From the IMG/VR virus record IMGVR_UViG_3300035522_000061, positions 1 to 64,000 of that record: a DNA stretch of 64,000 bases; one strand, written 5' to 3'. Position numbers and translations under genes: made by a program. Positions 1 to 64,000 of this stretch are shown in pieces. This DNA comes from a virus (lineage: Duplodnaviria; Heunggongvirae; Uroviricota; Caudoviricetes). The notes beneath the pieces were generated by a model. The model did not search any database. It saw nothing but the letters and a program-made list of their open reading frames with translations, and had not been told where the DNA came from. Numbering within the stretch: the first letter of the stretch is position 1; each line of letters starts with the position of its first letter.

Positions 1-23
1 TTAATTACTAAATTATAGAGATT

Positions 24-563
24 ATGAAAAAGAATGATGTTGAGTCTTTGACTCCTGCTCAGTCTAAGAAAATTGACGAGCTCATGGCTGTCGGTATCAC
101 CGAAGAGGCTGCTGTTGGTATGGTCGTAACTATGGACAACCGTTCCTTGAATAACGAGGAGCTGGCAGTAGGAGATATCCTACATATCAAGGGTATGGCT
201 TCGGACGTATCTTCGTTCGACACTGACGACGGAGATAAAGCGTTCTTCATGAACGTCCTAACCTCCGGCAGCCGAGGCACCGTTTCCATCTCCCGACTCA
301 TCGGGACTGCTAAGCCCCAGAAAGTTTTCACTGAGGGGGCTGAGTGGTTGGATGACGTCGTTCCGGAAGCGTTCAACAAGGAAGATTATTTCTACTTAAA
401 TGAGCGTACTGTAGCGGATGCTGCAAAGGAGTTGATGCTCCTTAAGAAGGGATGGGAGAAAGACCATGCAGGCAAGACCTACACGCTGCAAATTGTGGCA
501 CGCGCGGAACGTGTTGCCTCATATGGGAAAACCTACTGGTACCTATTTAAGGTAATTGAGTAA
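24..563 (+). CDS. hypothetical protein (GC-richer gene at window edge)
   Basis: 179-aa ORF at ~50% GC versus ~30% for the rest of the window. A strong intrinsic terminator follows immediately. Confidence 0.5.
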   Translation: MKKNDVESLTPAQSKKIDELMAVGITEEAAVGMVVTMDNRSLNNEELAVGDILHIKGMASDVSSFDTDDGDKAFFMNVLTSGSRGTVSISRLIGTAKPQKVFTEGAEWLDDVVPEAFNKEDYFYLNERTVADAAKELMLLKKGWEKDHAGKTYTLQIVARAERVASYGKTYWYLFKVIE

Positions 564-858
564 AAGGGTGGACACTCCATTAGGAGTGTCTTTCCCCTTT
601 TTTATTTTGTATATTTTTTGTATGATTTATCACACAGTATTTGGTCGACTTGACCATCTGGATATATTTACCAAAACCAAAAAATACAAAATATACCCAA
701 ATTGGTACGGAAGATGTGTATTATTAGGATTCTTTACTCTTATGAAAAAGGGTAATGAGTGGGAAATTATTAGAGTGTTGCCCGCAAAGAAACCTAAATA
801 TGCATTTGATGAATGGTTAGCATCTCACAAAGAAGATTGGAGAGGTTCCTTTAGATGA
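556..858 (+). CDS. hypothetical small protein (doubtful N-terminus)
   Basis: ORF-track ORF whose 5' part overlaps the terminator hairpin. Only the C-terminal half looks protein-like. Confidence 0.2.
   Translation: MSKRVDTPLGVSFPFFILYIFCMIYHTVFGRLDHLDIFTKTKKYKIYPNWYGRCVLLGFFTLMKKGNEWEIIRVLPAKKPKYAFDEWLASHKEDWRGSFR
569..606 (+). terminator. rho-independent terminator
   Basis: Hairpin GACACTCC-ATTA-GGAGTGTC followed by TTTCCCCTTTTTTATTTT. Confidence 0.7.
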
Positions 859-863
859 TAAGA

Positions 864-900
864 GAACGGGTACACTTTTCTGTGCCCGTTTTTCTCTATT
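864..900 (+). terminator. putative rho-independent terminator
   Basis: Imperfect hairpin AACGGGTACAC...GTGCCCGTT followed by a T-rich tract. Confidence 0.45.
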
Positions 901-1028
901 TTCCATATTCCTTCATTTTTCATTTTGTAATCTAGTTTATACTATTTTACAAAAACTATCTTTGTTCTAAAAAGTAATTTTTAAATAAGTAAAAAAAATT
1001 AATTTCTGAAAACTAAATAACTAAAAAT

Positions 1029-1241
1029 ATGAAATATATTGTAAAAACAGTAAATCCGATGGCATATTTTGAAAATGCTTTCGATTCCTATGCAGAAGCA
1101 CATGATTTTGTAAAAGATCACGTAGAAAAACTTAGTAACTGTGTAAACATTAAGGATATTAAGTTTCTGGATTTAGATACCTGCATATTTAAAATAATTG
1201 GTGCAGGGCATGGGATGATTATGATTTGTGAAAAGAATTAG
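1029..1241 (+). CDS. hypothetical protein
   Basis: 70-aa ORF whose stop abuts copy 1 of the conserved intergenic element. Confidence 0.45.
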   Translation: MKYIVKTVNPMAYFENAFDSYAEAHDFVKDHVEKLSNCVNIKDIKFLDLDTCIFKIIGAGHGMIMICEKN

Positions 1242-1318
1242 GTTGAAATTCCTGGGCATAAGCCCGAAATCCTTTCTGATTGGTGCTACCTTGACGTGGT
1301 AGAGAGGCTTTAAACTGA
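1241..1318 (+). repeat. conserved ~80-nt intergenic element, copy 1 (GGTTGAAATTCC - hairpin - AAATCCTT - ACCTTGACGTGGT..GGCTT)
   Basis: One of three near-identical copies (3429, 4587). Central hairpin here is GGGC-ATAA-GCCC. TTGACG, 17 nt, TAAACT resembles a sigma70-type promoter. Confidence 0.6.
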
Positions 1319-1333
1319 AAGCACCTTTGTATA

Positions 1334-1459
1334 ATGAAAAAAAAATTTATGATTATGGATAAAAGTAATATCAAAATCAGTAAAGTCTACTTTGAAGATA
1401 GAGTAGATCACTCTAAACTAAGTAATGAAGAAGCTTTAGCTATTTATTATGCAGATTAA
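1334..1459 (+). CDS. hypothetical mini-protein (41 aa, EEALAIYYAD C-terminus)
   Basis: Small ORF not in the track. Paralogous to the 3860..3967 mini-ORF (EEALAVYYSE). Lies just downstream of element copy 1. Confidence 0.35.
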   Translation: MKKKFMIMDKSNIKISKVYFEDRVDHSKLSNEEALAIYYAD

Positions 1460-1642
1460 GAGTATCTTAAGAAGAATTTCTTAAGTGGCACTCTGGAATA
1501 GACAGAGAACTTTTCGTAAAAGCTGAATAATATGTAGGCTTACTCCTGAATTGGTAATAGGAGTTGTGACGGCATCCAATATGGGTGTATGCGTGTGAGC
1601 ATTTATCTTGCACATTTGCCTCATTAAAGATAACCCAATGGC

Positions 1643-2146
1643 ATGGGAAATACTATGGCTGGACTAAGAACCAAACCAAACCTGAATACTCTTCCTAATA
1701 TAAAGAGAACTGAGAATAACAACTCAGTTTCCATAGAGATGATTATTCCAGAAAAGGATAGCCAGTACACTTACTTCGACTACGCTGCATATTCAGATGC
1801 AGTAGTACGTGCTCATGCAGGAGTGCTTATGGAGGCACTGAACAAGCGAGCAATGAACTGCGCTAAAAAGCTGCAGGACAACATAGGCAATATTCTGTCC
1901 AATGACGGATTGGTTATTGCCTACAAGTTGGAGAGTAATAATGCTGTAAAGCATTTTTCTCTCCCTGCGTATGAAGCAATGCAGAGAGGAATTGACTACC
2001 TTCGCGAGGATCGCTATGACGATTTTCTCCGTGATTCAGCTATTCTGATTCAGGCAGTAAAGGCTATCGCTGTATACGATGAACCAGTACGTTTTAAAGA
2101 CGAATTGGTATCAATATTAATGGACGAATTACTTCGAAACAAATGA
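1643..2146 (+). CDS. hypothetical protein
   Basis: 167-aa ORF with no recognised motif. Confidence 0.5.
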   Translation: MGNTMAGLRTKPNLNTLPNIKRTENNNSVSIEMIIPEKDSQYTYFDYAAYSDAVVRAHAGVLMEALNKRAMNCAKKLQDNIGNILSNDGLVIAYKLESNNAVKHFSLPAYEAMQRGIDYLREDRYDDFLRDSAILIQAVKAIAVYDEPVRFKDELVSILMDELLRNK

Positions 2147-2328
2147 TACTTGTATGGTATTTGACACTGGCAGCTGGAATCTTTGCATTCCAGTTGTTAG
2201 TGTCTCTTTACGGAACAAAATTGTTTGGTGAAGATTTGGAGAAATTTAATCATTTTTTTACTAATCTAGTCCTGTTCTCTTGGGCATTTTTATTCCTTGG
2301 AGGCATGATAGTATATATATTATGGTGA
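2143..2328 (+). CDS. small hydrophobic membrane protein
   Basis: 61 aa with two predicted TM helices. ATGA overlap with the upstream gene. Confidence 0.4.
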   Translation: MILVWYLTLAAGIFAFQLLVSLYGTKLFGEDLEKFNHFFTNLVLFSWAFLFLGGMIVYILW

Positions 2329-2329
2329 T

Positions 2330-2626
2330 ATGAAATGGTATATCGTTAACAAGAATAACGTATGTCTAGAGATGGAAGAGGTAAGAGAACTTTCTGATAA
2401 ATTAAATTATGATGAGAGTACTATCTTCCGCCTTTGTCTCTATGTTGGGAATTCCCTGCAAAAATATTCCACTGATCGGTGGGCAGATTGTTTGCAGGAG
2501 ATTCTTAAAAGTTACACTAATAGTCACAGCTTTGAAGATTTTGTGGATTTAATAGCCACAGATGATCTCATTGCGTTCATTTTTTGGATGCGTGAACATG
2601 GCTATTATATTTTCGTGGCATCGTAA
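2330..2626 (+). CDS. hypothetical protein
   Basis: 98-aa ORF tightly packed against its neighbours. Confidence 0.45.
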   Translation: MKWYIVNKNNVCLEMEEVRELSDKLNYDESTIFRLCLYVGNSLQKYSTDRWADCLQEILKSYTNSHSFEDFVDLIATDDLIAFIFWMREHGYYIFVAS

Positions 2627-2655
2627 GGGTTATAATTGTTTTCCTCCTCGAGCGT

Positions 2656-2970
2656 ATGCTTGAGGAAGTTTTAATAAAGAAGATTATGAAGAAGATTATT
2701 TTTAGTTTAGTGTTAATGTTGTTGGGGGTTTGTAATATTAATGCAGAAGTAGTGCGTACTGGTAATACATTTACTACTACTCAAACTACTACTGCTGATA
2801 CTAAAACAGCATATTTTTGGCAAGATAAAGAAGGTAATAAATATCCAATTTATAAGTCTAAAACTGGTTCTTTATATGTAAAGAGAATTAGTAAAAAGAC
2901 TGGTAAAGAGTATAAGTATTATCTGCCTAAAGCGACACAAGATCAAATAAAGTCTCAAACTGGTTTATAA
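2656..2970 (+). CDS. secreted small protein (signal peptide)
   Basis: N-terminal hydrophobic signal (IIFSLVLMLLGVCNINA) followed by a Thr/Lys-rich mature region. Confidence 0.45.
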   Translation: MLEEVLIKKIMKKIIFSLVLMLLGVCNINAEVVRTGNTFTTTQTTTADTKTAYFWQDKEGNKYPIYKSKTGSLYVKRISKKTGKEYKYYLPKATQDQIKSQTGL

Positions 2971-3191
2971 TGGAATTTATAGAATCTGTATTGACGGTTA
3001 TTTTTACAATAATTTTTTTCATCTATTTTATCACGGGAATTATTATAATTATCCGTGCATTTATGGGTGGGAAATAAGGATACGAGAAGAGTCCTATATT
3101 AAGTTCTTCTCAGCTATTAATTTCAAATACATCAGATTCAAACTCTGTTATTTAACGCGAGTTCTGGTGTAAATATTATGTTAGGATCACA

Positions 3192-3266
3192 GTAACTTAT
3201 TTAATTAAGTTATACTTCTTAGAAGTTGTGATCATTTATTCCCGCCGTAACTTAATTAAGTTATAC
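3192..3266. promoter_or_regulatory. pair of near-identical palindromic sites GTAACTTA(TT)TAATTAAGTTATAC
   Basis: Two copies (3192-3215, 3247-3266) of a site built on the perfect palindrome AACTTAATTAAGTT. They lie in a 590-bp region with no ORF. Confidence 0.45.
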
Positions 3267-3428
3267 TGGGATTTTATACTAGCTCCTCTTTAGGATTAAG
3301 CTGGTAACTATTTGTGATGATGCAGGCTCTCATTCACTATCAAAGCGCAGTATACAAAGTGGGAAAGTTGTATTACTGTGCAAAACCTGTAGGTTGGTTT
3401 ACCCTTTAGCTCCACCTAAAAATAAACT

Positions 3429-3510
3429 GGGTTGAAATTCCCTGGGATCGTGCGCACAATATCCCTAAAATCCTTCTTATATGAGTACCTTGACGTGGTT
3501 AGAAGGCTTA
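3429..3510 (+). repeat. conserved ~80-nt intergenic element, copy 2
   Basis: Same flanks as copy 1. The central hairpin is replaced by GGGAT-CGTGCGCACAAT-ATCCC, which still pairs. Confidence 0.6.
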
Positions 3511-3560
3511 TTAACTAACACTCATAAAATAACAAGAATATCAACTTAAAAACAATAAAA

Positions 3561-3863
3561 ATGATACAATTTACAAAAGACAAAGAAATCATCTTCGAAT
3601 CAAAAGTATCTGATGTCTTAAAAGATTTAGGATACATTGGATCTGACAGAATTGTGCACATCATTATTGGTGCGTCCGAAAGATTTTGTATGGATATTGA
3701 ACCACTTTCTTGGGCAGGAGTAGTTGGTCAATTGTATAAAACCATCTATAAAGAAACCGCAACTCCAAACGAATATGCAGGTAATGCTGCAATTCTCCTT
3801 CAAGTAGTATTTGCAATCATGGATCTCGAGAGATTGGGATTCAAATTAGAAGAAGAGCCATGA
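3561..3863 (+). CDS. hypothetical protein, DWAGVVGQLY family member 1
   Basis: 100 aa. Shares the WAGVVGQLY motif with the 4030..4341 ORF. Confidence 0.5.
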   Translation: MIQFTKDKEIIFESKVSDVLKDLGYIGSDRIVHIIIGASERFCMDIEPLSWAGVVGQLYKTIYKETATPNEYAGNAAILLQVVFAIMDLERLGFKLEEEP

Positions 3864-3967
3864 AGAAAGAAGATATTAAAGTACCAGCAGAGGTTTACTC
3901 TTTAGATAGAGAAGCCCATCCTACATTAACTCAAGAGGAAGCTCTTGCAGTTTATTACAGTGAGTAA
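3860..3967 (+). CDS. hypothetical mini-protein (35 aa, EEALAVYYSE)
   Basis: Not in the track. ATGA overlap with the upstream gene. Paralog of 1334..1459. Confidence 0.35.
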   Translation: MKKEDIKVPAEVYSLDREAHPTLTQEEALAVYYSE

Positions 3968-4029
3968 GTTTCATGTGTTTCCCTCCTTTAGACAATTTGT
4001 CTATTGGGGGGTTTTAAAAGAAGAAAGCA

Positions 4030-4341
4030 ATGAAAATAAGATTCAAAAATAAGAAACATTCTTTTACTGCTCCAGAACTAATTAACATTCTCGAAGAGCA
4101 TGGATATGATAATGCAGGTTACATGGTAGATTGTATTATGCTTGCTGCTGAAAATCTATCACAATATAACATGCCCTTTGATTGGGCAGGTGTTGTTGGT
4201 CAGTTGTACCAACATGTATTTGTTAGGGATTTAGGAGCTTATCATTGGTTTGAAGATGATATTGCAGACAATCTTCAAATTGTTAAAGCGATTTATCATA
4301 TATTCATAGACGAAGGAATTTATATAGTTAAAGAGGCATGA
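4030..4341 (+). CDS. hypothetical protein, DWAGVVGQLY family member 2
   Basis: 103 aa, paralog of 3561..3863. Confidence 0.5.
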   Translation: MKIRFKNKKHSFTAPELINILEEHGYDNAGYMVDCIMLAAENLSQYNMPFDWAGVVGQLYQHVFVRDLGAYHWFEDDIADNLQIVKAIYHIFIDEGIYIVKEA

Positions 4342-4577
4342 TACAGAAGACAATTAAGCTCGATGGTTATACCGAATTAGGTGTAATGGGGCATTGGGAA
4401 CCATTTCGTCACACAAGAAAGTATAAAGTCGATATTGAACTACCTGAGTATAATCGTGGTAGTATTGATATTGATGATATACCTTTTAAAGGTGCTTGGA
4501 CTACGGTTCAAATAGACGATATTATGTCAGACTTCGAGGAAATCGAAGGAGAAGCATATTGTCGTCCAGAGGATTAA
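4338..4577 (+). CDS. hypothetical protein
   Basis: 79 aa with an ATGA overlap. Followed by element copy 3. Confidence 0.45.
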   Translation: MIQKTIKLDGYTELGVMGHWEPFRHTRKYKVDIELPEYNRGSIDIDDIPFKGAWTTVQIDDIMSDFEEIEGEAYCRPED

Positions 4578-4586
4578 ATCCTCAGA

Positions 4587-4660
4587 GGGTTGAAATTCCC
4601 GAGACTTAGGTCTCAAAATCCTTCATAATATACACTACCTTGACGAGGTATGAAGGCTTT
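4587..4660 (+). repeat. conserved ~80-nt intergenic element, copy 3
   Basis: Same flanks as copies 1 and 2. Central hairpin GAGAC-TTAG-GTCTC differs in sequence again but still pairs. Confidence 0.6.
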
Positions 4661-4801
4661 TAACAGAATGTGTATAATCCTTTTTGTAGGTTTGAGTAGA
4701 GTGAAGTATAGTAGCTCTCGGTTAAAAATCTACTATGGCAAGCAAGATCTTGAATATAATGTTGGCATTAAAATGAATCTCTAGCTAACGGAGTAAAATC
4801 T

Positions 4802-5023
4802 ATGCAATTAGGTAAGCATTCAATTTTTGAAGAGTTTGAAGTTATAGGCTTAGGAAAGATTACTATCCAAGCAAATAAAAATTATGGAATTATCGACATA
4901 GAGCCGAGAATTCCAGAGATTTTCTCTAAGTACTACGGACGTCAGATTACTGATACTAGAGTTCTTGGTGAGTTAGTAGAAGATATGTATAACACTTTAA
5001 AGTCAGTAGAAAATGAGAAGTAA
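4802..5023 (+). CDS. hypothetical protein
   Basis: 73-aa ORF. Confidence 0.4.
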   Translation: MQLGKHSIFEEFEVIGLGKITIQANKNYGIIDIEPRIPEIFSKYYGRQITDTRVLGELVEDMYNTLKSVENEK

Positions 5024-5468
5024 AGATTTCAAACCTGAAGAGCATATCGCTGATTTGAACAACCTGAAAAGAAATCTAATGTGTTTAAACAGACCTTTTA
5101 GTAGAAGTCTGTTTATAAGTGGACTCAAAGGAATTGGTCTGCCGGACAATGATGTTTTTTGGATGGCAGTGAAACGTAGCGGTATTGTACAACAGCTGAG
5201 CAGAGGCTGTTACATATTCAAGAACGATAAGCCAATACATATTAGTGTGCTGGCTAAAATTCACAAAGACTATCGTAAGATAGTCTGTGATTATAGCAAG
5301 ACTTACAGAGAAAAGCATTCCTCAAAAGAAGTTGAGAAACCTGTAGAAGCTCATGTTCAACTAGAACCTGTACATGAACTTACTGAAGAAAATGCAGTCA
5401 AACTTCTGAAAGAGCTAGGCTATATAATATATAAGCCTGAGGTTGCGATTTTCTACAAAAAATTATAA
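5013..5468 (+). CDS. hypothetical protein
   Basis: 151-aa ORF, basic and Lys-rich. Confidence 0.45.
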   Translation: MRSKDFKPEEHIADLNNLKRNLMCLNRPFSRSLFISGLKGIGLPDNDVFWMAVKRSGIVQQLSRGCYIFKNDKPIHISVLAKIHKDYRKIVCDYSKTYREKHSSKEVEKPVEAHVQLEPVHELTEENAVKLLKELGYIIYKPEVAIFYKKL

Positions 5469-5503
5469 ATGGAGTTCATTTTTTAGTTTTTAGTTGGTTT
5501 GCG

Positions 5504-5666
5504 AAGATACCACTTGTTTACAATTTTTAACATCAAAAATTTGGAATTGTGCTCAAATAGTGGTATCTTTGCATTACTTACTCAGAGAAATAAAATATAA
5601 GGTGGCACACAGCAAATTATAAAAACTTAACTTGAAATTAAGGATTATTTTGCCACCTGTTTACAA
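5504..5666. promoter_or_regulatory. inverted- and direct-repeat region upstream of the tRNA array
   Basis: Inverted repeat AAGATACCACT/AGTGGTATCTT (5504-5514 and 5559-5569). Second inverted repeat AGGTGGCA/TGCCACCT (5600-5607 and 5651-5658). Direct repeat CCAC(T/C)TGTTTACAA appears twice. Confidence 0.35.
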
Positions 5667-5724
5667 GAATACTTACAGCAATTAATATTAAAATTAAATA
5701 TCTATATAAAGTATTCTGTAAGTT

Positions 5725-5797
5725 GCAGCATTCGTCTAGTTGGTTAGGACGTCAGATTTTCATTCTGGAAACTAGAGTTCAAATCTCTAACGCTGTA
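5725..5797 (+). tRNA. tRNA-Glu (anticodon TTC)
   Basis: Acceptor GCAGCAT/ACGCTGT. Anticodon stem TCAGA/TCTGG with loop TTTTCAT. T-arm TAGAG-TTCAAAT-CTCTA. Confidence 0.5.
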
Positions 5798-5800
5798 CAA

Positions 5801-5872
5801 AGGGGTTATCGGTATTATTAATTTCTTCGGTTCTACTACTAGTCGAGTTCGACTCTCGACAACCCCTCTAAT
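5801..5872 (+). tRNA. tRNA-like gene (anticodon arm not resolved)
   Basis: Acceptor AGGGGTT/AACCCCT and T-arm TCGAG-TTCGACT-CTCGA. No clean anticodon stem could be folded by eye. Confidence 0.3.
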
Positions 5873-6045
5873 TTGTTTGTTTTTTGTCAAAGATCCATTT
5901 TATATTACTCGGTATGTGATATATAGAGTAATAGGGAGAAAGGTTAAAGTGAGTTCGATTCTCACACTCTCCCCTAATTTTTTAAATTGGCGAAACATTG
6001 TTAACACTGTTCTAACTCTATGTGAATATCGTTAGAACTTTTATC

Positions 6046-6117
6046 GCGGAATGGAGAAGTGGTATCTCGCTTGGCTCATAACCAAGAGATCGCAGGTTCG
6101 AATCCTAGCTTCCGCTA
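6046..6117 (+). tRNA. tRNA-Met/fMet (anticodon CAT)
   Basis: Acceptor GCGGAA/TTCCGC. Anticodon stem CTTGG/CCAAG with loop CTCATAA. T-loop GGTTCGAATCC. Confidence 0.5.
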
Positions 6118-7372
6118 CTATGTTTTTGTTTATGATGTTATATTGAAGTCAGCCCTATGTGAATATCGCTGATTCTATTATTTCATTATTTGTGAATTAT
6201 TTAATTAAAAGTTCTTCACCCTATGTGAATATCGTGAAGTTTTAAGGAACTAAATGGTATATGAAGGTTCGATTCCTTCTAGTTCCACACTGTATTTTGA
6301 AGATAAGTTTTAGGTTCGTGAGAATATAGAATTAGGGAATAGATTATATTTTTAGTCTATTCCCGTATTTTTAAATAGGACTTATGATGGTTCTTCGAAT
6401 GAAGAAATCGTAACTACAAGAACATCTTTTAGATGTTAAAGTCTTGTTCTAAGACGTAACTGCTTAGAGGTGTTAGCCTACACGAGGGTATAAGGGCATC
6501 AAATAATTTTATATTTATGAAAAAGCAAGAAATTGTATTAAGTGCTTACATGTTAATTATGGCAATGTTAGCATTTGTGGTGGTATTTTAAAAGTAGGTT
6601 CGATTCCTACCTTGCTACAAAAAATCTTTGTCGCCGAGTAGCACCATACCAGCCTTGTAGGGAAGGTAAACTACGTAATAAGCTTTAAATCGTGGGGATT
6701 CCTTTACTAATACTAAAGGTGCATTGCGCAATATGATAGGTATTAGGATAGTACGAAGTACTAGACAGAAAGGCAGAGATTTAAGAGGAGAGTATTATTA
6801 CTTTCCTCTTTTAAAAGATTATACTTCAAGTGTTATATATACTTTTGTTATTTTCGTAGTTACAGGTTTGTGAAAATATGTAATTATGTTTGGGAAGATA
6901 TTGGTTATTTTGTAAGTTCGAATCTTACTCTTCCCACTCCTCATAGTTTCTCCAGCTATTAAAAATTGGAGGGATCGCCATCCGCCAGAGAGTATGGAAG
7001 TTAGGTCGCTTACTGTTAAAGGCGATGGGTTTGTTTGCTAATTTTGTTAACCCGATTAAAATTTCAAATTTAGCTATACAGTAAAAATACACTTAATGTT
7101 TGAAACAAACTTTAAATAGTTCCGAGGAAACTTGTATTTTACTGTTAAAGGTATTTAGGAGTAATTAGAAACTCGCATTAATTTGGAATATTACAATTAG
7201 TGAGTGTGGGGCAGTGCCACCTAAATATACTCTTCATGTGTTTAAGTTTTTTACTATTGCCTCTGTGAAGATCCAATAGTTTTAATTTTAAAAAGTATGG
7301 AATAGTTATTAAAATGGTGTTAGGAGATAGATTCAAAACCTAAAAATTCTCTTATTATAAAAATATTAAATT

Positions 7373-7445
7373 GGGATATGGTGTAACGATTAGCACTAGA
7401 CATTTTGGATGTTTCAGATTTGGTTTGAATCCAAATATCCCAACA
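7373..7445 (+). tRNA. tRNA-Gln (anticodon TTG), tentative
   Basis: Acceptor GGGATAT/ATATCCC. Anticodon stem AGACA/TGTTT with loop TTTTGGA. Non-canonical T-loop TTTGAAT. Confidence 0.4.
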
Positions 7446-7480
7446 TTAGATTAAAAATATTAATTTTAATTTTTTAAATT

Positions 7481-7621
7481 ATGAAAAAGTTATTGTTAGT
7501 TTTTGGTGTTGCGCTTCTTATGAGTGCTTGCTGTAATGGTTCTTCTACAGAATCTAGTACTGATTCAACAGATTCCGTTGTTGTTGATTCTGTAGCAGTT
7601 GATTCAACTGTTCAACTCTAA
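7481..7621 (+). CDS. putative small lipoprotein (46 aa) inside the tRNA array
   Basis: MKKLLLVFGVALLMSAC has a lipobox Cys. The mature region is a Ser/Thr/Asp-rich repeat. The ORF is below the track threshold. Confidence 0.35.
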   Translation: MKKLLLVFGVALLMSACCNGSSTESSTDSTDSVVVDSVAVDSTVQL

Positions 7622-8428
7622 ATGGCAATTTAGCGAGTTCGATTCTCGCTTAGAGTGCAAAAAGGATAGTATTCTAGTTTAATCCTTTAGTTACCCATGA
7701 TGGGTAACGTTACTCACTACTTTTAGGTATTAAGTAAAGTTTTTCAGAAAATGCTAGATTGCCTATTTCTGAAAATGCGCTTTTTAAAACGGCAAATAAA
7801 AAGGGTAGAGTACGCCCAAGTCATTTAGTCCTGTTCCTAACCACCTTCTAAATCTGACTTGTAAATATTAAGGTTTGTAAGGTGAGGTCGTAATGAAACA
7901 CTCAAATGGTTAGTCCTTTTGATGCCTATGTTAATGTTTAGCCATCAACGAACATTACGTTTATTAATATGTTAGTGTTAAGTGTTCCCATATCTATTAA
8001 ACTCAATCCTTTATGTATATTCTAGGAACTACAAATCAGAAAGCTTTTGTGATTATAGAAAGTGGAAAAGAAATTATTTTTACTTATGATTATACAAGAG
8101 CTAACCAGTATGAAAAAATAGGAGATGCTATGAAAATGGCAGCTACTATAAATCACATATTAGGAAAATGTATAATATCAATAATAAGTGGAAATTTTGA
8201 TTGATTTTACGTTATGCTTAAATATTTTAGGCATTGCCTTAATAGCTGTAATAAGCTATCTTTTTAAAACCTCAGTTTCTAGTAATCTGTAAACTAGTGA
8301 CTTTTCGAATTTTCAACAAGAAAACTAGGGTTTAGCACAACCTAAAAGTGAACTGACCAATGTCTATTGGTAAAAGAGGTTTTATTGTATTGGTGAGGTT
8401 TCCGATATGTAGAATAAGATCTCTTAAT

Positions 8429-8495
8429 TCCTTATAGCTTAACTGGATAAAGCGCAATATAGTATTGAGTTTTGGGTTCGAATCCCAATAAGGAA
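8429..8495 (+). tRNA. tRNA-like gene (degenerate anticodon arm)
   Basis: Acceptor TCCTTAT/ATAAGGA. D-arm GCTT...AAGC. T-arm TGGG-TTCGAAT-CCCA. The anticodon arm has only a 4-bp stem and a 5-nt loop. Confidence 0.35.
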
Positions 8496-8513
8496 ACAAT
8501 AATATTTTAGATT

Positions 8514-9023
8514 ATGAAGAAGATTTTACAGATTTTAGTATTTTTTACATTAAATGGGTATGCTCAACAAGTGTCTGTTAAAGGACATGAATTTATCAAA
8601 GAGCATGAAGGATTAATTCTTACTGTTGATGCAAGAAATCAAATTGGATATGGACATCTTAATAAAAAAGGTGAATCATATAAAAGAATAACTAAAGCTA
8701 AAGCAGAGCAATTATTTGTTCAAGATATTACAGAAGTTAATAATGCTATTAGTAGGCTCTTAAAAGAACTTCCTAAAGTTAAATATACTCAAGGTTTTAT
8801 TGACGGTTTAGGAAGTTTAATTTATAATTGCGGTGAATATGGGGTAGCAAGTTCAGAATTCTATCGTAGATTATCAAATTGTAGAGTTTCTAATGGCACT
8901 TTTAATATCCAAGATTTTGAATTTACATTAGCAGCAGTGAAATCCTTAAGATGTCCAACAAAAGGACATAAGTTAAGAAGAAACAGAGAATATAAATTGA
9001 TGCGTAATGGCATCTATAATTAA
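8514..9023 (+). CDS. GH24 (T4-type) lysozyme with N-terminal signal peptide, putative endolysin
   Basis: EHEGL...TVDARNQIGYGHL matches the T4 lysozyme catalytic E...D...T(I)GYGH region. The N-terminus MKKILQILVFFTLNGYAQQ resembles a signal or SAR sequence. Confidence 0.55.
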   Translation: MKKILQILVFFTLNGYAQQVSVKGHEFIKEHEGLILTVDARNQIGYGHLNKKGESYKRITKAKAEQLFVQDITEVNNAISRLLKELPKVKYTQGFIDGLGSLIYNCGEYGVASSEFYRRLSNCRVSNGTFNIQDFEFTLAAVKSLRCPTKGHKLRRNREYKLMRNGIYN

Positions 9024-9172
9024 CATTTTAAAATTAAAGATTATGAAAAGACTCAAAAAATTCGTTAAGTGGTATTTCGAGAATGCACCTTATGCTATGA
9101 TGCCATCTGGTTTTATTCCTTACAGTATTAGTGACAATCGTCATTAATACTTTTTTGAGCTGTAAAAATTAA

Positions 9173-10768
9173 ATGATTATGTTTGACAAAAAATTAACAA
9201 ATCTCTTTGATGAGTCTATTGATGTAAAAAATCAATATGAAACAGTTTCAGAAAACGGAGCTGTAAAATATTCAACTTCTGGAAATGCTTTTATAGATAA
9301 TTTTGCTAGTATTGGTTCTTTTAGAGATCCTAGAGCATATTCTGAAGTAGCTAATGACATGGAACTTTTATGGAATGTAGATCCTTTAAAGTGTCTTAAA
9401 TTAGCAGTTTATATCCGAATGATTACAAGAGCTACTAAAAATGATGATGAAATATTAGAAGTACAAAAAGGACAAGGATTGAAAAATGAGGGCATTCTAA
9501 GAATAATCTGGATTGCAATTAATCATCCTAATACTTTTAAATCTAATATTTCTATATTTATATTAGCGGGTTCTTGGAAAGATATTTTCACAATGCTAAA
9601 TTTAGATTTACAATATCATGGTTGGAATAATCGTGTTTTAGATTGGAATTTTATGCTAGGAGTTATTCAAGCTGGATTAAGTAATAAAAATTGTACTAAT
9701 CTTGTTAGAAAATATCTTCCTACTATAAAGACTAATTCTAAAGCAACTACAATAAAATCACAAGCAGATACTATAATAGGCAGATGGATAGCTAAAAGTT
9801 TATTTAATTCTAAAGAATCTTTTAAAGAATATAGAAAACTTAAAAGTAAAGGTTCTGCTCATAAATGGCAGCAATTAATATCTAAACGATTATTTGATAA
9901 AATAGATTTTAATTCCGTTTCTGGGCGTGCTTTATCCCTTTTAGTTAATTCTAAATTTTTAGAAAATCAAAATCTTTCTAACAAATACTTAGAATGGATT
10001 AAAAATCAACCTATAGCTAAATATACTGGATATGTATTTGAACTCTTTAAACCTTGTGAAAATGTTACCCAAGTTCCAGAATATGTAAAGTACACTATTA
10101 ATGCACAATTCAAGAATTTATTGCAAGAATCTCCTTCTAAATTATTAGTTGTTAGAGATACTTCAGGTTCTATGATGAGTATGGTTCCTGGTTGTAAAGT
10201 AACTGCATTTACCATTGCTAAAGCTCTTGCATTATATTTTTCAACTGCTTTAACAGGTAAATTTAAAGATACTTATGCCGAATTTAATGATACTTGTGTT
10301 TTACACAAATGGAAAGGTTTAACTCCCGTTGATAAATATTTAAATGACACGCACTATAGCATTGGAAATACTAATTTTCAAAGTGTTATTGATTTGTTTA
10401 TTAACATGAAAATGCTTGGTTGTACATCTTTTCCAGAAGGTATTCTTTGCATTTCAGACGGGCAATTTGATAGTTGTGGTACTGTTTCTAATTTTAATAA
10501 GGCAATTGATAGACTTAGAAGAGCTGGATTTGATAAAGAATATATAGATAATTTTAAAATTATACTATGGGATATTCCAACTTGGACATCTTCTAAACCT
10601 AAGTTTGAAGATTTTGCAGATGCTCCCAATTTTTATCATTTGTCTGGATATGATCCTTCTATTATATCATTTATATTAGGAACTAAGAAGAAAAGTACTC
10701 CTAAAAACGCATTAGAATTGTTTGAATCTGCTATGGATCAAGAACTTCTTAATAGGTTAACAATATAA
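9173..10768 (+). CDS. large protein with vWA-like domain (DxSxS MIDAS motif)
   Basis: 531 aa. VVRDTSGSMMS is a MIDAS-like motif followed by an alpha/beta region. No other domain recognised. Confidence 0.4.
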   Translation: MIMFDKKLTNLFDESIDVKNQYETVSENGAVKYSTSGNAFIDNFASIGSFRDPRAYSEVANDMELLWNVDPLKCLKLAVYIRMITRATKNDDEILEVQKGQGLKNEGILRIIWIAINHPNTFKSNISIFILAGSWKDIFTMLNLDLQYHGWNNRVLDWNFMLGVIQAGLSNKNCTNLVRKYLPTIKTNSKATTIKSQADTIIGRWIAKSLFNSKESFKEYRKLKSKGSAHKWQQLISKRLFDKIDFNSVSGRALSLLVNSKFLENQNLSNKYLEWIKNQPIAKYTGYVFELFKPCENVTQVPEYVKYTINAQFKNLLQESPSKLLVVRDTSGSMMSMVPGCKVTAFTIAKALALYFSTALTGKFKDTYAEFNDTCVLHKWKGLTPVDKYLNDTHYSIGNTNFQSVIDLFINMKMLGCTSFPEGILCISDGQFDSCGTVSNFNKAIDRLRRAGFDKEYIDNFKIILWDIPTWTSSKPKFEDFADAPNFYHLSGYDPSIISFILGTKKKSTPKNALELFESAMDQELLNRLTI

Positions 10769-10826
10769 ATACAGTGGGTTTGAAAAACAAATTAGAGCGT
10801 CCCACCTTAAAAAATCAGCTTAATGT

Positions 10827-11120
10827 GTGGTTTATCCGACCTTAAGGATTTTAGATTTAAAAGATAAAAGTTTATATAAATATGAAGAATTTGAGTTTAC
10901 AGTGGATAGTGTCGATACTATTTATGAAAGAGTATTAAGAAATTTACATCTTGTTAGATGTCCACTTAGGAAGTATAATGATTTAACATATTATGATTTA
11001 GCAACTGAAATTCAATGCTATTTTAATATTATGGTAGGCCAAGATGTAATTAAAGAACTTTTAAAAGAAGGTTCGCATCATAAAGTAAAAGATTATATAC
11101 GAGAACAGATGTGGAATTAG
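10827..11120 (+). CDS. hypothetical protein
   Basis: 97-aa ORF. Confidence 0.4.
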   Translation: MVYPTLRILDLKDKSLYKYEEFEFTVDSVDTIYERVLRNLHLVRCPLRKYNDLTYYDLATEIQCYFNIMVGQDVIKELLKEGSHHKVKDYIREQMWN

Positions 11121-11422
11121 AAATATTATTTATAATTACCATGCAATACAAAACATTAACAATAGATTCTGATAGAAAGTTATGTTTAATTGATGAAGAA
11201 GAAATTCCCCTCTCTAAAAAGGAATATGAATTATTAACTTTTTTATTAGAACATCCAAATTATGTACATTCTAGGGGAACTTTGATTAAAGAAATTTGGA
11301 AAAGCCCCACATCTTTAAGAACAGTAGATACTACAATTTCTAGACTGCGGAAGAAGATAAAAGAGTATAGTTCCAATATAACAACTAGACTTGGTTTTGG
11401 ATATTGTTTTAACACAAAATAA
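11111..11422 (+). CDS. OmpR/PhoB-type winged-helix DNA-binding protein (no receiver domain)
   Basis: LSKKEYELLTFLLEHPNYVHSRGTLIKEIW...LRTVDTTISRLRKKI fits the trans_reg_C consensus. Confidence 0.55.
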   Translation: MELEILFIITMQYKTLTIDSDRKLCLIDEEEIPLSKKEYELLTFLLEHPNYVHSRGTLIKEIWKSPTSLRTVDTTISRLRKKIKEYSSNITTRLGFGYCFNTK

Positions 11423-11423
11423 T

Positions 11424-11912
11424 ATGGACATATATTACATAATAGGAATATTTTCCTATTGTACTTTTATAATACAATTTATTGCTGCCTTAGCTCTAGG
11501 AGATATTGATCTTGATATTGATCTTGATGGTAATATAGATTTTAATGTAAGTGATTTGTGTTCATTTAAAGGACTAATTCATTTCTTAATGGGTTATTCT
11601 GGGTGGATTATTTTAACAAATTCTACTACATTACTTAATAATATTATAGCTATTGCAATAGGTTTAATATTTGTAGTTATTTTATATTACATTTATAGAT
11701 TTATTTTAAAATTAAACTATGAACCTGTTTCTAAATCGGGAAAAGACTTGATAGGTACTAAGGTAACCGTTTATTTAACAATGGCAGATCCTTATAAATG
11801 TATTTGTATCGTAAATGGCTCTTGTGAAATAAATTGTATATCACGAGATCCCGTTAGTGCCGGAGACATCAGAACTATTCTTAATTATAGGGATGGTATT
11901 TATTTTATCTAA
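11424..11912 (+). CDS. NfeD-like membrane protein (membrane anchor plus C-terminal OB-fold)
   Basis: Multiple TM helices followed by a beta-rich C-terminal domain. Sits immediately upstream of flotillin, as in nfeD-floT operons. Start moved to the second Met so it does not overlap the upstream gene. Confidence 0.5.
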   Translation: MDIYYIIGIFSYCTFIIQFIAALALGDIDLDIDLDGNIDFNVSDLCSFKGLIHFLMGYSGWIILTNSTTLLNNIIAIAIGLIFVVILYYIYRFILKLNYEPVSKSGKDLIGTKVTVYLTMADPYKCICIVNGSCEINCISRDPVSAGDIRTILNYRDGIYFI

Positions 11913-11923
11913 AAAACTTTTAA

Positions 11924-13852
11924 ATGTTACAAACTAGTTTTATTGTTGCAGGAATTCTTGTAGTTCTTGTAGTGTTGACCGTAATTGGTCTAATGTCGCG
12001 TTATCGTAGATGCGCAAGTGATGAAATTCTTGTAGTATTTGGTAAAGCTGGAAAGAAAACCCAGATTAATCCAGAAACTGGCAAGAGCGAAACAGTTGTT
12101 TTGCCTTCTAAAATTATTCATGGCGGAGGTACATTTGTATTTCCGATTATTCAAGATTGGCAAAAAATGTCTTTAACTCCTATACAGATTCAAACTTCTG
12201 TAGTTGGAGTATCTAGCCAAATGATTAAAGTAACTATTCCTGTAACATTAACTACTGGTATTGGTACTACTCAGGAGCTTATGCAAAATGCTGCTAGTCG
12301 TTTCTTAAATGCTGAATTAGAAGAAATTGCTAATCAAATTAAGGATATTCTTATTGGTGAAATGCGTAGTCTTATGGCTACTATGACCATTGAAGAAATT
12401 AATGCTGATCGCGGTAAATTCTTAGGTAAAGCAAAAGAGAACATTGAAACTGAAATTAATAAAGTAGGTTTCACTATTATTAATATTAATAATGCAGATA
12501 TTTCTGATGATGCAAATTATATTAAGAATTTAGGTAAGAAAGCAGCCACTAAAGCTCAAGCTCAAGCAGAAGCAGATATTGCAGAAGAAGAAAAGAAGGG
12601 TCAAATTCAAATTGCCGAAACTAACAAGGAAAGGGAAATTGCTGTTGCTAGTGCTGAAAAAGAGCGTGCTACTCAAGTAGCTCAGACTCAGCAAGAGCAG
12701 GAAGTAAGAGTAGCTGAAATTAATCAGGATAAGCAAATTAAATTGGCAGAAGCTGAAAAGATTAAGACTACTGGAGTCGCAGAACAACAAGCTGAACAGG
12801 CTGCTAATGTAGCTAATGCTAAAACTAAAGCAATAACTGCACAAGCAGAAGCAGATGCGATTAAAGAAGCTAATGTTGCTAAAGCAGAATCTGAAGCTGA
12901 ATCAGCTAAAGCAGCTAGAAAAGCAGAAGCTATTGCGTCAGTAGCCAAGTCTAATTCAGAAGCAGAATCTGCAAAAGCAGAAGCAGAAGCTCAGAAACAA
13001 ATTAGAATTGCTAAAGCACAGCAAGAAAAAGAAGCTGAAACTCAAAAAGCAATTAATGACCAGCAAGCTAAAGTTGCAGAGTATGAATCTACTAAGAGAC
13101 AGAAAGCAGCAGAAGCTAATAAGAAAGCTGGAGTAGCAGAGCAACGCGCAACTATTGAAGTAGCACAAGCTAAAGGAGAAGCAGCCAAAGCAGAAGCAGA
13201 AGCAATAAAAGTTGCTGGTACTTCTAAAGTAGAGGCTCAAATGTCAATTGCTAAAATTGAACAAGAGAAACAAATAGAAGTAAACGAAGCTAAAGCTTTA
13301 GCAGAACAAGCTAAATTGAATGCTGAAGTTATTGTTCCAGCTGAAACTGAGAAGGAGAAAATTCGTATTGAAGCTGAAGCGATTAAACAAAAAGCTATTC
13401 TAGAAGCACAGGCAGAAGCAGAAGCTATTCGAACTAAAGCTTATGCTGAAGCAAATGCTACTCAAACTAAGTTAGAAGCAGAAGCAGAGGGTACTAAAAA
13501 GAAACTTTTAGCAGAAGCAGAGGGTAAAAGAGCTTCTTTAATGGCTGAGGCAGATAAGGTACAAGCTATTGAGATGGCTCCTGCGCTTGCTGTTAAGCAA
13601 ATGATTGAAGCTGGATTGACTCCTGAACTTGTTGTAAATTATAAAACAGTAGATCAATTAGCAGATATTGCTACAGCACAAGCTAAGATATATGAGCATA
13701 TTCAGCTTGGTCAAGTTACTGTTTATGGTGGTGAAAATACTGCTGGTAACTTTATGTCTAATATGGCTAAGAATCTCAGTCCTGCAATGGATATTCTTGG
13801 TAATTTGCCTATTGCAGATACTGTTAAGAAAGTGTTTGGAAGTACTAAATAA
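11924..13852 (+). CDS. flotillin-like SPFH/band-7 protein with long Ala/Glu/Lys-rich (EA-repeat) coiled coil
   Basis: N-terminal TM helix, SPFH domain (ILVVFGKAGKK...IPVTLTTGIG...MTIEEINADR), then ~350 aa of AEAEA/KAEAE repeats. The C-terminus resembles bacterial FloT/YqiK. Confidence 0.75.
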   Translation: MLQTSFIVAGILVVLVVLTVIGLMSRYRRCASDEILVVFGKAGKKTQINPETGKSETVVLPSKIIHGGGTFVFPIIQDWQKMSLTPIQIQTSVVGVSSQMIKVTIPVTLTTGIGTTQELMQNAASRFLNAELEEIANQIKDILIGEMRSLMATMTIEEINADRGKFLGKAKENIETEINKVGFTIININNADISDDANYIKNLGKKAATKAQAQAEADIAEEEKKGQIQIAETNKEREIAVASAEKERATQVAQTQQEQEVRVAEINQDKQIKLAEAEKIKTTGVAEQQAEQAANVANAKTKAITAQAEADAIKEANVAKAESEAESAKAARKAEAIASVAKSNSEAESAKAEAEAQKQIRIAKAQQEKEAETQKAINDQQAKVAEYESTKRQKAAEANKKAGVAEQRATIEVAQAKGEAAKAEAEAIKVAGTSKVEAQMSIAKIEQEKQIEVNEAKALAEQAKLNAEVIVPAETEKEKIRIEAEAIKQKAILEAQAEAEAIRTKAYAEANATQTKLEAEAEGTKKKLLAEAEGKRASLMAEADKVQAIEMAPALAVKQMIEAGLTPELVVNYKTVDQLADIATAQAKIYEHIQLGQVTVYGGENTAGNFMSNMAKNLSPAMDILGNLPIADTVKKVFGSTK

Positions 13853-13857
13853 TTATA

Positions 13858-13892
13858 CTGGAGGGACTTTTATAGTTCCTCCATTTTTGTTT
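13858..13892 (+). terminator. rho-independent terminator after the flotillin gene
   Basis: GGAGGGACTTTTATAGTTCCTCC followed by ATTTTTGTTT. Confidence 0.55.
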
Positions 13893-13897
13893 AAAAT

Positions 13898-14299
13898 ATG
13901 AATAAAGAATATACGATTAAAGGAGAAAATCTTCAATTAGAATATAACGAAGTAAATGGAAATCCCCAATATATTATCACTGATTTAAAACAGGAATTTC
14001 CAAGAGATATTAGTAAAGTTTCAATTTCTGCAACCGACGAAAAAAGTATTAGACTTTTTAAAGAAATTCTAGGTATCTATCAAGCATGGAAAGAAATTTG
14101 GTCAAAGTATGATAAATTTGATATTTTAACATGTGCTATTACTAAAAATCATGCTTGTGAAGTATGCAAAATTGATAGATACGATCCTTTGTTTAATTAT
14201 GCGTGGTTGAAATTTCCTACTGCTAGAATTAGAGAAGATTTTTATCAAATTTTTGAGCCAAACTTAAAGAGATTAGTATATATCTTTAACACTTTTTAA
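13898..14299 (+). CDS. hypothetical protein
   Basis: 133-aa ORF. Confidence 0.45.
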   Translation: MNKEYTIKGENLQLEYNEVNGNPQYIITDLKQEFPRDISKVSISATDEKSIRLFKEILGIYQAWKEIWSKYDKFDILTCAITKNHACEVCKIDRYDPLFNYAWLKFPTARIREDFYQIFEPNLKRLVYIFNTF

Positions 14300-14343
14300 C
14301 TTGGGGAATAAATAAATTTTTCGTAGTATTGCAATACGAAAGG

Positions 14344-14429
14344 GGCGAAATGATGAAAGTTGGTAAACATAGGGGACTTAAAATCCCCCGATCATTATGA
14401 TCTTGCGGGTTCGAGTCCCGCTTTCGCTA
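14344..14429 (+). tRNA. tRNA-Leu (anticodon TAA), type II
   Basis: Acceptor GGCGAAA/TTTCGCT. Anticodon stem GGGGA/TCCCC with loop CTTAAAA. Long variable-arm hairpin GATCAT-TATG-ATC. T-arm GCGGG-TTCGAGT-CCCGC. Preceded by the palindrome GTATTGCAATAC. Confidence 0.7.
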
Positions 14430-14454
14430 CAATATAATTTAAATTAAATAAAAA

Positions 14455-15051
14455 ATGAATTTAATAGCAACTCACAATTCAGGTACTGGAGAATCTTCTA
14501 AGAATATTCTATATAGCTTATTAATTCCATTTGCCAGAACTCAATCTAAAACATTGAGAGACCAAGTATTATCTGGATGTACCTATTTTGATATAAGAAT
14601 TAAATATGATGGGTATATGGATATTGGTAGATTTAGGGTATGTCACGGATTATGGAAGTCTAAATGTACTTTTTCAGATGCTTTAAATAGTATTTTATAC
14701 GCTTTAGGTGGTTCTGATAATGTAAATTTAATGGTGACTTATGAAGGTAAACTTCCTGAATTTATTACGGAATCTGTGTTTATAGAAGATATAAAAAATT
14801 TCGTAGATAGTTATATCAGTAGTTATGATGGATATGTTTTTGGAACATTTAATCTAACTTCTATTAATGTAAAGAAACCAGAATGGCATTCGATATGGCA
14901 AGGAGAATATTGTCCTAAATATGAACAAGGATATAAAAATTTAGATGGTTCTTCTTGGCATACTTATTTACCTATCCCTTGGTTATGGAATAAATTTTAT
15001 GGAAACCATAATTTTAAGGAGAATTCTTATGTATTTGTAGATTTTTTATAA
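14455..15051 (+). CDS. PI-PLC X-domain-like phosphodiesterase
   Basis: ATHNSGTGE, TLRDQVLSGCTYFDIRIKYD and RVCHG resemble the PLC-X catalytic signature (HNSY ... Q.L..GvRylDlR ... HG). Confidence 0.4.
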   Translation: MNLIATHNSGTGESSKNILYSLLIPFARTQSKTLRDQVLSGCTYFDIRIKYDGYMDIGRFRVCHGLWKSKCTFSDALNSILYALGGSDNVNLMVTYEGKLPEFITESVFIEDIKNFVDSYISSYDGYVFGTFNLTSINVKKPEWHSIWQGEYCPKYEQGYKNLDGSSWHTYLPIPWLWNKFYGNHNFKENSYVFVDFL

Positions 15052-15065
15052 TAATTTAAAATAAG

Positions 15066-15485
15066 ATGGATTTGACAAAAATTTTAAAAGATGCAAAAAG
15101 TGATTTATTATTGTATTCCCCATTATTCGGGGATGTTTTATTTAAAAGCATACAAAATTCCTCAACTATAATAGTTCAAACATTATCTGGAAAAGAATAC
15201 TCTTTTACTAAAGAGGGGACTATTGTAGGATTAGATGAGACCTTATGTATGTTATTTCCTTCTAAAGAAATACAATCTTGGGATAAATTTAAACTTCCTA
15301 GATGGAGAGCTGCAGAGGATCTAGAATTTTATTATTATGTAGAATCTACTGGTATAATTACAGGAGAAACTGATTCAAATGATTTATTAGATACTCTTAG
15401 ATGGAAATCTGGAAATTATTTTAAAACTAAAAAAGCAGCAAAAAGAAGTAGATTTTATAAAGTGTTTATTAAGAAATATAATTAA
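15066..15485 (+). CDS. hypothetical protein
   Basis: 139-aa ORF. Confidence 0.45.
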   Translation: MDLTKILKDAKSDLLLYSPLFGDVLFKSIQNSSTIIVQTLSGKEYSFTKEGTIVGLDETLCMLFPSKEIQSWDKFKLPRWRAAEDLEFYYYVESTGIITGETDSNDLLDTLRWKSGNYFKTKKAAKRSRFYKVFIKKYN

Positions 15486-15730
15486 TGCAATATGAAATAG
15501 TAATTTGTCAATGTGAAAATGTGGAACATCAAATATTATTTAGTTATATAGACAATATGGTATTTATGCAAATTTATTTAAAACCTGAAAAGAATATTTT
15601 AAAAAGAATTTGGATAGCTATATTATATATATTTAATTATCGTTCTAATGGGCACTTTGATGAAATTATACTAAAGAAAGAAGATTCTTCTAAATTTTAT
15701 AATATAGCTAAATATTTAGAAGATGCTTAA
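15485..15730 (+). CDS. hypothetical protein
   Basis: 81-aa ORF. Confidence 0.4.
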   Translation: MQYEIVICQCENVEHQILFSYIDNMVFMQIYLKPEKNILKRIWIAILYIFNYRSNGHFDEIILKKEDSSKFYNIAKYLEDA

Positions 15731-16136
15731 CTATAATATTTATACGGATGGTGCCTATTCCTCTTCTAGAAATCAAGGGGGAATAGGCATTGTCATTCTT
15801 AGGGGTGATAAAAAAATATTAGAATATTCTCATATGTATAGAAATACTAGTAATAATAAAATGGAATTAGGAGCCATTATACTAGCATTTAGAATGATTC
15901 ATAAACCAATTGATTCTTTAACTATTTATTCCGATTCTCAATACTGTATAGGATGTGCAATTAAAGGATGGAAACGTAAAAAGAACTTGACACTATGGAA
16001 AGAATTTGATTTACAATATGAAAGAGTTTCTAAACTTTGCTTTAATATTTCTTTTATTCATGTAAAAGGACATGCAGGTGATAAATATAATGAATTAGTA
16101 GATAAATTAGCAGTAAAAGCAAGTCAAGAGATTTAA
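15723..16136 (+). CDS. rnhA: ribonuclease HI
   Basis: YTDGAYSS, ELGAIILAF, YSDSQY and KGHAGDKYNELVDKLA match the RNase H D-E-D-H-D catalytic pattern. Confidence 0.7.
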   Translation: MLNYNIYTDGAYSSSRNQGGIGIVILRGDKKILEYSHMYRNTSNNKMELGAIILAFRMIHKPIDSLTIYSDSQYCIGCAIKGWKRKKNLTLWKEFDLQYERVSKLCFNISFIHVKGHAGDKYNELVDKLAVKASQEI

Positions 16137-16287
16137 TAACATTTTAAATTTTAAAATATATGAAGTATCGTAAAAAAGTAGAAAACTTGAAGTTGGCGCA
16201 ATCCTGGTGGGATAAGTTGCCCGAGAAAGTTAAATCTGCGACTAAGCGTCCAGGTAGTGTTAAACAACGTATTATAACAGGAAGTCG

Positions 16288-16560
16288 ATGATTATTGAAG
16301 AAAAGGATTTTAAATTAATACCAGTTAACGAATGTAGTGACAAATTTAATCTAGAACTTCTTTATATTGTAAATAAAGGTAAAAGCAATGAAAAGCAGGA
16401 ATTTAAAAATGCTGCTTACGGAATTAGATTAGACTCTGCCATTCGTAAAATTGCTAATTTTAGGATTACTAATAAATGCCCTGATATTATAGATTTGAAA
16501 ACCTATCTAAAAGAGTATCGAATTATTCTAGCAGAAATAACAAAATTATGCGTGGGATGA
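16288..16560 (+). CDS. hypothetical protein
   Basis: 90-aa ORF. Confidence 0.4.
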   Translation: MIIEEKDFKLIPVNECSDKFNLELLYIVNKGKSNEKQEFKNAAYGIRLDSAIRKIANFRITNKCPDIIDLKTYLKEYRIILAEITKLCVG

Positions 16561-17015
16561 ACCTTCGAAAATTAGTAGACTCCTTAAATTTGTTCTGCGA
16601 TTGTCTGAATTCTAGTTATGATATAAATTGTGGAGGCTGCTGTTTTTTAGCTTATGTGCTAGCTAAACATTTTGATAAAATAGGTATAAAGTATGATTTA
16701 GTTGTCTTTAATGATTCCACTAAGAATCAACAAAGTATTACTGAAGAAATTACTAATTTTCGTTCCAATACTTGTTCTCCAGATTCTATTACAGGGAGAA
16801 ATACTTGTATACATTATTGCTTGCAGGTAGATGGGATTGGAATGATAAATGCTAATAGTGATTATTGTCTTTTTAAATACGACATTAAAGGAATAAACTC
16901 TAAAAATATATGTTGGATTTATAAAACTGGTTCTTGGAATCAAATTTATGATGTAAAACATAATAAAACTGTTGATAATATACTAAAACATTTTTTTAAA
17001 GAATATGAACAATAA
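16548..17015 (+). CDS. putative papain-fold Cys/His peptidase-like protein
   Basis: NCGGCCFLAYVL is a candidate nucleophile Cys at a helix N-terminus, with a downstream CIHYCLQVDG His. No closer family assignment is possible. Confidence 0.3.
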   Translation: MRGMNLRKLVDSLNLFCDCLNSSYDINCGGCCFLAYVLAKHFDKIGIKYDLVVFNDSTKNQQSITEEITNFRSNTCSPDSITGRNTCIHYCLQVDGIGMINANSDYCLFKYDIKGINSKNICWIYKTGSWNQIYDVKHNKTVDNILKHFFKEYEQ

Positions 17016-17439
17016 CAAAAAGACAAACAAGCGCGAAGACGATCGCTGGGTTGATGTGCACAATGATGCACTTATGGTAGAATTGGGAATTAGACCTAAG
17101 GATAGAGAGCCTAGAGATAAAAGTGTCTGGACAAAAACATCTCAAGAGACTAAACTCTTAAAAAAGCTAAGACGCCAATTTAAGCATATTAATGGGCATT
17201 TTCATAATATTCCACAAAAGCATATTCCAGTATGGGGTAAGCTAATAATTTATTTGTTTAAGAATAATAAATTTAGTAAATCTACATACTCAACTAAATG
17301 TTGGCAACATGATATTCCAAATATTATTTCTTCATACACAGTTAGAAGTAAAGATTCTTTTAAAAATGTTGTAATGAAATATAGCTGGAATGGTAAAACT
17401 TATAATAGTAATGAATTTCCTTATTGGGGAGTAAAATAA
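17005..17439 (+). CDS. hypothetical basic protein
   Basis: 144 aa, Lys/Arg-rich. Confidence 0.4.
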   Translation: MNNNKKTNKREDDRWVDVHNDALMVELGIRPKDREPRDKSVWTKTSQETKLLKKLRRQFKHINGHFHNIPQKHIPVWGKLIIYLFKNNKFSKSTYSTKCWQHDIPNIISSYTVRSKDSFKNVVMKYSWNGKTYNSNEFPYWGVK

Positions 17440-18041
17440 TTTTAAATAATATGAAAGAATATATTGACGCTATTGAAAGTTCCTTTGTTGATTTTTCAGG
17501 TAAAGAACATCGTTTTGTTGTGGCTGCAATTAGCCAGGTTCTTCCTAAATACACTGATCAAGGTGAGGAATTAACTTATGAAGTAAATGAATACATTGAA
17601 GATTATGGCTGTAATGATTGTTTAAGTACAATTGTAAAAGTACTTCGTGTTGGCTTTTCGGTATGTAATCCAGAGGATGACTTCGATTTTCAGACTGGCA
17701 AGCTAAAAGCAGTTGCTCGTGCTCGTATTAATACTCCTATTCTTTATGCTAGTAGTGCTGGAGTCATTAATAATCGAGTAGTTAAGGCACTATTAATTCA
17801 GGAAGCTGAATACCTTAAAAAGAATCCCGAACTATTAATTCCAGGATATACGGAAAGGAAAAGAAGACTTGAACTACGTGAAGAAATGCTAGAGTTAAAA
17901 GATAATTTTAACAAGCTTGAAAAAGAAGTGCTTGCAGCCTTACAAGTGAATCCAAAGATTTTTGATAATGTTAAGAAGTACTTAACATGGAAAGAAAATC
18001 AAATAAAAGGTGGAAATAAGTGTCCCGCAGAGAAATTGTAA
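17424..18041 (+). CDS. hypothetical protein
   Basis: 205-aa ORF. Confidence 0.45.
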   Translation: MGSKIILNNMKEYIDAIESSFVDFSGKEHRFVVAAISQVLPKYTDQGEELTYEVNEYIEDYGCNDCLSTIVKVLRVGFSVCNPEDDFDFQTGKLKAVARARINTPILYASSAGVINNRVVKALLIQEAEYLKKNPELLIPGYTERKRRLELREEMLELKDNFNKLEKEVLAALQVNPKIFDNVKKYLTWKENQIKGGNKCPAEKL

Positions 18042-18340
18042 TAATATTTGTTGGTATAGTAATTATAATTTGTATTGTCCTTCACAAGAGGGACAATACT
18101 TTTATTGACAATACAAAAGTTATAGATTCTTTAGAAACTGAAATTAGTAAATTAGCAACTAAGAGAGACAGTATAGATGAGCGAATTGATACAATAACAA
18201 TAACAATAGAAAAAACTCATATCCAATATGAAAAAGATCGTAACACTATTATCAATAATAGTACTAGCGAAGACTATGTGTTTTTCCTCGACTACATTCA
18301 AGCTAACAAGTCGAGACTCGACAGTATCAATAACCTCTGA
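18020..18340 (+). CDS. small membrane/coiled-coil protein
   Basis: N-terminal TM helix. Overlaps the next ORF by ~110 nt in another frame. Confidence 0.35.
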   Translation: MSRREIVIIFVGIVIIICIVLHKRDNTFIDNTKVIDSLETEISKLATKRDSIDERIDTITITIEKTHIQYEKDRNTIINNSTSEDYVFFLDYIQANKSRLDSINNL

Positions 18341-18632
18341 ACAGCTTAAATATGCAAATTTAATATTTGTAGAGCATGATAAGTTATTAAAAGAAAATGA
18401 TTTATTAAATATACAAGTGCAGAATTATATTTATAAATCTAAATTTCTAGAAAAAACTGATTCTTTAAGACTACTTCAAATTAATTCTTATAAAGATATT
18501 AATGAAAGTTATGCTAAACAAGTAGAAGATTTAAATAAGAAAATTCTGAAACAAAAGAAAACTGTTACAGGATGGAAGATTGGAGGAATTACTGTTAGTG
18601 CTGGGTTACTATTATTATTACTTTTAAAGTGA
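18228..18632 (+). CDS. secreted or membrane coiled-coil protein
   Basis: Signal-like N-terminus and a C-terminal TM helix (GGITVSAGLLLLLLL). Confidence 0.35.
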   Translation: MKKIVTLLSIIVLAKTMCFSSTTFKLTSRDSTVSITSEQLKYANLIFVEHDKLLKENDLLNIQVQNYIYKSKFLEKTDSLRLLQINSYKDINESYAKQVEDLNKKILKQKKTVTGWKIGGITVSAGLLLLLLLK

Positions 18633-18795
18633 ATCCATTAAAAGTTAAGAAAGACAAATTCGGAGTAAAACTTAAATATCCTGATAGAACATGTGCTACT
18701 TGTAGAAAGTATCCATGTTTTACTGGGATAGATAAGTGTTCTAGTGATTTTGCTAAATATGGTTGTATATATTATTCTGAACCTTTAATTGAATT

Positions 18796-19101
18796 ATGAC
18801 GGTTTTAGCACAATTATTAGCAACGTATACTGACAATGGAGGATACATAACTTATGTATTTGAGAATTTAGAAGAAGATGTAGCCAAAGAAAGCAAATAC
18901 ATCATGTGTGTTAGGTACCCTAATTGGAATCACAGACCTTTGAAACTTGGAGAAGTTGGATTTCTATTCTTTATAGAAGTAATAGCTGGAAAAGATACTT
19001 GGTTTGATGGTTCTAAAAATATACCTTATAAATATGATGCTATTAGATTTGAAAAGTTTATTGAAAAACCAAAGAAATTAGATGTGGAATATGTTATGTA
19101 A
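18796..19101 (+). CDS. hypothetical protein
   Basis: 101-aa ORF. Confidence 0.4.
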   Translation: MTVLAQLLATYTDNGGYITYVFENLEEDVAKESKYIMCVRYPNWNHRPLKLGEVGFLFFIEVIAGKDTWFDGSKNIPYKYDAIRFEKFIEKPKKLDVEYVM

Positions 19102-19139
19102 GATAACAGAGAAGTATAAATATTATGAAAATTTGAATT

Positions 19140-20006
19140 ATGACAGTGATGAAAGAAAAACTAACCGAAGCTATTAACGCAAAGAATAATGATGTAAAGT
19201 CTTTTGTGTGGAAATTTGCTCGCAAGTCTGATGGTACACAACCAGAGATTAAGTTAATGGATGCAACTCCAGAACAGTTGAAAACATTCTACGCACATTG
19301 TAACTCAATGTTGTATAGTACTGATAAAAATAATCCAGGGCGTTATGTATTATTGGATATTATTAAAGAGCAACGTGATAAATGCAATATTGAATTATTC
19401 ATGCGTAAGATGGAATTGGGTAGTATAAGTGCAGATGGTAAAGGCTATCCTAAGTTTATGTATTTACAGAATATTTTGGACTTTAAGAAGAAGAATGCAG
19501 ACTATTTTGCAGAGCATGATTTTGCATCTTCTCCTATTAGTATTTTTACTGGAAAGCTTCCTAGAGAATTTGAGAATATCTCTATTGATTCTGTAATGAA
19601 TGCTTGTTTGGACCAACTAGGATTATTTAATAATAAACACATTACATTTAGCTTCATTTTAAATATGGGTGTATATCTTACCCCAGAAGAAATGAAAGAA
19701 TTCAATGAAAAGGATAGTGAAGGTAATGCTAAGAGTAAACTAGCTTTAATTAAGGAACGTCTTAATATTAAGGATTCCGTTAAGCTTACAGTAAAACCTG
19801 GAGGACTAAACTTCAGCGAATTGAGAGCTATGGTTAATCTTCGTACTAAGAAATATTCTGAACTTACTACAGAGCAACTTACAGTGCTTAGAAATAAAGT
19901 ATTGTTTAGACTTGAAAATGAAGTTACTTTCCATGTTTCTCAATGGGAAAAGAAAATAGACGAACTTGAAAAAGTAGCAAAAGTAAAGGGTGTTGTTCTA
20001 GAGTAA
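19140..20006 (+). CDS. hypothetical protein
   Basis: 288-aa ORF. Confidence 0.45.
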   Translation: MTVMKEKLTEAINAKNNDVKSFVWKFARKSDGTQPEIKLMDATPEQLKTFYAHCNSMLYSTDKNNPGRYVLLDIIKEQRDKCNIELFMRKMELGSISADGKGYPKFMYLQNILDFKKKNADYFAEHDFASSPISIFTGKLPREFENISIDSVMNACLDQLGLFNNKHITFSFILNMGVYLTPEEMKEFNEKDSEGNAKSKLALIKERLNIKDSVKLTVKPGGLNFSELRAMVNLRTKKYSELTTEQLTVLRNKVLFRLENEVTFHVSQWEKKIDELEKVAKVKGVVLE

Positions 20007-20082
20007 ATGTTTACACTTATCTTATACTGTCATAATATACCTATAGAAAATTATGCAGCTTTAATATATGTTATAGACAATT

Positions 20083-21360
20083 ATGCAGGAGTCTCTTTTT
20101 ACTAATATAAGTAGGGACGAGCGACAAGAACAAGGAAGAGTAAAATGGATTAAAAATAAATGTAGAGGAACCTTAGAATTTCCAACTGGGGTAGGTAAAA
20201 CAAGAACTGCTCTTAAATGTTTGAGTTCTGTCTTAGATAAGTACCCAGAATTAAGAATTTTAGTAGTTGTTCCTACAGATAATTTAAAATCACAGTGGAT
20301 TCCTCAATTAGATACCTGGGGATTGGGTTATAATTCTGAGGTTCAAATTATAAACACTGTTGTTAAACGAAATTGGCAAGCTGACATATTGGTATTAGAT
20401 GAATGCCATCGCTATAACTCGGATACCTTTAAAGAAATCTTCCATAAAGTAAGATATCGATATATTTTAGGACTTACAGCAACATTTGAACGTTTAGATG
20501 ATAAACATGCAATAATGGAAAAGTATTGTCCTGTTATTGATAAAATTACTACTGAGGAAGCTTTAGCTAATGGTTGGATTTCAGAATTCAAGGAATATCA
20601 AGTATTAATAGATGTAGACGATATTGATGTATATAAACAATACAACAGAGAGTTTACAGAACATTATGAGTTTTTTGGATTTGATTTTAATCTAGCTATG
20701 TCTTGTATTGGCCCGAAAGGATTTATTAATAGAGCTAAACTTAGAGATATGATGTGTCCAACTGGCACAGAAGAGCAACGTAAACAAGTATTCAAGAACA
20801 TTACTTATCACGCTACTGCTTTTATGAGAACTATTCAAAAACGAAAAGCTTTCATAAATAATCATCCTAAGAAGCTGGAACTTGCTAGAAAGATTATTAA
20901 TGCACGACCAACTGCAAAAATAATTACTTTTTCAAATAATGTAGCAATGGCTGAGGCTATAGGTCTCGGAATGGTCTACACAGGTAAAGATAGCAAGAAA
21001 AAAGGTCGTATAACATTGGAAGAATTCAATGAAATGCCCTTTGGTGTAATAAATTCGTGCGCCAAACTCAACGAAGGTGCAGATATAAAAGGTTTGTCAG
21101 TTGCTATTGTTCTTGGACGAGATTCCTCTGAAACTAAATCTGTTCAAAGAAGAGGTAGGGTCGTTAGAAAGGAAGGCGATAAGATAGCAGAGATATTTAA
21201 TTTGGTAATTGACCAAACAGTAGAAACAAAATGGTTTTCTAATTCTCACCAAACTACGGAATATATTACTATAGACGAAAAAGGTCTTGATAATGTATTA
21301 GATGGGAAAGAACCAGAACCATATGTAAAGAAAATAAAAGATTTTACATTTAGATATTAA
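20083..21360 (+). CDS. SF2 DEAH-box helicase (UvsW/RecG-like)
   Basis: Walker A FPTGVGKTRTAL, DECH box (LVLDECHRY) and motif VI QRRGRVVRK. Confidence 0.7.
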   Translation: MQESLFTNISRDERQEQGRVKWIKNKCRGTLEFPTGVGKTRTALKCLSSVLDKYPELRILVVVPTDNLKSQWIPQLDTWGLGYNSEVQIINTVVKRNWQADILVLDECHRYNSDTFKEIFHKVRYRYILGLTATFERLDDKHAIMEKYCPVIDKITTEEALANGWISEFKEYQVLIDVDDIDVYKQYNREFTEHYEFFGFDFNLAMSCIGPKGFINRAKLRDMMCPTGTEEQRKQVFKNITYHATAFMRTIQKRKAFINNHPKKLELARKIINARPTAKIITFSNNVAMAEAIGLGMVYTGKDSKKKGRITLEEFNEMPFGVINSCAKLNEGADIKGLSVAIVLGRDSSETKSVQRRGRVVRKEGDKIAEIFNLVIDQTVETKWFSNSHQTTEYITIDEKGLDNVLDGKEPEPYVKKIKDFTFRY

Positions 21361-21450
21361 CGTATGTAGTGATTCCGCTCCGAAAGGAGAATAAACATTT
21401 TACAGTTTAGAGATTGCAACTTTTTAAGTAAATATCTTTAAACTAGAAAT

Positions 21451-22071
21451 TTGAAACATTTAACTCTAAGTTTAGAAGAGGAAATAAATCTCTTGGACAA
21501 ATATAATTTAACTCCTAATGAATTCCTAATAGTTAAAGTTCTTCTATTATTGCAAGATAATGAAGAAGAAGAATTGTTTTATAATTTAATAACAACTATA
21601 AAACATATTGGGCTTGCATTGCGAGATATTCTTATTAGTTTACAAGAGAAGGGTGTAATTTTAAAAACATATAAAGTACCATCTGAAGGAACTAAATTTG
21701 ATCCTTTTGCTATTCCTATTAATAAGAATTTTGTAAAGCATTTTTATAAATGTTCTTTTGAAATAGGTAAAGAATTATTTGATAATTATCCTCAGTTCGC
21801 TACTATTAACGGTTGTGTAGTACCCCTACGTACTGTTGCTAAGAAGTTTGATTCATTAGAACAAGCTTATCTTAAATATGGTAGAGCAATTGGATTTAAT
21901 CCAGAAAAGCATGAGAAAATTATAGAATTAGTTAAATGGGCAAAAGACAATAATATCTTAAATTGTTCTTTAGCTTCATTTATAGTTAATGAAGGGTGGC
22001 ACGATTTAGAGGCTCTCAGAAATGGTAAAGATGTGGCAAATATTAATTATGATGCAGTTAGAATTTTATGA
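21451..22071 (+). CDS. hypothetical protein (upstream partner of the helicase, possible loader)
   Basis: 206 aa. ATGA-coupled to the DnaB-like gene. Confidence 0.35.
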   Translation: MKHLTLSLEEEINLLDKYNLTPNEFLIVKVLLLLQDNEEEELFYNLITTIKHIGLALRDILISLQEKGVILKTYKVPSEGTKFDPFAIPINKNFVKHFYKCSFEIGKELFDNYPQFATINGCVVPLRTVAKKFDSLEQAYLKYGRAIGFNPEKHEKIIELVKWAKDNNILNCSLASFIVNEGWHDLEALRNGKDVANINYDAVRIL

Positions 22072-22847
22072 TTGCAGAATCATTACTTCATCAGATTGAA
22101 GTAGGTAGATTAGGTAAGCAGTGGGGATACTCAATGGGTCTCCCAAAATTAGAAGAGATAATAGATGGAGTATCTAGAGGAATTTATACTTTAGTATTTA
22201 GTCCTACTGGTAGTGGTAAGAGTTCACTTGCTTTATATTCTTATGTATATAGACCATTAATGGAACATCTTGATGATGGTAATTTTAAAGTTAGTTATTT
22301 TTCATTAGAGATGAGCGCCGAAATGATCTATGCTAAGATATTAAGTATGTATATCTTTGAAACTTATGGAATAGAGTTGTCTACTGGAGAACTTCTTTCT
22401 AGAAAACGTAATTATAAATTATCTGATGATTATTATAAAATAACTCAAGAATGTTTACCTTGGTTACAGAAGGTTGAAAAGATTTTAGTTATTTATGATA
22501 AAGCATTAAATGCTAGTAGTTTATATACAATCTTAATGGCTCAACTAGAAAAAGATGGCAAGTTTGAAGAAACAGATGGTAGAAAAATATATCATCCTAG
22601 TAATGAAGAACTTACTCATTTAGTAGTTATAGACCATTTAAGTTTAGTAAGAAGGTCTAATGGACGTACTCTAAAAGAAGAAATGGATTTAATATCCTCC
22701 TATTTGGTAACATTAAGAAATATATGTAAAATTAGTCCGCTTGTAATTATGCAAGCAAATCGAAATTCTACTTCTATGGATAGAAGAAAAGAAGGATTAA
22801 ATAACTTAAGAATTGATGATACCAAAGATACTGGTGCGCCAAATTAG
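22068..22847 (+). CDS. DnaB-like replicative helicase RecA-fold domain, exon 1 (gene interrupted)
   Basis: Walker A SPTGSGKSS, Walker B HLVVIDHLS and MQANR motif. The ORF stops just before the conserved arginine-finger region, which reappears ~250 nt downstream. Confidence 0.6.
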   Translation: MIAESLLHQIEVGRLGKQWGYSMGLPKLEEIIDGVSRGIYTLVFSPTGSGKSSLALYSYVYRPLMEHLDDGNFKVSYFSLEMSAEMIYAKILSMYIFETYGIELSTGELLSRKRNYKLSDDYYKITQECLPWLQKVEKILVIYDKALNASSLYTILMAQLEKDGKFEETDGRKIYHPSNEELTHLVVIDHLSLVRRSNGRTLKEEMDLISSYLVTLRNICKISPLVIMQANRNSTSMDRRKEGLNNLRIDDTKDTGAPN

Positions 22848-23091
22848 GGCTAGACGCACCTAAAACTCCGTTAAACGGGGAAACTCCTAAATAGGACAAT
22901 CCCGTGCTAAATCCTTTAGAAATAAAGGAAAACGCCTAACGACTAGAAGTGATGCTAAACAGGTAGAGCTGTAGCTATAAAATCTTCCACGAAAGCGGGG
23001 CACTGCTTACATTTGTAAGTTAAAGAGATAGTCTGAACTATATAGTAATATATAGAAGTATAAGATAAAGAACTTATACGATAACATTATG
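22837..23091 (+). mobile_element. putative group I intron in the DnaB-like helicase gene (no homing endonuclease; boundaries +/-10 nt)
   Basis: ~255-nt GC-richer non-coding gap between two halves of one helicase. The downstream half has no ATG. Confidence 0.4.
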
Positions 23092-23398
23092 CAGCCCAGG
23101 ATTCGGAAATAATTATATCTATTTTTAATCCTCATAGAGAAAAATTAGCTAGTTATAGAGGATATGACATAAAACAGTTAGGTGCTAATTTTAGAAGTAT
23201 AACAGTTTTAAAGAATAGATATGGAGAATCTGATGTAGAAGTAGGATGTGCCTTTTATGGTGCAGTTTCAATATTTTCAGAACTTCCAAAACCAGATGAA
23301 ATTTATGATTATGCAAAGTATAAAAGTTCCGAATGGCTTTTAGCTAATAGTAAAGAAGATACAGAAGAAAAACAATCAAAACACAATTTTGTATTATA
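23085..23398 (+). CDS. DnaB-like helicase exon 2 (C-terminal segment, no start codon)
   Basis: Open frame AAQDSEIIISIFNPHRE...KNRYGESDVEVGCAFYG aligns with DnaB (IEQDADLIMFIYR...KQRNGPIGTVRLTF). It contains no Met. Confidence 0.5.
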
Positions 23399-23671
23399 AT
23401 GGCAGCGCAGACAATATTAATTTTAGGTGAAAGTGGACAAGGTAAAAGTTCTAGTTTAAGAAATTTAAATGCGGAAGAAACATTTATTATTTCTACTACT
23501 TCTAAACCTCTTCCTTGGAGAGGTTGGAAAAAGCACTTTAAGAAATGGGATCCTAAAACTAGTCCAGAGGGTAATTGGTATCAAACTTCTAAATCTTCTA
23601 ATATAATTACTATTGTTAAATATGTTAACTCTAAGAGACCGGAGATAAAGAATATCGTAGTCGATAAGTAA
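23399..23671 (+). CDS. P-loop NTPase-like small protein (possibly a truncated or interrupted gene)
   Basis: ILILGESGQGKSSS is a Walker A motif. The ORF is only 90 aa. A GIY-YIG homing endonuclease follows. Confidence 0.35.
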   Translation: MAAQTILILGESGQGKSSSLRNLNAEETFIISTTSKPLPWRGWKKHFKKWDPKTSPEGNWYQTSKSSNIITIVKYVNSKRPEIKNIVVDK

Positions 23672-23944
23672 AAATTGTCGACTTTAAATCCCGTTAATTG
23701 CTGGGACATCCTTAGAGCTTTATAAACTACAACGATGATTAGTAATAATGAACGTGAATGTTTAAAAATTATAAAGATTGGACAATCAGCAGCCAAGATT
23801 CTATATGGCGAAATAGAATAAGGTTCACAGACTATCCTTTATGGAGTAAAAATTGAAAAACAAATATTTGCTTTTTAATTTTGAAAAGCGGGAAATTTAG
23901 AGTATATTTGAAGTAAATTATTAATAATAAATTTATTTCAAAAT

Positions 23945-24871
23945 ATGCAACAAAATAATTATTCATTTTATGTTCTTAAATCGGACATATCGCCAGACGA
24001 AATTCGTTATGTAGGAGTAACTACTCAAAAATTAGATAGAAGATTTTCTCAACATAAATACTGTGCTAACCATCCAGAAAAAAGAGGATTACCTGTTCAT
24101 AAATGGATATACTCTGTATATAAAAATGGGGGCTCAGTTATTATAGAGAAAATAGACGAATGCTCAGAAGAAGCTTGGGAAGCTAGAGAGCAATACTGGA
24201 TTAGTTATTATAAAAACCTTGGACATAAATTAATGAATATTGACAAAGGAGGAAAAGGTGTAATAACTAAAGAAAAAAGAAGTATTGATTCTCTTACAAG
24301 AGCAGGAAATGCCCATAAAAAACCGATAACAGCATTTAATTTAGATGGCACTAAATATAAAGATTTTGATTCTATTACTGAAGCAGCAGCTGAATTAAAC
24401 GGATCAATAACTAATATAGATAGTGTATTAAATGGTAATTCTAAATCAGCTTGTGGTTTTATATGGAAATATAAAACAGAAGAAGAAAAAATAGATTCTT
24501 ATAAAAAAGAATCTATTGGAATTAAAATATATCAGTTTGATTTATATGGAAATTTATTAAGAGAATTTGAAAGTAAAAAGTGTGTAATTCAATTCCTTAA
24601 TAAAAATAGCCACCACGCGTTGGATAAAGCCATAAAAAATAAAACTGAATATAAAAGGTTCTTTTGGGCATTAACTGATAAAATAAATATTTCCGAGTAT
24701 GTATCTCCATTTAAATATAAGATTACTAAAAATGGAGAGGAAGTAATTCAATTAATAGAACAAAAAGAAGTTGCTGAGTATTTATGTATATCTAAATCTG
24801 CTGTTAATCAGTGGTTAAAGAAATATAACGGATCGTTTTCATGTAATAATTATATTGTTGATACAATCTAA
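23945..24871 (+). CDS. GIY-YIG homing endonuclease
   Basis: N-terminal YSFYVL...IRYVGVTTQ...R, then FSQHK and N motifs. C-terminal repeated DNA-binding modules (NUMOD/IENR-like GFIWKYK, HTH). Confidence 0.65.
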   Translation: MQQNNYSFYVLKSDISPDEIRYVGVTTQKLDRRFSQHKYCANHPEKRGLPVHKWIYSVYKNGGSVIIEKIDECSEEAWEAREQYWISYYKNLGHKLMNIDKGGKGVITKEKRSIDSLTRAGNAHKKPITAFNLDGTKYKDFDSITEAAAELNGSITNIDSVLNGNSKSACGFIWKYKTEEEKIDSYKKESIGIKIYQFDLYGNLLREFESKKCVIQFLNKNSHHALDKAIKNKTEYKRFFWALTDKINISEYVSPFKYKITKNGEEVIQLIEQKEVAEYLCISKSAVNQWLKKYNGSFSCNNYIVDTI

Positions 24872-24919
24872 ATTAAGATATAGTCGGTCTTATATTGAAA
24901 AATATAAGGTTGCACGGAT

Positions 24920-25339
24920 TTGCAATATACCATGTCTTTCGAATACATGGATCGTAGGTCTGAAACTGGATTTACTAAGTTTTCTGATATTGGTGGAGAC
25001 TTTACTGATCTTTTAAGAGTTGCAGATATTATTAGAGATGATATTAAACTTATCTTCACAGGACACAGTGAGAATGTCGGAGATGCTATGAACCCACACT
25101 GGAGTTTGAAAACAATTGGCAAAATGGTTAATGAAAAGATTACTCCAGAAGGTTTGTTTACTTATGTTTTCTACGCGATGGCTATACCAGGAGATAATAA
25201 AATGGAATATAAATTTCTTACTAATACAGATGGTGAGCATGTCGCTAAAACTCCTCTAGGAATGTTTGAAGAACAACTAATAGATAATGATGTTGCAGAG
25301 ATTATTAAGATTATAGACGCATATAACGAAGGAGAATAA
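24920..25339 (+). CDS. hypothetical protein
   Basis: 139-aa ORF that the track starts at a TTG. The frame is open upstream. Confidence 0.4.
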   Translation: MQYTMSFEYMDRRSETGFTKFSDIGGDFTDLLRVADIIRDDIKLIFTGHSENVGDAMNPHWSLKTIGKMVNEKITPEGLFTYVFYAMAIPGDNKMEYKFLTNTDGEHVAKTPLGMFEEQLIDNDVAEIIKIIDAYNEGE

Positions 25340-25899
25340 TGATAGTTGAAGAATTCACATTGACTCTTAAGTATCAAGTATCAATAAATAGTGATACTGG
25401 AGAGATGACTACAAAATGTATCAGTCGTACAATAGACAAACCAAAAACCAAAAAGAATAATGAGGATGAAAATCCACAATTAATCTTGGAGGATAACAAG
25501 TACAAACTTAATAGTGCAGCTATTGATTTAATGGGGCTTTCTCCAGATGATAAAGTTGATATTAAGTATGAAAAAAGAGGTTCTAACATGGTTCCTATTA
25601 TAGGAACTGATGAAGCCTTTGGAACAAAAGGAGGCAATCGCCTTACTAAAAGTAACACTGTAGCATGTAGGGGCAGTAAAAATGATGAACTTTCTAAGTA
25701 TGGTTCTATTTTTACTATTACCACGCATGAAAGTAAAGAGAATCTATTTGTTTTACATGGAGATTCTCAACCTGAAGAAATATCTAAAGGAGATGAAAAT
25801 ATTTCAATAGAGGATCTCGATGAAGAACTTCCTGTTGATTTATCTAGTTTAGATTTAGAAGAAGACATAAACTCATCCGATTTTTCATTTAATTTATAA
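25339..25899 (+). CDS. hypothetical acidic protein
   Basis: 186 aa with an Asp/Glu-rich C-terminus. Confidence 0.45.
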   Translation: MIVEEFTLTLKYQVSINSDTGEMTTKCISRTIDKPKTKKNNEDENPQLILEDNKYKLNSAAIDLMGLSPDDKVDIKYEKRGSNMVPIIGTDEAFGTKGGNRLTKSNTVACRGSKNDELSKYGSIFTITTHESKENLFVLHGDSQPEEISKGDENISIEDLDEELPVDLSSLDLEEDINSSDFSFNL

Positions 25900-25916
25900 T
25901 AAAAAGTAATATAATT

Positions 25917-26612
25917 ATGGCAGAATTTAATTTTGGTTCACTCGCAAACACTCAGGCAGTTTCTAATGTTCAACAACGTCTTAAACCTTGGAATATTTAT
26001 AATGTAAAGTTTACAGGTGCTCGTATTGACGTTATTCAGGGCAAGAAAGACCCTAATGCAACCTATAATATTCTTAAAGTAAGATTTGACGGTGAAGATG
26101 GATATTATGAAGAGTCTATTTTCTTCCCTAAAGAAGGAGATGACCAACGTCCTATGTACACTAGTAAGGATGGTCATGAGTATCCGGGAGCATCTTCATT
26201 TGATCGTACTATGACTTTTATTGCACAAGTAAGTGAAGTTCTTAATCCAGAAGGTTGGAAGAAATTGCAAGCAGCAAGTGTACGTTTTAAGAGTTTTGAT
26301 GATGTTGCAAAAGCTTTTATTGCAATCCTTGATAAAGTTAAAGGTAAGGAGACTAAACTTAAACTTGTAGGTAAAACCAAAGATAATCAAGTTCAAGCAG
26401 TTCTTCCTAAGTTTGTAGCTATTGATAAGCAAGGAAATAAATTTACTTGTGATAATTTTATTGGGGATAAATTGTTCTTTTCTGCATATGAGGAATCTAA
26501 GAAAGCAGAATATGAAAATGCAAAACCAACTGCAATGCCTTCTAAGCCTGCCGAAAATCTAGAGATTGATAATGCTGGTTCCGAAGACATTGATTTCTCA
26601 TCCCTTCTCTAA
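25917..26612 (+). CDS. hypothetical protein (possible ssDNA-binding protein, acidic C-terminal tail)
   Basis: 231 aa. Ends with the acidic tail EDIDFSSLL, reminiscent of SSB or gp32 tails. Sits in the replication module. Confidence 0.3.
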   Translation: MAEFNFGSLANTQAVSNVQQRLKPWNIYNVKFTGARIDVIQGKKDPNATYNILKVRFDGEDGYYEESIFFPKEGDDQRPMYTSKDGHEYPGASSFDRTMTFIAQVSEVLNPEGWKKLQAASVRFKSFDDVAKAFIAILDKVKGKETKLKLVGKTKDNQVQAVLPKFVAIDKQGNKFTCDNFIGDKLFFSAYEESKKAEYENAKPTAMPSKPAENLEIDNAGSEDIDFSSLL

Positions 26613-26686
26613 TGATTAGTTGAATTTTGGAAACTTTGGTTTTTGCTAGAAATTATATAAATTTGCATTAAAATATAATATAGTTT

Positions 26687-27697
26687 ATGAATTTCCAGTT
26701 TGAAACTAAGGTAACCAAGGAATTAATACTTTCTAGGTTTTCCGAGGAACAAATAATGGAATATTATTTACGAGTCCCTGTAAAGCATGGATTGTTTAGA
26801 TCTCCCTTAAGAAGAGATAAACAACCAACTTGTAGTTTTTATAGAAACAAATCAGGAGAATTAATTTTTAAAGATTTTGCAACTGGACAACATTTAAATA
26901 TATTTGGCATAGTTCAAAGTATGTTTGGTTGTTCCTACTATGAGGCTTTACGTATAATAGCAAATGATTTAGGAATTGTAAAGAATAGTTCTATTACTCG
27001 GAATCCTGGAAAGATTAATGAAAATCCAGTAACAATTAAAGATAAAGAGATGTCTAAAATCCAAGTTGAAGTACAAGATTTCACTGAATTAGAATTAAAA
27101 TGGTGGAAGAAGTATGGTATAACTTTGGATATTTTAAAAAGATTTGATGTTTATTCTTGTAAATATATATTTCTTAATGATCAAGTTTTTGCTAAATCCC
27201 AACAACATTGTCCTATATTTGGATATTATGGTAAGAAATATCAAGGTATGGAACTTTGGAGATGTTATTTTCCAAAAAGAACTTCTTTTAGATTTATAAC
27301 AAATTGGCCCAGTAAGAAAATACAAGGATTTGACCAACTTCCTAAAGAAGGAAAATTATTAGTAATCACAAAATCCATGAAAGACTGTATGTGCTTATAT
27401 TCTATGGGCATTACAGCTATTGCTCCTAATTCTGAAACCCAATTTATATCAGATACAGTATTGGAAAATCTAAAACAAAGATTTAAATATATTGTAGTAT
27501 TATTTGATAATGATTATACCGGAATTTCATTTATGTCTAAAATAAAAAAGAAGCATCCAGAATTAATTTATACTTGGTTGCCCAGAAAAAGTGGAGCAAA
27601 AGATATTAGTGATTATTATAAAGAAAATGGAAGAAGTAAAACATTAAATTTAATAAAGAGTTTTGTATTATGGCTAAGAAATCATAGAAAGAATTGA
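26687..27697 (+). CDS. toprim-domain protein, putative DNA primase
   Basis: Toprim Glu and DxD region (...SETQF...VVLFDNDYTGISF...GAKDISD). N-terminal CSFYRNKSGE resembles a degenerate primase zinc-binding motif. Confidence 0.45.
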   Translation: MNFQFETKVTKELILSRFSEEQIMEYYLRVPVKHGLFRSPLRRDKQPTCSFYRNKSGELIFKDFATGQHLNIFGIVQSMFGCSYYEALRIIANDLGIVKNSSITRNPGKINENPVTIKDKEMSKIQVEVQDFTELELKWWKKYGITLDILKRFDVYSCKYIFLNDQVFAKSQQHCPIFGYYGKKYQGMELWRCYFPKRTSFRFITNWPSKKIQGFDQLPKEGKLLVITKSMKDCMCLYSMGITAIAPNSETQFISDTVLENLKQRFKYIVVLFDNDYTGISFMSKIKKKHPELIYTWLPRKSGAKDISDYYKENGRSKTLNLIKSFVLWLRNHRKN

Positions 27698-28233
27698 ATA
27701 CATCGTGTAAAGCAACTTTTAAAAGTGGGACTAGTAAAGAATATTCTTCTATTGAAGAAGCTAGTTTAGAAACAGGTATTAGTATAGCATCTATTAAAAT
27801 ACGGTGTAATAAACCTGGAACTGGAGGAAAGGATAAAACTGTATTTGAATGGTTAGATCCAAAAACTGCAGCGCATTATAGAGCTAAAAAATCTAAATCT
27901 AAAGGAAAAGATTTAGAATATGAGATCGTAGAACGATTAAAATCTATAGGATATTCTGGAGTTTGTAGATCAGCAGGCGAAAGTAAGGCTTTAGATAATA
28001 ATAAAGTGGATATTGCAGATACTAACAATGAATTAGAAGTAGCAATTCAAGCTAAACACTATGCTAATTTTCCTAATTATTTTAATATTCGTTCTAGCTG
28101 TACTGATCCTAGAGAATTAGTAATGATATGGAAGAAAAGTGCTGAAGCTGGTTCTATAAGTAAAGGCACACTAGCTGTAATGGACGTTGATTTATTTTAC
28201 AAATTATTAGAGACTTATCATAAAAACAAATGA
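27694..28233 (+). CDS. hypothetical protein
   Basis: 179-aa ORF. Confidence 0.4.
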   Translation: MNTSCKATFKSGTSKEYSSIEEASLETGISIASIKIRCNKPGTGGKDKTVFEWLDPKTAAHYRAKKSKSKGKDLEYEIVERLKSIGYSGVCRSAGESKALDNNKVDIADTNNELEVAIQAKHYANFPNYFNIRSSCTDPRELVMIWKKSAEAGSISKGTLAVMDVDLFYKLLETYHKNK

Positions 28234-28445
28234 ATAAATATATAATTCCTATTTGTGATCTTGAAGAAGTATGGATTCTTACTATAATGGCACGCTCTAC
28301 ATCTGCTTGTCAAGATAAAATTATAGAAAATTTAACAGACAGGTATGATATAGAAGAATGTAATAATTATAGAGAATTTGTACAAGTTGCAGATTCTAAA
28401 TATAATATCCTTATAGGAGATATAAAAGATATAGAAGAACTATGA
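28230..28445 (+). CDS. hypothetical protein
   Basis: 71-aa ORF. Confidence 0.35.
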   Translation: MNKYIIPICDLEEVWILTIMARSTSACQDKIIENLTDRYDIEECNNYREFVQVADSKYNILIGDIKDIEEL

Positions 28446-28963
28446 ATTTAAAAGTATCTATGGATCTTGATGGCTGTCTATGTGACTTTTATGGTGCCTA
28501 TTTCTCTAGGTTCGGAAAAGCATCTAAAGACTCCGCAATAACAAAAAACGTTACAACAATACTAATTAAAGATAAAGAGTTCTGGATGAATCTTCCAGTA
28601 CTAAATACATTAAATTGGATTCCAAGACAATATACTACTGCTCGAATTATACATAAGAGTTGGACTAGAGAGTATTTGGATAACAAACAATTTCCTAAAG
28701 CACCAATCTATCAGGTTTATGGATATGGTTTAAGTAAATATGCTAAAATTAAAATGGGGGGCTGTCATCTGCATATAGATGATAGCCTTTCTGTATTTAA
28801 AGACTTAAATTCAAAAGGAATTCCATGTTTATTGCTAGATAGTCCTACTAATCAAAATTGGGGGCCTATAGGTAGAATTTATTCATTGGATGCTGATGAA
28901 ATAGAAGATTCATATTGGTTATTTAAACAAACTTTATTTCCCTATTTTAAAGAACTTCTATGA
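28442..28963 (+). CDS. HAD-superfamily 5'(3')-deoxyribonucleotidase-like protein (NT5C family)
   Basis: N-terminal VSMDLDGCLCDF matches the NT5C DMDGVLADF motif. Confidence 0.4.
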   Translation: MNLKVSMDLDGCLCDFYGAYFSRFGKASKDSAITKNVTTILIKDKEFWMNLPVLNTLNWIPRQYTTARIIHKSWTREYLDNKQFPKAPIYQVYGYGLSKYAKIKMGGCHLHIDDSLSVFKDLNSKGIPCLLLDSPTNQNWGPIGRIYSLDADEIEDSYWLFKQTLFPYFKELL

Positions 28964-29979
28964 AAATAACTCCATTATTAGATACTTTAAGACTAGAGAA
29001 AATTAGTGATGCAGAATACTTTTCTGAAAAGTATAGTAATTATATTAGTAATTCTAGATTAGGATTAATAAATCCAGAACAAGATGGTTCTGTTGAAAAG
29101 TTCTTTGAAGGATTTAAACCTATGTATAGTGCAGCATTCGATTTAGGTAGTGGGGTGCATGAACTTACATTACAAGAAAATCTCTTTGAAGTATGCTGGG
29201 ATGCAGATAAACCTACAGCTAAAATGGGAGCATTAGCAGATAGATTATATCCGATTTTTAAAGATGGAAATCTTACAGATCAAGATATACTAGAACAAGC
29301 TACTATTATAGATTATTATGGAGGACAACTATCTGAGTCTGGAATACAAAAAGTAAAAGATAAATGTGAACAATATTGGAAAGATCGACAACAATGTGAA
29401 TCTCAATATAAAGGTACTAAGGAATTATTATTTTTTGATCCTAGAAGTAGAAGTATTGTAAAGGATTGTGTAGATGCATTGGCTAAGAATATGCGAATAC
29501 AACAATTACTTCATCCTACAGGATTGTTAACGACTCCAGTATCTGAAACAGAACAAGCAATTCTATTAGATGTTGAAATTGAAATAGAAAATTGCCCTAA
29601 ATTTAAATTGAGATTAAAGTCTAAATTAGATCACTATTCAATTGATTGTGAATCTAATATCATTACTGTGAATGACGTAAAGACAATTGGTAAAGTAGTT
29701 TCTGAAATGGGAAATAATATATCTAAATTCCATTATAATAGAGAAATTGCTATGTATAGTTGGCTTTTAAGTTTATGTGCTAAAAAATTCTATAATCTAG
29801 ATAATCCTACTATAAAAGGAAATTATTTAGTAGTTTCTACTCTTCCTAAAAATTATACTAAAGTAGTTCCTATGACCAAGCAAATGTATAAAGAAGGATG
29901 GTCGGAATTTGTAAAATTACTAAAATTAGTAGCACAAACAGTGTCCGAAACACATCATGATTTTGGAATATGGATATAA
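28960..29979 (+). CDS. hypothetical protein (possible PD-(D/E)xK nuclease)
   Basis: 339 aa. A D...D/E-x-K-like arrangement (DHYSID...NDVKT) is weak evidence only. Confidence 0.25.
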   Translation: MKITPLLDTLRLEKISDAEYFSEKYSNYISNSRLGLINPEQDGSVEKFFEGFKPMYSAAFDLGSGVHELTLQENLFEVCWDADKPTAKMGALADRLYPIFKDGNLTDQDILEQATIIDYYGGQLSESGIQKVKDKCEQYWKDRQQCESQYKGTKELLFFDPRSRSIVKDCVDALAKNMRIQQLLHPTGLLTTPVSETEQAILLDVEIEIENCPKFKLRLKSKLDHYSIDCESNIITVNDVKTIGKVVSEMGNNISKFHYNREIAMYSWLLSLCAKKFYNLDNPTIKGNYLVVSTLPKNYTKVVPMTKQMYKEGWSEFVKLLKLVAQTVSETHHDFGIWI

Positions 29980-30311
29980 TAACCACACCTCCGTATGAAA
30001 CAATGCAAAGACTTTATAATACATATTTTTCTCTTAAATATTTAGGAAAAGATATTAATAGTAAATTTGCATTAATAAGTCTAGTTTGTTATATTACTGA
30101 AAAATTAAAAGAAAAGAAACCTGATTGGACACATTGGAAAACTTTATATAGTATAAATAAAGGATCTGTTCCAGAAGATTTTTTAAAAGGTTTGGCAGTA
30201 ATATGTTCTGATTTCGCATATGGATGCACTTCATTTCCAACTTTTGGAATAGAGGATAAGAAAATTCCAGCTAAAATAAAAGAGTTATTGGATTCTTATC
30301 TTCCATTTTAA
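29970..30311 (+). CDS. hypothetical protein
   Basis: 113-aa ORF. Confidence 0.4.
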   Translation: MDIITTPPYETMQRLYNTYFSLKYLGKDINSKFALISLVCYITEKLKEKKPDWTHWKTLYSINKGSVPEDFLKGLAVICSDFAYGCTSFPTFGIEDKKIPAKIKELLDSYLPF

Positions 30312-30580
30312 AGTCTATGTTACATAGGCTTTACAGTTCGTATAGATACAATCTATTAACACCTTTTAACAATTAAAATATTGATTTTATTTTTGAGTAT
30401 TTGATAATAATATTATATTTGCAAGTACTCCGATTGCTTAGAGGGGTAGAGATAAAAATGAGAAATTTTAGATTATTTTACAATTTATTCTTTTGATAAT
30501 TCGATAAAAAGTAGTAAATTTGTATATAGTTAGAATGGAGATGATAATACGAACTAATGTTTAAAAATATTTATTGAATT

Positions 30581-31138
30581 ATGGACAAAATTTTGAATTT
30601 TAAGAAGCTTGAAGTAAATGGTGCAACAAAGGAAGAGGCATTGGCAAAGGCACCTTTTGATATTATGGGTAATGCAACTCCGGCATATAAGCTATGGCGT
30701 AAGAAGCAAGTAAACGGTATTACTGAGTCTGATAAGAAGCAGTTTATGCTTGATTATCTTGCAAATAAGTCTAAGAATTGTGCTAATGTTGGTTTTTATA
30801 TTGTAGTAGAGTCAGCTGTAGCTGACACTCGTGAGCGTCCTTATCGTATTAATGATGTAAAGAATGAGAAGGGTACTCGTCATTATAAGACTGTTTATCA
30901 AATTAAGGATGCAGCTACTGGTGCTGTTCTCGCTGAAACTAATGAAACCAAGGCTAAGGCTAAGGAACTTGCTAAAGCTCTTTATACAAATGCAGAGAAT
31001 CCGTATAAGGGTAATTTGGTTTGTACTTATACTAAGCAGGTTGTTGACGGTGAACCTACTGCATTTACAGTAGATTATACTCCTTCAAAGAGTTCACAAA
31101 TGGGCACATACATTGTATTTGGTATTGAAAGAGACTAA
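30581..31138 (+). CDS. hypothetical protein with long AT-rich leader
   Basis: 185 aa. Preceded by a ~270-nt non-coding leader containing TATATTTG, a Bacteroidetes -7-like motif. Confidence 0.45.
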   Translation: MDKILNFKKLEVNGATKEEALAKAPFDIMGNATPAYKLWRKKQVNGITESDKKQFMLDYLANKSKNCANVGFYIVVESAVADTRERPYRINDVKNEKGTRHYKTVYQIKDAATGAVLAETNETKAKAKELAKALYTNAENPYKGNLVCTYTKQVVDGEPTAFTVDYTPSKSSQMGTYIVFGIERD

Positions 31139-31180
31139 TTTAAAATAAAATTAGTGATTTAATTTAAAATTGATAATTGC

Positions 31181-32485
31181 TTGACAGGGTGGTATCTTCG
31201 GGTATCACCCTATTTTTGTATATATATGAAACAAACAACATTAAAGAAATATCTGGGTATTTTAAAGAGTGTAAAGAAAAGTGGTAAAACTCTAAAACAA
31301 TATTGTGATGCACATTCTGATATGTCTTATAAATCAATAGTGCAAACAATATCTAAAATTAGAGAATTACATGAAGAAGAATCTAAAATAGTTTCAGATA
31401 TTTTGACACTTTATAGTCAGGTGACTAAACAAACACAGACAATTACTAATTGTGAAATTGAAACAGATGCAGTAGCTGAGACATCTTGTGATAGAGATGA
31501 GAATGGACATATTCAGAATTATAGGTATCAAATATTTAGAAAAAACAAAACTCCATTGTGTGGAAGATTGTCCAGAGAAGAAATGGATACTATTTATAGA
31601 TTGTATTCATATTATGGAGATTCTTTAACTCAAAGAGTTATTTCTAGATATTTTGTAGAATTATCTCTAATAGACTTTAAGAGAATTCTTCGTGCATTTA
31701 ATATTACTAAAGCTTCCTCTCCTTTCGCTCCCCATATGTTTGAAGAAAAATCCGAGGAGGAGCTAAGAGAAATACAGCTTCGTGAAAAGGAAAACAGTTT
31801 CCTTAGAAAAGCTGAAGAAGACAATATTAGAAATACGGAGAAACTTCTTAAAAAGTATGCTCAAGAAAATATAGAACTGAAAAAGAAAATAGAAAAATAT
31901 ACAGAATTTTCAATTTCAATTCCTAAAGATTTAGAGCCTTTACATTTTACAGAGAGTTCTCCCTCTACGGGATTGAACTTAAATTTATATTTATCTGATA
32001 TTCATCTAGGTGCTAAAATAAATAGTGGAGCATTGTATCAAGAAAATATAAATTATGGGTATAATGAAGCTAAACGTCGTCTAGTTACTATCTTGCATAA
32101 ATTAGAATGTTTTGAATCATTATTTGATACCATAAATGTAGTACTTTTAGGAGATAATGTTGATTGTCCTGGATTCTTTGGCAAAACTGCCAGATTAGAT
32201 CACGATATGCCAGAAAATATGGATCCTCGTGAGCAAGCTAATAGTTTTATTAAACTTATTATGTGGTTTGTGGAATCTTTGTATGTTTCCAAAATAGGTT
32301 CTAATATAAATATATATTCAGTTCCATGCGGAAATCATGGAGGAAATTTTGAGTATATGTGCAATAAGGCATTAATGGCAAGTATAAATGCTAAATTTCC
32401 AGATGCTAAAACTACTATGTGGGAAGAATTCTACGGAGTATTTAAACAAAGTGGTCATACCTTTGTCTGTGCCCATGGTAATTAA
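31181..32485 (+). CDS. calcineurin-like metallophosphoesterase (Mre11/SbcD-like), exon 1
   Basis: Motifs LSDIHLG, LLGDNVD and CGNHG. The ORF ends in VCAHGN exactly at the last phosphoesterase motif and is followed by a LAGLIDADG ORF. Confidence 0.5.
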   Translation: MTGWYLRVSPYFCIYMKQTTLKKYLGILKSVKKSGKTLKQYCDAHSDMSYKSIVQTISKIRELHEEESKIVSDILTLYSQVTKQTQTITNCEIETDAVAETSCDRDENGHIQNYRYQIFRKNKTPLCGRLSREEMDTIYRLYSYYGDSLTQRVISRYFVELSLIDFKRILRAFNITKASSPFAPHMFEEKSEEELREIQLREKENSFLRKAEEDNIRNTEKLLKKYAQENIELKKKIEKYTEFSISIPKDLEPLHFTESSPSTGLNLNLYLSDIHLGAKINSGALYQENINYGYNEAKRRLVTILHKLECFESLFDTINVVLLGDNVDCPGFFGKTARLDHDMPENMDPREQANSFIKLIMWFVESLYVSKIGSNINIYSVPCGNHGGNFEYMCNKALMASINAKFPDAKTTMWEEFYGVFKQSGHTFVCAHGN

Positions 32486-33837
32486 AATCTAAAAATTAAT
32501 TTTGTTTTATAAAACATATTTCGTATATTTATATGGAAATAGTAATTAATATATAGAAATATGAAATTTTATAAAAATTTAAATCTTGATGATCTTATTA
32601 ACTTACTTTTAAGAGGTGAAAAAACTCTTTCAGAAGTAACTAGAAATTATAAAGATACAGAACAAATAATTATAAATAGATTTAAGGAATTAGGATTTTA
32701 TAAAATAGAAAAAGGAAAGAATATAGTTTCCTGTGCTAAATATAAATATGCAGCTGATAAATATGTTGAATTGGGAGGTTTTCCTAATACAAATATTAAA
32801 GAATTAGCGTCAGAATTTAAAATTAGTGCTAATGAACTATCTGACTATATTTCTACTTATTATCCTGATATAAAAATTTTAGGAAAAGCGAATTTTAATG
32901 AATATATATTTGATTCAATTGATACTGAAGAAAAAGCGTATTGGCTAGGATTTTTATTTGCTGATGGAACTATTAGTTCTTCACCTTTAAGAAAAGAAGT
33001 TAAAACTCAATATCAAATTGAATTATCTTTATCTATCAAAGACTTGGAACATCTTGAAAAGTTTGCTAAATTTTTAGAATATAAGCAATCTTTATATAAA
33101 GATGAAATTAGGTGTAGATTAAGTGTATATTCTAAACATTTATGGAATATTTTAAATGTTAATGGCTGTACTCCTAAGAAATCATTAACTTTGAAATTTC
33201 CTAGAATTGAATTATTTAAATCTAAAGAATTGATATATCATTTTATTAGAGGATATTGGGATGGGGACGGCTGTTTAACTTGGAATGATAAAGAGCATAC
33301 TCGCCCAGAAGTTTCTGTCTTAGGAACAGATGAAATATTAAATTCTATTATTAAATTTATTTGTTCTAAAACACCTACTTTACATATTAATCACCCAGAA
33401 CAACAAAGTATTATTAAATATTTTAATTTAACTGGAAAGGACGCCTATGAAAGTATGTGCAAACTTTATAAAAATTCTACAATATATTTATCGAGAAAAT
33501 ATGAAAAATTTTTAGAATATTGCCGTCTATATGAGGAATCATATAGATAATTAGAAACCAAAATCGGGGAATACTGAGATGTTAATCCCGAGGTAATTAC
33601 AGAAATTAAAAAGTCTGTAACACCGTAACGCGTAGGACTTGAAACTTGTAAAAGAATAAAATAGTCCCAAGAGTGGTTTCCATCCCAACTGAAATAAGTG
33701 GATGAAAAGGTACGCTGAGCTATAGTGAATAGGAAACTATAGAAGTCAAGATAAAAAACTTGGCGATAACATAACTGAAAGACGACCAGTTCTGTAAAAA
33801 GGGACTTCCTCTCAACTTAGATGAAAAGTCTAAGGTA
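32486..33837 (+). mobile_element. putative group I intron carrying a LAGLIDADG homing endonuclease gene
   Basis: Homing endonuclease ORF flanked by non-coding sequence. The 290-nt stretch after the endonuclease gene is GC-richer and structured-looking. The downstream exon opens in frame without an ATG (the track start is TTG). Confidence 0.4.
32561..33550 (+). CDS. LAGLIDADG homing endonuclease
   Basis: Two LAGLIDADG motifs (LGFLFADGTI and RGYWDGDGCL). Confidence 0.7.
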   Translation: MKFYKNLNLDDLINLLLRGEKTLSEVTRNYKDTEQIIINRFKELGFYKIEKGKNIVSCAKYKYAADKYVELGGFPNTNIKELASEFKISANELSDYISTYYPDIKILGKANFNEYIFDSIDTEEKAYWLGFLFADGTISSSPLRKEVKTQYQIELSLSIKDLEHLEKFAKFLEYKQSLYKDEIRCRLSVYSKHLWNILNVNGCTPKKSLTLKFPRIELFKSKELIYHFIRGYWDGDGCLTWNDKEHTRPEVSVLGTDEILNSIIKFICSKTPTLHINHPEQQSIIKYFNLTGKDAYESMCKLYKNSTIYLSRKYEKFLEYCRLYEESYR

Positions 33838-34074
33838 TTGTTATATGAATGGCTAGATTCTAGAGGGATTACAGGTGATAATATTCATATTGTTAAAGGT
33901 GATTTGCATTCTAATAATATGAATTCTTGCAAGAAATTTACTTATCGTAATGTGTTAAGTTTATTTGGAGCATCTGATTATTCAAATTATAATTTCTCTA
34001 GAAATTCTTATGGACTTTCTTATGATTTGATAATTAATGATAATTTAATTAGTGGAACTTTTGAAAATATTTAA
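33838..34074 (+). CDS. metallophosphoesterase exon 2 (C-terminal segment)
   Basis: 78-aa ORF immediately after the intron-like element. It has a non-ATG start. Confidence 0.35.
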   Translation: MLYEWLDSRGITGDNIHIVKGDLHSNNMNSCKKFTYRNVLSLFGASDYSNYNFSRNSYGLSYDLIINDNLISGTFENI

Positions 34075-34076
34075 AA

Positions 34077-34553
34077 ATGGATAAAGAAGAATTAATTAGT
34101 AGATATTGCGAGGATTATGATAAGGTACTCAATTATGTTGATAGTTTATCTGATTTACAATTAGATTATATTTCAAATAAATGTTGGGGAGAAATTCCTG
34201 ATAATTTCGAAGATTTCACAAATTTTATAATTAGAGAAGTAAGTGGTGATGTATTATATTTTGCTTTTGAATATTTCTTTAAGGATAATAGTGGCCCTGT
34301 ATGGGATATTCTAGAAGAAAGAGGAGTTTTTTATGAATATCCTGGTCGAGATTTTGTAGAAGATTTGTATAAAGCTAACACTTATAAAGTATCACTTGAC
34401 TCCCTTATATCTTATATAAATGAGCTTCTTGAATATTATAAAGAAGATTTGGAGAAACTAGTAAAAGGTCCGATTTGTTCTTATTATTATACTAAATATC
34501 TATTAGCAGATCATCTTAATCAAACTAATGATTTTAAATTTATTGTAGAATGA
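34077..34553 (+). CDS. hypothetical protein
   Basis: 158-aa ORF. Confidence 0.4.
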   Translation: MDKEELISRYCEDYDKVLNYVDSLSDLQLDYISNKCWGEIPDNFEDFTNFIIREVSGDVLYFAFEYFFKDNSGPVWDILEERGVFYEYPGRDFVEDLYKANTYKVSLDSLISYINELLEYYKEDLEKLVKGPICSYYYTKYLLADHLNQTNDFKFIVE

Positions 34554-34990
34554 CTCATATTGAAGCTTTTGAAGACTTACTAAATTCATATTATCCTGAC
34601 TATAGAAATATTCAAAGATTTGTTAACAACTTATCTTCTGCAGAATTGAATTTAATTGAAAAGCATTTTGAATTTAGACAATTACCATATACTTATGATT
34701 TACGTAAATGGTTAATAGGATTAGTTGGGTGTGAATATTTGCCTATTATAATGGCTCAATTATATGATATAGATTCTTTTGAATTTACTAATTCTGATAT
34801 TTCGGAATATAATATTATAAGATATGATTATGAGCTTAATAGTTATATAGTACAACTAAATAATTTATTTTCTTATTTAAGTAATGTTAAACATATGGAA
34901 CAGCCTTCAGATATTATTGATAAATCTTACTTAACTAGGTTGTTAAATATAAGTACTCCTTTAAAATGGTTTGTTTATTATAATTATTAA
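34550..34990 (+). CDS. hypothetical protein
   Basis: 146-aa ORF. Confidence 0.4.
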   Translation: MTHIEAFEDLLNSYYPDYRNIQRFVNNLSSAELNLIEKHFEFRQLPYTYDLRKWLIGLVGCEYLPIIMAQLYDIDSFEFTNSDISEYNIIRYDYELNSYIVQLNNLFSYLSNVKHMEQPSDIIDKSYLTRLLNISTPLKWFVYYNY

Positions 34991-35114
34991 AATGCAGATA
35001 TTAAAAATATTTAGAAATACTTTACAAATAATGTTATTGGGAATAATCATAGGCATGATACTGTCTCTTCCTATTATGGCATTAATAATGAAAGTACCAA
35101 TTTGTACAATATAA

Positions 35115-36479
35115 ATGAAAAATATAATACTAGGAGAAGATCAAGAAAAAGCTTTTAATATGGTTAAAGACTTTGTTAATGATCATAAAGATATAGCTTG
35201 TTTATATTATGGTAGTGCTGGTACAGGTAAAAGTATATTAGTAAATTATATTATTAAGTGGTGTGAACAACAAGATATTGAATATACATTATGTGCGCCA
35301 ACGCATAAGGCAGCGTTGGTTATCTCTAGATACACAAATAGAGAAGCAATTACACTACATAAATTACTCGCGCTTTCTCCTAATCTTGACATTTTTATGT
35401 TGGATTTTCGCAATCTTATGTTTAAATGCGGCAATACTAATGGAAGTATGCCTTACAAGGGTGTTATAATTTGTGATGAATCTTCAATGATAAATGATGA
35501 TTTATATGAAGTTTTATTAACTAAAGCGCAAGAATTTAAATCTCAGATTATCTTTACGGGAGATTTTTGTCAACTTCAACCTGTAAAACAAGATTCTTTA
35601 ACTAAAATTATTCATACTAAACCTAGTATTGAATTACAAAAAATATATAGACAATCGGACAAGAGTGGACTTCTCGATGTATTACAGACTCTCAGAAAGC
35701 ATTCCATACTACGTTTCGATAATTCTATAGGTGAAGATGGAAGTCTTCTTGTAACGTCTAATATGTCTGAATTTTTAAAAGAAGCAAAAATTGAGATTGA
35801 GAAAGCTTTAAAGGAGTCAGATGTGCTAAAAACTAAAATTTTATGTTATACTAATGAAAGAGTGCAGGCGTATAATGCAGGCTTTCATAAGGCATTATTT
35901 GGAGAAGATTGTCAGTATCATAAAAATGAATTTCTTATAGGTTGTGAAAATCTAGAGTTTAATAATTTTAAGTTCTATAATTCTATGGATTATGTTATTA
36001 TAAATGAGCCAGAGAAAATAGACTTAGGCATTCCTAACTTTGGAATATTGCCAGCTATTAGATTAGAACTTTATGATTCTCTAACTAAAAGTAGTGGAAA
36101 TATTGCTATGTTGTCAAAAGATATTTCTAAAGATTATTTAGATATGTTAGCATACAAAATCGAGGAATTTAGGCAAAGTGCAATTTCAAGTAAACAAGCC
36201 GGGAATAAAGCTCAGGCAAATAAATATTGGAGAAGATATTTTGAAATGGTCGAAAGTTTTACTACTCCAATAGATTTATACGTTGACGGCCGATTGATTA
36301 GAAAGAAATCTTTTGACTATAGCTATGCTATAAGCACACATAAAGCTCAAGGTAGTACTTATGACAGTGTATTTGTCGATATTCGTAATATAAACAGTTG
36401 TAGAGATGAAGCGGTAAGAAGGCAACTCCAATATGTAGCTTTATCTAGAACTAAAAAGAATGTTCTAATTTATCAGTAG
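35115..36479 (+). CDS. SF1 helicase, Dda/RecD/Pif1-like
   Basis: Walker A YGSAGTGKS, Walker B ICDESSM, FTGDFCQLQPV and C-terminal STHKAQGSTYDSVFV. Confidence 0.7.
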   Translation: MKNIILGEDQEKAFNMVKDFVNDHKDIACLYYGSAGTGKSILVNYIIKWCEQQDIEYTLCAPTHKAALVISRYTNREAITLHKLLALSPNLDIFMLDFRNLMFKCGNTNGSMPYKGVIICDESSMINDDLYEVLLTKAQEFKSQIIFTGDFCQLQPVKQDSLTKIIHTKPSIELQKIYRQSDKSGLLDVLQTLRKHSILRFDNSIGEDGSLLVTSNMSEFLKEAKIEIEKALKESDVLKTKILCYTNERVQAYNAGFHKALFGEDCQYHKNEFLIGCENLEFNNFKFYNSMDYVIINEPEKIDLGIPNFGILPAIRLELYDSLTKSSGNIAMLSKDISKDYLDMLAYKIEEFRQSAISSKQAGNKAQANKYWRRYFEMVESFTTPIDLYVDGRLIRKKSFDYSYAISTHKAQGSTYDSVFVDIRNINSCRDEAVRRQLQYVALSRTKKNVLIYQ

Positions 36480-36684
36480 TTATGAATGATAAAAAACTTA
36501 TTAAATTTTGCAAATCTAGGGATATCCTGAATTTGTAGCTGATATTATAAAGTATTATAATATCGAAAACTACAAGCAAGCTGATATACATGTAGAAAAA
36601 AAAATAAATTTTCATCGCTGGAAAGTCATTATTAATTTAAAGACCTACATAGTCGTTGATGAAGTTGTTTGGGAAACAATATGG

Positions 36685-36873
36685 ATGGAAGGCATAGAGC
36701 AAATAAGAGAGCAAGCAGCAAAAGAAATTCCCGATAAATTCTTTGCTTATATAAATTGGGATGATTATTTGGCAGACAATAATCTACCCGATTTATCCGA
36801 TGTGTATGATTTTGACACAGATGATATTTCTGAAAGCTATAGAGGACGTTATTTTGTGAAACTCTTACCATAA
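36685..36873 (+). CDS. hypothetical acidic small protein (W/D/Y-rich family)
   Basis: 62 aa containing INWDDYLADNNLPD. Confidence 0.35.
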   Translation: MEGIEQIREQAAKEIPDKFFAYINWDDYLADNNLPDLSDVYDFDTDDISESYRGRYFVKLLP

Positions 36874-36884
36874 TCTTAAAAGAT

Positions 36885-37196
36885 ATGATACAGACAGTAG
36901 AAACTATTATTAAAAAGCTTACTAAGAATCCTACTAAATATTGGACAAGAGTTAGAAATGTAGCCTCGAATTCTAAATGCGTTGAATTTAATTATCCTAT
37001 TCATGTAAAAATAACTTTAGAAAGGATGCCGATAGATGATTTTATTTTAATTATTGAACCGGAGCACCTTCAATCTATGAATATGATTATTCTTAAAGAA
37101 GATGGTTTACGTATAAAACTCTTGATTAATGAATTAGAAGAAGCTTGTGTCCAAGGAACTAGAGAATATTTAACTAATATAATACTTAGCTTATGA
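36885..37196 (+). CDS. hypothetical protein
   Basis: 103-aa ORF. Confidence 0.4.
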   Translation: MIQTVETIIKKLTKNPTKYWTRVRNVASNSKCVEFNYPIHVKITLERMPIDDFILIIEPEHLQSMNMIILKEDGLRIKLLINELEEACVQGTREYLTNIILSL

Positions 37197-37621
37197 TTGG
37201 TGAACTTATTGATTTAGAAGCAGAAAAGAAGCATAATAAAGAAGTTCTTAATTGGTGCGATGAACACGGTTATAATAAATTTGTAGCTGCGTTAATTTTA
37301 GCTTATGATTTTGATTATACTAAAAATGATAATTTTAAAATTCTAAAATCAACTAAAAGTTTAGCGGAAATTAAATATGATAATCATATTTATAAAGTAT
37401 TTGATAATGATGAGCTTGATAATATGATAACTTCGTATCAAAGAGAAACTGAAAAGAATTGGCTGGTGCGAATTCCTGTAGAAATGCATTCTTATATTGA
37501 TTGGGATGATTATTGGGATACTCATTATCCAGATATTTATGAATTCTGTGCTGTTTATGTAGCAGTTGATGAGGATTTCTACGAAACTTTGTATATTAAA
37601 AATATTGATAATGATCGTTGA
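37193..37621 (+). CDS. hypothetical protein, paralog family A member
   Basis: VAALILAYDFD...IDWDDYWDTHYPD is similar to 37611..38042 and 39012..39437. Confidence 0.45.
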   Translation: MIGELIDLEAEKKHNKEVLNWCDEHGYNKFVAALILAYDFDYTKNDNFKILKSTKSLAEIKYDNHIYKVFDNDELDNMITSYQRETEKNWLVRIPVEMHSYIDWDDYWDTHYPDIYEFCAVYVAVDEDFYETLYIKNIDNDR

Positions 37622-38042
37622 TTGTATTGGAAGTAATGAAAAAGTCATTAAAGAATGGGTTTCAAAACATAATTTTCTAATGTCTGAAAAAATTATTGCA
37701 GTACTTTTATTTATTAGTGCTGATATTGAGGATCTTAATGCTTATGATATTTCAGAATCTTTATTAACAAATTTAATTACTGTTAAGGATCATTTCTTTA
37801 TTCGCAGTTATCGAGTACTAGATGAGCAAGAAGCTAAAAGTGCTGTTTATAATTATCAAAGTGAATTTGAAAATACTTGTACAGTACAAATCACTCCAGA
37901 TTTTCTTTCTAATTATATAACTGTAAATTGGGGAGATTTTTGGAAGGATGCGGATTTTGGACAATTAGAAGATGTTTTAGATGGGTTTTATAGAGTAATT
38001 GTTGATTGCCAGAATTATTATATACTTCCCCGTAATGGATAA
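37611..38042 (+). CDS. hypothetical protein, paralog family A member
   Basis: IIAVLLFISADIEDLNAY...VNWGDFW...LEDVLDGFYRVIVDCQNYYILP is similar to 39012..39437. Start trimmed to an internal Met to remove the overlap. Confidence 0.45.
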   Translation: MIVDCIGSNEKVIKEWVSKHNFLMSEKIIAVLLFISADIEDLNAYDISESLLTNLITVKDHFFIRSYRVLDEQEAKSAVYNYQSEFENTCTVQITPDFLSNYITVNWGDFWKDADFGQLEDVLDGFYRVIVDCQNYYILPRNG

Positions 38043-38147
38043 GAAAATTGATAATATAACTAATTCTATTTTATTAAAATGGTTAAAAGAAATCTTTTTA
38101 GAAATGGGTTTAAAAAGAGGCCCACGAATAAAATATTAAATTAAAAA

Positions 38148-38768
38148 ATGGAAACAAGATATATTTCACTAACTCTTGAGAAGGCTAAAGAGTGGTATAA
38201 TAGTGGTAATGCAACACTCAAGGAGGTAGCATTACGAGCCTTTAATAAACAAGAGCTTATAACAAAAGACTGGAAAAATATCAAAACCTTTGAAGATGCT
38301 TGCAATACCTTGAATGTTGATAGTTCATTTTTGTTAGGTGGTGCAATATCTAAGTATTGTTTCAGAAAGCATCTTTCAGCTCTCTACAAGCTTGACATCA
38401 TTAGACAAGCATTAAATAAAGGCTATAAACCTTCATTGATTGATGATAAAATTTATTACCCTTGGGTTAGGTTATGTAAGGACTACGACGATATCCAGGA
38501 TGTAATAAAAAATAGTGACTTGGAGATCTGTGGCAAGGTTAAGCTTGAGGGCACTTCTTACTATTTAGTTGGGGGTGATTATATTGTAAGTTCGGTAGGT
38601 TTAGGTAGTTTTTATGGCAGATTTGGTGCTATAGATGCTAATTTAGGGTTACTAAGGTGTGAATCACTAGAGATAGCAAAGCATATAGGTAGGTATTTCG
38701 CTAAGGAAATCTTTGACGCTGTATATGGACAATATGATAATTATGAATGGATAGAAAATGGACGATAG
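38148..38768 (+). CDS. hypothetical protein
   Basis: 206-aa ORF. Confidence 0.45.
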   Translation: METRYISLTLEKAKEWYNSGNATLKEVALRAFNKQELITKDWKNIKTFEDACNTLNVDSSFLLGGAISKYCFRKHLSALYKLDIIRQALNKGYKPSLIDDKIYYPWVRLCKDYDDIQDVIKNSDLEICGKVKLEGTSYYLVGGDYIVSSVGLGSFYGRFGAIDANLGLLRCESLEIAKHIGRYFAKEIFDAVYGQYDNYEWIENGR

Positions 38769-39015
38769 ATTAAAAAAACTTTTAATTAAAGATGGTCAAT
38801 GCCAACTTTTAATTAAAGAATTAGAATGGTTACTAGACCATCCTGATTTTTGGGATCCAGATATTAAGGAAGAATATAAACATTCTATGTTATATCTTGC
38901 CGAATATGATAAAAAAGACTGGACTAGATATTTAAAAAGACGTTTAAATTTCTATGAAAAAGAATTAGAAAATATTAATGATCAAATGAACAAATTTAAA
39001 TATTTTGAAAAATGA
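38758..39015 (+). CDS. hypothetical protein
   Basis: 85-aa ORF. Confidence 0.4.
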   Translation: MDDRLKKLLIKDGQCQLLIKELEWLLDHPDFWDPDIKEEYKHSMLYLAEYDKKDWTRYLKRRLNFYEKELENINDQMNKFKYFEK

Positions 39016-39437
39016 TTACAGACTATTTTGTTGATGAGACCGTAGCTAAAATTTATAAAGATTTTGCTAAAAAGCAAGAATTTGAGAAGCCCAATAAAGT
39101 AGTAGCTGCTTTGTTATTTATAGAAGCAGATACTGAAAATCTTGACGCTTTAAAAGTTACAGAGGAAATTCTTCCTAATATGGTAACTATAAATGACGGG
39201 CACTTAACTAGAAGCTTTCAAGTTCTTGATAGTAAAGATGCTGATGAAGTAGTATTTAACTGTATTCAGCAACTTAAAGAAGAGTATGAAGAGGCTATAG
39301 AACCTGCTAGTTTAAGACCTTATATTAAGGTTGATTGGGCTAGCTATTTTAGTGACTTTGAACTGGATCATGTTCTTGATGGTGCTTATCATTTAAATAT
39401 AGATTATAAACATTTCTATTTAACACCTTTGGATTAA
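39012..39437 (+). CDS. hypothetical protein, paralog family A member
   Basis: VVAALLFIEADTENLDAL...VDWASYF...LDHVLDGAYHLNIDYKHFYLTP. Confidence 0.45.
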   Translation: MITDYFVDETVAKIYKDFAKKQEFEKPNKVVAALLFIEADTENLDALKVTEEILPNMVTINDGHLTRSFQVLDSKDADEVVFNCIQQLKEEYEEAIEPASLRPYIKVDWASYFSDFELDHVLDGAYHLNIDYKHFYLTPLD

Positions 39438-39438
39438 A

Positions 39439-39726
39439 ATGTTAAACATAACTATAGTAGTCAATAATTCTAAAGAATCTAAAAAGTTTACAGATGCTAT
39501 CATACCTGTAAATAAAGAAAAGGAGTCTATTTATTTCACTATTTTAAATACGGAATATCACTCGGATAAAAACCGTGCTTATAAATTAAAAAGTGAATAT
39601 GGTGCTAGATTAAATCCATTTATTCTAGTTATGAAAGATGGGAATTTAAATAAACTCTTTTACAAAGAAGCTTGCGAAGACCCTATAGAAGATTTAATTA
39701 ATTACTTAAAGGATGCGAGAACTTAA
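39439..39726 (+). CDS. hypothetical protein, paralog family B (with 45470..45727)
   Basis: KLKSEYGARLNPFILVMKDG...DLINYLK versus KLKGSFGARLTPFVAIFEND...SLINYLNQ. Confidence 0.45.
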   Translation: MLNITIVVNNSKESKKFTDAIIPVNKEKESIYFTILNTEYHSDKNRAYKLKSEYGARLNPFILVMKDGNLNKLFYKEACEDPIEDLINYLKDART

Positions 39727-40105
39727 ATTTACGGATTTAATAGCAATATCTAATTTAATACCTCTTAATAATTTATGGCATTGTAATTCCATAGAATTAG
39801 CTGAGAAGGGTTTGTCTACAGAACAAATCTATAATATTCAGCATAGCTCTTGTGGTTATATAGTTATATGGAAAGATGATGGTTTTAGATTTGAAGGTTG
39901 GTGTGCTATCTTTGCTGAAGGTGTATCTCTTTACATAGATGCCGGAAGTGAATGGTATAGAACTTCTAATATAGAGTCTATTAATTGGAATTCTGAGTAT
40001 TTTACTACTCAGAATTCTAAATATTACTTTAAATTGGATAATTGTTTGCATATTGACTTAGATGAATGGGCTAAAGCCTCAATCGAAGTGCAAAATGACT
40101 TATGA
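39713..40105 (+). CDS. hypothetical protein
   Basis: 130-aa ORF. Confidence 0.4.
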   Translation: MRELKFTDLIAISNLIPLNNLWHCNSIELAEKGLSTEQIYNIQHSSCGYIVIWKDDGFRFEGWCAIFAEGVSLYIDAGSEWYRTSNIESINWNSEYFTTQNSKYYFKLDNCLHIDLDEWAKASIEVQNDL

Positions 40106-40153
40106 AGAACTTGAAGAGCAATTCTGTAAAGAGTTGCAAAAAGTAAAACCTAA

Positions 40154-40435
40154 ATGGAAAATAACTTCAGAAATATTAAAGGAGCTATAACCATGTTTGC
40201 TGTGAATAAAAAGTGGATTAGAAATCATATATACGGTAACGTAGATATTTTTGAACAGGAAAAAGGTGAGGAATGGCAAAGTGGTATTTTCTGGGCAGGT
40301 GATGCACAACATTATTCATTACTGTATATTAGTGATTATTACAATCCATTAAGAGATGTGATTGATTATTACAGAAATAATCATGAAGCATCTAAAACTA
40401 CAGAAATTTCTAATTTAAATGTTGGTTTTCTATGA
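40154..40435 (+). CDS. hypothetical protein (YYRN motif)
   Basis: 93 aa. Its C-terminal DVIDYYRNN motif is shared with the next ORF (DIINYYRNK). Confidence 0.4.
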   Translation: MENNFRNIKGAITMFAVNKKWIRNHIYGNVDIFEQEKGEEWQSGIFWAGDAQHYSLLYISDYYNPLRDVIDYYRNNHEASKTTEISNLNVGFL

Positions 40436-40704
40436 TTAATTTTAAGAGTTTAAATGGTGTAGAAGTTGTGTATGATGCACAGTATACACAAACTAAAAAT
40501 ATTGGTGAAGTGCTTGAATGTACTCAAGAACCGTATTTTATAGATGAAGACTTCTTTGAAGAGCGTGTTGATGATTACGAAGAAAACTACGCTCCATTAG
40601 TTGGTTTAGCTTGTGATGTAAGTGATAAATATACAACTGTTTATGTTGCTTCAGATGCGGAATCGTTAGTTTATGATATAATTAATTATTATAGAAATAA
40701 ATGA
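40432..40704 (+). CDS. hypothetical protein (YYRN motif)
   Basis: 90 aa with an ATGA overlap. Confidence 0.4.
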   Translation: MINFKSLNGVEVVYDAQYTQTKNIGEVLECTQEPYFIDEDFFEERVDDYEENYAPLVGLACDVSDKYTTVYVASDAESLVYDIINYYRNK

Positions 40705-40949
40705 TTTTAATAAAAATATGCGGAATCTGTTTAGTAATATATACTCTTTATTGTATGCTAAATACTGCTAATATGACATTAGAGGATTTTATGGAATTTA
40801 AAAGTAAAGACGAGGATGCAGAATATTTGCTTAAATTTCTAAAAGATAATCCTAAAATAGCGCAATCTTATGTTATATTAGTTAAAGTAGGAATACTAGT
40901 ATTATTATGTATTCCCTTTATGTGTGGAATTTATGCTTGGCTTTACTAA
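40701..40949 (+). CDS. small membrane protein
   Basis: Two predicted TM helices. Confidence 0.4.
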   Translation: MILIKICGICLVIYTLYCMLNTANMTLEDFMEFKSKDEDAEYLLKFLKDNPKIAQSYVILVKVGILVLLCIPFMCGIYAWLY

Positions 40950-40972
40950 AATATTTTTAAAAATAATAAATT

Positions 40973-41188
40973 ATGACATTATACACAGTTCAAATTATAT
41001 TTCAAGGGGATTGGACTCCTCTTCTTGTTACTACAGATAAAGAACTCGCTGAGAAAGAAATAGAACAAGTAAATAAAAATTATCTTAGTAATTCTGCAGA
41101 TAAACCAATTATAGATATTTTTGAAAGAGAAGCAGAAGACGATACAACAGTTTTTTATAATTATGATTGGTATTGTGAAGATATTTAA
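40973..41188 (+). CDS. hypothetical protein
   Basis: 71-aa ORF. Confidence 0.4.
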   Translation: MTLYTVQIIFQGDWTPLLVTTDKELAEKEIEQVNKNYLSNSADKPIIDIFEREAEDDTTVFYNYDWYCEDI

Positions 41189-41215
41189 TTCAATAATAAA
41201 TAAATTTTAGTAATT

Positions 41216-41383
41216 ATGAAAGAAACAAAATCTAACGAGAAGTATTGGTTTAAAAATTATAAACCCAACAAGAATGCTAAAGCTGTTACTTATAAAGGGA
41301 CAGAGTACCTTTCCAAAGCACAATGTATGGCTCTTGAAGGAATAACCAGAAAAGAATTGGACGAGTATCTTAAAAATGCGTAA
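41216..41383 (+). CDS. hypothetical small protein (55 aa)
   Basis: ORF below the track threshold, placed between the upstream gene and a terminator. Confidence 0.3.
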   Translation: MKETKSNEKYWFKNYKPNKNAKAVTYKGTEYLSKAQCMALEGITRKELDEYLKNA

Positions 41384-41390
41384 TTAATTT

Positions 41391-41426
41391 TAGAGGGAGC
41401 TAATAACTCCCTCTTTTTAATTTTAT
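41391..41426 (+). terminator. rho-independent terminator
   Basis: AGAGGGAGC-TAATAA-CTCCCTCT followed by TTTTTAATTTT. Confidence 0.6.
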
Positions 41427-41432
41427 AAAATA

Positions 41433-42227
41433 ATGATTTTAACTGTAAACGAACTATTAAAAGGTAAAGCCACTATCATTAAGGATAAGGAATATTTGAG
41501 TACTGAAGCATTTGTAACTCCATTTTTAGAAAGAATGTCTAAATTAACTAGTGATTTTAGAGTACAGGCTAAACTTCCAAGTCAAATAAGTCTTACAAAA
41601 GATGACGACATGAATCTTGAAGATACTGTATTTAATAGAGTATGGGTTCAAGCTGTTCTTCCAGAGGAATATTCTTTTCACAATCATCAAGAAGTAATTG
41701 GGATGGTATATGGATTAGATACTAGAAAACCAGTATTTAAAATATATCGAGGTGCTTTAAATATGGCTTGCTTAAATTTATGCGTATTTGATCCAATATT
41801 TTTAAATGTTCAAGAAATTGAACCTGAGAAGACTATTAATTATAATGTACTAAATAGTTTATTGGAATATACTTCTGATATAACAGATTGGTTAAATCAA
41901 TTAACTAATACTGAAGTAGAATATAATGAAGAATCCATAAATGAAAATCTGGGATTGTGGGTTAGAAAATCTCTTAGTTGTTCTTATGATACCGGATTTG
42001 GTAAAGTAAAATTAGCAGCTAGTACTGCAATAGATGCTTACAAATTACTTTATGAGAAAAAAGATTCTCCATATTATGTAAAACCTGGAGAAACCACAAA
42101 TATGTTTAATGTTTATAATGCTTTTACCGAGCTTATAACTAATGATGGAACTAAAGGAGAGGGATCTAAAGACATATTAAATAAATGTGAAAAGACCTTG
42201 CTGTTGAAGAATATTCTTACTCTATAA
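41433..42227 (+). CDS. hypothetical protein
   Basis: 264-aa ORF immediately upstream of nrdD. Confidence 0.45.
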   Translation: MILTVNELLKGKATIIKDKEYLSTEAFVTPFLERMSKLTSDFRVQAKLPSQISLTKDDDMNLEDTVFNRVWVQAVLPEEYSFHNHQEVIGMVYGLDTRKPVFKIYRGALNMACLNLCVFDPIFLNVQEIEPEKTINYNVLNSLLEYTSDITDWLNQLTNTEVEYNEESINENLGLWVRKSLSCSYDTGFGKVKLAASTAIDAYKLLYEKKDSPYYVKPGETTNMFNVYNAFTELITNDGTKGEGSKDILNKCEKTLLLKNILTL

Positions 42228-42287
42228 ACATTTTGTTATATGGGAATAATTGTGTATATTTATCAATTAACCCTAAAATAAATAATA

Positions 42288-43499
42288 ATGAAAGTAACAA
42301 AAAGAAACGGTGAGCCCGCTGAGTTTAATAGAAGTAAAATTGTAAATGCAGTTTCAGCAGCATTTAAAGAATGTGGGTACGAAAGTATCCCTAAAACTAT
42401 TGAGGAAATTGTAGATGAAGTCCAGATTTGGGATAATATCAGTATTGAAGATATACAAGATCAAGTTGAAGAACTTTTAATGGATTATGGATATTCAGAT
42501 GTAGCTAAAGCTTATATTCTTTATAGAGAAGAACGTAAGATGATCCGTGCTGAAAAAGATAAACTCATTAAAGGTATTAAATCTAAACTTGAAGCTTCTA
42601 ATGTAAAAAATCAAAATGCTAATATTGATGAGCATTCATTTGGTGGACGTATTGGCGAAGCAGGTAGAGTTGTAACTAAAGATTATGCTCTTAATTATTG
42701 TATGTCTGAAATGGCTAAGCATAATCATGAAAATAATGAAATATACATTCATGATTTGGATTCTTACGCTGTAGGGATGCACAACTGTTTGAGCATACCA
42801 GTAGATGACTTACTTGCTAACGGGTTTAAGCTAAAGCAAACTGATGTTAGACCTGCTAAGAGTATTAATACAGCATTTCAATTATTAGCTGTAATATTCC
42901 AAGTACAAAGTTTACAACAATTTGGTGGTGTATCTGCAACTCATTTAGATTGGACTATGGTTCCCTATGTAAGACTATCTTTTAATAAGCATTATAGAAC
43001 TGGATTGAAGTATATTGATCACATTCGTAATGAAAAATACGATCAAACAGATTTGTCTATAGAAGATAGTTTGTATAAAGAACATCCTAATTCTTATGAA
43101 TATGCTTTGGATATGACTAAACGAGAAATTCATCAAGCTGTTGAAGGTATGTATCATAATTTAAATACTCTACAAAGTAGAAGTGGTAATCAATTACCTT
43201 TTACTTCTATTAATTATGGTACTTGTACACAACCTGAAGGACGTCTTATTAGTCTAGCTTTACTTGAAGTAAGTAAGAATGGTATTGGTAGCCATCATAG
43301 CACTCCGATTTTTCCGTGCTGTATCGTTCAATTAATGAAAGGTGTTAATCGAAAACCTGGAGATCCGAATTATGATATATTCCAAGAAGCTACTAAGGTT
43401 ACGAGTCTTAGGTTATACCCTAATTATGCCAATGTAGATTGGTCTGGTAATGAAGGGTATGATATAAACGATCCTCGCACTTATTTCAGTACAATGGGT
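42288..43499 (+). CDS. nrdD: anaerobic ribonucleoside-triphosphate reductase NrdD, exon 1 (ATP cone plus N-terminal catalytic region)
   Basis: ATP-cone start MKVTKRNGEPAEFNRSKI. The ORF-track ORF runs to 43505 (...YFSTMGK*). The proposed exon ends after STMG at 43499. Confidence 0.7.
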
Positions 43500-43792
43500 A
43501 AGTGAAAACTGCAGCCCATTTAAAATCTCTTTAACCCTGCTTAAGGGGTGTTTCTATTTAAGCGTAGAAGCTAACGGTTAGGTCTTATTATATAATTGCA
43601 GTGTAAATAATAAGATGAGACCGTGCTAATGTACTTATAGTTATATTAGTACAGAATGTGTATCGACTAAGGGTGATGAGTGTAGCCCTGTAGGATCGGA
43701 GATAAGCACCGATTCCAAACAAGAGACAACTCTTTGTTGTGAAACAAGGAATGAACATATAGTCAGTTCCGATGGTGACATTGGGTAAAATG
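43500..43792 (+). mobile_element. putative group I intron in nrdD (no ORF)
   Basis: 293-nt GC-richer insert. Splicing after ...ATGGGT (U at -1) to TGTAGA... (intron ends in G) gives STMG|CRTANGW. T4 nrdD/sunY is a known intron-containing precedent. Confidence 0.5.
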
Positions 43793-44785
43793 TGTAGAAC
43801 TGCGAATGGCTGGGATATTAATGGTTTTGGTCAACTTAAAGATGGTAGAGGTAATATCTGTCCTGTTACAATCATACTTCCTACACTTGCAATGAATTCT
43901 AAACTGCAAGCTATATCTAATATGGATAATGCAGATGTAAATATCAAGGATTTAGTATGGAATAAATTTATTGAATTGTTGGATACTAAGATTCATGAAG
44001 CAAAAGATATGCTAATTGAACGATTTGATTGGATATGTAGTCAAGATGCTGCATCCGCTAAGTTTATGTATCAAAATAATGTAATGTATGGATATAAACC
44101 TGAAGAAGGTATCCGTTCAGCATTAAAACATGGTACTTTAGCTATTGGTCAATTAGGATTATCAGAAGCTTTGAGAATTATTTTCGGTAAAGACCACACT
44201 GATTCAGAAATTATGGATAAAGCTAAAGAATTAGAAGCTCTCTTTAAGAAGAGATGTAGTGAATTCAAAGAAGCTTATAAACTTAATTTTGGTGTTTACT
44301 ATACTCCTGCTGAAAATCTGTGTTATACAGCAATGCAGAAATTTAAGAAGCAATTTGGCGAAGTTCCAGGAATTACAGAACGTGAGTTCTTTACTAATAG
44401 TATGCACGTACCTGTATGGCATGAATGCACTCCATTTGAGAAAATTGAAATTGAATCACAGCTTACTGGTTTCAGTAGTGCAGGTTGTATAACTTATGTT
44501 GAATTACCTGCTTCTACTAAGCATAATCCAGAAGCTATTGAAGAGATTGTTAATTATGCAATGGATCATGATATTCCATACTTTGCCATTAATGTACCAA
44601 ATGATTCTTGTCAAGACTGTGGTTATATTGATGAATTGAATGATACTTGTCCTATGTGCGGTAGTAAAAATATCAAACGATTACGTCGTGTAACAGGCTA
44701 CCTTACCGGAGACTACAAGACGTCATTTAACGTTGGTAAGCAACAGGAGGTCGAACAACGAGTTAAACATATAAAAGAATTATAA
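43793..44785 (+). CDS. nrdD: NrdD exon 2 (glycyl-radical C-terminal half)
   Basis: Glycyl radical motif RRVTGYLTG near the C-terminus and Zn-ribbon CQDCGY...CPMCGS. The track ORF begins at 43772 inside the putative intron. Confidence 0.7.
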   Translation, partial: CRTANGWDINGFGQLKDGRGNICPVTIILPTLAMNSKLQAISNMDNADVNIKDLVWNKFIELLDTKIHEAKDMLIERFDWICSQDAASAKFMYQNNVMYGYKPEEGIRSALKHGTLAIGQLGLSEALRIIFGKDHTDSEIMDKAKELEALFKKRCSEFKEAYKLNFGVYYTPAENLCYTAMQKFKKQFGEVPGITEREFFTNSMHVPVWHECTPFEKIEIESQLTGFSSAGCITYVELPASTKHNPEAIEEIVNYAMDHDIPYFAINVPNDSCQDCGYIDELNDTCPMCGSKNIKRLRRVTGYLTGDYKTSFNVGKQQEVEQRVKHIKEL

Positions 44786-44787
44786 AA

Positions 44788-44967
44788 ATGACTAAACTTA
44801 CTTTACAGGTAGAAAATACAATTTTTTCTTGGGAAACAAATTGTAATGATTGTTCTGTTGGAGAAATATTGCAAGGATTGCATGGTTTAATGGTGGGGCA
44901 TTCATTTTGTTCTGAAACGGTGCTAAAAGGTATGCGAAATTATGTAGAAGAGAATGAACTATCTTAA
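44788..44967 (+). CDS. hypothetical small Cys-rich protein (59 aa)
   Basis: Fills the nrdD-nrdG gap. Contains CNDCS...GHSFCSE. Below the track threshold. Confidence 0.3.
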   Translation: MTKLTLQVENTIFSWETNCNDCSVGEILQGLHGLMVGHSFCSETVLKGMRNYVEENELS

Positions 44968-45466
44968 AATAACTTATCCTGATATTAATAACGGATGCGG
45001 ATGTCGAGTAACTCTTTGGGTTGCTGGGTGTCCGCATCATTGTATAGGGTGTCATAATCCAGAATCGTGGATTGAAAATAATGGAAAACCTTTTACAGAA
45101 GAAACTAAGAAGCAATTATTTAAAATTCTTGAATTACCTTATATTAAAGGTATAACATTTTCTGGTGGAGAACCTATAAAACTCGATAATTCTAAATATG
45201 CACAAGAGTTAGAAAATCTTATACTTGAGATAAGAGAAAAATTTCCAACTAAAGATATTTGGATTTACACAGGATATACAATAGAACAGATTCTTAAAAA
45301 CTTTAATTGGCATACAGTATTGTGTAATATAGATATTTTAATAGATGGGGAATTTTATTTAGAAGATAGAGATGTATCATTACCTTTTAGAGGTTCAAGC
45401 AATCAAAGAATTATAGATGTTAAAGAATCTTTAGCACAATATCATTTAGTATTAAAGAAATATTAA
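44954..45466 (+). CDS. nrdG: anaerobic ribonucleotide reductase activating protein NrdG (radical SAM)
   Basis: NGCGCRVTLWVAGCPHHCIGCHNPESW carries the CxxxCxxC radical-SAM cluster motif. Located next to nrdD. Confidence 0.8.
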   Translation: MNYLKITYPDINNGCGCRVTLWVAGCPHHCIGCHNPESWIENNGKPFTEETKKQLFKILELPYIKGITFSGGEPIKLDNSKYAQELENLILEIREKFPTKDIWIYTGYTIEQILKNFNWHTVLCNIDILIDGEFYLEDRDVSLPFRGSSNQRIIDVKESLAQYHLVLKKY

Positions 45467-45469
45467 TAT

Positions 45470-45727
45470 ATGGATATATTTATTGTTTATAATGATGAAT
45501 CTACAATAAAGAGAATAGACGGTACTTTTAAAGTATCTCCTTTCTTTCATTTTATAGATGATCAAACTAGATATGGCAAGAAGGAAGCTTGGAAATTAAA
45601 AGGTAGTTTTGGAGCTAGATTAACTCCATTTGTAGCAATATTTGAGAATGATAAACCCATTAAGGCGTTTTATTCAGAAACTGGGGAAGATGTAATTAAA
45701 TCTTTAATTAATTATTTAAATCAATGA
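45470..45727 (+). CDS. hypothetical protein, paralog family B (with 39439..39726)
   Basis: 85 aa. Possible thioredoxin-like fold without CxxC. Sits between nrdG and the phosphatase gene. Confidence 0.45.
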   Translation: MDIFIVYNDESTIKRIDGTFKVSPFFHFIDDQTRYGKKEAWKLKGSFGARLTPFVAIFENDKPIKAFYSETGEDVIKSLINYLNQ

Positions 45728-45930
45728 TAGTAGTTTTAGGAGACATACACGGCAGAACTATATGGAAGAAAATTCTAGAAATAGAGCATCCAGATAAGGT
45801 AATATTTCTTGGAGATTATGTAACTACCCATTATGGTATTTCATCAGAAACACAAATAGAAAATTTAAAAGAGATCCTAACATATAAAGAAAATAATCCT
45901 GACAAAGTAATACTTCTACGAGGAAACCAT
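45724..45930 (+). CDS. lambda-type Ser/Thr protein phosphatase (PPP family), exon 1
   Basis: GDIHGR, FLGDYV and LRGNH motifs. The track ORF continues seven codons to a stop at 45948. Confidence 0.55.
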
Positions 45931-46972
45931 AAAATTAACAAATTTTAAAAATTTTTAATTGGCAATCTGAGGTAATCATATTATATTTGTAATAATAAAA
46001 TTCAAATATATATGAGTACTAGAAAATACTATTTTAATGAAAATTATTTTAATGAGTTAAAAACTCATGAACAAGCATATATATTAGGCTTTATATATGC
46101 AGATGGGTATAATCGAGAAGATTGTCTAGAATTAGATCAATTAGGTGAAAGAATTGATATATTAGAAAAAATTAATAAAGCATTAAATTCCGAATATCCT
46201 ATAAAGAGTTACAGTCCCAATATTTATAGACTTACTTTTAATAGTGTAAAATTATGTTCCGATTTGATAAAACTAGGAGCAATCCGCAATAAATCTTTAA
46301 CTCTTACTTTTCCAACTTTTATTCCTATTGAATTAATGTCTTCTTTTATTTTAGGATATTTTGACGGGGATGGTTGTGTTTGGAACGGTAAACGTAAAGT
46401 AATGACTGTAAAAAATGAAAAGAAGCCTGGAGAATATAGAAATAGAATAGTTCATAATGTAAAATTTACTTTTACTGGCAATTCTGAATTTATAAGTTCT
46501 TTACAGGATTTTTTAATTCAACAGGGTATTGTTTCTAAAAAAACTAAATTAAATTTTAGTAAAGCGAAGAATCCTAACACTCCTACGTGTGATAAAGTTT
46601 GCACAATGGAATATTCTGGTAGAAAACAAATGCGAAATTTGTATGAATATATGTATTCTAAATCACCTATTTGGTGTAATGAAAAAAAATTAAAATTTGA
46701 ACAAATATTTTGTGCGTCTAAGGAGAAATCCTTAGAGGACACCTCGTTAATTGCTGGAACGTCTGAGATGATAATCAGCAGCCAAGCTTCAGATAATATA
46801 TCTGTTGAAGGTTCATCGACTATCCCTGAAATGGGAGTAGAATCAAGTGATTCGAAATGCGAGGCTCCTAACTCTGTAAAAGAGAAGGATGAAGATATAG
46901 TCAGTTCTGCAACAAAATGAAGTTGCAGCGTTAAAATTGGGATTAATTTAACGAATTAATCTAAACAAAAAG
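45931..46972 (+). mobile_element. putative group I intron with LAGLIDADG homing endonuclease inside the phosphatase gene
   Basis: Splicing after ...AACCAT (U at -1) to GATAATCAAGAA... (intron ends in G at 46972) joins RGNH|DNQELGYSW, recreating the GNHD/E motif. The downstream frame is open from 46973 with no ATG. Confidence 0.5.
46012..46920 (+). CDS. LAGLIDADG homing endonuclease
   Basis: LGFIYADGY and LGYFDGDGCV motifs. Ser/Glu-rich C-terminal tail. Confidence 0.7.
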   Translation: MSTRKYYFNENYFNELKTHEQAYILGFIYADGYNREDCLELDQLGERIDILEKINKALNSEYPIKSYSPNIYRLTFNSVKLCSDLIKLGAIRNKSLTLTFPTFIPIELMSSFILGYFDGDGCVWNGKRKVMTVKNEKKPGEYRNRIVHNVKFTFTGNSEFISSLQDFLIQQGIVSKKTKLNFSKAKNPNTPTCDKVCTMEYSGRKQMRNLYEYMYSKSPIWCNEKKLKFEQIFCASKEKSLEDTSLIAGTSEMIISSQASDNISVEGSSTIPEMGVESSDSKCEAPNSVKEKDEDIVSSATK

Positions 46973-47449
46973 GATAATCAAGAACTTGGATATAGTTGGG
47001 GTGAATGTTCTGGATATGATTCATATGTAGCTAAACATATGACTGCTATGAAGGATAGATTTCTAGAAGATACTCAATGGATACATATTGAAAATAATAT
47101 AATCTTTTCACATGCTGGAGTTTCTAAGGTTTGGTTAGAACAAAGTGCTAAAGTTAAGCTAGAGGATGTTAATAAATTACCCCCTTCAGAAATATTTGGA
47201 TTTATTCCTGATAATCGCTATGATTTCTGTGGAGAATCAGTAACACAATCTATTACTTGGATTCGACCCACTAAGTTAATATCATGTAATATAGATGGAT
47301 ATGATCAAGTAATTGGTCATAGTCCTGTAGAAGAAATTACAAGCATGGTAGCAGATAATGGACAATTAATTTATGCGTGTGATTGTCTCGAAAACAAACA
47401 GTATTTAGTTATTGATAATAATAAATTTATTCCTAAAAGTATTTTATAA
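46973..47449 (+). CDS. Ser/Thr protein phosphatase exon 2
   Basis: IFSHAGV (HGG-type motif) and VIGHSP (final GH motif). The first Met is at 47039 but the frame opens at 46973. Confidence 0.55.
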   Translation, partial: DNQELGYSWGECSGYDSYVAKHMTAMKDRFLEDTQWIHIENNIIFSHAGVSKVWLEQSAKVKLEDVNKLPPSEIFGFIPDNRYDFCGESVTQSITWIRPTKLISCNIDGYDQVIGHSPVEEITSMVADNGQLIYACDCLENKQYLVIDNNKFIPKSIL

Positions 47450-47451
47450 TT

Positions 47452-47961
47452 ATGACAACAGTAAATGTAATTAATATTTCAAATAATAATCTTCCTAAGT
47501 ATGAAACTTCTCAATCAGCTGGTATGGATGTACGTGCTGATTTTAGTAGAATAACTCCTCAAAATCCTATTAAGCTTTATGGGGAGGGAGAGATAATTTT
47601 TAAAGGAGATGCGCATAAAATGACTATGTTAAGACTAGAACCTGGTTCTAGAGCATTAATTCCAACTGGTTTATTTACTGCTATTCCCGAAGGTTATGAA
47701 ATACAAGTAAGACCTCGTTCTGGGCTATCTTTAAAAGAAGGACTCACGTGTGCTAACTGCGTGGGGACTGTGGACAGCGATTATCGTAGCGAAATAGGTG
47801 TTATATTAATAAATCTAGGTACTGAAACTGCTTGGATTGAAGACGGTGAAAGAATAGCACAATTTGTACTAAATAAAGTAGAACAAATTAATTGGAATCA
47901 AGTAGATTCTCTAGATGAAACTTCTCGTAAAGGAGGTTTTGGACATACTGGAACTAAGTAA
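47452..47961 (+). CDS. dut: dUTPase (trimeric dUTP diphosphatase)
   Basis: RPRSGL and GTVDSDYRSEIGVILINLG (GxxDxDYRG motif 3), with an Arg/Gly-rich C-terminal motif 5. Confidence 0.75.
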   Translation: MTTVNVINISNNNLPKYETSQSAGMDVRADFSRITPQNPIKLYGEGEIIFKGDAHKMTMLRLEPGSRALIPTGLFTAIPEGYEIQVRPRSGLSLKEGLTCANCVGTVDSDYRSEIGVILINLGTETAWIEDGERIAQFVLNKVEQINWNQVDSLDETSRKGGFGHTGTK

Positions 47962-47962
47962 T

Positions 47963-48166
47963 ATGACAGCAGAAGATTTCTTTTACCAATTTATACATTC
48001 TACTGGTCAACATTTTAATTCTAAAGATAAAGATTATATACTTGATACTATTAGTTTTTATCTTAGAGATGAAGATGTTGAAAATTATTTATTAGAATGT
48101 ATAATTGCTAACCATAATTTTAAGTATCATAAAGTAAATAAAAATATTAAAAGTTACGATTGGTGA
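47963..48166 (+). CDS. hypothetical protein
   Basis: Start set at the Met right after the dut stop; the track ORF begins at 47915. Confidence 0.4.
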   Translation: MTAEDFFYQFIHSTGQHFNSKDKDYILDTISFYLRDEDVENYLLECIIANHNFKYHKVNKNIKSYDW

Positions 48167-48465
48167 TAACTAAAGAAGAATTAAAAAGTTTACTAGAAAC
48201 ACATACAGAACTAGTAAATGAATTGGATAAAATTTCTGATACTCTTAATATCTGTATATATGAGAATAAAGCAGTAGATGCCGCTTTAAAAATATTTGAT
48301 AAAGCCTTAAAAGTAATATTTAATGATGAAGGTTTAGATACTTTATATTGGTGGCTTTATGAAAAGAAAGAAAATCCAGATCTAAAAATGTGGTGTGATG
48401 GAGAAGAATTACCTACAGAAACTATAGATGATATATGGGAATTAATAGAAGACTGTCGTAAATAA
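48160..48465 (+). CDS. hypothetical acidic protein
   Basis: 101-aa ORF. Confidence 0.4.
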   Translation: MVITKEELKSLLETHTELVNELDKISDTLNICIYENKAVDAALKIFDKALKVIFNDEGLDTLYWWLYEKKENPDLKMWCDGEELPTETIDDIWELIEDCRK

Positions 48466-49668
48466 ATGCTTAAGAAATATCTTTTAGGAAAATCTTCTAC
48501 TGGTAAATTCAGATATGCGGTAGTAGAATGTAGTGAGGAATGGGAAGATACTGGATATGTTATCCAAAGAAGCTATGGTCAGGTTCGGGGAAAGAATACT
48601 CTTTCCCCAGCCATTGTAGTTTCTCAAACTAAACAGAAAAGAAATTGGAAAGAACAATATACTTTACAATTTAATTCTGAAGTAAAGAAATTCTTGGATA
48701 AAGGATATAAAGAAGTAGAAAAACATCCTAACGAGTATACTGATGAAGAATTAAATGAAATATATGGAGATGTTAAAACTAGAGGAGATGGTATAATTAA
48801 GCCTATGCTAGCCAAGCAAGCAGATAAAGTGTCTGCCAAAACTTTTGATAAAGACTATTATGGGTCGCGAAAAGTAAATGGAGTTAGATGTTTAATTTAT
48901 TATAAAGATGGTAAAATTCAAACAGCTTCCAGAGGTGCTGTAAATTATAATATAGCTATTATTCATATTATTCAGCATCCTTTGGTAGAAGAATTCTTTA
49001 AAAATCATCCAGAAGCTATTTTAGATGGAGAAATCTTTAAAATGGGATACACTCTTAATAAAATTAGTGGTATATGTAGAAGCCAATCTACTGTAAATGA
49101 TGGTAAAGATTTAGAGTTTTATTGGTACGATATAGTCGATCTGGAGAAGCCTTTTACTGAAAGGTACAAACTTATGCAAGAGTGGTCAAAAGAGCTCCAG
49201 CTGTCTGAATTTGACCCATATAGGCATTATTCTGAGGACATACTGCATATCCAATTTTTACCACAAGTAGAAATTACAGGATATGATAATATGAAAAAAT
49301 TACATGATTCCTATGTAGCAGAAGGATGGGAGGGCTTAGTTATACGATTAGCTTCTTCTACTTATAAACCAGGAGCCAGAGGAAATGATTGGATCAAAAT
49401 AAAATGCTATTTTGATGATACTTATAAAGTTATAGGATATGAACTTGGTCTTAGAGGTTCTGAAGATATGGTATTTATTTGTGAAATGAAAGATGGTAAA
49501 ACTTTTAAAGCTTCTCCAATGGGATCTAGAGAAATTAAACAAGAATATGTAGATAATTTTGAAGAAAAATATAAAAATCAATTAGGAGATTGTAAATATT
49601 TTGAAATATCCCCATACGGTATTCCTCAGCAACCTAAATTTATAGCATTTCGTTGGGATTTAAACTAA
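48466..49668 (+). CDS. ATP-dependent DNA ligase
   Basis: Motif I KVNGVRCL (KxDG variant), EGLVIRL (motif IV) and DWIKIK (motif V). OB-fold C-terminus. Confidence 0.75.
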   Translation: MLKKYLLGKSSTGKFRYAVVECSEEWEDTGYVIQRSYGQVRGKNTLSPAIVVSQTKQKRNWKEQYTLQFNSEVKKFLDKGYKEVEKHPNEYTDEELNEIYGDVKTRGDGIIKPMLAKQADKVSAKTFDKDYYGSRKVNGVRCLIYYKDGKIQTASRGAVNYNIAIIHIIQHPLVEEFFKNHPEAILDGEIFKMGYTLNKISGICRSQSTVNDGKDLEFYWYDIVDLEKPFTERYKLMQEWSKELQLSEFDPYRHYSEDILHIQFLPQVEITGYDNMKKLHDSYVAEGWEGLVIRLASSTYKPGARGNDWIKIKCYFDDTYKVIGYELGLRGSEDMVFICEMKDGKTFKASPMGSREIKQEYVDNFEEKYKNQLGDCKYFEISPYGIPQQPKFIAFRWDLN

Positions 49669-49833
49669 TATTATTATTTATAAAAATTTTATTTGATGGA
49701 TAATTAAAAATTCAATATCTTTACACATGAAGAGTAATAATGTATTAAATAAAATATTATGAATAAAGAAGAAAAATTAGTTAAATTTTTGTAGAAGGCT
49801 AATGAAAAGTTTCCACAATTTGATTATTCAAAA

Positions 49834-50562
49834 GTGGAGCCTTTTTCAAATCAGGAAAAAAATTATGTTACGATTGTTTGTAAAGATCATGGTGAGTTTA
49901 GAACTACCCCAAGAACATTTTTAGATGGAAAATATGGATGTCCTACCTGTGCTAGATTTTTAAAAGGGAGAAATAGTAAAAGTGATTTAAATAATATTGT
50001 TACAAATTCTTTACCAGATATGTTAATTATTGAATCTCCCATAATTGTATTAAAAGAAAAAATTATAGGAACAGTTTACTGTTTTATAAATACTATTAAT
50101 AATAAATTATATATAGGAGAAACAGTAAAATCTAATTATGAGGAACGTTTCAGTGAGCATAGAAATAAAGCAGAAAAAGGTAATAATTATTTTTACAAAG
50201 CTATAAGAAAGTATGGCTGGGATAAATTTGATAAAGTAATATTGTTTCAAACAGACGTTCTAGATAATACGCCGGAGAACAAAAAATTATTGAATGATAT
50301 TGTTAACGAAAAAGAAATATATTATATTAATAAATATAAAACTTCTGATCATAAATTTGGTTATAATTTAACTAATGGAGGTGATGGAATTGTTGGCTAT
50401 AAGCATTCAGAAAAAACTCTAAAAACTTTATCAGAAACTCATTCTGGAGAAAAACATTGGAAATATGGCAAAAATAATTATGGAGGTTGCGCAATTTTAC
50501 AATTTGATCTTGATTTTAATTTAATTAAAGAATGGGACAGTATGAAAGAAATAGAGCGTTAG
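49834..50562 (+). CDS. GIY-YIG homing endonuclease (N-terminal part)
   Basis: VYCFINTINNKLYIGETV...YEERFSEHRN is a GIY-YIG module. C-terminal NUMOD-like repeats. Ends at an in-frame TAG immediately before the next ORF. Confidence 0.6.
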   Translation: MEPFSNQEKNYVTIVCKDHGEFRTTPRTFLDGKYGCPTCARFLKGRNSKSDLNNIVTNSLPDMLIIESPIIVLKEKIIGTVYCFINTINNKLYIGETVKSNYEERFSEHRNKAEKGNNYFYKAIRKYGWDKFDKVILFQTDVLDNTPENKKLLNDIVNEKEIYYINKYKTSDHKFGYNLTNGGDGIVGYKHSEKTLKTLSETHSGEKHWKYGKNNYGGCAILQFDLDFNLIKEWDSMKEIER

Positions 50563-50952
50563 ATGGATTATAAAAGTAATAATATATCTAGATGTTGTAA
50601 TAATAAAATAGATACTTATAAAGGTTACATATGGGTTAAGAAAGATTTATATTATGAAGGGTACCTACAAAAATATAAATCTAGGGCAAAATGTAAATCA
50701 AATGATAAATCCGTATTGCAATACGATTTTCTCGGAAATTTTATATCTAAATATATTAGTTGTGCTGAAGCCGGAAAAGCACTTGGTAAAATTACAGTAA
50801 GTAGTGCTGCCTCAGGTAGAGATGCTCAATTATATGGTTACATTTGGATATACGAAACAGATTTTTCAGAAAAATTACTCACCGAAAAATTAGAAAAAGT
50901 AAAAAGTACTAAAAAATATAAAACCTTTATGGAACAGATTAATAATTGTTAA
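50563..50952 (+). CDS. homing-endonuclease DNA-binding repeats (probable C-terminal continuation of 49834..50562)
   Basis: Repeats KGYIWVKKD and YGYIWIYETDF resemble NUMOD/IENR modules of GIY-YIG enzymes. Starts 1 nt after the upstream TAG. Confidence 0.45.
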   Translation: MDYKSNNISRCCNNKIDTYKGYIWVKKDLYYEGYLQKYKSRAKCKSNDKSVLQYDFLGNFISKYISCAEAGKALGKITVSSAASGRDAQLYGYIWIYETDFSEKLLTEKLEKVKSTKKYKTFMEQINNC

Positions 50953-50968
50953 ATAGCCATTAGAGACT

Positions 50969-51226
50969 ATGAATGAGATTTTAATAAAGAAATATGAAAA
51001 GTTAATTGACAATTTAAATTTAGAAAAAGTAGTTCTGGCAAGTGCTCTTGAAAATAATAATATTATTACTTTAAATATTATGGGAGGATTGCACGGAAAA
51101 GGAACTTGGACACTGTATATTAAACAGTTAGAGACTATTATTAAAAAGTTTGATAATTCATATGTCATTTCTTTAGATTACGATGAAGAAATTGATATAT
51201 GGAATTTAATTTTAGGTATTAAATGA
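50969..51226 (+). CDS. hypothetical protein
   Basis: 85-aa ORF. Confidence 0.4.
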   Translation: MNEILIKKYEKLIDNLNLEKVVLASALENNNIITLNIMGGLHGKGTWTLYIKQLETIIKKFDNSYVISLDYDEEIDIWNLILGIK

Positions 51227-51525
51227 TAATTCCTAGTAAATTTATTATACATGGGCACACTGTTACTGTAAATATAGTAGAGTTTTGTGATGACCCAGGT
51301 GAATTTGGGTGCTATAATTCAGTTCTAGAGGAAATTACAATTGCTACTAAAGTACTTGAAGGTACTAAGGCGATAGAACTTAAACAATATCAAATAGAGC
51401 ATACATTCGTTCACGAACTTCTGCATTGCTTTCAATTTCATATAAGAGGTTCCTACGATGAAAGCGAAGCTCAATCTTATGCTGGATTATTTTTAGAATT
51501 TTTAAATACCAAAGAAAATGTTTGA
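51223..51525 (+). CDS. hypothetical protein with HExxH motif (possible small zinc metallopeptidase fold)
   Basis: FVHELLHCFQFH motif. Confidence 0.3.
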   Translation: MIIPSKFIIHGHTVTVNIVEFCDDPGEFGCYNSVLEEITIATKVLEGTKAIELKQYQIEHTFVHELLHCFQFHIRGSYDESEAQSYAGLFLEFLNTKENV

Positions 51526-52036
51526 TTTTGCACAAGCTTATACCCATCTTTTATGGGGTCATAGAGTATCTCTGACTTTAAATAATATTAAAAGAATATA
51601 TTATCGTACAGCAGATGGAGATATTATGTGTATTCCTAATAATAAAAAACATTTAGAATATAAAGTAAAATCTTTTAAAATTGATGCCATATCTTCTTAT
51701 GAATGGGATCTGGAGAAAGATAATAAATTTCTTATTACTACTAAATTGAATGGAGATGATCGATTTAGTCTGCATTATGCCGGATTTTCGGATTCGGAAA
51801 TGACCGAAGAAGAACTTACTGATAAATTAAATCTTTACCCAGACGAATTTTTAGAAGACTCTCATGAAGAATATGAAATGTATGAAGATTTAGAAGATGA
51901 CGATTACGGAGTTGATATTATTGTTACCAAATTAACTCCTCAAGAATTAGAGGATTGCGATTATATGACTTGGTTTGATCATTTAAGTGCTTACGATCTG
52001 GATAACTTAACTTTTATAAGAGTTAATATTGGATAA
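51518..52036 (+). CDS. hypothetical acidic protein
   Basis: 172 aa with a Glu/Asp-rich middle region. Confidence 0.4.
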   Translation: MFDFAQAYTHLLWGHRVSLTLNNIKRIYYRTADGDIMCIPNNKKHLEYKVKSFKIDAISSYEWDLEKDNKFLITTKLNGDDRFSLHYAGFSDSEMTEEELTDKLNLYPDEFLEDSHEEYEMYEDLEDDDYGVDIIVTKLTPQELEDCDYMTWFDHLSAYDLDNLTFIRVNIG

Positions 52037-52220
52037 ACATGAAGAAAAAGAATTTTGTAACATTACAAAAGCATCGACAAGTTAAGAAACATTTAAAAAG
52101 AAAACAAGTAAATTCGATAAAATCAATAATGAATAATTTAGATTTTATTATGGCACAATATTCATTGAAAAATGTTCTTTCGTATTAAACCCAGACTCAC
52201 TTATTTAAATTTCTGGTAAA

Positions 52221-53078
52221 ATGAAGAGCTTTAAAATTTCACAATTAATAACTGATAGACAAGATGCATCCTTGGGATTATATTTCAAGGATGTATCTAA
52301 GCAGTCTATGATAAATGCAGATAAAGAAGTAAGTCTTGCCAAACGTATAAAGCAAGGAGATAAGGAGGCTTTACAGGAATTAGTAAATGCCAATTTAAGA
52401 TTTGCAATTTCAGTTGCCAAACAATATCAAAATAAAGGACTACCTTTAGTAGATTTAATACAAGAGGCTAATATTGGTTTAATAAAAGCAGCCCAAAGTT
52501 ATGATGAAACTAGAGGATTTAGATTTATTTCTTATGCGGTTTGGTGGATAAGACAATCTATTATGCACGCTATATCGGATCAATGTAGAACAATACGTGT
52601 TCCGATGAATCAAATTGCTAATGTTAATAAAATAAATAAAGTAACTGCTAAATTTGAACAAGAGCATATTAGAAAACCCTCTCCAGAAGAATTAGAGGAC
52701 TTGCTAGATATTCCTGTTTATGATATTAATTTGGCAACAGCATCTTTTAATAGGTCTGTATCATTAGATACTCCTTTTAGTATGGATGAAGACGCAGGAA
52801 GTCTAGTAGATATTATTCCTAATGAAAATGCAGAATCTACAGATTCCTCTTTAATAAAAGACGGAATATCTAAAGAATTGGAAGTAGTTTTATCTAAATT
52901 ATCTTATAGAGAGCGAGATGTTCTTAGAATGTCTTATGGTTTAGGTATGCAAGCTATGCAACATGAAGAAATAGCTAGTAGATTTGGTATAGGATGTGAA
53001 AGAGTTCGTCAAATTCAACATGAAGCTATTAAAAAAATTAGAGATAGATATAGTGATTTATTAAAAGAATTATTATGA
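52221..53078 (+). CDS. sigma-70 family RNA polymerase sigma factor (regions 1.2, 2, 3 and 4)
   Basis: DLIQEANIGLIKA...FISYAVWWIRQSI (regions 2.2-2.4). Region 4 RMSYGL...EEIASRFGIGCERVRQIQHEAIKKIR. Confidence 0.8.
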   Translation: MKSFKISQLITDRQDASLGLYFKDVSKQSMINADKEVSLAKRIKQGDKEALQELVNANLRFAISVAKQYQNKGLPLVDLIQEANIGLIKAAQSYDETRGFRFISYAVWWIRQSIMHAISDQCRTIRVPMNQIANVNKINKVTAKFEQEHIRKPSPEELEDLLDIPVYDINLATASFNRSVSLDTPFSMDEDAGSLVDIIPNENAESTDSSLIKDGISKELEVVLSKLSYRERDVLRMSYGLGMQAMQHEEIASRFGIGCERVRQIQHEAIKKIRDRYSDLLKELL

Positions 53079-53154
53079 TTAAAACTATATTAGCATTCCG
53101 AGAATCCCGAGGAAGAGAAATCGAAACTGCACCTTTAGAAGTATTTCAATTAAA

Positions 53155-54444
53155 ATGATTTATTTAGTAAGTAAAGATAAAAAACTATATTCTCCAGAAA
53201 GATATAGAGAAGTAGACTTTAAGGAGGCTATGGATATTTTATATCCTTTAAAAGAGGTACAATTAGATACAGAAACTAAAGGATTAGATTGTTTTACGAA
53301 GGAATTACTTACTTTGCAATTAGGGTGTACTGAAAATCAAGTTGTATTTGATTGGAGAACTATAAGTCCTTCTGAAAAGTCTATTTTAAAAGAATATCTA
53401 GAGTCTGATAGAGTGTTCTTGGGGCATAATATAATGTTTGATTTAACCTTTTTATATAAACAAAATATTTGGCCCAATCATGTTTATGATACTATGGTAG
53501 TAGAACAATTAATATATTTAGGGTATCCTAGAGTATTAGCTACCGAAATAGTACAGACATATGGAATTAAACCTTCTTGTTATGAATATATTGCTCCCGA
53601 CGAAAAAACTAAAGAACATTGGGAATTATCTTATTCTTTACGAGCTACTGCAAAAAGAAGACTTGGAGTAGATATTGACAAAACTGTTCGAGGAAAAATT
53701 ATAAATGAAGGTTTAACAGAAGATGTTGTAGTATATGCTGCTGGGGATGTAATGTGGCTAGAGCCTATAAAAGAAAAGCAACTAGAAGAATTATCTACTC
53801 AAGATCTTTTAAAGGCTGCAGAATTTGAATGTGAATTTATTAAATTTTTAGCATATGTAAAATTCTGTGGAGTTCATTTGGATATTTCTAAATGGAAAGA
53901 AAAAATGAAAAATGATCAAGCTTCTTTAAGAGAAGCTGAGTCACAATTAAATAAATTTGTTATAGATTTAGATGCTAAAGAATATTTATATAGATATGCT
54001 AAAAATAAAAAAGAAAAAGAAAAATTAGTAGCATTAGGATTTATTCGATTTCCCGAAAAAGATGATTCTATGGAGTGTTACAGATATAAAATAAAAGGAA
54101 AATTTGTATCTATAAATTTACAATTATCCTTATTTGAAGAATGTAATGACATAGGGCCACAATGCACTATAAATTGGAGTAGTTCTACTCAAGTTATAAA
54201 ATTATTTGAACTTCTTGGGATACAAGTTACAACTTTTGATAAAAAGACTAAAAAAGAAAAGAAGTCCATTAATGCTACGTTAATTAGTTCTCAAGTTGAT
54301 AAATTTCCTATTCTTGCTATATTTTTAAAGTATCAAGCCGCCTCAAAAGTTGTATCTACTTATGGTCAAAACTGGTTAGACGCTATTAATCCAGTAACTG
54401 GAAGAATTCATGTTGATCTACATTCTATTGGAACAGATACAGGT
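53155..54444 (+). CDS. family A DNA polymerase, exon 1 (3'-5' exonuclease plus N-terminal polymerase part)
   Basis: Exo I QLDTETKGLD, Exo II HNIMFDL and Exo III YAAGDV. Ends ...VTGRIHVDLHSIGTDTG. The track ORF stops at 54459. Confidence 0.7.
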
Positions 54445-55515
54445 GAAAAATTTCCATAAATTACAATTTTTCTATTAATTTTATTTCTAAGGTATTAACT
54501 ATTTTAATCTGTCCTAAATAATTATTATATTTGCATATAATAAATTTAAATTAAATATATGTATTATGATTAAAAAATGGACTGAGTAGGAAATAGAAAA
54601 TTTAGTATCTGAGTATAACTCAGGTAAAGATACTGGAGAATTAGCAGTTATGTTTAATTGTTCTAAGTATCAAATTAGAAATAAATTAAAAGATAAGGGG
54701 ATTGTTTTAAGAAAAACTGCCCTTAATCGAACTTATAAATCGAAAGCTATTGTTCCGTTACAAGCATGGACAGATAAAATAGGCAGTCCAGAATTTGACT
54801 ATTTTATTGGAATACTAGCCTCGGATGGTTGTATTGTTGATACTTGTACAGCTTTAGAAGTTAAAGATTTAGAATTAATAGAAAATTATAATAAATTTTT
54901 AGGTTTTCGATGTAATATTAATTCAAGAAAATCTAAAGTTAATGGCAATGTCTATTATAATATTAAGTATAAAAATAAAGAAATAGTTAACTTTTTATCT
55001 GAATATGGTATAGTGCCAAGAAAATCTAACATACTAATGCTTCCATATATAAATTGGAATATATTATTAGGAATTTTTGATGGAGATGGTAGTATTACTA
55101 AAGATAAAAGATATGAGTGCTGTTTTAAATTTACTATTACTTCTGGAAGTATTAATTTTATTAATCAAGTTAAGAAGTTTTTAGAAAAAGAGAATATCTC
55201 TCCAAATATACAAGAATATAATACAGATAGTGGACATTGGTATAATATATATGTAACTAAAGGTGAACATATATATAAAATATATTGTAATTTATATAAA
55301 GACTCCTCTTTCTTTCTGTCTAGAAAGAAAGAAAAATTCGGCCCCTTAGTAGAGAAATTTGCTAAGTGTAACTCCGTAAATTCAGTTAATGGGAGGGAAA
55401 ACCAGAAGACTGAGCCAAGCCTTAATATTGAGGAAGGTGCAGAGACTAGAAACGGAGAACCTAAGTAATAAGTAATTGTTATAAGGTTGAGGTATAGTCC
55501 GGCATGGAAATGTTG
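54445..55515 (+). mobile_element. putative group I intron with LAGLIDADG homing endonuclease splitting the DNA polymerase gene
   Basis: Splicing after ...GATACAGGT (U at -1) to CGAGTATCTAGT... (intron ends in G) yields GTDTG|RVSSGGG..NLP, restoring the Pol I TGR(L)SS...QNIP motif. Confidence 0.5.
54650..55468 (+). CDS. LAGLIDADG homing endonuclease
   Basis: IGILASDGCI and LGIFDGDGSI motifs. Confidence 0.7.
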   Translation: MFNCSKYQIRNKLKDKGIVLRKTALNRTYKSKAIVPLQAWTDKIGSPEFDYFIGILASDGCIVDTCTALEVKDLELIENYNKFLGFRCNINSRKSKVNGNVYYNIKYKNKEIVNFLSEYGIVPRKSNILMLPYINWNILLGIFDGDGSITKDKRYECCFKFTITSGSINFINQVKKFLEKENISPNIQEYNTDSGHWYNIYVTKGEHIYKIYCNLYKDSSFFLSRKKEKFGPLVEKFAKCNSVNSVNGRENQKTEPSLNIEEGAETRNGEPK

Positions 55516-56448
55516 CGAGTATCTAGTGGTGGTGGTCAGTATAAATTAAACCAACAGAATTTACCACATGATAAAATAACTAGAGCATGTTTTACTTCAG
55601 AAAAAGGTAATAAATGGATTTCTTGTGATTACCAAAGTCAAGAAAGTAGAATTATTGCATCTGTTTCTAAAGATAAAGCTATGGTAGAATTATTTGAATC
55701 TGGATGTGGAGATGTTCATAGTTTGGTTGCCTATATGTCTTATCCTAATATAATTCCCAGAGACACTAAAATAGAAGATATAAATGAACTATATCACGAT
55801 CAAAGACAGGATGCAAAAGGAATTGAGTTTTCAGTTAATTATGGCGGGGATGCTAAAACTATAGCTAATAATAAAGGTATTCCGTTGCGAGCTGCAGAAA
55901 AGATATATTCTGATTTTATGAGGGGTTTTCCAGGAGTAGCTCAATATCAAGAGTATTGTAGGCAAAATGTAATGGAAAAAGGATATATCTTAATGAACTC
56001 TATACTAAAGCATAGAGCCCATATTTATGATGCAGATTGGATTATACAAATGCATGAGAAATGTAAAGATCCTGAATATTGGCAATATTATCAAGAAATG
56101 AAAATAGAATCTCCACATTGTGACACTGTTAGAAATGTTAGTCATTATCTTAGTCGGAAATCAGACTGTGAAAAGCAATCCATAAACTACAGAATACAAA
56201 ATCGTGGGGCCTGCGCTTTCAAATTATCTGCAATTAAACTATTTAATTGGATAAAAGATAATAATTTACTTAATGTAGTCAAAATATGTGTAGTAGCACA
56301 TGATGAATTTAATCTAGAGTGCCCAGAAGATATGGCAGAATATATTGGAGATATATTAGTCAAATGTATGATTGCAGGAGGAAAACCTTTTTGTCCGAAT
56401 GTATTTTTAGGAGCTGATAAAACTATAAGTGATCACTGGATTCATTAA
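55516..56448 (+). CDS. family A DNA polymerase, exon 2 (palm and fingers: motifs A, B and C)
   Basis: Motif A DYQSQESRI, motif B RQDAKGIEFSVNYGG and motif C VVAHDEF. The track ORF starts at 55504. Confidence 0.7.
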   Translation, partial: RVSSGGGQYKLNQQNLPHDKITRACFTSEKGNKWISCDYQSQESRIIASVSKDKAMVELFESGCGDVHSLVAYMSYPNIIPRDTKIEDINELYHDQRQDAKGIEFSVNYGGDAKTIANNKGIPLRAAEKIYSDFMRGFPGVAQYQEYCRQNVMEKGYILMNSILKHRAHIYDADWIIQMHEKCKDPEYWQYYQEMKIESPHCDTVRNVSHYLSRKSDCEKQSINYRIQNRGACAFKLSAIKLFNWIKDNNLLNVVKICVVAHDEFNLECPEDMAEYIGDILVKCMIAGGKPFCPNVFLGADKTISDHWIH

Positions 56449-56683
56449 AAATTTATGTTAGCAAATCTTTTAATTATCTTTTTTATTATTATATTTATAA
56501 GTAGTATAATATTTTGGTTGATAATAATTTTCAGTAATATATGGTAGGATTGTTATCCGGGTATATAATCGTAGCTTTACTTATAACGGGAGATCTTCTT
56601 TATAGTATATATAAAGGAGAATATCTTCAGTCTATAGGAACTTTCATTACAATATTAGTTTTATATATTTTAATAATTTTAAT

Positions 56684-57235
56684 GTGCTTAACATGAAATA
56701 TACAATTGATAATCATACTTATGAAATAGATTTTAAACGCTGGGGAAATTCACTTTTCTCCTATATAAAGAATGGTTTATTTTTTAGTAGAAATATTTTA
56801 TCCATACTTATTAGTCATCCTACTGTATTCTACCTTGAAGAGCGTTCTGGATTTAAATTCAGTGTTTTATCTTTTATAGAAAGACTTGGATATAAGGATT
56901 CTCCTTATGAGGCTATCCTACAGGAATGGTATAAGGATTTTGAATTATACTTAGAAAATGAAATTCTAGATCGCACTAAAATTAAAATTGGCGATACAGT
57001 AGTTGTAAAACCTATACATAGTAGTGATACGTTTGATTACATAGGTAAAGTTACTAAAGTAGATTCTGAATCTAACTCGGTGCAAGTTGAAACCGCTTGG
57101 AATGAAATTGGAGAGGGTCAGATGCTCTATTTATGGTATAATGTAGAAAGACTTCAAAAAATTCCTAAATATTGGACTAGAGAAGATATTATATTTAATA
57201 ATGTAAAAAATATAGAGACTGAAAATGGCTACTAA
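56684..57235 (+). CDS. hypothetical protein
   Basis: 183-aa ORF. Confidence 0.45.
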   Translation: MLNMKYTIDNHTYEIDFKRWGNSLFSYIKNGLFFSRNILSILISHPTVFYLEERSGFKFSVLSFIERLGYKDSPYEAILQEWYKDFELYLENEILDRTKIKIGDTVVVKPIHSSDTFDYIGKVTKVDSESNSVQVETAWNEIGEGQMLYLWYNVERLQKIPKYWTREDIIFNNVKNIETENGY

Positions 57236-57878
57236 TAAGCAATGGGCAGAATTAGAGGTAATTAAAGCTATTACATATAATAAATCAACTGATGCACATG
57301 CAGAAGATATTTATAAAATGGTTTTAAACGCATATGAAGAAATAACCGATAGCTTTATAATCGGCCCTTCTAGTTTTACAAAAGTTAGAATGGTTAATAT
57401 ATTGCGGCGGCTATTACTGCATTTACCATTAAGCCCTATTACAGAATCGGATTTTTGTGAGGATGATAAATTTATATCTCCTAGAGATGGTATAAAGTTT
57501 GAAACTCCCTGCATTAGAGATTATCCCGTAACTAAATATGAGTATGAGGATGGTACTATAGAATACGAAGATTTTAAAAGAGCTATTTGTGTAAATATAT
57601 CATATCCTGAAATAGAAGAACCTATAAATTCAGTATTTAGGGATTGGTTAAATAAAAACTTTCCAATAACTTTACCCTATTTACCAAAGGTTGAAAAGTA
57701 TAGACTTTATATTCAAAAGTTTGATTATGCTGGTAAAGAATATGAACGAATATGTAGAATTATTACTCCAGAATTTGAATTAATCACCCCAGATTATGTG
57801 TGTAGTGCACGGGATTATCTGGGACATATGGAAAGAATATCTAAATTTGATTTCTTAGAGGCTTGGCGCAAATCTTAA
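57225..57878 (+). CDS. hypothetical protein
   Basis: 217-aa ORF. Confidence 0.45.
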   Translation: MATNKQWAELEVIKAITYNKSTDAHAEDIYKMVLNAYEEITDSFIIGPSSFTKVRMVNILRRLLLHLPLSPITESDFCEDDKFISPRDGIKFETPCIRDYPVTKYEYEDGTIEYEDFKRAICVNISYPEIEEPINSVFRDWLNKNFPITLPYLPKVEKYRLYIQKFDYAGKEYERICRIITPEFELITPDYVCSARDYLGHMERISKFDFLEAWRKS

Positions 57879-58113
57879 GGTTTTAAATGAATATTATTTA
57901 CCTACTACAACAATTTAACAAAACATAAAAATGAACTTAAATAATTGTGATTTATTTGTTCCTGTTAATGACCCAAAAGGAATATTAATGACTAAAGAAG
58001 GTTTCTTAGAGAATTGTTTCTTTGTGGATAGTTCAATATTACAAAGCGAGTATGGTAATAAGGCTTACTTTGCAAGAGTTACATGGTTACAAGAACATAA
58101 AATAATTTAAATT

Positions 58114-58518
58114 ATGATTGATTTTCAGAATAAATATGAAGGTTTAGAGGTTGAAAAGGTAATAGCTCAATATACCCAACCTGGAGATTGCTGTGAAGAT
58201 GATGATAATTGGCAAACCATTCAATTAGAAACTGAAAATAATGGAGTATCTCCTTTTATAAGAATAAGTTTGCCAGAAGGAGGTCACTGGTCTATTGATG
58301 GTATATCGGATATAAAAAGAATACTTGATGATTTCAGCCAAAAGGTTAACTACAAAGAATCTTTTGTAGATGAACCGAAGTTAAAGGAAATAATTAAAGG
58401 TATAGAAGACTTGCTGCAAGAAGTGGTGGATAATGACAGTGCTACCCATAAACTTACTGATGAATCTATGCTTAATTATATGTGTAAAAAATTAGCAGAA
58501 CTAATTGATGGAAAGTAA
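58114..58518 (+). CDS. hypothetical acidic protein
   Basis: 134-aa ORF. Confidence 0.4.
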   Translation: MIDFQNKYEGLEVEKVIAQYTQPGDCCEDDDNWQTIQLETENNGVSPFIRISLPEGGHWSIDGISDIKRILDDFSQKVNYKESFVDEPKLKEIIKGIEDLLQEVVDNDSATHKLTDESMLNYMCKKLAELIDGK

Positions 58519-58687
58519 AATTTATTTAACGGTAGCACAATTGGATGCAATTATTAAGCTTCATAAACAATTTCCTGATAAAGGTATTACTGTGGCAGAC
58601 AAATTACTACCTGGAGTAGGAGCTATCACTACAGCTTCTGTGGACGATGACAAAGATTATGATATAACTGATATAGACTCATTTTAA
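58505..58687 (+). CDS. hypothetical protein
   Basis: 60-aa ORF. Confidence 0.3.
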   Translation: MMESKIYLTVAQLDAIIKLHKQFPDKGITVADKLLPGVGAITTASVDDDKDYDITDIDSF

Positions 58688-58689
58688 TT

Positions 58690-58935
58690 ATGTTATTTAC
58701 TAAAAAAGAAGTAATCACTAAGGTTAGGGATTTAATTAGTACTATTATTTATCAAGAATACAAAGAGGCTGCTTTAGAAGCACTTGATTTAATTATAGAT
58801 ATTCAGGATGCTGATTATCCATTACCTACAGAAATTCCAGATTGGAATATAGATCCAGAATTACTTAAAGATGTAAAACCTCAAAGTATCGGAGATGATA
58901 TAGAAGCACAACGTAAAATGGAAATTAAATTTTAA
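58690..58935 (+). CDS. hypothetical protein
   Basis: 81-aa ORF. Confidence 0.35.
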   Translation: MLFTKKEVITKVRDLISTIIYQEYKEAALEALDLIIDIQDADYPLPTEIPDWNIDPELLKDVKPQSIGDDIEAQRKMEIKF

Positions 58936-58937
58936 TT

Positions 58938-59165
58938 ATGTATAAAGGAATTCAAATAGATTTAACTATGTCTAGAACTCTGTATTTTGAGCAAAACGAA
59001 GGAGAATCTGATGAAGAATTTTTAGAAAGATATAAACAAGATATTCAAACTCCTAAGAATGTAATAAATACTTTAATGAAATTTTTACAATCTAGAGGTA
59101 TTAGTATATCTGGAACTGATTTAGAGGGATGGGAAGTTAAAAATCAAGAATATAAAGTAGTATGA
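58938..59165 (+). CDS. hypothetical protein
   Basis: 75-aa ORF. Confidence 0.35.
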   Translation: MYKGIQIDLTMSRTLYFEQNEGESDEEFLERYKQDIQTPKNVINTLMKFLQSRGISISGTDLEGWEVKNQEYKVV

Positions 59166-59380
59166 ATAGATTTTTAATAACAGTTAATGATGATTTACAT
59201 ATTCTAGCCTATGGAAATAATATTGTAGATCAAATTAAAAACGATGAAAAGTTTTGGGATATACTAGTAAACGAATATGATATAAATGACGGGACGATTA
59301 CTGTTGCAAAAATATCTGAAAAAAGGTATCAGAAAGATACTGCGTATTATGACAGTCTTAAAGTTATCATCTATGGCTAA
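59162..59380 (+). CDS. hypothetical protein
   Basis: 72 aa with an ATGA overlap. Confidence 0.35.
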   Translation: MNRFLITVNDDLHILAYGNNIVDQIKNDEKFWDILVNEYDINDGTITVAKISEKRYQKDTAYYDSLKVIIYG

Positions 59381-59678
59381 TATATGTTATAATAAAATGT
59401 ACTTTGAGTGCCCTCAAAAGGACTTTAATAAATGGTCTGAAATATTTAAAAATATAGATGTTGACTTTATCTCAGCTACAGAAAATCCTTATGGATGGAT
59501 AGAAGCAGAATTTGAATCACCTTGGGATTTTCCAGATAAAGTATTTAAAGAAATTATGCCTAATGGAATAAAGGATATTTACTTTAGATGTCTATCAGAA
59601 GAACCTGGATTTGATTACTTTGCCTGTAATGTCTATAAAAATGGTTATTGGCAGAAAGAACAATATTTTGAGGTATAA
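59371..59678 (+). CDS. hypothetical protein
   Basis: Start set at an internal Met overlapping the upstream stop; the track starts at 59286. Confidence 0.4.
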
Positions 59679-59695
59679 ATTAAAATTGAATTATT

Positions 59696-59956
59696 ATGAA
59701 ATCTGAAATTATAGTTGACTATTCTATCCTTGTTTATACATCCGCAAGTATTGATTTAGCTAAATTGGTTGATAGAATAACGAAAGAATTAAACAAAAAT
59801 GGTACAGAAATAAGTAAAAAATCTATTATAAGTGAACTCGATAATAATGGTGATTTTTATTTAGCTGAAATTATAGAGAATTATTATGATATATCGGATG
59901 ATGATTACTGTAATATTATTGATACCATTGTGAACTCTTTAAAAGAATACTTATGA
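59696..59956 (+). CDS. hypothetical protein
   Basis: 86-aa ORF. Confidence 0.35.
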   Translation: MKSEIIVDYSILVYTSASIDLAKLVDRITKELNKNGTEISKKSIISELDNNGDFYLAEIIENYYDISDDDYCNIIDTIVNSLKEYL

Positions 59957-60192
59957 AAATATGCGTTGATCAAAAAGAAACTATCTGGAATACTACCAAA
60001 ATTAATATTATAGGAAAATGCTCAGTTGAAGATCTTAAAAAGATTGCAGAAAATTGTAAAACTATTTATGATTTAGAAATGGCTTTGTATAAATTAGATA
60101 TTGATTTTGAAGTTGTAAATTCAGAGTATTTGTTTGATACCGCAGAAGTTTATGATAAAGGATATTCTTTTGAAGTAAGAGCTATTATATAA
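59953..60192 (+). CDS. hypothetical protein
   Basis: 79-aa ORF. Confidence 0.35.
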   Translation: MKICVDQKETIWNTTKINIIGKCSVEDLKKIAENCKTIYDLEMALYKLDIDFEVVNSEYLFDTAEVYDKGYSFEVRAII

Positions 60193-60435
60193 AAATGGAT
60201 ACTGTATTGTTTCTTTTAGGATGTTTATTTGGAATGGTGGTACTTCCACTAATTGTAGTAATAATATTTTTAATTAAAGGTTGGTAATGATAATATTTTG
60301 GGCAGTAGTTTATGCTGCATTACGATATTTTCGGTATGTGAATATAGACGACTATAGAAAGAAAACTGCCGATTGGTTAGAATTTATGGTGTTATTTTGT
60401 TTAATTTTGGACATTTTGAAACTTTTTAATTTAGT

Positions 60436-60810
60436 ATGAAAGAATCTGATTATTATCCAGCAGGGGCGTGGAATGACCCAGATGCTCCTTATAATTGGCA
60501 TGAGCAACCTGAAATAGAACTTGAGGTTACAGTATCTTTAACTATTAGTAAAACTGTTAAAGTATGGGTAAATGATTATGAAACTAGTATAGAGGAGGAT
60601 CCAGACGATAATACTGTGCATACATATTATGACTTTAGTAATTGTAATTTAGAGGAATATGTTCAGGAACAAATAGAACTACCTCATGAATTAGCAAAGG
60701 ATTTAGAAAATAATCATTTAACTGAACGTGAAAAACGCTCAAAAATACAAGATTGTAAAGATTGGACTGTTGATGATGTTTGTTGTGTATTAGAAGACTA
60801 TAATGTATGA
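60436..60810 (+). CDS. hypothetical acidic protein
   Basis: 124 aa. ATGA-coupled to thyX. Confidence 0.4.
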   Translation: MKESDYYPAGAWNDPDAPYNWHEQPEIELEVTVSLTISKTVKVWVNDYETSIEEDPDDNTVHTYYDFSNCNLEEYVQEQIELPHELAKDLENNHLTEREKRSKIQDCKDWTVDDVCCVLEDYNV

Positions 60811-61640
60811 AATTAATTAATCAAGACTATAAAATTATGGAAATTCCCAAGAGTGTAAAAGACTCTTGGGATATTATTGAGGCAGCTACAAGAACATGTT
60901 ATCAATCTGAGCGTAGGGACAATTCTGAAACATCTGAAGAGTGGTGCCGTAGAGTTCTTCTTAGAAATGAAAACCCAGAAGCTAATCATGGTGCAATGTT
61001 AGAACATGGAACTATATATTTAGAAGTACCTATTTTTATAGTTGAACATCCTACTTGGAATTCTTTAATAAATAATCCTTATACTAGAGTATTTATGGAT
61101 TCTAAAAACTGTTATATAACCACTAATTTAAGAGTATTATATGAAAATTGGTGGGAAGATGTATTGGATTATGCAGTATGCCCAAGTGAATTACATTGTA
61201 AAAGATACACAGTATGTATGAATACTTCTTTACAGGTATATAAAGAATTAACTAGACATAGAGCATTTAGTTTTGCTATAGAAAGTACTAGATACTGCAA
61301 TTATAGTACTAATAAATTTAACAAATCTATTAAATATATAGAACCTTGTTGGGCAATAGAAGAAGAAATTCCTGAAATATATAAAGATTTTGAAACTCTT
61401 GAAGCTATTTATTTTAAATGGATTGATAAAGGTTGGAAGCCTCAAGAAGCTGCCACTTTTATACCTCAAGGAATAAAAGCTCAAGTATGGATGACAGGAT
61501 TTGAAGATGATTGGCAACATTTATTTAAATTGAGAACTAAAATAGCTTTAACAGGAAAACCTCATCCTCAGATGCTAGAAATAATAACTCCAATCTACGA
61601 AGATTTTGTTAAATTAGGATATATTGAAAGGTTAGAATAA
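60807..61640 (+). CDS. thyX: flavin-dependent thymidylate synthase ThyX
   Basis: ThyX signature RHRAFSFAIESTR (RHR...S.R). Confidence 0.8.
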   Translation: MKLINQDYKIMEIPKSVKDSWDIIEAATRTCYQSERRDNSETSEEWCRRVLLRNENPEANHGAMLEHGTIYLEVPIFIVEHPTWNSLINNPYTRVFMDSKNCYITTNLRVLYENWWEDVLDYAVCPSELHCKRYTVCMNTSLQVYKELTRHRAFSFAIESTRYCNYSTNKFNKSIKYIEPCWAIEEEIPEIYKDFETLEAIYFKWIDKGWKPQEAATFIPQGIKAQVWMTGFEDDWQHLFKLRTKIALTGKPHPQMLEIITPIYEDFVKLGYIERLE

Positions 61641-61670
61641 TGTAGTGTAATAATTGTCCTTTAAAGAAAA

Positions 61671-61976
61671 TTGATTATGAAAACTTTTAATGTTATTTTA
61701 TACGACTTTAATGCTCGTAAATTTATTCCTTATGATGTTATTCCATATTTAGTAAAGTGTTATAAAGAAGCTCGAAAGAAGCCAAATACTCCTGAAGAAT
61801 TTAGAAAATTTATTGAAGGTTGGTCGCAGTATAGATGGTGGTCACGTTGTGAATATGAAATAATTTTATCTGATTGGCCTAATTCTAAAGATGAGAAAAA
61901 AGTAGATGTACATTGGCAAGTTATGCTAAATATTGATTTAATAACGAACCTAGTAATAGAATCAATAAATGAGTAA
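61671..61976 (+). CDS. hypothetical protein
   Basis: 101-aa ORF. Confidence 0.4.
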   Translation: MIMKTFNVILYDFNARKFIPYDVIPYLVKCYKEARKKPNTPEEFRKFIEGWSQYRWWSRCEYEIILSDWPNSKDEKKVDVHWQVMLNIDLITNLVIESINE

Positions 61977-62514
61977 ATATATAGAATATTTAATATATAA
62001 TCCTTTTAAGACTTGGTGGAAAGCTAGAAAGTATTTTAAGCGTCCTAAAATATCTTTTCATTTCTTCTGGAAACTTTCTCAAAATTGCCCAATAGCATAT
62101 ACTAAGAATGTTGGTAAAATATTAGATATATATATTGACGATGTTCTTTGGAAAGATAAATATAACAGTCCTAGGCATGAAAGAGATCCTTTTATATGGG
62201 TATGCTTCTTTAAACAATTCGGATTCTCTATTAATTTTGATATATATTATAGAAATGAATTTGGAGAACGAGTAGTTGGAAATATGTATTATTGGGAATA
62301 TATGCTGGATTATCTTTATTATCATCACACTTTAACATGTTTTCCAGTATGGGAAGGTAATTCAAAACTATATAAATATATATTTGAATTTAAGAATACT
62401 GAAGGTGGCTCTAAGGATGTGCTATCCCCATGTAAATATATTGTCCCAAGTGTTGCAATGTCTTTAAATAAAGAAGGCATCAAACAATTAAAAAAGGAAT
62501 TAAAAAATGCTTAA
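61969..62514 (+). CDS. hypothetical protein
   Basis: 181-aa ORF, Trp/Tyr-rich. Confidence 0.4.
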   Translation: MSKYIEYLIYNPFKTWWKARKYFKRPKISFHFFWKLSQNCPIAYTKNVGKILDIYIDDVLWKDKYNSPRHERDPFIWVCFFKQFGFSINFDIYYRNEFGERVVGNMYYWEYMLDYLYYHHTLTCFPVWEGNSKLYKYIFEFKNTEGGSKDVLSPCKYIVPSVAMSLNKEGIKQLKKELKNA

Positions 62515-62516
62515 AT

Positions 62517-63107
62517 TTGATGAAAAATATATTCTTTACATCAGATACACACTTCTATCATACAAACATTATTAAGTATTGTAATAGACCGTTTTCTTCT
62601 GTTGAGGAAATGAATCAAAAATTAATTGAAAATTGGAATAATACAGTATCTGAGCATGATACTATATTTCATTTAGGAGATTTTATGTTTAAAAAAAATT
62701 GGGAAGAAATACTTTCTCAATTAAATGGACATATTCATCTTATATTAGGAAATCATGATTGTACCACATTTAAAAATAAATATAGACAATATTTTGATTC
62801 TGTGCAGGAACAACTTACAATTAAAGTTGAGGATATCAAATTAATATTAACTCATTTTCCGTTACTCTGTTATCATGGATCAACTGAAAATGAAAGTAAT
62901 ATCTGGAATATTCATGGGCATGTCCATTTGTGTAAAAACAATAATGGAAATTATGAAAGAATAAAATTAACGTGTCCAACTCAATATGATGTAGGAGTAG
63001 ATTTTAATAATTATACTCCTATTTCTTTTAATAATTTGAAACATATTATAAATACCCAGATAAAGAATAATATAAATCAAACATATTGGATTAATGAAAA
63101 TTTGTGA
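62517..63107 (+). CDS. calcineurin-like metallophosphoesterase
   Basis: TSDTHFYH, HLGDF, LGNHD and GHVH motifs. Confidence 0.6.
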   Translation: MMKNIFFTSDTHFYHTNIIKYCNRPFSSVEEMNQKLIENWNNTVSEHDTIFHLGDFMFKKNWEEILSQLNGHIHLILGNHDCTTFKNKYRQYFDSVQEQLTIKVEDIKLILTHFPLLCYHGSTENESNIWNIHGHVHLCKNNNGNYERIKLTCPTQYDVGVDFNNYTPISFNNLKHIINTQIKNNINQTYWINENL

Positions 63108-63306
63108 TACAAGATCTTGTACAATATTATCACCAGATGAATCTTGTGAATTAGGAGTATTTTATGAAGATGGAAAGTTATATGCTGGATATATTTCTAA
63201 TTCTGGAGCAAATAAAGAATGGTCTATTGATTATAATGAGGATTGTTCATTTGATGATAATTTAGAAATGTTGTATGATGAAATACTTAATAAAAGTGAG
63301 TTTTGA
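63094..63306 (+). CDS. hypothetical protein
   Basis: 70-aa ORF. Confidence 0.35.
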   Translation: MKICDTRSCTILSPDESCELGVFYEDGKLYAGYISNSGANKEWSIDYNEDCSFDDNLEMLYDEILNKSEF

Positions 63307-63508
63307 CGAAGGTAAACACTGGTATCAATTACAGTGGGAAAATATGGATTTTACCCAGTTTGATAGAATTAAAGGATTAAAAGACGTAACGACAATAGAT
63401 GGATTACAGAATTTAGTTAAAAAGAATTATCCTAATGTAAATCTTACTTGGACTCTTTTAGATAAAGTAAATACTATACGAAAAAAGAAAACACGAAATG
63501 GAAAATAA
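63275..63508 (+). CDS. hypothetical protein (start uncertain)
   Basis: Overlaps the upstream ORF by 32 nt. An internal Met is a possible start. Confidence 0.3.
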   Translation: MMKYLIKVSFDEGKHWYQLQWENMDFTQFDRIKGLKDVTTIDGLQNLVKKNYPNVNLTWTLLDKVNTIRKKKTRNGK

Positions 63509-63809
63509 TAATTTTATAAAACAATCGTCTCCAGTTGCTGAATTTGAAGCTATAACTAAAGAAATGCTAGAAGTATTTAAAAGAAAAAATCACGATTATG
63601 GAAATTCTTTTGAAATTTCACTAGATAAGTTTGGAATTATTGCGGCAGTAGTAAGACTTGGAGATAAAATGAATCGTATAGAATCTTTAAGTACTAAAAA
63701 ACAACAAGTAAATGATGAATCTATAAAAGATACATTACAAGATATGGCAAATTATGCTATAATGACTATAATGTGGTTAAATAATTCTGTAAAGAAAAAA
63801 GATCTATAA
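63498..63809 (+). CDS. hypothetical protein (HDYG motif)
   Basis: 103-aa ORF. Last + strand gene before the convergent terminators. Confidence 0.4.
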   Translation: MENNNFIKQSSPVAEFEAITKEMLEVFKRKNHDYGNSFEISLDKFGIIAAVVRLGDKMNRIESLSTKKQQVNDESIKDTLQDMANYAIMTIMWLNNSVKKKDL

Positions 63810-63822
63810 TATAAAAGGGGTT

Positions 63823-63858
63823 AGTTTGGCGATTGCCAGGCTAACCCCCTTATTTTTT
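63823..63858 (+). terminator. rho-independent terminator
   Basis: AAGGGGTTAG...CTAACCCCCTT stem followed by ATTTTTT. Confidence 0.75.
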
Positions 63859-63859
63859 A

Positions 63860-63898
63860 AGCCGATGACTTTATCTAAGTTGTCGGCTTATTTTTTCT
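63860..63898. terminator. second rho-independent terminator (convergent or bidirectional)
   Basis: AAGCCGATGAC...GTTGTCGGCTT stem followed by ATTTTTTC. A probable - strand gene end lies downstream. Confidence 0.6.
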
Positions 63899-63944
63899 TT
63901 TCTGCTTTATAAGTATCTTGAAATGATTTTAACACGGCTATATT

Positions 63945-64000
63945 CTAAACCGCCATATCGGTCGCAGCTTTTTCACCTAACGAAACTTTCAATAAATCAG
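63945..64000 (-). CDS. 3' end of a minus-strand gene continuing beyond the window (GC-richer)
   Basis: Open frame on the reverse strand (...GEKAATDMAV*) with a stop at 63945-63947. GC content rises sharply here. Confidence 0.3.
   Translation of the reverse strand, partial: DLLKVSLGEKAATDMAV

Follow-up and report, generated by a model that had tools for sequence, protein, structure and literature searches.

A probable LAGLIDADG-encoding group I intron of IA-like type in the metallophosphoesterase gene of a crAss-like phage

Positions 32480-33777 of the window (the whole 64,000-nt stretch of viral DNA that was analysed) are very probably a mobile, self-splicing group I intron of subgroup IA-like type, inserted in the MPP metallophosphatase gene of a crAss-like phage. 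A first-pass annotation of the region had proposed a group I intron with one of its peripheral loops occupied by a LAGLIDADG gene, and this proposal was borne out by the colinearity of the exons with homologous proteins, the U and G at the intron boundaries, covariation across the RNA core and a link, through a family-derived covariance model (R1), to a second intron in the window. The open reading frames on which that proposal was based were all confirmed, i.e., one of 434 aa at 31181-32485 ending in ...VCAHGN and a stop, one of 329 aa at 32561-33550 and one of 78 aa with a TTG start at 33838-34074. The gene model that emerged (junctions are marked here and below by a dash) was as follows:

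31226 to 32479, plus strand: exon 1 of the crAss 'MPP' metallophosphoesterase gene, 418 codons (MKQTTLKKY...FVCAHG), with motifs I-IV
32480 to 33777, plus strand: probable group I intron, IA-like, 1298 nt, with predicted 5' splice site after U32479 and 3' splice site after G33777
32483 to 32485, plus strand: in-frame TAA stop, read from the sequence, which would terminate translation of unspliced mRNA at ...HGN
32561 to 33550, plus strand: LAGLIDADG homing endonuclease gene, 329 aa with two motifs, in the loop of P1
33778 to 34074, plus strand: exon 2, 98 codons and stop (KDDQFCKK...GDLHS...TFENI), with motif V

Homologues of the host protein numbered 828, most of which were uninterrupted, 510-525 aa in length and covered 100% of the joined exons. 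The splice junction was placed with the use of 17 uninterrupted loci (CAYGGN-AARGA) in which exons 1 and 2 were contiguous. Uninterrupted homologues read ...FVCAHG-KDDQFCKKGLPLNLD... over the junction, which sets the intron at 32480-33777, and one intronless example (L001) read ...TGTACACATGGTAAAGATGACC... at the insertion site. By tblastn, exon 1 ended at 32479 and exon 2 began at 33778 with AAA (Lys), colinear with the homologues, while the exon 1 start at ATG 31226 agreed with homologue N-termini. Thus, the limits of 32486-33837 first given did enclose intron but were displaced by 6 nt at the 5' end, where the 'N' and TAA after ...CAHG are intron bases, and by 60 nt at the 3' end. The 60 bases of 33778-33837 (KDDQFCKKGLPLNLDEKSKV) were exon 2 coding sequence, conserved across all homologues, and substitutions in the first 20 codons were distributed 20:12:66 by codon position, with the bias toward third positions. 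Since coding conservation continues upstream of 33838, the TTG start at this position is not real and is an artefact of the ORF caller. Exon 2 had no start codon of its own, the first in-frame ATG, GTG or TTG occurring only at codon 21. The intron site was located between Gly418 (GGU) and Lys419 (AAA), immediately past the motif IV histidine, and splicing would join the flanks ...TGTGCCCATGGT and AAAGACGACCAG to give the predicted product ...CAUGGU-AAAGAC.... [quoted passage not shown]

The joined exons encoded 516 aa with all five metal-binding motifs. Exon 1, credited earlier with motifs I-III, held motifs I-IV (D258xH260, G309D310, G369N370H371 and H417), and exon 2 supplied motif V, as had been foreseen, in the form G459D460L461H462, in which Asp replaces the first His of GHxH. 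Motifs I-V were invariant, in order, in 21 homologues, and both exons were intact with all invariant residues kept. The Pfam Metallophos model was not significant for this protein and was reached by only 3 of the 21 homologues, and nothing significant was returned by profile and sequence searches of the PDB; among PHROG families, exon 1 protein matched phrog_284 and phrog_704, both labelled 'exonuclease'. The top six Foldseek matches in the PDB to a structural model with mean pLDDT of 75.7 were Mre11 (E 8e-6 to 1e-4, probability 1.0), with TM-scores of 0.27-0.43, rmsd of about 7 A and sequence identity of 10-13%. The earlier description of the protein as Mre11/SbcD-like may stand at the level of fold only and does not extend to membership in Mre11/SbcD proper. 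The protein represents the 'MPP' metallophosphatase of crAss-like phages with, as modelled, an Mre11-like fold and a presumed enzymatic role. The N-terminal extension, estimated previously at about 260 aa and regarded as unusual, was a real region of 245 aa that is not peculiar to this copy but conserved throughout the phage clade; when modelled alone (pLDDT 79.6), it gave no fold match (best E = 0.34). The gene neighbourhood was one of recombination and replication (RecE-like exonuclease, SF1 helicase and Sak4-like ATPase), and the suggested search for an SbcC/gp46 partner returned no SbcC/Rad50-like protein among the 27 larger ORFs scanned in the window. Other genes in the window were also split by endonuclease ORFs.

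Identification of the middle ORF as a LAGLIDADG endonuclease was upheld by scores above cut-off for both Pfam models, LAGLIDADG_3 (28.5 bits, cut-off 22.5, residues 227-251) and LAGLIDADG_1 (24.2 bits, cut-off 23.1, residues 128-197), and by a match to phrog_4645 (E = 3e-47). The motifs read YWLGFLFADGT and IRGYWDGDGC, and comparison with the PDB by sequence gave no match at E <= 0.01. The ORF was full length in this window, and its last 12 codons overlapped the guide sequence and P2 of the predicted ribozyme, the elements of which were assigned as follows:

32475 to 32482, plus strand: P1 5' strand AUGGU-AAU, holding the predicted 5' splice site and pairing with 33519-33526
33519 to 33526, plus strand: P1 3' strand, the internal guide sequence AUUGCCGU, in which G33522 pairs with U32479
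33527 to 33546, plus strand: P2, an 8-bp hairpin capped by a GGAA loop; both-side changes in 7/8 pairs, 100% of cells paired
33554 to 33560, plus strand: P3 5' strand GAAACCA, pairing with 33674-33680; both-side changes in 6/7 pairs
33564 to 33591, plus strand: P4-P5 domain, UCGGGG/UCCCGA with AA internal loops and a short P5, preceded by J3/4 AAA; covariation
33592 to 33624, plus strand: P6/P6a hairpin; both-side changes in 7/9 pairs, 100% of cells paired
33628 to 33634, plus strand: P7 5' strand A(C)GCGUA, pairing with 33711-33716
33635 to 33667, plus strand: P7.1 GGACU/AGUCC (33635-39/33663-67), with a small hairpin resembling P7.2 inside it at 33645-33654
33674 to 33680, plus strand: P3 3' strand UGGUUUC, closing the P3/P7 pseudoknot; covariation
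33681 to 33704, plus strand: P8 hairpin CAUCC/GGAUG; both-side changes in 5/5 pairs
33711 to 33716, plus strand: P7 3' strand UACGCU, preceded by J8/7 AAAAGG
33720 to 33764, plus strand: P9 (CUAUAGU/ACUAUAG) and P9.1 (GUCAAG/CUUGGC) hairpins; covariation
33765 to 33777, plus strand: 3' tail GAUAACAUAACUG with terminal G33777 (omega-G), invariant in 11/11 aligned members

Covariation was evaluated in eleven family members from other contigs, inserted in the same gene and in other genes. Over P1-P9.1 (70 pairs in 10 helices), 96.6% of cells were paired, as compared with 33-40% when partners were slid, and both-side changes were noted in 42 of the 70 pairs; none of 500 shuffles equalled any observed measure of structure. 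The stretch after the endonuclease ORF folded with a minimum free energy of -63.8 kcal/mol (z = -4.5), and this fold independently recovered the helices, P2 included. Without exception, members had U as the final base of the 5' exon and G as the final base of the intron. The wobble between U32479 and G33522 was U·G in 9/9 members with a known 5' exon; the P1 pairs flanking it covaried, and both the exon-guide and intron-guide parts did so across six different host genes, in an alignment for which two parts of every intron that lie apart were artificially brought together. A compensatory change was evident in L040, where exon ...ACGCU pairs with guide GGCGU. Other candidates for the guide, i.e., GUUUUA at 32504, ACCGU at 33621 and ACCA at 33557, gave way to GCCGU at 33522, a sequence showing covariation with the exon. 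P10 was weak in this copy (2 bp).

P7 contained a bulged C33629 followed by the pair G33630-C33715, the presumed guanosine-binding site. The helix was invariant inside the family and covaried with relatives (GCGUA/UACGC, GACUA/UAGUC and GCAUA/UAUGC), was paired in 17/17 sequences of an alignment whose model left P7 out and, with 100% of cells paired and both-side changes in 3/6 pairs, gave the strand order P3-5', P7-5', P3-3', P7-3'. The alternative assignment of P7 to GGACU/AGUCC, suggested by the resemblance of AUAGUCC to the classical 'S' element, was rejected because in the family this stem, which is P7.1, encloses a loop only, whereas GCGUA/UACGC closes the pseudoknot. An extra P7.1 helix is characteristic of subgroup IA, and P7.1/P7.2 helices were found here between P7 and the 3' strand of P3, with both-side changes in 4/5 pairs of P7.1 in one alignment and 5/5 in another. 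In P9.1, both-side changes occurred in 5/6 pairs and 100% of cells were paired.

Introns at exactly the same site were found on four other contigs (L019, L021, L022/L023 and L020), and the pattern of presence and absence among relatives was patchy. In one natural copy without an ORF (L033), a GUGA tetraloop replaced the endonuclease gene, which marks the ribozyme as a separable unit. The endonuclease ORF of L019 was interrupted by a stop codon, and insertions were present in the P7.1 loop of L019, L022 and L040; ARAGORN found no tRNA in the tRNA-like insert of the L040 intron. The genome is crAss-like, with contigs of 153-176 kb, and no match was returned when the locus was compared by megablast with GenBank phages. 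For this group, as many as 14 introns in a genome are reported (PMC7886860).

The proposed check with Infernal group I models did not bear out the intron, as Rfam model RF00028 gave no match on the region (E <= 10) or on related loci, including the ORF-less L033 (E <= 1). The possibility, prompted by this silence, that the element was not a group I intron was overturned by comparative analysis. Model R1, a covariance model built from the core of the family only, scored 224 bits at 33552-33777 over its full length, conserved ribozyme positions all agreed with the family consensus, and R1 also matched an RF00028-positive intron of the same window at 22864-23092 (56.6 bits, E = 4e-13):

22798 to 23092: group I intron interrupting the gene for a DnaB-like helicase, RF00028-positive (70 bits)

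The family was recovered both by covariance model and by a simple motif, GTACGCTGARCTATAG.

Under the proposed mechanism, the last five bases of the exon and first three of the intron (AUGGU-AAU) would pair in the pre-mRNA with the guide AUUGCCGU, located about 1 kb downstream, to form P1 with the U·G wobble at the cleavage site. A compact ribozyme of 259 nt (P2-P9.1) would then bind guanosine at P7 and cut after U32479, and the freed exon would attack after terminal G33777 to yield ...CAUGGU-AAAGAC.... The spliced mRNA would encode the 516-aa enzyme and unspliced RNA only the truncated ...HGN product. The LAGLIDADG enzyme presumably cuts intronless alleles near CAYGGN-AARGAY, driving homing during co-infection; catalytic activity of both ribozyme and endonuclease is likewise presumed. 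Pairing of P1 has to span a loop of about 1 kb, and translation of the endonuclease gene would take ribosomes across both guide and P2; either circumstance could interfere with folding.

Other readings of the locus were weighed against self-splicing. Among phages, T4 gp39/gp60 and the NrdA gene of Aeromonas phage Aeh1, split by mobE, are cases of split genes. Such splits, where caused by endonuclease genes, are known in phages (PMC3045599), and further genes in this window are split by endonuclease ORFs, so that a free-standing endonuclease gene might have been inserted here, with separate polypeptides that assemble and a structured RNA that is a relic or regulatory. This explanation is very improbable, for exon 2 offers no possible start before codon 21, although coding selection acts on the 20 codons ahead of it, a stop codon lies just two codons 5' of 33778, and a full covarying group I core is present, its U·G pair and terminal G coinciding exactly with the boundaries set by protein colinearity. 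It is very unlikely that the gene is a pseudogene, inactivated by the insertion and carrying an intron core that splices no longer. The stop-broken endonuclease ORF of L019 indicates that parts of such elements do decay, but in this copy both exons are intact with invariant residues retained, the endonuclease ORF is full length, and the ribozyme fits the consensus, as is evident from the R1 score over the full model.

Intervening sequences of other kinds have almost no probability. Inteins, and on rare occasions group II introns, also have LAGLIDADG domains, but an intein is contradicted by the TAA that breaks the frame and by an untranslated stretch of 11% GC before a separate ATG, a group II intron by the absence from the insert of a GUGYG beginning or AY end and by a non-coding portion of only about 300 nt, and translational bypass by an insert that, at 1.3 kb, is far too long. 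These three were ruled out from the sequence itself, and the self-splicing group I intron was retained as the preferred explanation.

More tentatively, and with the balance of probability somewhat against it, the family might constitute an abundant, separate lineage of group IA-like ribozymes carried by large crAss-like phages and unseen by current reference models. Its traits may include a re-written P7 helix (GCGUA/UACGC), insertion nearly always after a Gly GGU codon, including P-loop G-K(T/S) codons of ATPases and helicases, and placement of the guide and P2 within the 3'-terminal part of the LAGLIDADG gene (codons ...Cys-Arg...). L040 is an exception to the second of these, its insertion following GCU with the guide changed to compensate. 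If the lineage is real, the third would physically couple target choice by the ribozyme to the endonuclease C-terminus and force the two to co-evolve, and intron counts based on Rfam would be systematically too low in gut phage genomes.

For the gene model, these results replace proteins of 434 and 78 aa with a single metallophosphatase of 516 aa, to which the conserved 20 residues KDDQ...SKV belong. More generally, the single Rfam group I model misses a whole intron family that is common in large crAss-like gut phages, and automated annotation of these hard-to-annotate genomes will therefore fragment genes. The element is otherwise of an ordinary mobile kind, in a version missed by standard intron detectors, and its position, as a homing intron in the catalytic-motif codons of a gene for DNA metabolism, adds a further case that is expected and not surprising.

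Compared with Mre11/SbcD (T. maritima Mre11, 3THO, and T4 gp47), the host protein shares, as modelled, the calcineurin-like phosphoesterase fold, together with motifs I-IV and an aligned motif V, but differs in having GDLH rather than GHxH at motif V, a clade-specific N-terminal region and no SbcC/Rad50 partner seen in the window.

Phage introns mostly carry GIY-YIG or HNH endonucleases, from which the LAGLIDADG type encoded in the MPP intron sets it apart. One LAGLIDADG was found in introns of Bastillevirinae. Known phage group IA introns include those of T4 td, nrdB and sunY, Twort, SPO1, B. cereus-group nrdE/nrdF and Bastillevirinae (PMC11878797, PMC2248736). Like these, the MPP intron has a predicted self-splicing group I architecture with extra P7.1/P7.2, interrupts a gene for DNA metabolism where conserved catalytic-motif residues are encoded and carries a homing endonuclease gene in a peripheral loop, with ORF-plus and ORF-less copies coexisting. 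Unlike these, its ORF is in the P1 loop, where it overlaps the guide and P2, and not in P6, P8 or P9, its P7 is GCGUA/UACGC as opposed to GACUA/UAGUC, and RF00028 is blind to it.

Introns in the Delta and Zeta groups of crAss-like phages, and ORFs for LAGLIDADG 'intron-encoded endonucleases', are noted by Yutin et al. 2021 (PMC7886860), in a study of genomes like the present one, i.e., crAss-like, from gut, 145-192 kb in size and rich in introns and inteins within core replication genes. Introns were recognised there from endonuclease protein domains, and the available text describes no ribozyme structure, exact boundaries or MPP-gene intron (PMC7886860). The closest comparison was within the window, where the DnaB-like helicase intron was homologous to the MPP intron throughout the core (56.6 bits with R1, over the full length of the model) and shared helices P3-P9.1 and the 3' tail GAUAACA..., but differed in its canonical P7 (GACUA/UAGUC) and in having no ORF in P1.

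The three open reading frames of the first-pass annotation were all present at the positions claimed:

31181-32485, + strand, exon 1-side ORF, 434 aa, ending ...FVCAHGN*
32561-33550, + strand, LAGLIDADG endonuclease ORF, 329 aa, two motifs
33838-34074, + strand, TTG-initiated ORF, 78 aa

GC content was 11% in the 5' untranslated part, 25% in the endonuclease gene and, in agreement with the GC-richer stretch described after this gene, 36% in 33551-33777 compared with 30% in the whole window. A search with the joined exons as query returned 828 relatives, the majority of which were uninterrupted proteins of 510-525 aa that spanned the full query at identities of up to 72%. Across the junction, aligned uninterrupted relatives read ...HTFVCAHG-KDDQFCKKGLPLNLDDKSKVMLYEWLD..., and the frame of the 78-aa ORF, which stays open upstream as far as the TAA at 33772-74, reads L-KDDQFCKKGLPLNLDEKSKV-LLYEWLD in the window. 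Given that, by tblastn, exon 1 ends at 32479 and exon 2 begins at 33778, and that the two exons were contiguous in 17 related contigs (junction CAYGGN|AARGA), the insert comprises 32480-33777 (1298 nt), and protein colinearity thus corrects the boundaries first proposed, 32486-33837. The last base of the 5' exon is U and that of the insert is G. The 'N' and stop that follow ...CAHG are the first intron bases, and an ORF finder starts at the TTG at 33838 simply because no earlier start-like codon is open to it.

The TTG had been taken as the real start of the downstream ORF, but the 20 codons upstream of it, which are the first 20 of exon 2, were conserved as coding. Differences between four intron-bearing alleles were distributed 20:12:66 by codon position in this segment, with 52 synonymous versus 22 non-synonymous codon differences, and third-position bias was absent from the last 60 intron bases of the same alleles. 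Since exon 2 codons are evidently translated though no initiation is possible there, RNA splicing would be needed, and we infer from these comparisons that the metallophosphatase (MPP) transcript is spliced.

A check by Infernal group I models, as suggested in the first-pass annotation, was negative: the Rfam group I intron model RF00028 gave no match to the intron region even at E ≤ 10. The RNA structure was then derived by comparison of family sequences, with the following elements:

P1, 32475-82 / 33519-26, AUGGU|AAU with AUUGCCGU; U32479 pairs G33522
P2, 33527-46
P3, 33554-60 / 33674-80
J3/4, AAA
P4-P5, 33564-91, AA internal loops
P6/P6a, 33592-624
P7, 33628-34 / 33711-16, bulged C, then G-C pair
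P7.1, 33635-67, small inner hairpin
P8, 33681-704
P9, 33720-42
P9.1, 33745-64
3' tail, GAUAACAUAACUG, last base G33777

P7.1 is situated between P7 and P3', and an extra helix in this place is a mark of subgroup IA. Unguided minimum free energy folding of 33519-33777 recovered P2, P3, P4, P6, P7.1, P8, P9 and P9.1 (z = -4.5).

Standard pairs filled 96.6% of pair cells in an 11-sequence alignment, as opposed to 33-40% when 3' partners were slid by 1-3 columns; changes on both sides were noted in 42 of its 70 pairs, and none of 500 shuffles matched any observed pairing measure. P1, aligned by artificially joining two separated pieces of each intron, covaried in both halves and kept its U·G wobble in all nine members with a known 5' exon. 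The intron-internal half varied by member (AAU/AUU, AAG/CUU, AAA/UUU, AGAGA/UUUCU, UAC/GUA, AAAU/AUUU), and the exon end, which elsewhere pairs GGU with GCC, was ACGCU paired with guide GGCGU in a copy within a dUTPase gene (L040). Because P7 was invariant within the family, it was tested on a wider set of sequences with a covariance model of the intron core (R1) that lacked any P7 pairs and aligned 23 matches. In that alignment every one of 17 sequences had P7 paired, with changes on both sides at three of the six P7 pairs (GCGUA/UACGC, GACUA/UAGUC and GCAUA/UAUGC, the last in the two halves of an intron in locus L030).

R1 also matched 22864-23092 of the window along the whole model (56.6 bits, E = 4e-13). 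The match is in a helicase-gene region where RF00028 itself scores 70 bits for a group I intron (22798-23055), and this makes the MPP intron a homologue of an established group I element. The intron in this DnaB-like helicase gene (22798-23092, +; exon 1 ORF 22068-22847) has a canonical P7. Rfam misses the MPP intron mainly through its re-written most conserved strands, a mildly unusual blindness to the family. Covarying helices from P1 to P9.1, with U and G at the splice ends, bear out the original proposal: on comparative evidence, the insert is a group I intron that carries a LAGLIDADG homing endonuclease gene in one of its peripheral loops, and its splicing would restore a complete phosphoesterase.

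The same insert occupied this site in four further contigs (L019, L021, L022/L023 and L020). A conserved 16-mer, GTACGCTGARCTATAG, led to 18 more loci in IMG/VR, where the element interrupts other genes, chiefly at P-loop codons of ATPases/helicases and once in a dUTPase; insertion after GGU glycine codons (GCU in one member, L040) is mildly unusual. In another phage, L017 (5114-5670), the MPP gene was uninterrupted at the HG|K site and carried a different 557-nt group I intron at motif III (GNH|GG; R1 28 bits, canonical P7). Extreme local intron density was seen in L030 (14 kb of IMGVR_UViG_3300045988_161452), with six separate R1 matches in 14 kb, two of them the halves of one intron (12381-12503 and 13297-13419) with an ORF between.

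Identification of the middle ORF as a LAGLIDADG endonuclease was upheld by Pfam LAGLIDADG_3 and LAGLIDADG_1, both above curated cut-offs, and by phrog_4645 (E = 3e-47). The ORF is placed in the P1 loop, and its last 12 codons (...E Y C R L Y E E S Y R *) cover the guide sequence (UGC CGU) and all of P2, with the stop codon directly 3' of P2; a guide sequence inside the ORF is mildly unusual. In other family members ORFs were found in L5 (L027, L032, L036) or, in L029, in the P7.1/P7.2 loop, where L019 and L022 also have a second small ORF. L033 lacks any ORF, being a natural copy of ~255 nt with a GUGA tetraloop capping P1. The P7.1/P7.2-loop insertions lie at 6462-6665 in L019 and 6069-6266 in L022 (ORFs of 65-72 aa), and at about 7400-7530 (-) in L040, where the segment carries a tRNA T-arm-like GGGGTTCGACTCCCC; ARAGORN found no tRNA in the L040 insert. 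The L019 endonuclease ORF is interrupted by a stop codon, endonuclease identity to the window was 75% for L022 and only 43% for L021, the host proteins were 74-78% identical, and intron presence was patchy among close relatives. Such ORF decay, endonuclease divergence and patchy presence fit the usual gain, decay and loss cycle of a mobile element.

Assignment of the host protein as a phosphoesterase is weak by sequence. PHROG 'exonuclease' families matched it at about 1e-9, just 3 of 21 homologues matched Pfam Metallophos, and PDB searched by sequence gave no match. Motifs DxH, GD, GNH, H and GDLH were invariant among homologues, and 'calcineurin-like phosphoesterase' genes of Cellulophaga phages matched by tblastn in alignments that cross the exon junction. 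The intron directly follows the motif IV histidine; exon 1 thus holds motifs I-IV rather than I-III as first described, and the last motif (V) is indeed supplied by exon 2. The six best PDB matches of the AlphaFold model (pLDDT 75.7) were all Mre11 (E 8e-6 to 1e-4), albeit with low TM-scores, and the search for an SbcC partner found no SbcC/Rad50-like ORF among the 27 larger window ORFs scanned. The protein is therefore named an Mre11-like metallophosphatase and not SbcD, a weaker label than the original 'Mre11/SbcD-like'. The N-terminal extension considered unusual is real (residues 1-245, 31226-31960, +) but is conserved throughout the clade, the segment FKRILRAFNITKASAPFAPHMFEE...REIQLREKENSFLRKAEED being nearly invariant. 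Its predicted structure has a four-helix bundle and a small beta-sheet, together with a three-helix unit and a helix of 50 residues, and it had no Pfam, PDB-sequence or PDB-fold match.

Other genes in the window (all +) were also split. A Sak4-like ssDNA-annealing ATPase (23399-23671 and 24920-25339) is split by a GIY-YIG-like endonuclease ORF (23945-24871). The anaerobic ribonucleotide reductase NrdD (42288-43505 / 43772-44785) contains an ORF-less insert of 266 nt (43506-43771) with group I-like elements (GGGU|AAGUGAAAACUGCAGCCC, CGACUAAG ... AUAUAGUC) that went undetected both by Rfam (E ≤ 1) and by R1. A second phrog_4645 LAGLIDADG-type ORF (46012-46920) is overlapped at its 3' end by an R1 group I core (46740-46953, 34.8 bits), so that 46012-46953 has the same ORF-then-ribozyme layout as the MPP intron, and a third (54650-55468) separates pieces of DNA polymerase (53155-54459 and 55504-56448), probably marking another intron. 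A GIY-YIG homing endonuclease ORF (49834-50562) lies just downstream of an ATP-dependent DNA ligase gene (48466-49668). Four tRNA genes (5725-5797, 6046-6115, 7372-7443 and 14344-14429) are consistent with a large crAss-like phage.

The best annotated relatives of the primase were from crAss-like phages, and contigs with the MPP gene were 153-176 kb long. In Yutin et al. (PMC7886860), crAss-like groups are described whose genomes span 145-192 kb, encode an 'MPP metallophosphatase' within the replication block and carry as many as 14 introns each, these being recognised via endonuclease domains. The window fits this intron-rich picture, and the MPP intron adds one more example of a familiar kind of element to a phage group whose wealth of introns was known before.

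Follow-up and report, generated by a model that had tools for sequence, protein, structure and literature searches.

Among phage genes, those for RNRs, especially nrdD, are the ones most frequently found split (PMC3653736). A classic case in nrdD is the sunY intron of phage T4, a 1-kb element of subgroup IA2 that carries a GIY-YIG gene (I-TevII). A hallmark of IA2 introns is a pair of hairpins, termed P7.1 and P7.2, between P7 and the 3' strand of P3 (PMC4227781). A 'non-coding intron' has already been noted in the nrdD gene of Lactococcus phage 949 (PMC3653736), for which we came across neither a published structure nor a test of its splicing. Flanking-exon co-conversion during homing has been described for T4 introns (PMC2988022), and ORF-less phage introns can be mobilised by free-standing endonucleases in a process called 'collaborative homing' (PMC3984707). 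RNRs that are genuinely split also have a precedent, the NrdA of phage Aeh1 (PMC3653736, PMC2988022). Here, we describe a 293-nt insert in the nrdD gene of a tailed phage (Caudoviricetes) represented by IMG/VR record IMGVR_UViG_3300035522_000061, of which positions 1 to 64,000, henceforth termed the window, were analysed. We conclude, with a probability of roughly 0.9, that positions 43500-43792 are a group I intron that has no ORF and whose predicted splicing restores full-length NrdD. This reading is supported directly by the insert boundaries, by exon restoration, by a secondary structure with covariation, by membership in an intron family and by same-site orthologs.

The nrdD gene of the window is interrupted in the part that encodes its catalytic-cysteine loop. 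An ORF on the + strand (42288-43505, 405 aa) encodes the ATP-cone and the N-terminal two-thirds of NrdD and terminates with ...YFSTMGK and a stop codon; the C-terminal third, with the Zn-ribbon and the glycyl-radical motif RRVTGYLTG, continues in another frame from 43793. The first in-frame ATG of this C-terminal frame, at 43772, sits 266 nt past the stop of the N-terminal ORF, close to the 270 nt given in a first-pass annotation of this DNA. Without the 293 nt of 43500-43792, the junction reads ...AGT ACA ATG GGT/TGT AGA ACT... (expected letters ...ACAATGGGT joined to TGTAGAACT...), which restores the thiyl-radical loop STMG/CRT and places the insertion point at the codon of the catalytic cysteine (MG/CR). 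Thus, the annotated restoration of the frame holds up, whereas its serine codon TCA is actually AGT. Conceptual splicing yields a 2205-nt ORF for a collinear NrdD of 734 aa, to which the Pfam family NRDD matches without interruption over residues 110-730 (490 bits). An alignment with a homologue, proposed at the time as a check, bore this out: the solved NrdD 8p23 is collinear with the spliced product and gap-free at the junction, with 'stMGCRt' on 'atMGCRT'. U at exon position -1 (43499) and G as the last insert base (43792) were confirmed. The insert was described as GC-richer than its surroundings, and the direction is right but the difference modest (37.5% compared with 32.8% and 33.6% in the nrdD exons, i.e., about 33%, and 30% in the whole window). 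The description as ORF-less is accurate, as no + strand ORF of at least 30 aa lies inside the insert; two antisense ORFs of 56 and 46 aa are present, and neither matches any Pfam family. In annotation, the window nrdD should be entered as a single spliced gene rather than as a pair of fragments or a pseudogene.

Such a gene might also work if each half were translated on its own, with ATG 43772 or ATG 43790 as the start of the second, and the halves assembled into an active enzyme without any splicing. In-frame ATGs do occur just upstream of exon 2, and Aeh1 NrdA provides a phage precedent for a split RNR. However, the break lies inside the MG/CR finger loop, where the thiyl-radical cysteine resides, ATG 43772 is not preceded by an evident Shine-Dalgarno sequence, and separate translation would leave the complete covarying ribozyme fold of the insert, described below, unexplained. 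We consider this route very improbable.

The boundaries of the insert are defined by an intron-less allele. IMG/VR contigs L003-L005, which are identical to one another across the fetched stretch, encode a NrdD 99% identical to that of the window and are without exactly these 293 nt (empty site ...ACAATGGGATGCAGGACA...). Positions 5106/5107 of L003 correspond to window positions 43499/43793; the boundaries are unambiguous, the insert ends share no base, and no target-site duplication is found at these ends in the comparison with L003. The same split nrdD with an identical insert occurs on 7 independently assembled JGI contigs, which excludes an assembly artefact. Over the whole gene, the window and L003 alleles differ by 98 nt and 25 aa, a mostly synonymous divergence. 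Within about 400 nt around the junction (~270 nt on its upstream and ~140 nt on its downstream side), their sole differences are five synonymous ones at -13, -1, +3, +6 and +9, corresponding to the codon pairs (window/L003) TTC/TTT, GGT/GGA, TGT/TGC, AGA/AGG and ACT/ACA. One of these, GGT/GGA at -1, creates the U(-1) of the intron-bearing allele. This cluster straddling the junction looks like a co-conversion tract, or like adaptation to or selection on the splice-site context. The L003 allele also holds an in-frame LAGLIDADG intein of 295 aa (L003 3496-4380, corresponding to about window position 42789) at MHN/C, another conserved NrdD cysteine, i.e., nrdD carries an intron in the window allele and an intein in its sister.

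An intein elsewhere in the same gene of a sister phage raises the question of whether the insert at 43500-43792 could be an intein itself, a group II intron, a MITE or IS, or a translational bypass element. An intein is at odds with the in-frame TGA at nucleotides 4-6 and with a length of 293 nt, which is not a multiple of three and puts the insert out of frame. The same short length and the lack of any group II match in Rfam argue against a group II intron, the absence of terminal inverted repeats and of a target duplication at unambiguous boundaries against a MITE or IS, and a size far beyond the known 50-nt bypass against a bypass element. Structure and boundary data effectively refute these readings, to which we assign a negligible chance.

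To classify the insert as a group I intron, an Rfam or Infernal search had been proposed, and its outcome depended on the model. An Rfam scan of the window at the gathering score left the insert without a match, and in permissive mode RF00028 reached 21.2 bits (E = 0.003; gathering score 50) in a weak match spanning only J8/7-P7-P9. At its gathering score, RF00028 misses every intron-family member scanned, and also the intron of Thomasclavelia phage TR-TP2; the negative at this locus is therefore not evidence of absence, and the low score reflects model coverage rather than a missing intron. A blastn search returned a 39-nt match to Staphylococcus phages, from which we derived a 24-nt core comprising P7 and P7.1, GACTAAGGGTGATGAGTGTAGCCC, that was found in 27 IMG/VR loci. 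An exact 29-mer including the J6/7 of the window copy had no match in viral contigs, and megablast of nrdD against the phage collection returned nothing. A metagenome scan with the core and the J8/7 variant of the window copy gave 0 matches, that collection evidently being without the identical JGI contigs.

Twelve non-redundant family members, with the window excluded, were aligned (alignment A1) as the basis of a covariance model, R1. RNAalifold, applied unaided to A1, recovered the long-range helix P3 (4 of 7 pairs compensatory) as well as P4, P7.1 and P8. R1 matched the window at 43521-43766 over the full model length with 97 bits (E = 1.6e-21), so that the proposed search is positive with a purpose-built model and negative with RF00028. 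R1 further matched an RF00028-validated intron at 22825-23035 of the window (47.6 bits, E = 9.8e-10) and the core of the T4 sunY intron (57.3 bits, E = 2.4e-12), and through these cross-matches the family is linked to genuine group I introns. In an alignment of 28 hits, which was fitted to R1 and so leans towards the modelled structure, 96.9% of the cells are paired, compared with 30-43% with slid partners, and 24 of 33 pairs are compensatory (P3 6/7, P4 6/6, P8 5/5, P7.1 4/5); none of 500 shuffles reaches the observed covariation values. RNAalifold on A1 and minimum free energy (MFE) folds of four same-site orthologs, which show the same architecture with different sequences, were both unguided and agree with the model-fitted structure. 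With the standard Rfam model, introns of this family will go unnoticed in phages of the gut, of lactococci and of staphylococci, and in many public records, among them those of PMBT8, 949 and TR-TP1/2, the pieces are annotated as separate or hypothetical proteins.

At the predicted boundaries, we identified the elements of the claimed group I intron, i.e., P1 with a U.G pair, P10, P3 to P9, P7.1, P7.2 and the terminal G (Table 1). P7 is the guanosine-binding helix of group I introns generally. All listed pairs of the window copy are canonical, and an unguided MFE fold recovers P1, P3, P4, P5, P6a, P7.1, P7.2, P8 and P9 (z = -4.1). The wobble at the 5' splice site is formed by U43499, the U of position -1, and G43514 (intron G15). 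Phage 949 also preserves the P10 pairing, as UGUA/UGCA, and the P9 loop GGUGAC is common to the window, 949, L117, L121 and introns of the L084 type. No P2 and no extended P9.1/P9.2 were present in the fold of the window copy, whose domain 9 consists of a single P9 hairpin and an 8-nt tail. Several conserved joints depart from the wider family consensus, namely J4/5 (AGG, not AAA), J5/4 (UGA), P6 (U.U) and J8/7 (AACAUA versus AAGAGA). Alternative pairings were rejected. A standard layout, in which the 3' arm of extra hairpin 2 would serve as the P3 5' strand, was discarded on the grounds that this arm covaries with its own 5' arm, that no conserved complementarity links it to the P3 3' strand, and that the upstream strand covaries with the P3 3' strand. 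A GGCU/AGCC pairing and a GGU/ACG mini-helix suggested by RNAalifold were not adopted, their bases being mostly invariant.

Table 1. Features of the interrupted nrdD locus and predicted ribozyme elements. Intron positions, given in brackets, plus 43499 equal window coordinates.
Feature	Window position (intron position)	Strand	Remarks
nrdD exon 1	42288..43499	+	ATP-cone and NrdD N-terminal part, codons 1-404, ends ...STMG
Intron, 293 nt, ORF-less	43500..43792	+	Empty site in L003-L005; R1 97 bits; MFE z = -4.1
nrdD exon 2	43793..44785	+	First codon TGT = catalytic Cys; Zn-ribbon, glycyl-radical motif RVTGY
nrdG activase, intact operon partner	44954..45466	+	Fer4_12 153 bits, Radical_SAM
P1 5' strand, exon AAUGGGU	43493..43499	+	7/7 pairs with 43514-43520; identical in phage 949
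P10 guide CUGCA	43509..43513 (10-14)	+	5/5 pairs with 3' exon UGUAG 43793-43797, direct reading
P1 3' strand / internal guide sequence GCCCAUU	43514..43520 (15-21)	+	
P3 5' strand UCUCUU	43526..43531 (27-32)	+	Pairs with 43721-43726; conserved UAAAA precedes
Extra hairpin 1 in P3-J3/4 interval	43535..43547 (36-48)	+	CCCU GCUUA AGGG
Extra hairpin 2	43550..43571 (51-72)	+	GUUUCUA ... UAGAAGC; closing GU...GC family-invariant
J3/4	between extra hairpin 2 and P4		UA in window copy
P4	43574-43579 / 43619-43624 (75-80 / 120-125)	+	
P5, with J4/5 and J5/4	43583-43591 / 43607-43615 (84-92 / 108-116)	+	
P6	within 43625..43659 (126-127 / 159-160)	+	GC/GU; weakened by U.U mismatch
P6a hairpin	43630-43635 / 43648-43653 (131-136 / 149-154)	+	
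P7 5' strand GACUA	43665..43669 (166-170)	+	Pairs with 43760-43764; invariant in 28/28 aligned sequences
P7.1 hairpin	43670..43689 (171-190)	+	Conserved loop GAUGAGUGUA
P7.2 hairpin	43693..43716 (194-217)	+	Loop AGAUAAGCA common to phage 949
P3 3' strand AAGAGA	43721..43726 (222-227)	+	
P8	43727..43753 (228-254)	+	C43727-G43753, A-U, then 43731-43738 / 43743-43750; GUGA loop
J8/7 (AACAUA) and P7 3' strand UAGUC (261-265)	43754..43764	+	
P9 hairpin	43769..43784 (270-285)	+	CCGAU GGUGAC AUUGG
Terminal guanosine omega-G293	43792	+	Last intron base; tail GUAAAAUG (...UAAAAUG) like other family 3' ends

The core of the intron resembles that of subgroup IA2, with P7.1 and P7.2 at 43670-43689 and 43693-43716 and with the family model scoring 57.3 bits against the core of the type member sunY. 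The two introns share the host gene nrdD, the UAAAA-P3 lead-in, similar P4-P6 sequences, the P7.1 loop GAUGARUGUA (GAUGAAUGUA in sunY, the counterpart of GAUGAGUGUA in the window), P7.2, the adjacency of P3' and P8, and J8/7-P7. The extended domain 9 of IA2 introns (P9.0, P9.1, P9.2) and their standard 5' layout (P1-P2-P3, with P3 adjoining J3/4) are, in contrast, not found in the window copy. In sunY, whose layout was read from its R1 alignment, the P3 5' strand abuts J3/4 (UAAAA-P3-UAA-P4), whereas the window intron has two hairpins between them and no P2. This pair of hairpins separating the P3 5' strand from J3/4 is family-wide, with different sequences in each member type and invariant flanks (UGAA, GUGU and GC-UAA), while a classical P2 is optional in the family. 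Relative to sunY, the layout has the appearance of an insertion into the P3/J3-4 joint. In a search of the literature on hairpins between P3 and P4, including a survey of IStron IA2 introns, we found no description of such an arrangement; this search was far from exhaustive. We tentatively propose, as a possibility that we hold to be somewhat less than even, a widespread unannotated sunY-like (IA2-type) subclass with two covarying P3-J3/4 hairpins, an optional P2 and a layout outside RF00028. If undescribed, the two-hairpin layout would amount to a new subgroup in which the junction of P3 and P4 is built differently. The insertion at P3/J3-4 could serve structural work on ribozymes.

The sunY intron had been cited as the precedent for this insert, and it is one with respect to the gene and not with respect to the site. 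We considered a shared insertion site and rejected it on the NrdD alignment: the T4 intron lies ~110 codons upstream, just before EVNTLF, which corresponds to HNLNTLQ in the window. The true same-site counterpart is the nrdD intron of Lactococcus phage 949 (NC_015263, 58508-58827; L115 8508-8827), which is inserted at ATG GGT/TGC AGA, i.e., MG/CR. It is likewise ORF-less, scores 86.8 bits with R1, has a near-identical 5' end and guide sequence, and shares the J4/5-P5-J5/4, L7.1, L7.2 and L9 motifs at 76% column identity. It differs in length (320 nt versus 293), in an extra hairpin after P7.1 and a P9.1-like hairpin, and in compensatory stem changes in P3, both extra hairpins, P4, P6a, P7.1, P7.2 and P9. 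The host phage and NrdD background of 949 are distant from those of the window. In this respect the window intron is a fairly ordinary phage intron, its same-site ortholog having been noted already, though uncharacterised.

A search with the junction-plus-guide pattern located this intron at the identical nrdD position in six further IMG/VR contigs (L116-L121), and the MG/CR intron is thus spread over at least four NrdD backgrounds, the window included. In the orthologs of 949 and L116-L121 the helices are fully canonical and the changes compensatory. L121, whose exons and intron ends are nearest to those of the window, has a GIY-YIG gene (PF01541, 41 bits) inside its P6a loop, and the same-site intron of L120 carries an HNH-like gene. 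In the GIY-YIG gene of L121 (4945-5782), the only in-frame stops are four TAG codons, and the match to PF01541 is obtained with TAG read as Gln, which suggests recoding of the amber codon in the L121 phage. A suppressor tRNA is annotated in the record of phage 949; none was found when sought in the 64-kb window.

The orthologs also bear on whether the insert might be a decayed, splicing-dead group I relic in an nrdD pseudogene that is tolerated since the host supplies NrdD. The departures from consensus in J4/5, P6 and J8/7 could be taken as signs of decay, as could an R1 score of 97 bits where most family members reach 160-213, the lack of an endonuclease gene in the insert, and the existence of sister phages that do without the intron. 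Yet the two exons are intact and retain every catalytic motif, nrdG is intact, every helix is fully canonical, and the differences from the L003 allele (98 nt, 25 aa) are for the most part synonymous. The unusual joints, moreover, recur in orthologs of three other phage lineages: the J4/5-P5-J5/4 variant of the window copy is kept in 949, L117 and L121, which suggests a constrained sub-lineage and speaks against decay. A relic is in our judgement unlikely, and the intact exons, the intact nrdG and the fully paired helices argue that the window ribozyme is functional.

From established group I chemistry, splicing of the window intron would proceed as follows. In the folded pre-mRNA, exon AAUGGGU would pair with the guide GCCCAUU as P1, with the U.G pair marking the cleavage site, and a free guanosine bound in P7 would attack after U43499. 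The guide CUGCA would position the 3' exon UGUAG through P10, the terminal G43792 would take the place of the cofactor in P7, and the 3'-OH of exon 1 would attack after G43792, ligating the exons to ...AUGGGU/UGUAGA... and thereby producing a full-length NrdD mRNA. Ribosomes entering the unspliced RNA would be halted by the TGA at intron nucleotides 4-6.

Both the splicing itself and the route of mobility are what we infer for this element. At the DNA level, it appears to belong to one homing lineage specific to the MG/CR site, with siblings that carry a GIY-YIG or HNH endonuclease gene, and to be the endonuclease-free member of that lineage. Lacking an endonuclease ORF of its own in a peripheral loop, the window copy would have either lost the gene or come to depend on an endonuclease supplied in trans. 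Collaborative homing offers a mechanistic analogy only; no free-standing endonuclease gene is recognisable in the flanks of the window nrdD. With ORF-less, GIY-YIG and HNH versions at a single site, the lineage lends itself, as a compact natural series, to the study of how endonucleases are gained and lost.

The loop with the catalytic cysteine of NrdD is a recurrent landing site: besides the lineage at MG/CR, a different intron is inserted 4 nt away, another family member ~20 codons downstream (L088), and the intein of the sister allele at another conserved Cys. The intron 4 nt away is found in Thomasclavelia phages TR-TP1 and TR-TP2, whose NrdD is the closest cultured relative of the window NrdD (66% aa identity). 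Their intron also interrupts the MGCR motif and is group I-like (RF00028, 27.9 bits), but it is inserted at AT/G, 4 nt upstream of the window site, and comprises 877 nt with a NUMOD4+HNH gene. R1 did not match the TR-TP2 intron at E <= 1, which indicates a different intron lineage. The TR-TP2 record lists nrdD as a pair of genes together with an 'HNH endonuclease', and conceptual splicing of the intron (L002 4248-5124) gives an intact ORF. L088 contains two family members in the nrdD of another phage at other sites (977-1227 and 2214-2492), the second of them after ...FWGR/F.

The wider family (L001, L083-L109), found in contigs of gut phages and in Staphylococcus phage PMBT8, shares with the window intron the element order, the two P3-J3/4 hairpins and the invariant 24-mer of P7 and P7.1, and comprises both ORF-less and ORF-in-loop versions. 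Unlike the window intron, they occupy different genes or, in L088, different sites of nrdD; a small P2 with a GUAA cap is present in some, and public records leave them unannotated. In L084 (948-2015), and likewise in L085, L100, L108 and L109, three different family members are packed into ~1.1 kb, seemingly within a single gene of a lineage of gut phages. PMBT8 (L001) holds an unannotated ORF-less member at ~2905-3165 between two 'hypothetical protein' CDSs, and a canonical RF00028 intron (492-751, 101 bits) that splits an amidase/lysin gene.

Further inserts occur on the + strand of the window itself. A canonical group I intron with the standard P2-P3-J3/4 layout (22798-23055; RF00028, 70 bits) interrupts a DnaB-like helicase gene (ORF 22068-22847, PF03796), and a free-standing GIY-YIG + NUMOD1 homing-endonuclease-like ORF (23945-24871) follows ~900 nt downstream of it. 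An insert at ~45940-46990 breaks a calcineurin-like phosphoesterase gene after GNH (45724-45948, with the C-terminal part at 47039-47449). The insert contains a LAGLIDADG ORF (46012-46920), and its own 3' end is matched by the family model (46703-46904, 34 bits); this is probably the third group I intron of the window. A fourth intron is probably represented by the insert at 54460-55503, which splits a DNA polymerase gene (53155-54459 / 55504-56448) and contains a LAGLIDADG ORF (54650-55468; PF14528, 49 bits) and a weak match to the ribozyme core (55353-55501, 17 bits, E = 0.017).

Follow-up and report, generated by a model that had tools for sequence, protein, structure and literature searches.

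A group I intron with a LAGLIDADG endonuclease gene in the GNHD motif of a phage metallophosphatase gene

In the window, i.e., the whole 64,000-nt stretch of Caudoviricetes DNA that was analysed, a metallophosphatase gene is interrupted by a 1,042-nt element on the plus strand (45931-46972). This element was found to be a group I intron of the IA type with helices P1 to P9.1, including P7.1 and P7.2, and with the gene of a LAGLIDADG homing endonuclease located within the loop of P1. It separates exon 1 (45724-45930, plus strand, 69 codons) from exon 2 (46973-47449, plus strand, 158 codons and the stop codon). We estimate the probability that 45931-46972 is a functional, mobile group I intron at about 0.9. 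The initial annotation had called the element intron-like; the designation group I intron of the IA type is now warranted. Group I introns carrying homing endonucleases in phage genes are well-known, textbook selfish elements and the window intron opens no new mechanism class. Its relatives occupy the same catalytic motif in several metallophosphoesterase genes, and the targeting of a motif across genes together with an ORF that starts in the P1 loop and reads through the core are modestly novel features.

The ribozyme core and the long-range P1 helix

A local Rfam search of 45850-47050 with laxer filters, the covariance search proposed in the initial annotation, matched RF00028 at 46693-46923 with 67.0 bits (gathering threshold 50) and E = 1.5e-16 and therefore far beyond chance. 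The match spans model positions 1-253, which is full model coverage, contains P2, P3, P4, P5, P6/6a, P7, P7.1, P7.2, P8 and P9 on the plus strand and overlaps the 3' end of the endonuclease ORF. The intron at 45931-46972 was missed in the whole-window Rfam scan at the gathering threshold and a permissive Rfam scan of nine loci found nothing, both of which are filter artefacts, as the local search gives 67 bits. Rfam searches of the nrdD gap and of a second LAGLIDADG insert gave no match. Elsewhere in the window, the whole-window scan detected another group I intron at 22798-23055. The core is followed by a 3' extension (46924-46972, plus strand) that forms the P9.1 hairpin GAUUAAUU-UAACG-AAUUAAUC and ends in the omega-G at 46972. 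P7.1 and P7.2 are two extra hairpins lying between P7 and the 3' strand of P3. Such hairpins are characteristic of subgroup IA, which includes the classical phage introns.

The boundaries were read as initially described, with T at 45930, i.e., U at position -1, and G at 46972 as the final intron nucleotide. In all 13 relatives the 3' end of the intron reads ...AAG| or ...AAAG| with the terminal G kept, and the window copy retains U45930, P7 and the terminal G. Downstream of the His codon CAT the exon-1 frame continues with AAA ATT AAC AAA TTT and ends at TAA (45946-45948, plus strand). The early in-frame stop had been recognised at the outset, but it is the sixth codon of the intron and not the seventh. 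It is common to every relative examined, and in-frame stops close behind the 5' splice site are known from T4-type phage introns.

Related elements were retrieved from IMG/VR via endonuclease relatives (59-64% identity) and via a conserved core motif, and 13 distinct introns were used in the covariation alignment. From 11 of the 13 the P1-loop insert was removed computationally, while L078 and L049 are natural ORF-less introns of 302-304 nt. Unguided RNAalifold folding of the 13 members predicted P1, P2, P3, P4, P5, P6/6a, P7.1, P7.2, P8, P9 and P9.1 with compensatory double changes in 42 of 66 pairs. For the pair-count test P7 was added as a pseudoknot, giving 13 helices with 71 pairs. Standard pairs were present in 97.4% of the cells (31-41% in slid controls), 42 of the 71 pairs had double changes (8-17 in slid controls) and the covariation score was 0.541 (0.06-0.10 in slid controls), and none of 500 shuffles matched any observed pairing measure. 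The window copy makes 69 of the 71 consensus pairs. Compensatory changes were found in both helix 9 (UCCC/GGGA) and helix 10 (GAAUC/GAUUC), which represent P7.1/P7.2, and in six of the seven pairs of helix 13 (P9.1). The guanosine-binding helix P7, in which GACUA (46818-46822, plus strand) pairs with UAGUC (46898-46902) and which is pseudoknotted with P3, is invariant and thus uninformative for covariation.

The P1 helix is formed by the 5' strand CAU|AAAAU (45928-45935, plus strand), which contains three exon nucleotides and shows covariation, and by the internal guide sequence AUUUUGUG (46707-46714, plus strand), which falls within the endonuclease ORF about 770 nt downstream from the 5' splice site. 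U45930 and G46712 form the U·G wobble at the splice site. As P1 is long-range, the endonuclease gene lies in its terminal loop. The C-G, A-U and U·G pairs of helix 1 are invariant in 13/13 introns and compensatory changes occur in four of its eight pairs, including positions +1, +2 and +4 (L015 AGAAU:AUUCU, L017 UAA:UUA, L070 GUA:UAC, L007 AAAUUU:AAAUUU). For each relative the 5' splice site was picked from AAYCAT candidates partly by guide-sequence pairing, a selection bias that is confined to helix 1 and is offset, because the picked site coincides with the end of the upstream metallophosphatase ORF in every relative and the ORF-less members agree. In these ORF-less introns, L078 and L049, P1 is a compact local hairpin, CAU|UGAUUGUAU-UUAAA-AUACAAUUUGUG, and L078 reaches 66.6 bits against RF00028. 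A local P1 hairpin near the 5' splice site of the window intron, AAAAUU-AACA-AAUUUU, was rejected, as it cannot accommodate the U·G wobble, in favour of the long-range P1, which covaries. P10 is weak, with at most about 2 bp judged by eye (G·U and A-U with exon 2 GAU...). The exon share of P1 is restricted to the three nucleotides of the His codon CAU, and this minimal exon requirement would ease transposition between genes.

The covariance match, the covariation and the protein alignment described below establish the ribozyme structure and the exact junction of the window intron, which is probably active. In the proposed mechanism, CAU|AAAAU in the pre-mRNA would pair with the guide sequence to form P1, which places the U·G wobble at the splice site, and the P3-P9 core with P7.1/P7.2 would fold next. 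Exogenous guanosine would attack after U45930, and the freed 3'-OH of exon 1 would attack after G46972, so that the exons are joined and a 227-aa enzyme can be made. Splicing of 45931-46972 is a prediction from the mechanism of the intron family.

The endonuclease and its ribozyme-encoded tail

The claim that the insert encodes a LAGLIDADG enzyme was borne out by two predicted domains, by both motifs, by Pfam and by fold matches. The ORF (46012-46920, plus strand) has its own ATG and encodes 302 aa with the motifs ILGFIYADG (D31) and ILGYFDGDG (D118/D120), and D31/G32 and D118-G119-D120-G121 are invariant in 27 aligned sequences. It matches Pfam LAGLIDADG_3 at 1.9e-6 and, with residues 3-232, phrog_4645, annotated as endonuclease, at 3.5e-40. 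Homologs were found in 618 database clusters, many of them 60-86% identical and 285-308 aa in length. A sequence search of the PDB gave no match for the endonuclease. The AlphaFold model (pTM 0.72) is confident for residues 1-236, with pLDDT >90 over most of this part, and shows a pseudo-dimeric alpha-beta-beta-alpha-beta-beta-alpha fold. The top 50 PDB fold matches are all LAGLIDADG enzymes or maturases (probability 1.00, E 2e-9 to 1e-7), including I-Tsp061I, I-MsoI, I-LtrWI, I-AniI, I-OnuI and bI3, at 10-17% identity. By predicted fold and motifs the window copy is an intact monomeric two-motif LAGLIDADG homing endonuclease, and from these we infer its activity and target site. A scan for sigma-70 promoters and terminators gave counts not above chance. 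About 25 nt upstream of the endonuclease ATG a conserved TAnnTTTG-like element was observed, which is a lead only.

Residues 237-302, encoded by about 70 codons, are the translated ribozyme core from P2 through P9. This part has a pLDDT of about 30 and is predicted to be disordered. The amino-acid sequence of the tail, EGSSTIPEMGVESSDSKC, shows strong conservation, evidently as a consequence of constraint on the RNA. Indels in loops preserve the frame in most relatives and the position of the stop codon varies, being located in P8, in P9 or, in L070, before P2. The tail would be a tolerated read-through rather than a functional domain. As the ORF reads through P1'-P9, translation of the endonuclease and folding of the ribozyme are mutually exclusive on one molecule.

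The presence of a LAGLIDADG protein encoded through the ribozyme core raises the question of whether splicing needs a protein cofactor, either the LAGLIDADG protein acting as maturase or a host factor. In that case self-splicing would not be autonomous, and the reading would be a variant of the main explanation and not exclusive of it. In its favour, the bifunctional I-AniI and the bI3 maturase are among the structural neighbours, the reading frame of the endonuclease is kept open across the core, and a bacterial LAGLIDADG maturase was documented for Thermotoga (PMC3984707). However, introns without the ORF or with a dead endonuclease have been maintained, with their cores fully compensated, in host genes that are otherwise intact, which speaks for an RNA independent of its own protein, and the C-terminal tail of the endonuclease is predicted to be disordered. 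We consider a cofactor requirement to be rather unlikely.

It is considerably less probable that the element is a decayed group I intron that no longer splices, leaving the phosphatase as a pseudogene in the window phage. Decay does occur in this intron family, because several relatives (L009, L010, L015, L017, L025, L084, L048) have frameshifted or truncated endonuclease genes. However, compensated ribozyme helices are found even in relatives whose endonuclease is dead. The window copy maintains 69 of the 71 consensus pairs, the U·G wobble and P7 among them, as well as the terminal G, its endonuclease gene is intact and encodes the catalytic Asp residues, and both exons retain an open frame and all catalytic motifs. 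These features favour an intron that still splices.

The interrupted metallophosphatase gene

The motifs initially described for exon 1 were read in the ORF 45724-45948, which begins with MIVVLGDIHG, contains GDIHG, GDYV and LLRGNH, matches Pfam Metallophos at 1.5e-8 over exon 1 and reaches the His codon with ...AAC CAT at 45930. Exon 2 starts with GAT, the Asp codon of GNHD, and carries SHAG and GH. For its frame the initial annotation was right on the HAG and GH motifs and on the missing ATG before 47039, and GTG and TTG are likewise missing there; the frame is open from 46952 onward. Within the catalytic GNHD motif, the insertion point of the intron lies between the codons for His and Asp. 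In the spliced RNA the end of exon 1, ...GGAAACCAT, would join the start of exon 2, GATAATCAAG; the intron-less site would have the sequence ATACTTCTACGAGGAAACCAYGATAATCAAGAACTTGGATAT and the empty-site form would be ATACTTCTACGAGGAAACCAY|GATAATCAAGAACTTGGATAT, in which Y is T or C. Joining 45724-45930 to 46973-47449 yields a protein of 227 aa with the junction RGNH|DNQELGY.

With the spliced product 1,338 database proteins were retrieved, and the best full-length homologs have 229-238 aa, 55-62% identity and 97-100% query coverage. Over LLRGNH|D.Q.LGY the product aligns gap-free with 17 uninterrupted homologs (53-61% identity), in which R66, G67, N68 and H69 are invariant and D70 is conserved in at least 90%; the claim that splicing recreates the GNHD/E motif was thereby supported. 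As a shift by one base breaks the frame, 45930|46973 is the sole junction that fits both the U(-1)/G(omega) rule and the protein alignment. Matches found by tblastn in GenBank phages span the junction in one piece. A megablast of the region against GenBank phages gave no match, so that there is no cultured or annotated close relative. The syntenic locus L085 has an uninterrupted gene in the order NrdD, NrdG-like, small ORF, Metallophos, dUTPase, ..., DNA ligase.

Gene callers report three ORFs of 74, 302 and 136 aa for this region, as would be expected if a free-standing endonuclease gene had been inserted without splicing, with the halves of the phosphatase made as separate polypeptides or only one of them made at all. 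Against such a split gene, which we regard as highly improbable, stand the complete covarying group I ribozyme flanking the endonuclease gene, the lack of a start codon in the first 22 codons of exon 2 and the position of the break inside the catalytic GNHD motif. The homologs, for which the initial annotation had considered two separate proteins as a possible refutation, are all single chains. Joining of the halves at the protein level can practically be dismissed, since, although inteins likewise carry LAGLIDADG domains and target catalytic motifs, neither an intein nor a programmed frameshift or read-through fits the TAA in the exon-1 frame at 45946 and several stops in all frames between the exons, nor is a Hint domain present, and the endonuclease starts at an ATG of its own. 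With removal of the intron at the RNA level as the preferred reading, the phosphatase should be annotated as one 227-aa protein in place of the three ORFs. As the endonuclease family comprises 618 clusters, this correction applies to hundreds of metagenomic phage contigs.

The designation of the host gene as Ser/Thr phosphatase was kept in part. The spliced protein matches only the generic Metallophos family in Pfam (4.3e-13), and the comparison with lambda phosphatase that had been suggested corresponds to weak matches to the NinI-like Ser/Thr phosphatase family phrog_246 (1.7e-6), the best PHROG, and to PP2A/PP1, the best PDB sequence matches (E about 0.002), which are aligned across the junction. 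GDIHG, GNHD in the spliced form, SHAG and GH are present, and the second motif reads GDYVTTH and is without the DRG of GDxxDRG. Based on these motifs and matches, the designation PPP/NinI-like metallophosphatase is justified, while a Ser/Thr specificity would be a guess with weak support.

Spread among metallophosphoesterase genes and relation to known introns

In related phages, the orthologous phosphatase gene carries the closest relatives of the endonuclease (85% and 77% identity) at the same site. In the lineage of the 77% identical endonuclease, which is a sibling of the lineage of the window, the occupied locus L090 and the empty loci L086/L087 share 96-97% identity across 2.3 kb of upstream and 1 kb of downstream sequence; the empty allele for the window itself is the more distant syntenic L085. 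The alignment of L090 with L087 breaks exactly at GNH|D, where an insert of about 1,040 nt is present, and in sequence terms this pattern is a classic homing-intron signature. It is supposed that the endonuclease cuts intron-less alleles at GNH|D and that repair copies the intron in. The sole difference at the junction is CAT in the occupied L090 compared with CAC in the empty L086/L087.

All members of the sub-lineage with the guide ...UGUGC and the 3' end AACAnnAAG|G are inserted directly after a (G/S)NH codon and before G. Their host genes fall into four classes that are unrelated by BLASTP: class A encodes NinI-like phosphatases of ~230 aa (window, L090, L070, L007, L048), class B phrog_547 phosphoesterases of ~200 aa (L006, L008, L025), class C phrog_284 exonuclease-like proteins of ~505 aa (L015, L017, L065, L078) and class D a phrog_1649 metallo-phosphoesterase of 268 aa (L084). 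The relatedness of the ribozymes is incongruent with the host class. Ribozymes in different host classes are 96% (L006/L015, B/C) and 85% (L007/L065, A/C) identical, and those in the same class 61% (L015/L017, C/C) and 58% (window/L070, A/A). The reconstructed insertion sites have roughly GGN AAY CAT|GR in common.

The simplest reading of these comparisons is repeated transposition between non-orthologous genes that have only the catalytic motif in common. Relatives of the intron would have entered several metallophosphoesterase genes that are not orthologous, each time at the same motif, because only the exon CAU is needed and the target is the catalytic motif that defines the superfamily. 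The evidence tips slightly in favour of a 'motif-homing' lineage, in which P1 needs only CAU from the exon, the introns target the codons of GNH(D/E) and have repeatedly moved between non-orthologous metallophosphoesterase genes of gut phages, and the P1 loop houses an endonuclease ORF whose frame is maintained across the core. The paralogous class C gene of the window itself has an empty GNH site at 32338, GGAAATCAT|GGAGGA, which uses CAT. CAT versus CAC was therefore rejected as the determinant of occupancy, although all occupied sites have CAT and three empty sites have CAC: the U·G wobble requires CAT, but, as this empty site shows, CAT alone does not bring about invasion. For the same reason the endonuclease is not a general GNH cutter, and the individual endonuclease lineages are probably each specific to an extended site of their own.

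The introns constitute a compact natural example of a selfish intron spreading over a protein superfamily with minimal exon dependence (3 nt in P1) and an invariant catalytic target. The diverged set of LAGLIDADG enzymes with cognate sites sharing only GGN-AAY-CAT|GR could be of interest for meganuclease engineering and for studies of specificity evolution. A full-text literature search returned no paper evidently describing a group I intron in a phage metallophosphatase gene or targeting of the GNH motif, the nearest papers being judged by title and abstract.

Phage introns mostly encode GIY-YIG, HNH, PD-(D/E)xK or EDxHD enzymes (2014 review, PMC3984707). The window intron resembles the IA2 introns of T4 td, nrdB and nrdD (sunY) with I-TevI/II/III in its IA type and early in-frame stop, in the optional endonuclease ORF in a peripheral loop and in the insertion at conserved catalytic residues (PMC3984707). 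In contrast to the T4 introns, which are located in nucleotide-metabolism genes, encode GIY-YIG or HNH enzymes and carry their ORFs in P6a or P9.1, its host gene encodes a metallophosphatase, its endonuclease is a LAGLIDADG enzyme and its ORF, located in the P1 loop, reads across the entire core. A single LAGLIDADG-encoding group I intron was reported in 2025 in the DNA polymerase gene of Bastillevirinae (Nitunavirus), which is likewise a phage group I intron with a LAGLIDADG enzyme but a different intron at a different site (PMC11878797). According to the portions available to us of two reports on gut phages, the crAss-like Zeta-group (145-192 kb) and Jug phages (360-402 kb) contain many group I introns and endonucleases including LAGLIDADG enzymes, and the introns fragment core genes such as those for MCP, PolB, TerL, primase and nrdD (PMC7886860; PMC12880540). 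On the basis of these portions the window is similar in content, as it contains many introns and endonuclease genes, and related contigs measure 150-190 kb, whereas a metallophosphatase host, targeting of the GNH motif and a P1-loop architecture are not mentioned in them for Zeta-group or Jug phages (PMC7886860; PMC12880540). With the monomeric homing endonucleases I-Tsp061I, I-AniI and the I-OnuI/I-LtrWI family the phage enzyme shares the two-domain fold and two LAGLIDADG helices with catalytic Asp residues, and it differs from them by its low identity of 10-17% and by the 66-residue disordered tail encoded by the ribozyme.

Split genes and further insertions

Introns and endonuclease genes are unusually numerous in this genome. 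A second group I intron, separate from the one in the phosphatase gene, is located on the plus strand at 22798-23055 (Rfam RF00028, 70.3 bits, E 8.6e-16), directly 3' of a DnaB-like helicase fragment ORF (22068-22847) whose end it overlaps, and an HNH endonuclease ORF is found downstream of this intron at 23945-24871. A 1,298-nt insert (32480-33777, plus strand) splits the gene for an exonuclease-like metallophosphoesterase, so that exon 1 ends with ...CAHG at 32479 and exon 2 starts with KDDQF at 33778. The insert contains a LAGLIDADG ORF (32546-33550) that differs from the one in the phosphatase intron, a U precedes its 5' junction and its last base is G. Rfam returned no match for this insert; in the relatives L078 and L071 an interruption is present at the identical position, between HG and K or D. 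The same gene has an empty GNH site (32318-32340, plus strand; GGAAATCAT/GGAGGA), i.e., the codon position used by related introns, which is identical in 34 of 42 positions to the occupied site of the related locus L015 and possesses the CAT codon, yet carries no intron.

NrdD is encoded in two parts, an N-part of 405 aa (42288-43505) and a C-part of 337 aa (43772-44785), while the syntenic locus L085 encodes it in one piece of 726 aa. For the 266-nt gap between the parts (43506-43771, plus strand), the Rfam search gave no match at E<=1; the gap contains a P7/J8-7 signature as in the phosphatase intron (GTATCGACTA ... CATATAGTCAGTTCCG/ATG). An ORF at 53155-54459 that encodes a fragment of a DNA polymerase points to further split genes, and a free-standing GIY-YIG-type homing endonuclease ORF (49834-50562, plus strand; phrog_314/phrog_5123) is located directly 3' of the DNA ligase gene. 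The intron-occupied locus L090 and its sibling L087 are 96% identical; apart from the phosphatase intron, L090 has a second insertion of about 785 nt relative to L087 (L090 4479-5263 vs. L087 3727-3734), which is positioned after the dUTPase gene and encodes a 233-aa NUMOD1/I-HmuI-like endonuclease.

Sensitivity of the Rfam scans

Two broader Rfam searches, the standard scan of the whole window at the gathering threshold and a scan of several loci totalling 56 kb, failed to pick up introns that reach 67 bits in a local search of about 1-2 kb. The Infernal speed filters appear to drop phage introns that are AT-rich and contain large inserts in their loops.

Endonuclease decay, expression and decoding

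In many members of the intron family (L009, L010, L015, L017, L025, L084 and L048) the endonuclease gene is deleted, frameshifted or a remnant, with degraded positions at about 2983-3010 in L009 and about 3167-3240 in L010, while the ribozyme helices remain compensated. Together with the ORF-less members L078, L049 and L071, these degraded genes fit a cycle of invasion, endonuclease decay and loss.

Within the phosphatase intron, 5' of the endonuclease start codon ATG, lies a conserved block (45959-45987, plus strand; TTGGCAATCTGAGG...TATATTTG) that is common to the window and the related loci L006, L008 and L090. It includes a TAnnTTTG-like element similar to the Bacteroidota -7 promoter box, and the block may act as an internal promoter of the endonuclease gene; a sigma-70 promoter scan gave nothing above chance.

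The endonuclease ORF of the related L007/L012 lineage has an in-frame TAG within the intron P3 (about 3700-3730; CACCUAGU). As the database proteins P0196, P0201 and P0204 show Gln at this TAG (...KDTQLIAG...), the comparison suggests that phages of this lineage use a TAG=Q code.

Follow-up and report, generated by a model that had tools for sequence, protein, structure and literature searches.

Phage-encoded sigma factors, such as SPO1 gp28 and T4 gp55, generally reprogram the RNA polymerase (RNAP) of the host. Phage members of the sigma-70 family are well known in general, with a protein family of their own (PHROG 351) and sigma-like genes found by tblastn in 300 deposited phage records. ECF (Group 4) sigmas are minimal, with neither region 3 nor the first helix of region 1.2 (PMC4598750). 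Region 1.2 makes contact with the discriminator, which follows directly on the -10 element (PMC4598750). In E. coli sigma-70, R584 contacts base -31 and E585 contacts base -33, and the R584C substitution makes recognition of -31 less specific, in vivo as well as in vitro (PMC2613000). The primary sigma of Bacteroides lacks region 1.1 and reads a -33 site together with a -7 site of consensus TANNTTTGY; Bacteroidota-type sigmas recognize -33 and -7 (TAnnTTTG) elements rather than TTGACA and TATAAT (PMC12632263).

How crAss-like phages are transcribed has been described for phi14:2. A virion RNAP transcribes the early genes, rifampicin blocks middle and late transcription, and the middle and late promoters resemble primary-sigma -35/-10 promoters and are read by host RNAP (bioRxiv 10.1101/2020.03.07.982082). 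Zeta crAss-like genomes are 155-189 kb long with 28-38% GC, mostly encode PolA, carry many tRNAs and homing endonucleases, have a forward nucleic-acid block and a reverse structural block, and use amber or opal recoding (PMC12386605; PMC7886860). The word "sigma" is absent from the 2025 Zeta paper and its phage Lera annotation table, and likewise from the main text and supplements of Yutin et al. 2021 in the form available. A 2026 mouse virome survey names "an RNAP sigma factor" among the functions enriched in the Zeta subtype, without analysis. Here, a sigma factor gene was analyzed in a 64,000-nucleotide stretch of viral DNA (IMG/VR record IMGVR_UViG_3300035522_000061, positions 1 to 64,000), the whole of which is called the window.

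The sigma factor gene and its neighborhood

A preliminary description had placed a phage sigma factor with regions 1.2 through 4 at 52221-53078, quoting two of its peptides. The open reading frame lies at that position, both peptides (ISYAVWWIRQSI and RVRQIQHEAIKKIR) are in its translation, and all four Pfam domains clear their gathering cut-offs:

52221-53078, plus strand: sigma factor gene, 285 aa, ATG start, TGA stop, zero in-frame TAG
52269-52367, plus strand: region 1.2 (Sigma70_r1_2), aa 17-49, 34.0 bits against a cut-off of 22
52380-52586, plus strand: region 2 (Sigma70_r2), aa 54-122, 64.2 bits against 24
52623-52841, plus strand: region 3 (Sigma70_r3), aa 135-207, 50.1 bits against 25.3
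52887-53042, plus strand: region 4 (Sigma70_r4), the upstream-element-reading helix-turn-helix, aa 223-274, 50.7 bits against 24.1

The product is a sigma-70-family factor with four regions, the Group 1/2 architecture, and the profiles matched are those of a sigma factor rather than a partial domain, an anti-sigma factor or an unrelated helix-turn-helix protein. A minimal sigma of the ECF (Group 4) or T4 gp55 type, which the preliminary description had also discounted, is ruled out by the scores of regions 1.2 and 3. Its wording "complete primary-sigma-like" needs to be narrowed. While the architecture is that of a Bacteroidota primary sigma, alignment to E. coli K-12 RpoD showed that region 1.1 and the non-conserved insert are absent: sigma-70 residues 1-99 have no counterpart, region 2 aligns from RpoD residue 373 onward, and only 16 residues precede the Pfam match to region 1.2. 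The top NCBIfam models were RpoD and RpoS (E 1e-70 to 1e-72), yet every RpoD/RpoS equivalog cut-off was missed (243 bits against 555 for RpoD PRK05658; 238 bits against 379 for RpoS TIGR02394), and the only NCBIfam cut-off cleared was that of the superfamily model TIGR02937. The top PHROG was phrog_351, "RNA polymerase sigma factor" (E 3.3e-67, 228.8 bits, aa 27-279). The best solved structures were SigA/RpoD chains (E 2e-60, aligned over aa 18-275); the structure search returned no solved Bacteroidota sigma-A for checking contacts.

The gene sits in the replication module between an acidic protein and the DNA polymerase, as had been proposed:

51518-52036, plus strand: 172-aa protein with an acidic C-terminus, no family match
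within 51518-52188, plus strand: 49-aa basic open reading frame upstream of the sigma gene, no family match
53155-54459 and 55504-56448, plus strand: family A DNA polymerase (PolA), a split gene in two pieces
54650-55468, plus strand: LAGLIDADG endonuclease gene between the PolA pieces

The neighborhood upstream of the sigma gene is not conserved in relatives. PolA lies just downstream of it in every relative examined, with an AAA gene intervening in some and two more small open reading frames in one, and the sigma gene is immediately upstream of PolA even in the distant scaffold MT835492.1, whose sigma is 39% identical. Rfam (E <= 0.1) found no intron in the PolA or NrdD gaps, and these are therefore reported as split genes.

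The window is a one-strand (plus) replication and nucleotide-metabolism block of about 29% GC that encodes SNF2-like and Dda-like helicases, a primase, exonucleases, NrdD, dUTPase, ligase, PolA and ThyX, together with four tRNAs and at least six homing-endonuclease genes. Just beyond its 3' end the strand flips, and three giant genes follow (1536, 788 and more than 980 aa) with 32, 14 and 18 in-frame TAG codons (64 in total) and no other internal stops; the two complete ones end in TAA. PHROG scans of these giant recoded proteins gave no match. Among 50,697 deposited phage records, their relatives were found only in the unverified human-faecal scaffolds MT835492.1, MT835470.1 and MT837483.1, the last a 6.8-kb fragment matching part of the largest protein. 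MT835492.1 and MT835470.1 also carry the sigma (38-39% identical) and the Dda-like helicase (40-41%), in the window's order in MT835492.1, where the forward block is standard-code and the minus-strand block opens only under TAG recoding. The 474-aa capsid protein of MT835492.1 matches crAss-like "major head protein" genes at 24-26% identity, and its only matches in the phage collection outside that group are itself, MT835470.1 and one more unannotated scaffold. A 3401-aa protein of MT835492.1 contains GADYDIDKA, a DxDxD-type motif like that reported in crAss-like RNAPs. An IMG/VR capsid scan found no sigma-clade contig among the best 80 of 355 relatives, and pattern-based IMG/VR retrieval with two window-edge proteins gave no match. 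The features shared with Zeta-type phages are the size of the relatives (155-175 kb), the GC content of about 29%, the forward block with tRNAs and endonucleases, and the recoded opposite block. By these features, the source of the window looks like a Zeta-type crAss-like phage, linked to that group in two steps through MT835492.1.

Origin and conservation of the phage clade

A search covering 5.8 billion proteins was performed, and the best 120 matches were considered. All are 284 aa long and 66-74% identical to the phage sigma, and one is named RpoD/SigA of Bacteroides intestinalis (WP_303661372.1). That these are host sigma-A proteins was ruled out, as every context examined was phage and labelled bacterial genomes reached only 46-52%. 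The contigs carrying WP_303661372.1 encode ribonucleotide reductase, dUTPase, DNA ligase, sigma, an AAA protein, PolA and ThyX, in the gene order of the window, and a relative at 74% identity has a window-like gene order too. The name is thus an annotation trap, as at least this one phage protein is entered in NCBI as a Bacteroides intestinalis RpoD/SigA. When one genome per species was scanned, Bacteroidota sigma-A topped out at 46-52% identity. The same species-level scan gave a lone 64% match, on a 2-kb contig binned into a Firmicutes MAG. Relatives in IMG/VR are 57-68% identical and lie on contigs of 155-175 kb, an identical sigma protein is encoded by 13 metagenome contigs, which come from several samples, and a single clade member accounts for 226 indexed blocks of the sequence collection. 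Contigs of the clade include IMGVR_UViG_3300035498_000621 (161 kb) and JGI Ga0376456_0000039 (88.6 kb), the latter continuing past the 3' end of the window. Since hosts reach only 46-52% identity while the relatives at 57-74% lie on phage contigs with ligase-sigma-PolA-ThyX synteny, the sequence comparisons identify the gene as a phage gene and not a host gene.

Several features trace the phage sigma to Bacteroidota. Its N-terminal 17 residues are homologous to those of the host protein (phage MKSFKISQLITDRQDASL, host MRQLKItksITNREsaSL), and the helix FISYAVWWIRQSIM in regions 2.3-2.4 is common to the phage sigma and all sampled hosts, while the Bacillus/E. coli type is FSTYATWWIRQAIT. Because this N-terminus, this helix, the length of 285 aa and the absence of both region 1.1 and the insert are held in common, the phage sigma is, on the evidence of its sequence, derived from the short primary sigma (sigma-A) of Bacteroidota that lacks region 1.1. 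Identity between 18 clade members and 62 Bacteroidota sigma-A proteins ranges from 37 to 54%, with a mean of 46.5%, as compared to means of 67% within the phage clade and 66% within the sampled Bacteroidota sigma-A. As the diversity of the clade equals that of the sampled phylum, the capture is old and the gene has persisted through a large radiation. In a neighbor-joining tree, the 18 clade members formed one group with a long stem, joined among Bacteroidales. Its placement beside Prevotellaceae is distrusted, since all long viral branches gather there, suggesting long-branch attraction.

All 13 clade copies extracted were intact, at 282-285 aa. Nei-Gojobori dN/dS was 0.03-0.11 in five close pairs and 0.17-0.39 in pairs nearing saturation, and the values between close pairs indicate that the gene is functional and under purifying selection. 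The same values make it hardly credible that the gene is a passenger, either a host sigma-A gene captured without a role for the phage or a mis-binned bacterial fragment. The nearest cellular relatives are indeed Bacteroidota sigma-A proteins and NCBI lists one clade member as a Bacteroides protein, but that protein is located on phage-type contigs, the gene stays near PolA across phylum-wide diversity and even in the 39%-identical distant relative, identical copies recur on the 13 contigs of several samples, and the window is phage-like throughout.

DNA-reading residues and candidate promoters

Residues were compared between the 18 clade members and the 62 Bacteroidota sigma-A proteins, using the numbering of E. 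coli sigma-70. The core-binding segment in region 2 of the phage sigma (DLIQEANIGLIKAA) is conserved, the clade having DLIQEGNIGLI.AA and hosts having DLINEGNLGLIKAA. The helix for melting and -12 recognition (FISYAVWWIRQSIMH) is of the Bacteroidota type, as compared to FSTYATWWIRQAITR in Bacillus and E. coli. The near-identity to hosts of a segment that, by homology to sigma-70, docks on cellular core RNAP argues against the phage sigma being the specificity subunit of the phage's own RNA polymerase rather than a partner of the host enzyme. Such an arrangement might be proposed because the giant recoded genes beside the window are homologous to the MT835492.1 block that contains the 3401-aa GADYDIDKA protein. 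We consider it very improbable, as no phage beta or beta' core subunits were seen in the window and as the virion RNAP of crAss-like phages is a single polypeptide, with no common upstream motif found for its early transcripts.

Changes are found in region 4.2, where hosts and Bacillus have (L/V)-T-R-E-R-(V/I)-R-Q-I and the clade has I-G-x-E-R-V-R-Q-I-Q-H. In the window the helix reads I-G-C-E-R-V-R-Q-I-Q-H-E, versus L-T-R-E-R-V-R-Q-I-K-E-K in Bacteroidota, and the two codons concerned are as follows:

52992-52997, plus strand: codons G258-C259, equivalent to sigma-70 T583-R584 (T-R in hosts, G-x in the clade)

The T583 position is Gly in 119/120 database representatives, and Arg has been lost from the R584 position in 116/120 (Cys 106, Ser 8, Ala 1, Tyr 1) and is present in 4; among the 18 clade members this position is C, S, I, G, A, T, E or Y. 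The equivalents of E585, R588 and Q589 are kept. In region 1.2, host Y-L-Q-E-I-G-K is replaced by Y-F-K-D-V-S-K in the clade, and F22 falls opposite sigma-70 M102 in a weak local BLASTP segment. The R441 position in region 2.4 is Gln in hosts and His, Arg or Lys in the clade. The extended -10 readers H455 and E458 are not kept, their positions being N130 and A133 in the window, just N-terminal of region 3, and Asn/Ser and Ala/Val in the clade; hosts lack these readers as well. Thus, the phage sigma keeps a host-type -7/-10 reader while naturally carrying the classical relaxed-specificity substitution in its upstream-element reader, and its discriminator-facing surface differs from that of host sigma-A. 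The functional effects expected of R584C and of the region 1.2 changes are extrapolated from E. coli sigma-70 to a sigma of the Bacteroidota type.

The preliminary description had named TTGACG boxes in repeated elements as candidate -35 targets. This hexamer has 16 plus-strand sites in the window. Three of them are part of a genuine repeat, CCTTGACGNGGT (3 copies as compared to 0.13 expected), and the remaining 13, most of which fall in coding sequence, are not. The repeat consists of a conserved GGGTTGAAATTCC box, a first hairpin whose sequence varies between copies while its pairing is kept, and then a conserved hairpin with TTGACG as its loop; no -10-like element lies at promoter spacing from these three copies. 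With its sites in coding sequence and hairpin loops, TTGACG was rejected as a -35 box. It would also be an unlikely target because Bacteroidota-type sigmas read -33 and -7 elements instead of TTGACA and TATAAT, and because the phage sigma no longer has the Arg (sigma-70 R584) with which the C of TTGACA is read.

The -7 box of Bacteroidota, TAnnTTTG, occurs in the intergenic DNA of the window 14 times on the plus strand versus 3 times on the minus strand. Across the window and 11 clade loci, 29 boxes were observed as compared to 21 +/- 4.3 in dinucleotide shuffles, a modest excess. Boxes within 150 nt of a start follow the canonical geometry, with T-T-T-G 19-20 nt upstream, and four boxes in the window show it:

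23903-23910, plus strand: candidate -7 box TATATTTG, TTTG 19 nt upstream, 34 nt before a GIY-YIG endonuclease gene
26658-26665, plus strand: candidate -7 box TAAATTTG, TTTG 19 nt upstream, 21 nt before the primase gene
30414-30522, plus strand: two candidate -7 boxes, TATATTTG at 30414 and TAAATTTG at 30515, TTTG 18-19 nt upstream, before the gene at 30581

The strand bias and canonical geometry of these boxes point to host-type promoters in the replication block, and the candidate -7 boxes with a canonical -33 TTTG could be read by either host sigma-A or the phage sigma. An unbiased count of strand-specific intergenic k-mers over the window and the 11 clade loci returned the -7 core ATTTGTA, A-rich words close to gene starts and nothing else, and no promoter motif specific to the phage sigma was found in this set. 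The search for a late-gene promoter motif, which the preliminary description had put forward as a check, was made on the late block of MT835492.1 and came out negative, with no enrichment of TAnnTTTG and no clear shared motif in 13 gaps; the sigma of this distant relative (WHISE in region 2.4) is too diverged to represent that of the window.

The canonical TTTG-N18-19-TAnnTTTG boxes before replication-block genes are what would be expected if the phage sigma were a spare housekeeping factor with the specificity of host sigma-A, keeping canonical -33/-7 phage promoters in use during infection should host sigma-A run short, be degraded or be inhibited. The host-like -10/-7 recognition helix and core-binding segment, and the retained E585, R588 and Q589 equivalents, are in line with this explanation. 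A simple extra copy, however, should keep its DNA-reading residues, as all sampled hosts do, whereas those of the phage sigma have changed across the clade (T583G in 119/120, R584 lost, region 1.2 and the R441 position switched), and a mean phage-host identity of 46.5% is well under the 66% seen within the phylum. A spare sigma-A is therefore unlikely.

Proposed role and comparison with known systems

The phage sigma is probably an alternative sigma factor that was captured long ago from Bacteroidota sigma-A and then specialized, and that redirects host RNAP to phage promoters. Redirection had been suggested in the preliminary description, and it is still the most plausible role, although the promoter searches did not find the target promoters. 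The sigma would be produced from replication-module genes under the standard genetic code, would bind host core RNAP through its host-like region 2.2 and region 4 surfaces, and would open promoters via its host-like -10/-7 recognition helix. It would read the upstream (-33/-35) element and the discriminator otherwise than host sigma-A does, since region 4.2 has Cys in place of its base-reading Arg and region 1.2 carries substitutions. In this way host polymerase would likely leave host promoters for those of the phage whose upstream element is weak or different, and the likeliest targets would be middle or late genes, the TAG-recoded block included. The sequence data show the identity and origin of the sigma, its conservation in the phage clade, the purifying selection on it and its residue changes; core binding, altered specificity and timing are what we infer.

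A different use of the same features would be as a competitor or decoy, with the phage sigma occupying host core RNAP, displacing sigma-A and shutting off the host, and with promoter activation secondary or absent. This is improbable. Purifying selection acts across the whole protein, regions 2.4, 3 and 4 included, and the melting residues and most DNA-contact residues are retained. Blanket sequestration would also be self-defeating in a phage like phi14:2, which needs host RNAP for its middle and late genes. The decoy explanation would account for core-binding determinants that are kept while the key base-specific contact is lost, and relatives of the phage do appear to encode a giant RNAP-like protein of their own.

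Redirection of host RNAP would also suit the genetic code of the locus. No in-frame TAG occurs in the sigma gene and the genes around it use the standard code, while the adjoining minus-strand block has 64 TAG in three genes, so that the sigma could be made before or without recoding. Circumstantially, a TAG-free sigma gene fits a regulator of the recoded block. A bolder and doubtful extension is that Zeta-type phages themselves control the sigma step of middle and late transcription, in which a derivative of sigma-A with a naturally relaxed, R584C-type upstream-element reader puts host core RNAP on the TAG-recoded late block, whereas phi14:2 appears to rely on host sigma-A. If so, late expression would be under two phage-controlled switches, sigma replacement and stop-codon recoding, and this might explain genome expression in lineages with badly disrupted virion-RNAP genes. 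By analogy, the phage sigma would act at the step corresponding to middle and late transcription in phi14:2. The available text on phi14:2 mentions host RNAP and E. coli sigma-70 and no phage sigma, while the window phage encodes one.

Among the closest known systems is the sigma-A of Bacteroides fragilis and its relatives. Like the phage sigma, it has about 285 aa and regions 1.2-4 only, with no region 1.1 or insert, and the two have in common the core-binding segment DLI(N/Q)EGN.GLIKAA. Unlike it, the phage sigma is phage-borne, is 46-52% identical to host proteins as against a within-phylum mean of 66%, has IG(C)ERVRQIQH rather than LTRERVRQIKEK in region 4.2 and YFKDVSK rather than YLQEIGK in region 1.2, and has a basic residue for Gln at the R441 position. 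The sigmas of PHROG 351, such as rpoD in Microcystis phage MaAM05 and Acinetobacter phage MD-2021a, also have four regions. The window sigma is at most 40% identical to deposited phage sigmas, and differs from them in its origin from another host phylum and in its Bacteroidota promoter-reading signature. What is worth pursuing is the origin from Bacteroidota sigma-A in a crAss-like lineage together with a natural R584C-type recognition helix. The finding adds a conserved, selected, host-derived regulator to a widespread lineage of about 170 kb, one that goes unmentioned in the Zeta-defining papers. C259 of the window sigma aligns with R584, at which E. coli sigma-70 mutants R584C and R584A are known, and is Cys as in R584C. 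In contrast to the E. coli mutant, the phage state is natural and lineage-wide, is combined with T583G and other helix changes, and stands in a background whose cognate upstream element is the -33 site rather than the TTGACA of E. coli sigma-70. The clade thus offers a natural experiment on Bacteroidota promoter recognition, in which the -7 reader has been kept and the conserved upstream-element Arg is gone.

A TAG-recoded block beyond the window and the region before it

Directly past window position 64000, on the loci that run on beyond the 3' end (L161 10520-20312, L162, and L163 3394-13316), the coding strand switches and genes lie on the minus strand. Three of these are giant genes of 1536, 788 and >980 aa, containing 32, 14 and 18 in-frame TAG codons, respectively. 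Because these in-frame TAG codons are numerous, TAG is the only type of internal stop present, and both complete genes end in TAA, TAG is a sense codon in the giant minus-strand genes. Of the 101 genes in the forward block of the window, just 6 terminate in TAG. The stretch preceding window position 1 (L158, 1-8300) has only short, broken-up ORFs with matches to LysM and Peptidase_M15, together with a series of small minus-strand ORFs; it probably combines lysis genes that are recoded with a control region of divergent type.

Introns, split genes and homing endonucleases

Three features interrupt or overlap genes in the window:

22798-23055, +, group I intron, matching Rfam RF00028 at 70.3 bits (gathering score 50)
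53155-56448, split PolA, interrupted by a LAGLIDADG endonuclease gene at ...TDTG / RVSS...
42288-44785, split NrdD, with a 266-nt gap between the pieces

The group I intron overlaps the 3' end of an ORF at 22068-22847, and a GIY-YIG/NUMOD endonuclease gene (23945-24871) lies downstream of it. PolA of relatives is a single piece of 742-744 aa. An Rfam search of both the PolA and NrdD gaps (E ≤ 0.1) found no intron in either. Plus-strand copies of TAnnTTTG, the Bacteroidota-type -7 box read by host sigma-A, lie at 23903, 32497, 45982 and 54526, directly 5' of homing-endonuclease genes starting at 23945, 32561, 46012 and 54650, respectively. These four are among the eight best-placed TAnnTTTG boxes. 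The mobile genes seem to carry in their own host-type promoters.

Structured repeats and repeat-rich cargo

Further features of the window are as follows:

1240-1315, 3434-3515 and 4584-4665, +, three copies of a structured repeat, all within the early part of the window that is rich in tRNA genes
9173-10768, +, protein of 531 aa that carries DUF2828 and DUF7788 domains and matches phrog_850 ('RNA-binding protein')
11924-13852, +, protein of 642 aa carrying an SPFH/Band-7 domain in its N-terminal part

Each repeat consists of a GGGTTGAAATTCC box, a first hairpin whose pairing is preserved between copies despite differing sequence, AAAATCC, and a second hairpin whose loop contains TTGACG. TATAAT or TAAAAT follows 27-33 nt downstream, and in at least two copies an ORF start comes next. 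The repeat matched no Rfam family; its candidate roles are regulatory RNA, terminator and promoter-associated element. The phrog_850 protein is encoded just 3' of the region (5725-7444) holding three of the four tRNA genes. In the 642-aa protein, long imperfect repeats rich in Ala, Glu and Lys follow the SPFH/Band-7 domain and give rise to most direct-repeat families of the window. Such a protein is out of the ordinary as replication-block cargo.

Mislabelled and distant relatives of the sigma factor

One sigma relative, WP_303661372.1 (P0048; loci L154-L157 and L010), is named 'RpoD/SigA [Bacteroides intestinalis]' at NCBI, yet the contigs that carry its gene are of phage type. The index of the sequence collection lists it in 226 blocks. 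An 'Intestinibacter sp.' MAG bin includes a 2-kb phage fragment with this sigma. Both cases are traps of annotation or binning, and the Bacteroides intestinalis label is a weak hint of a Bacteroides host.

On the distantly related, syntenic faecal scaffold MT835492.1, the following gene was located:

52341-53111 (locus L168), sigma gene directly upstream of PolA

The sigma gene lies immediately 5' of PolA, as in the window. Its region 2.4 reads WHISEAIRR rather than WWIRQSIMH, so in the MT835492.1 lineage even the residues that read the -12 position are altered.
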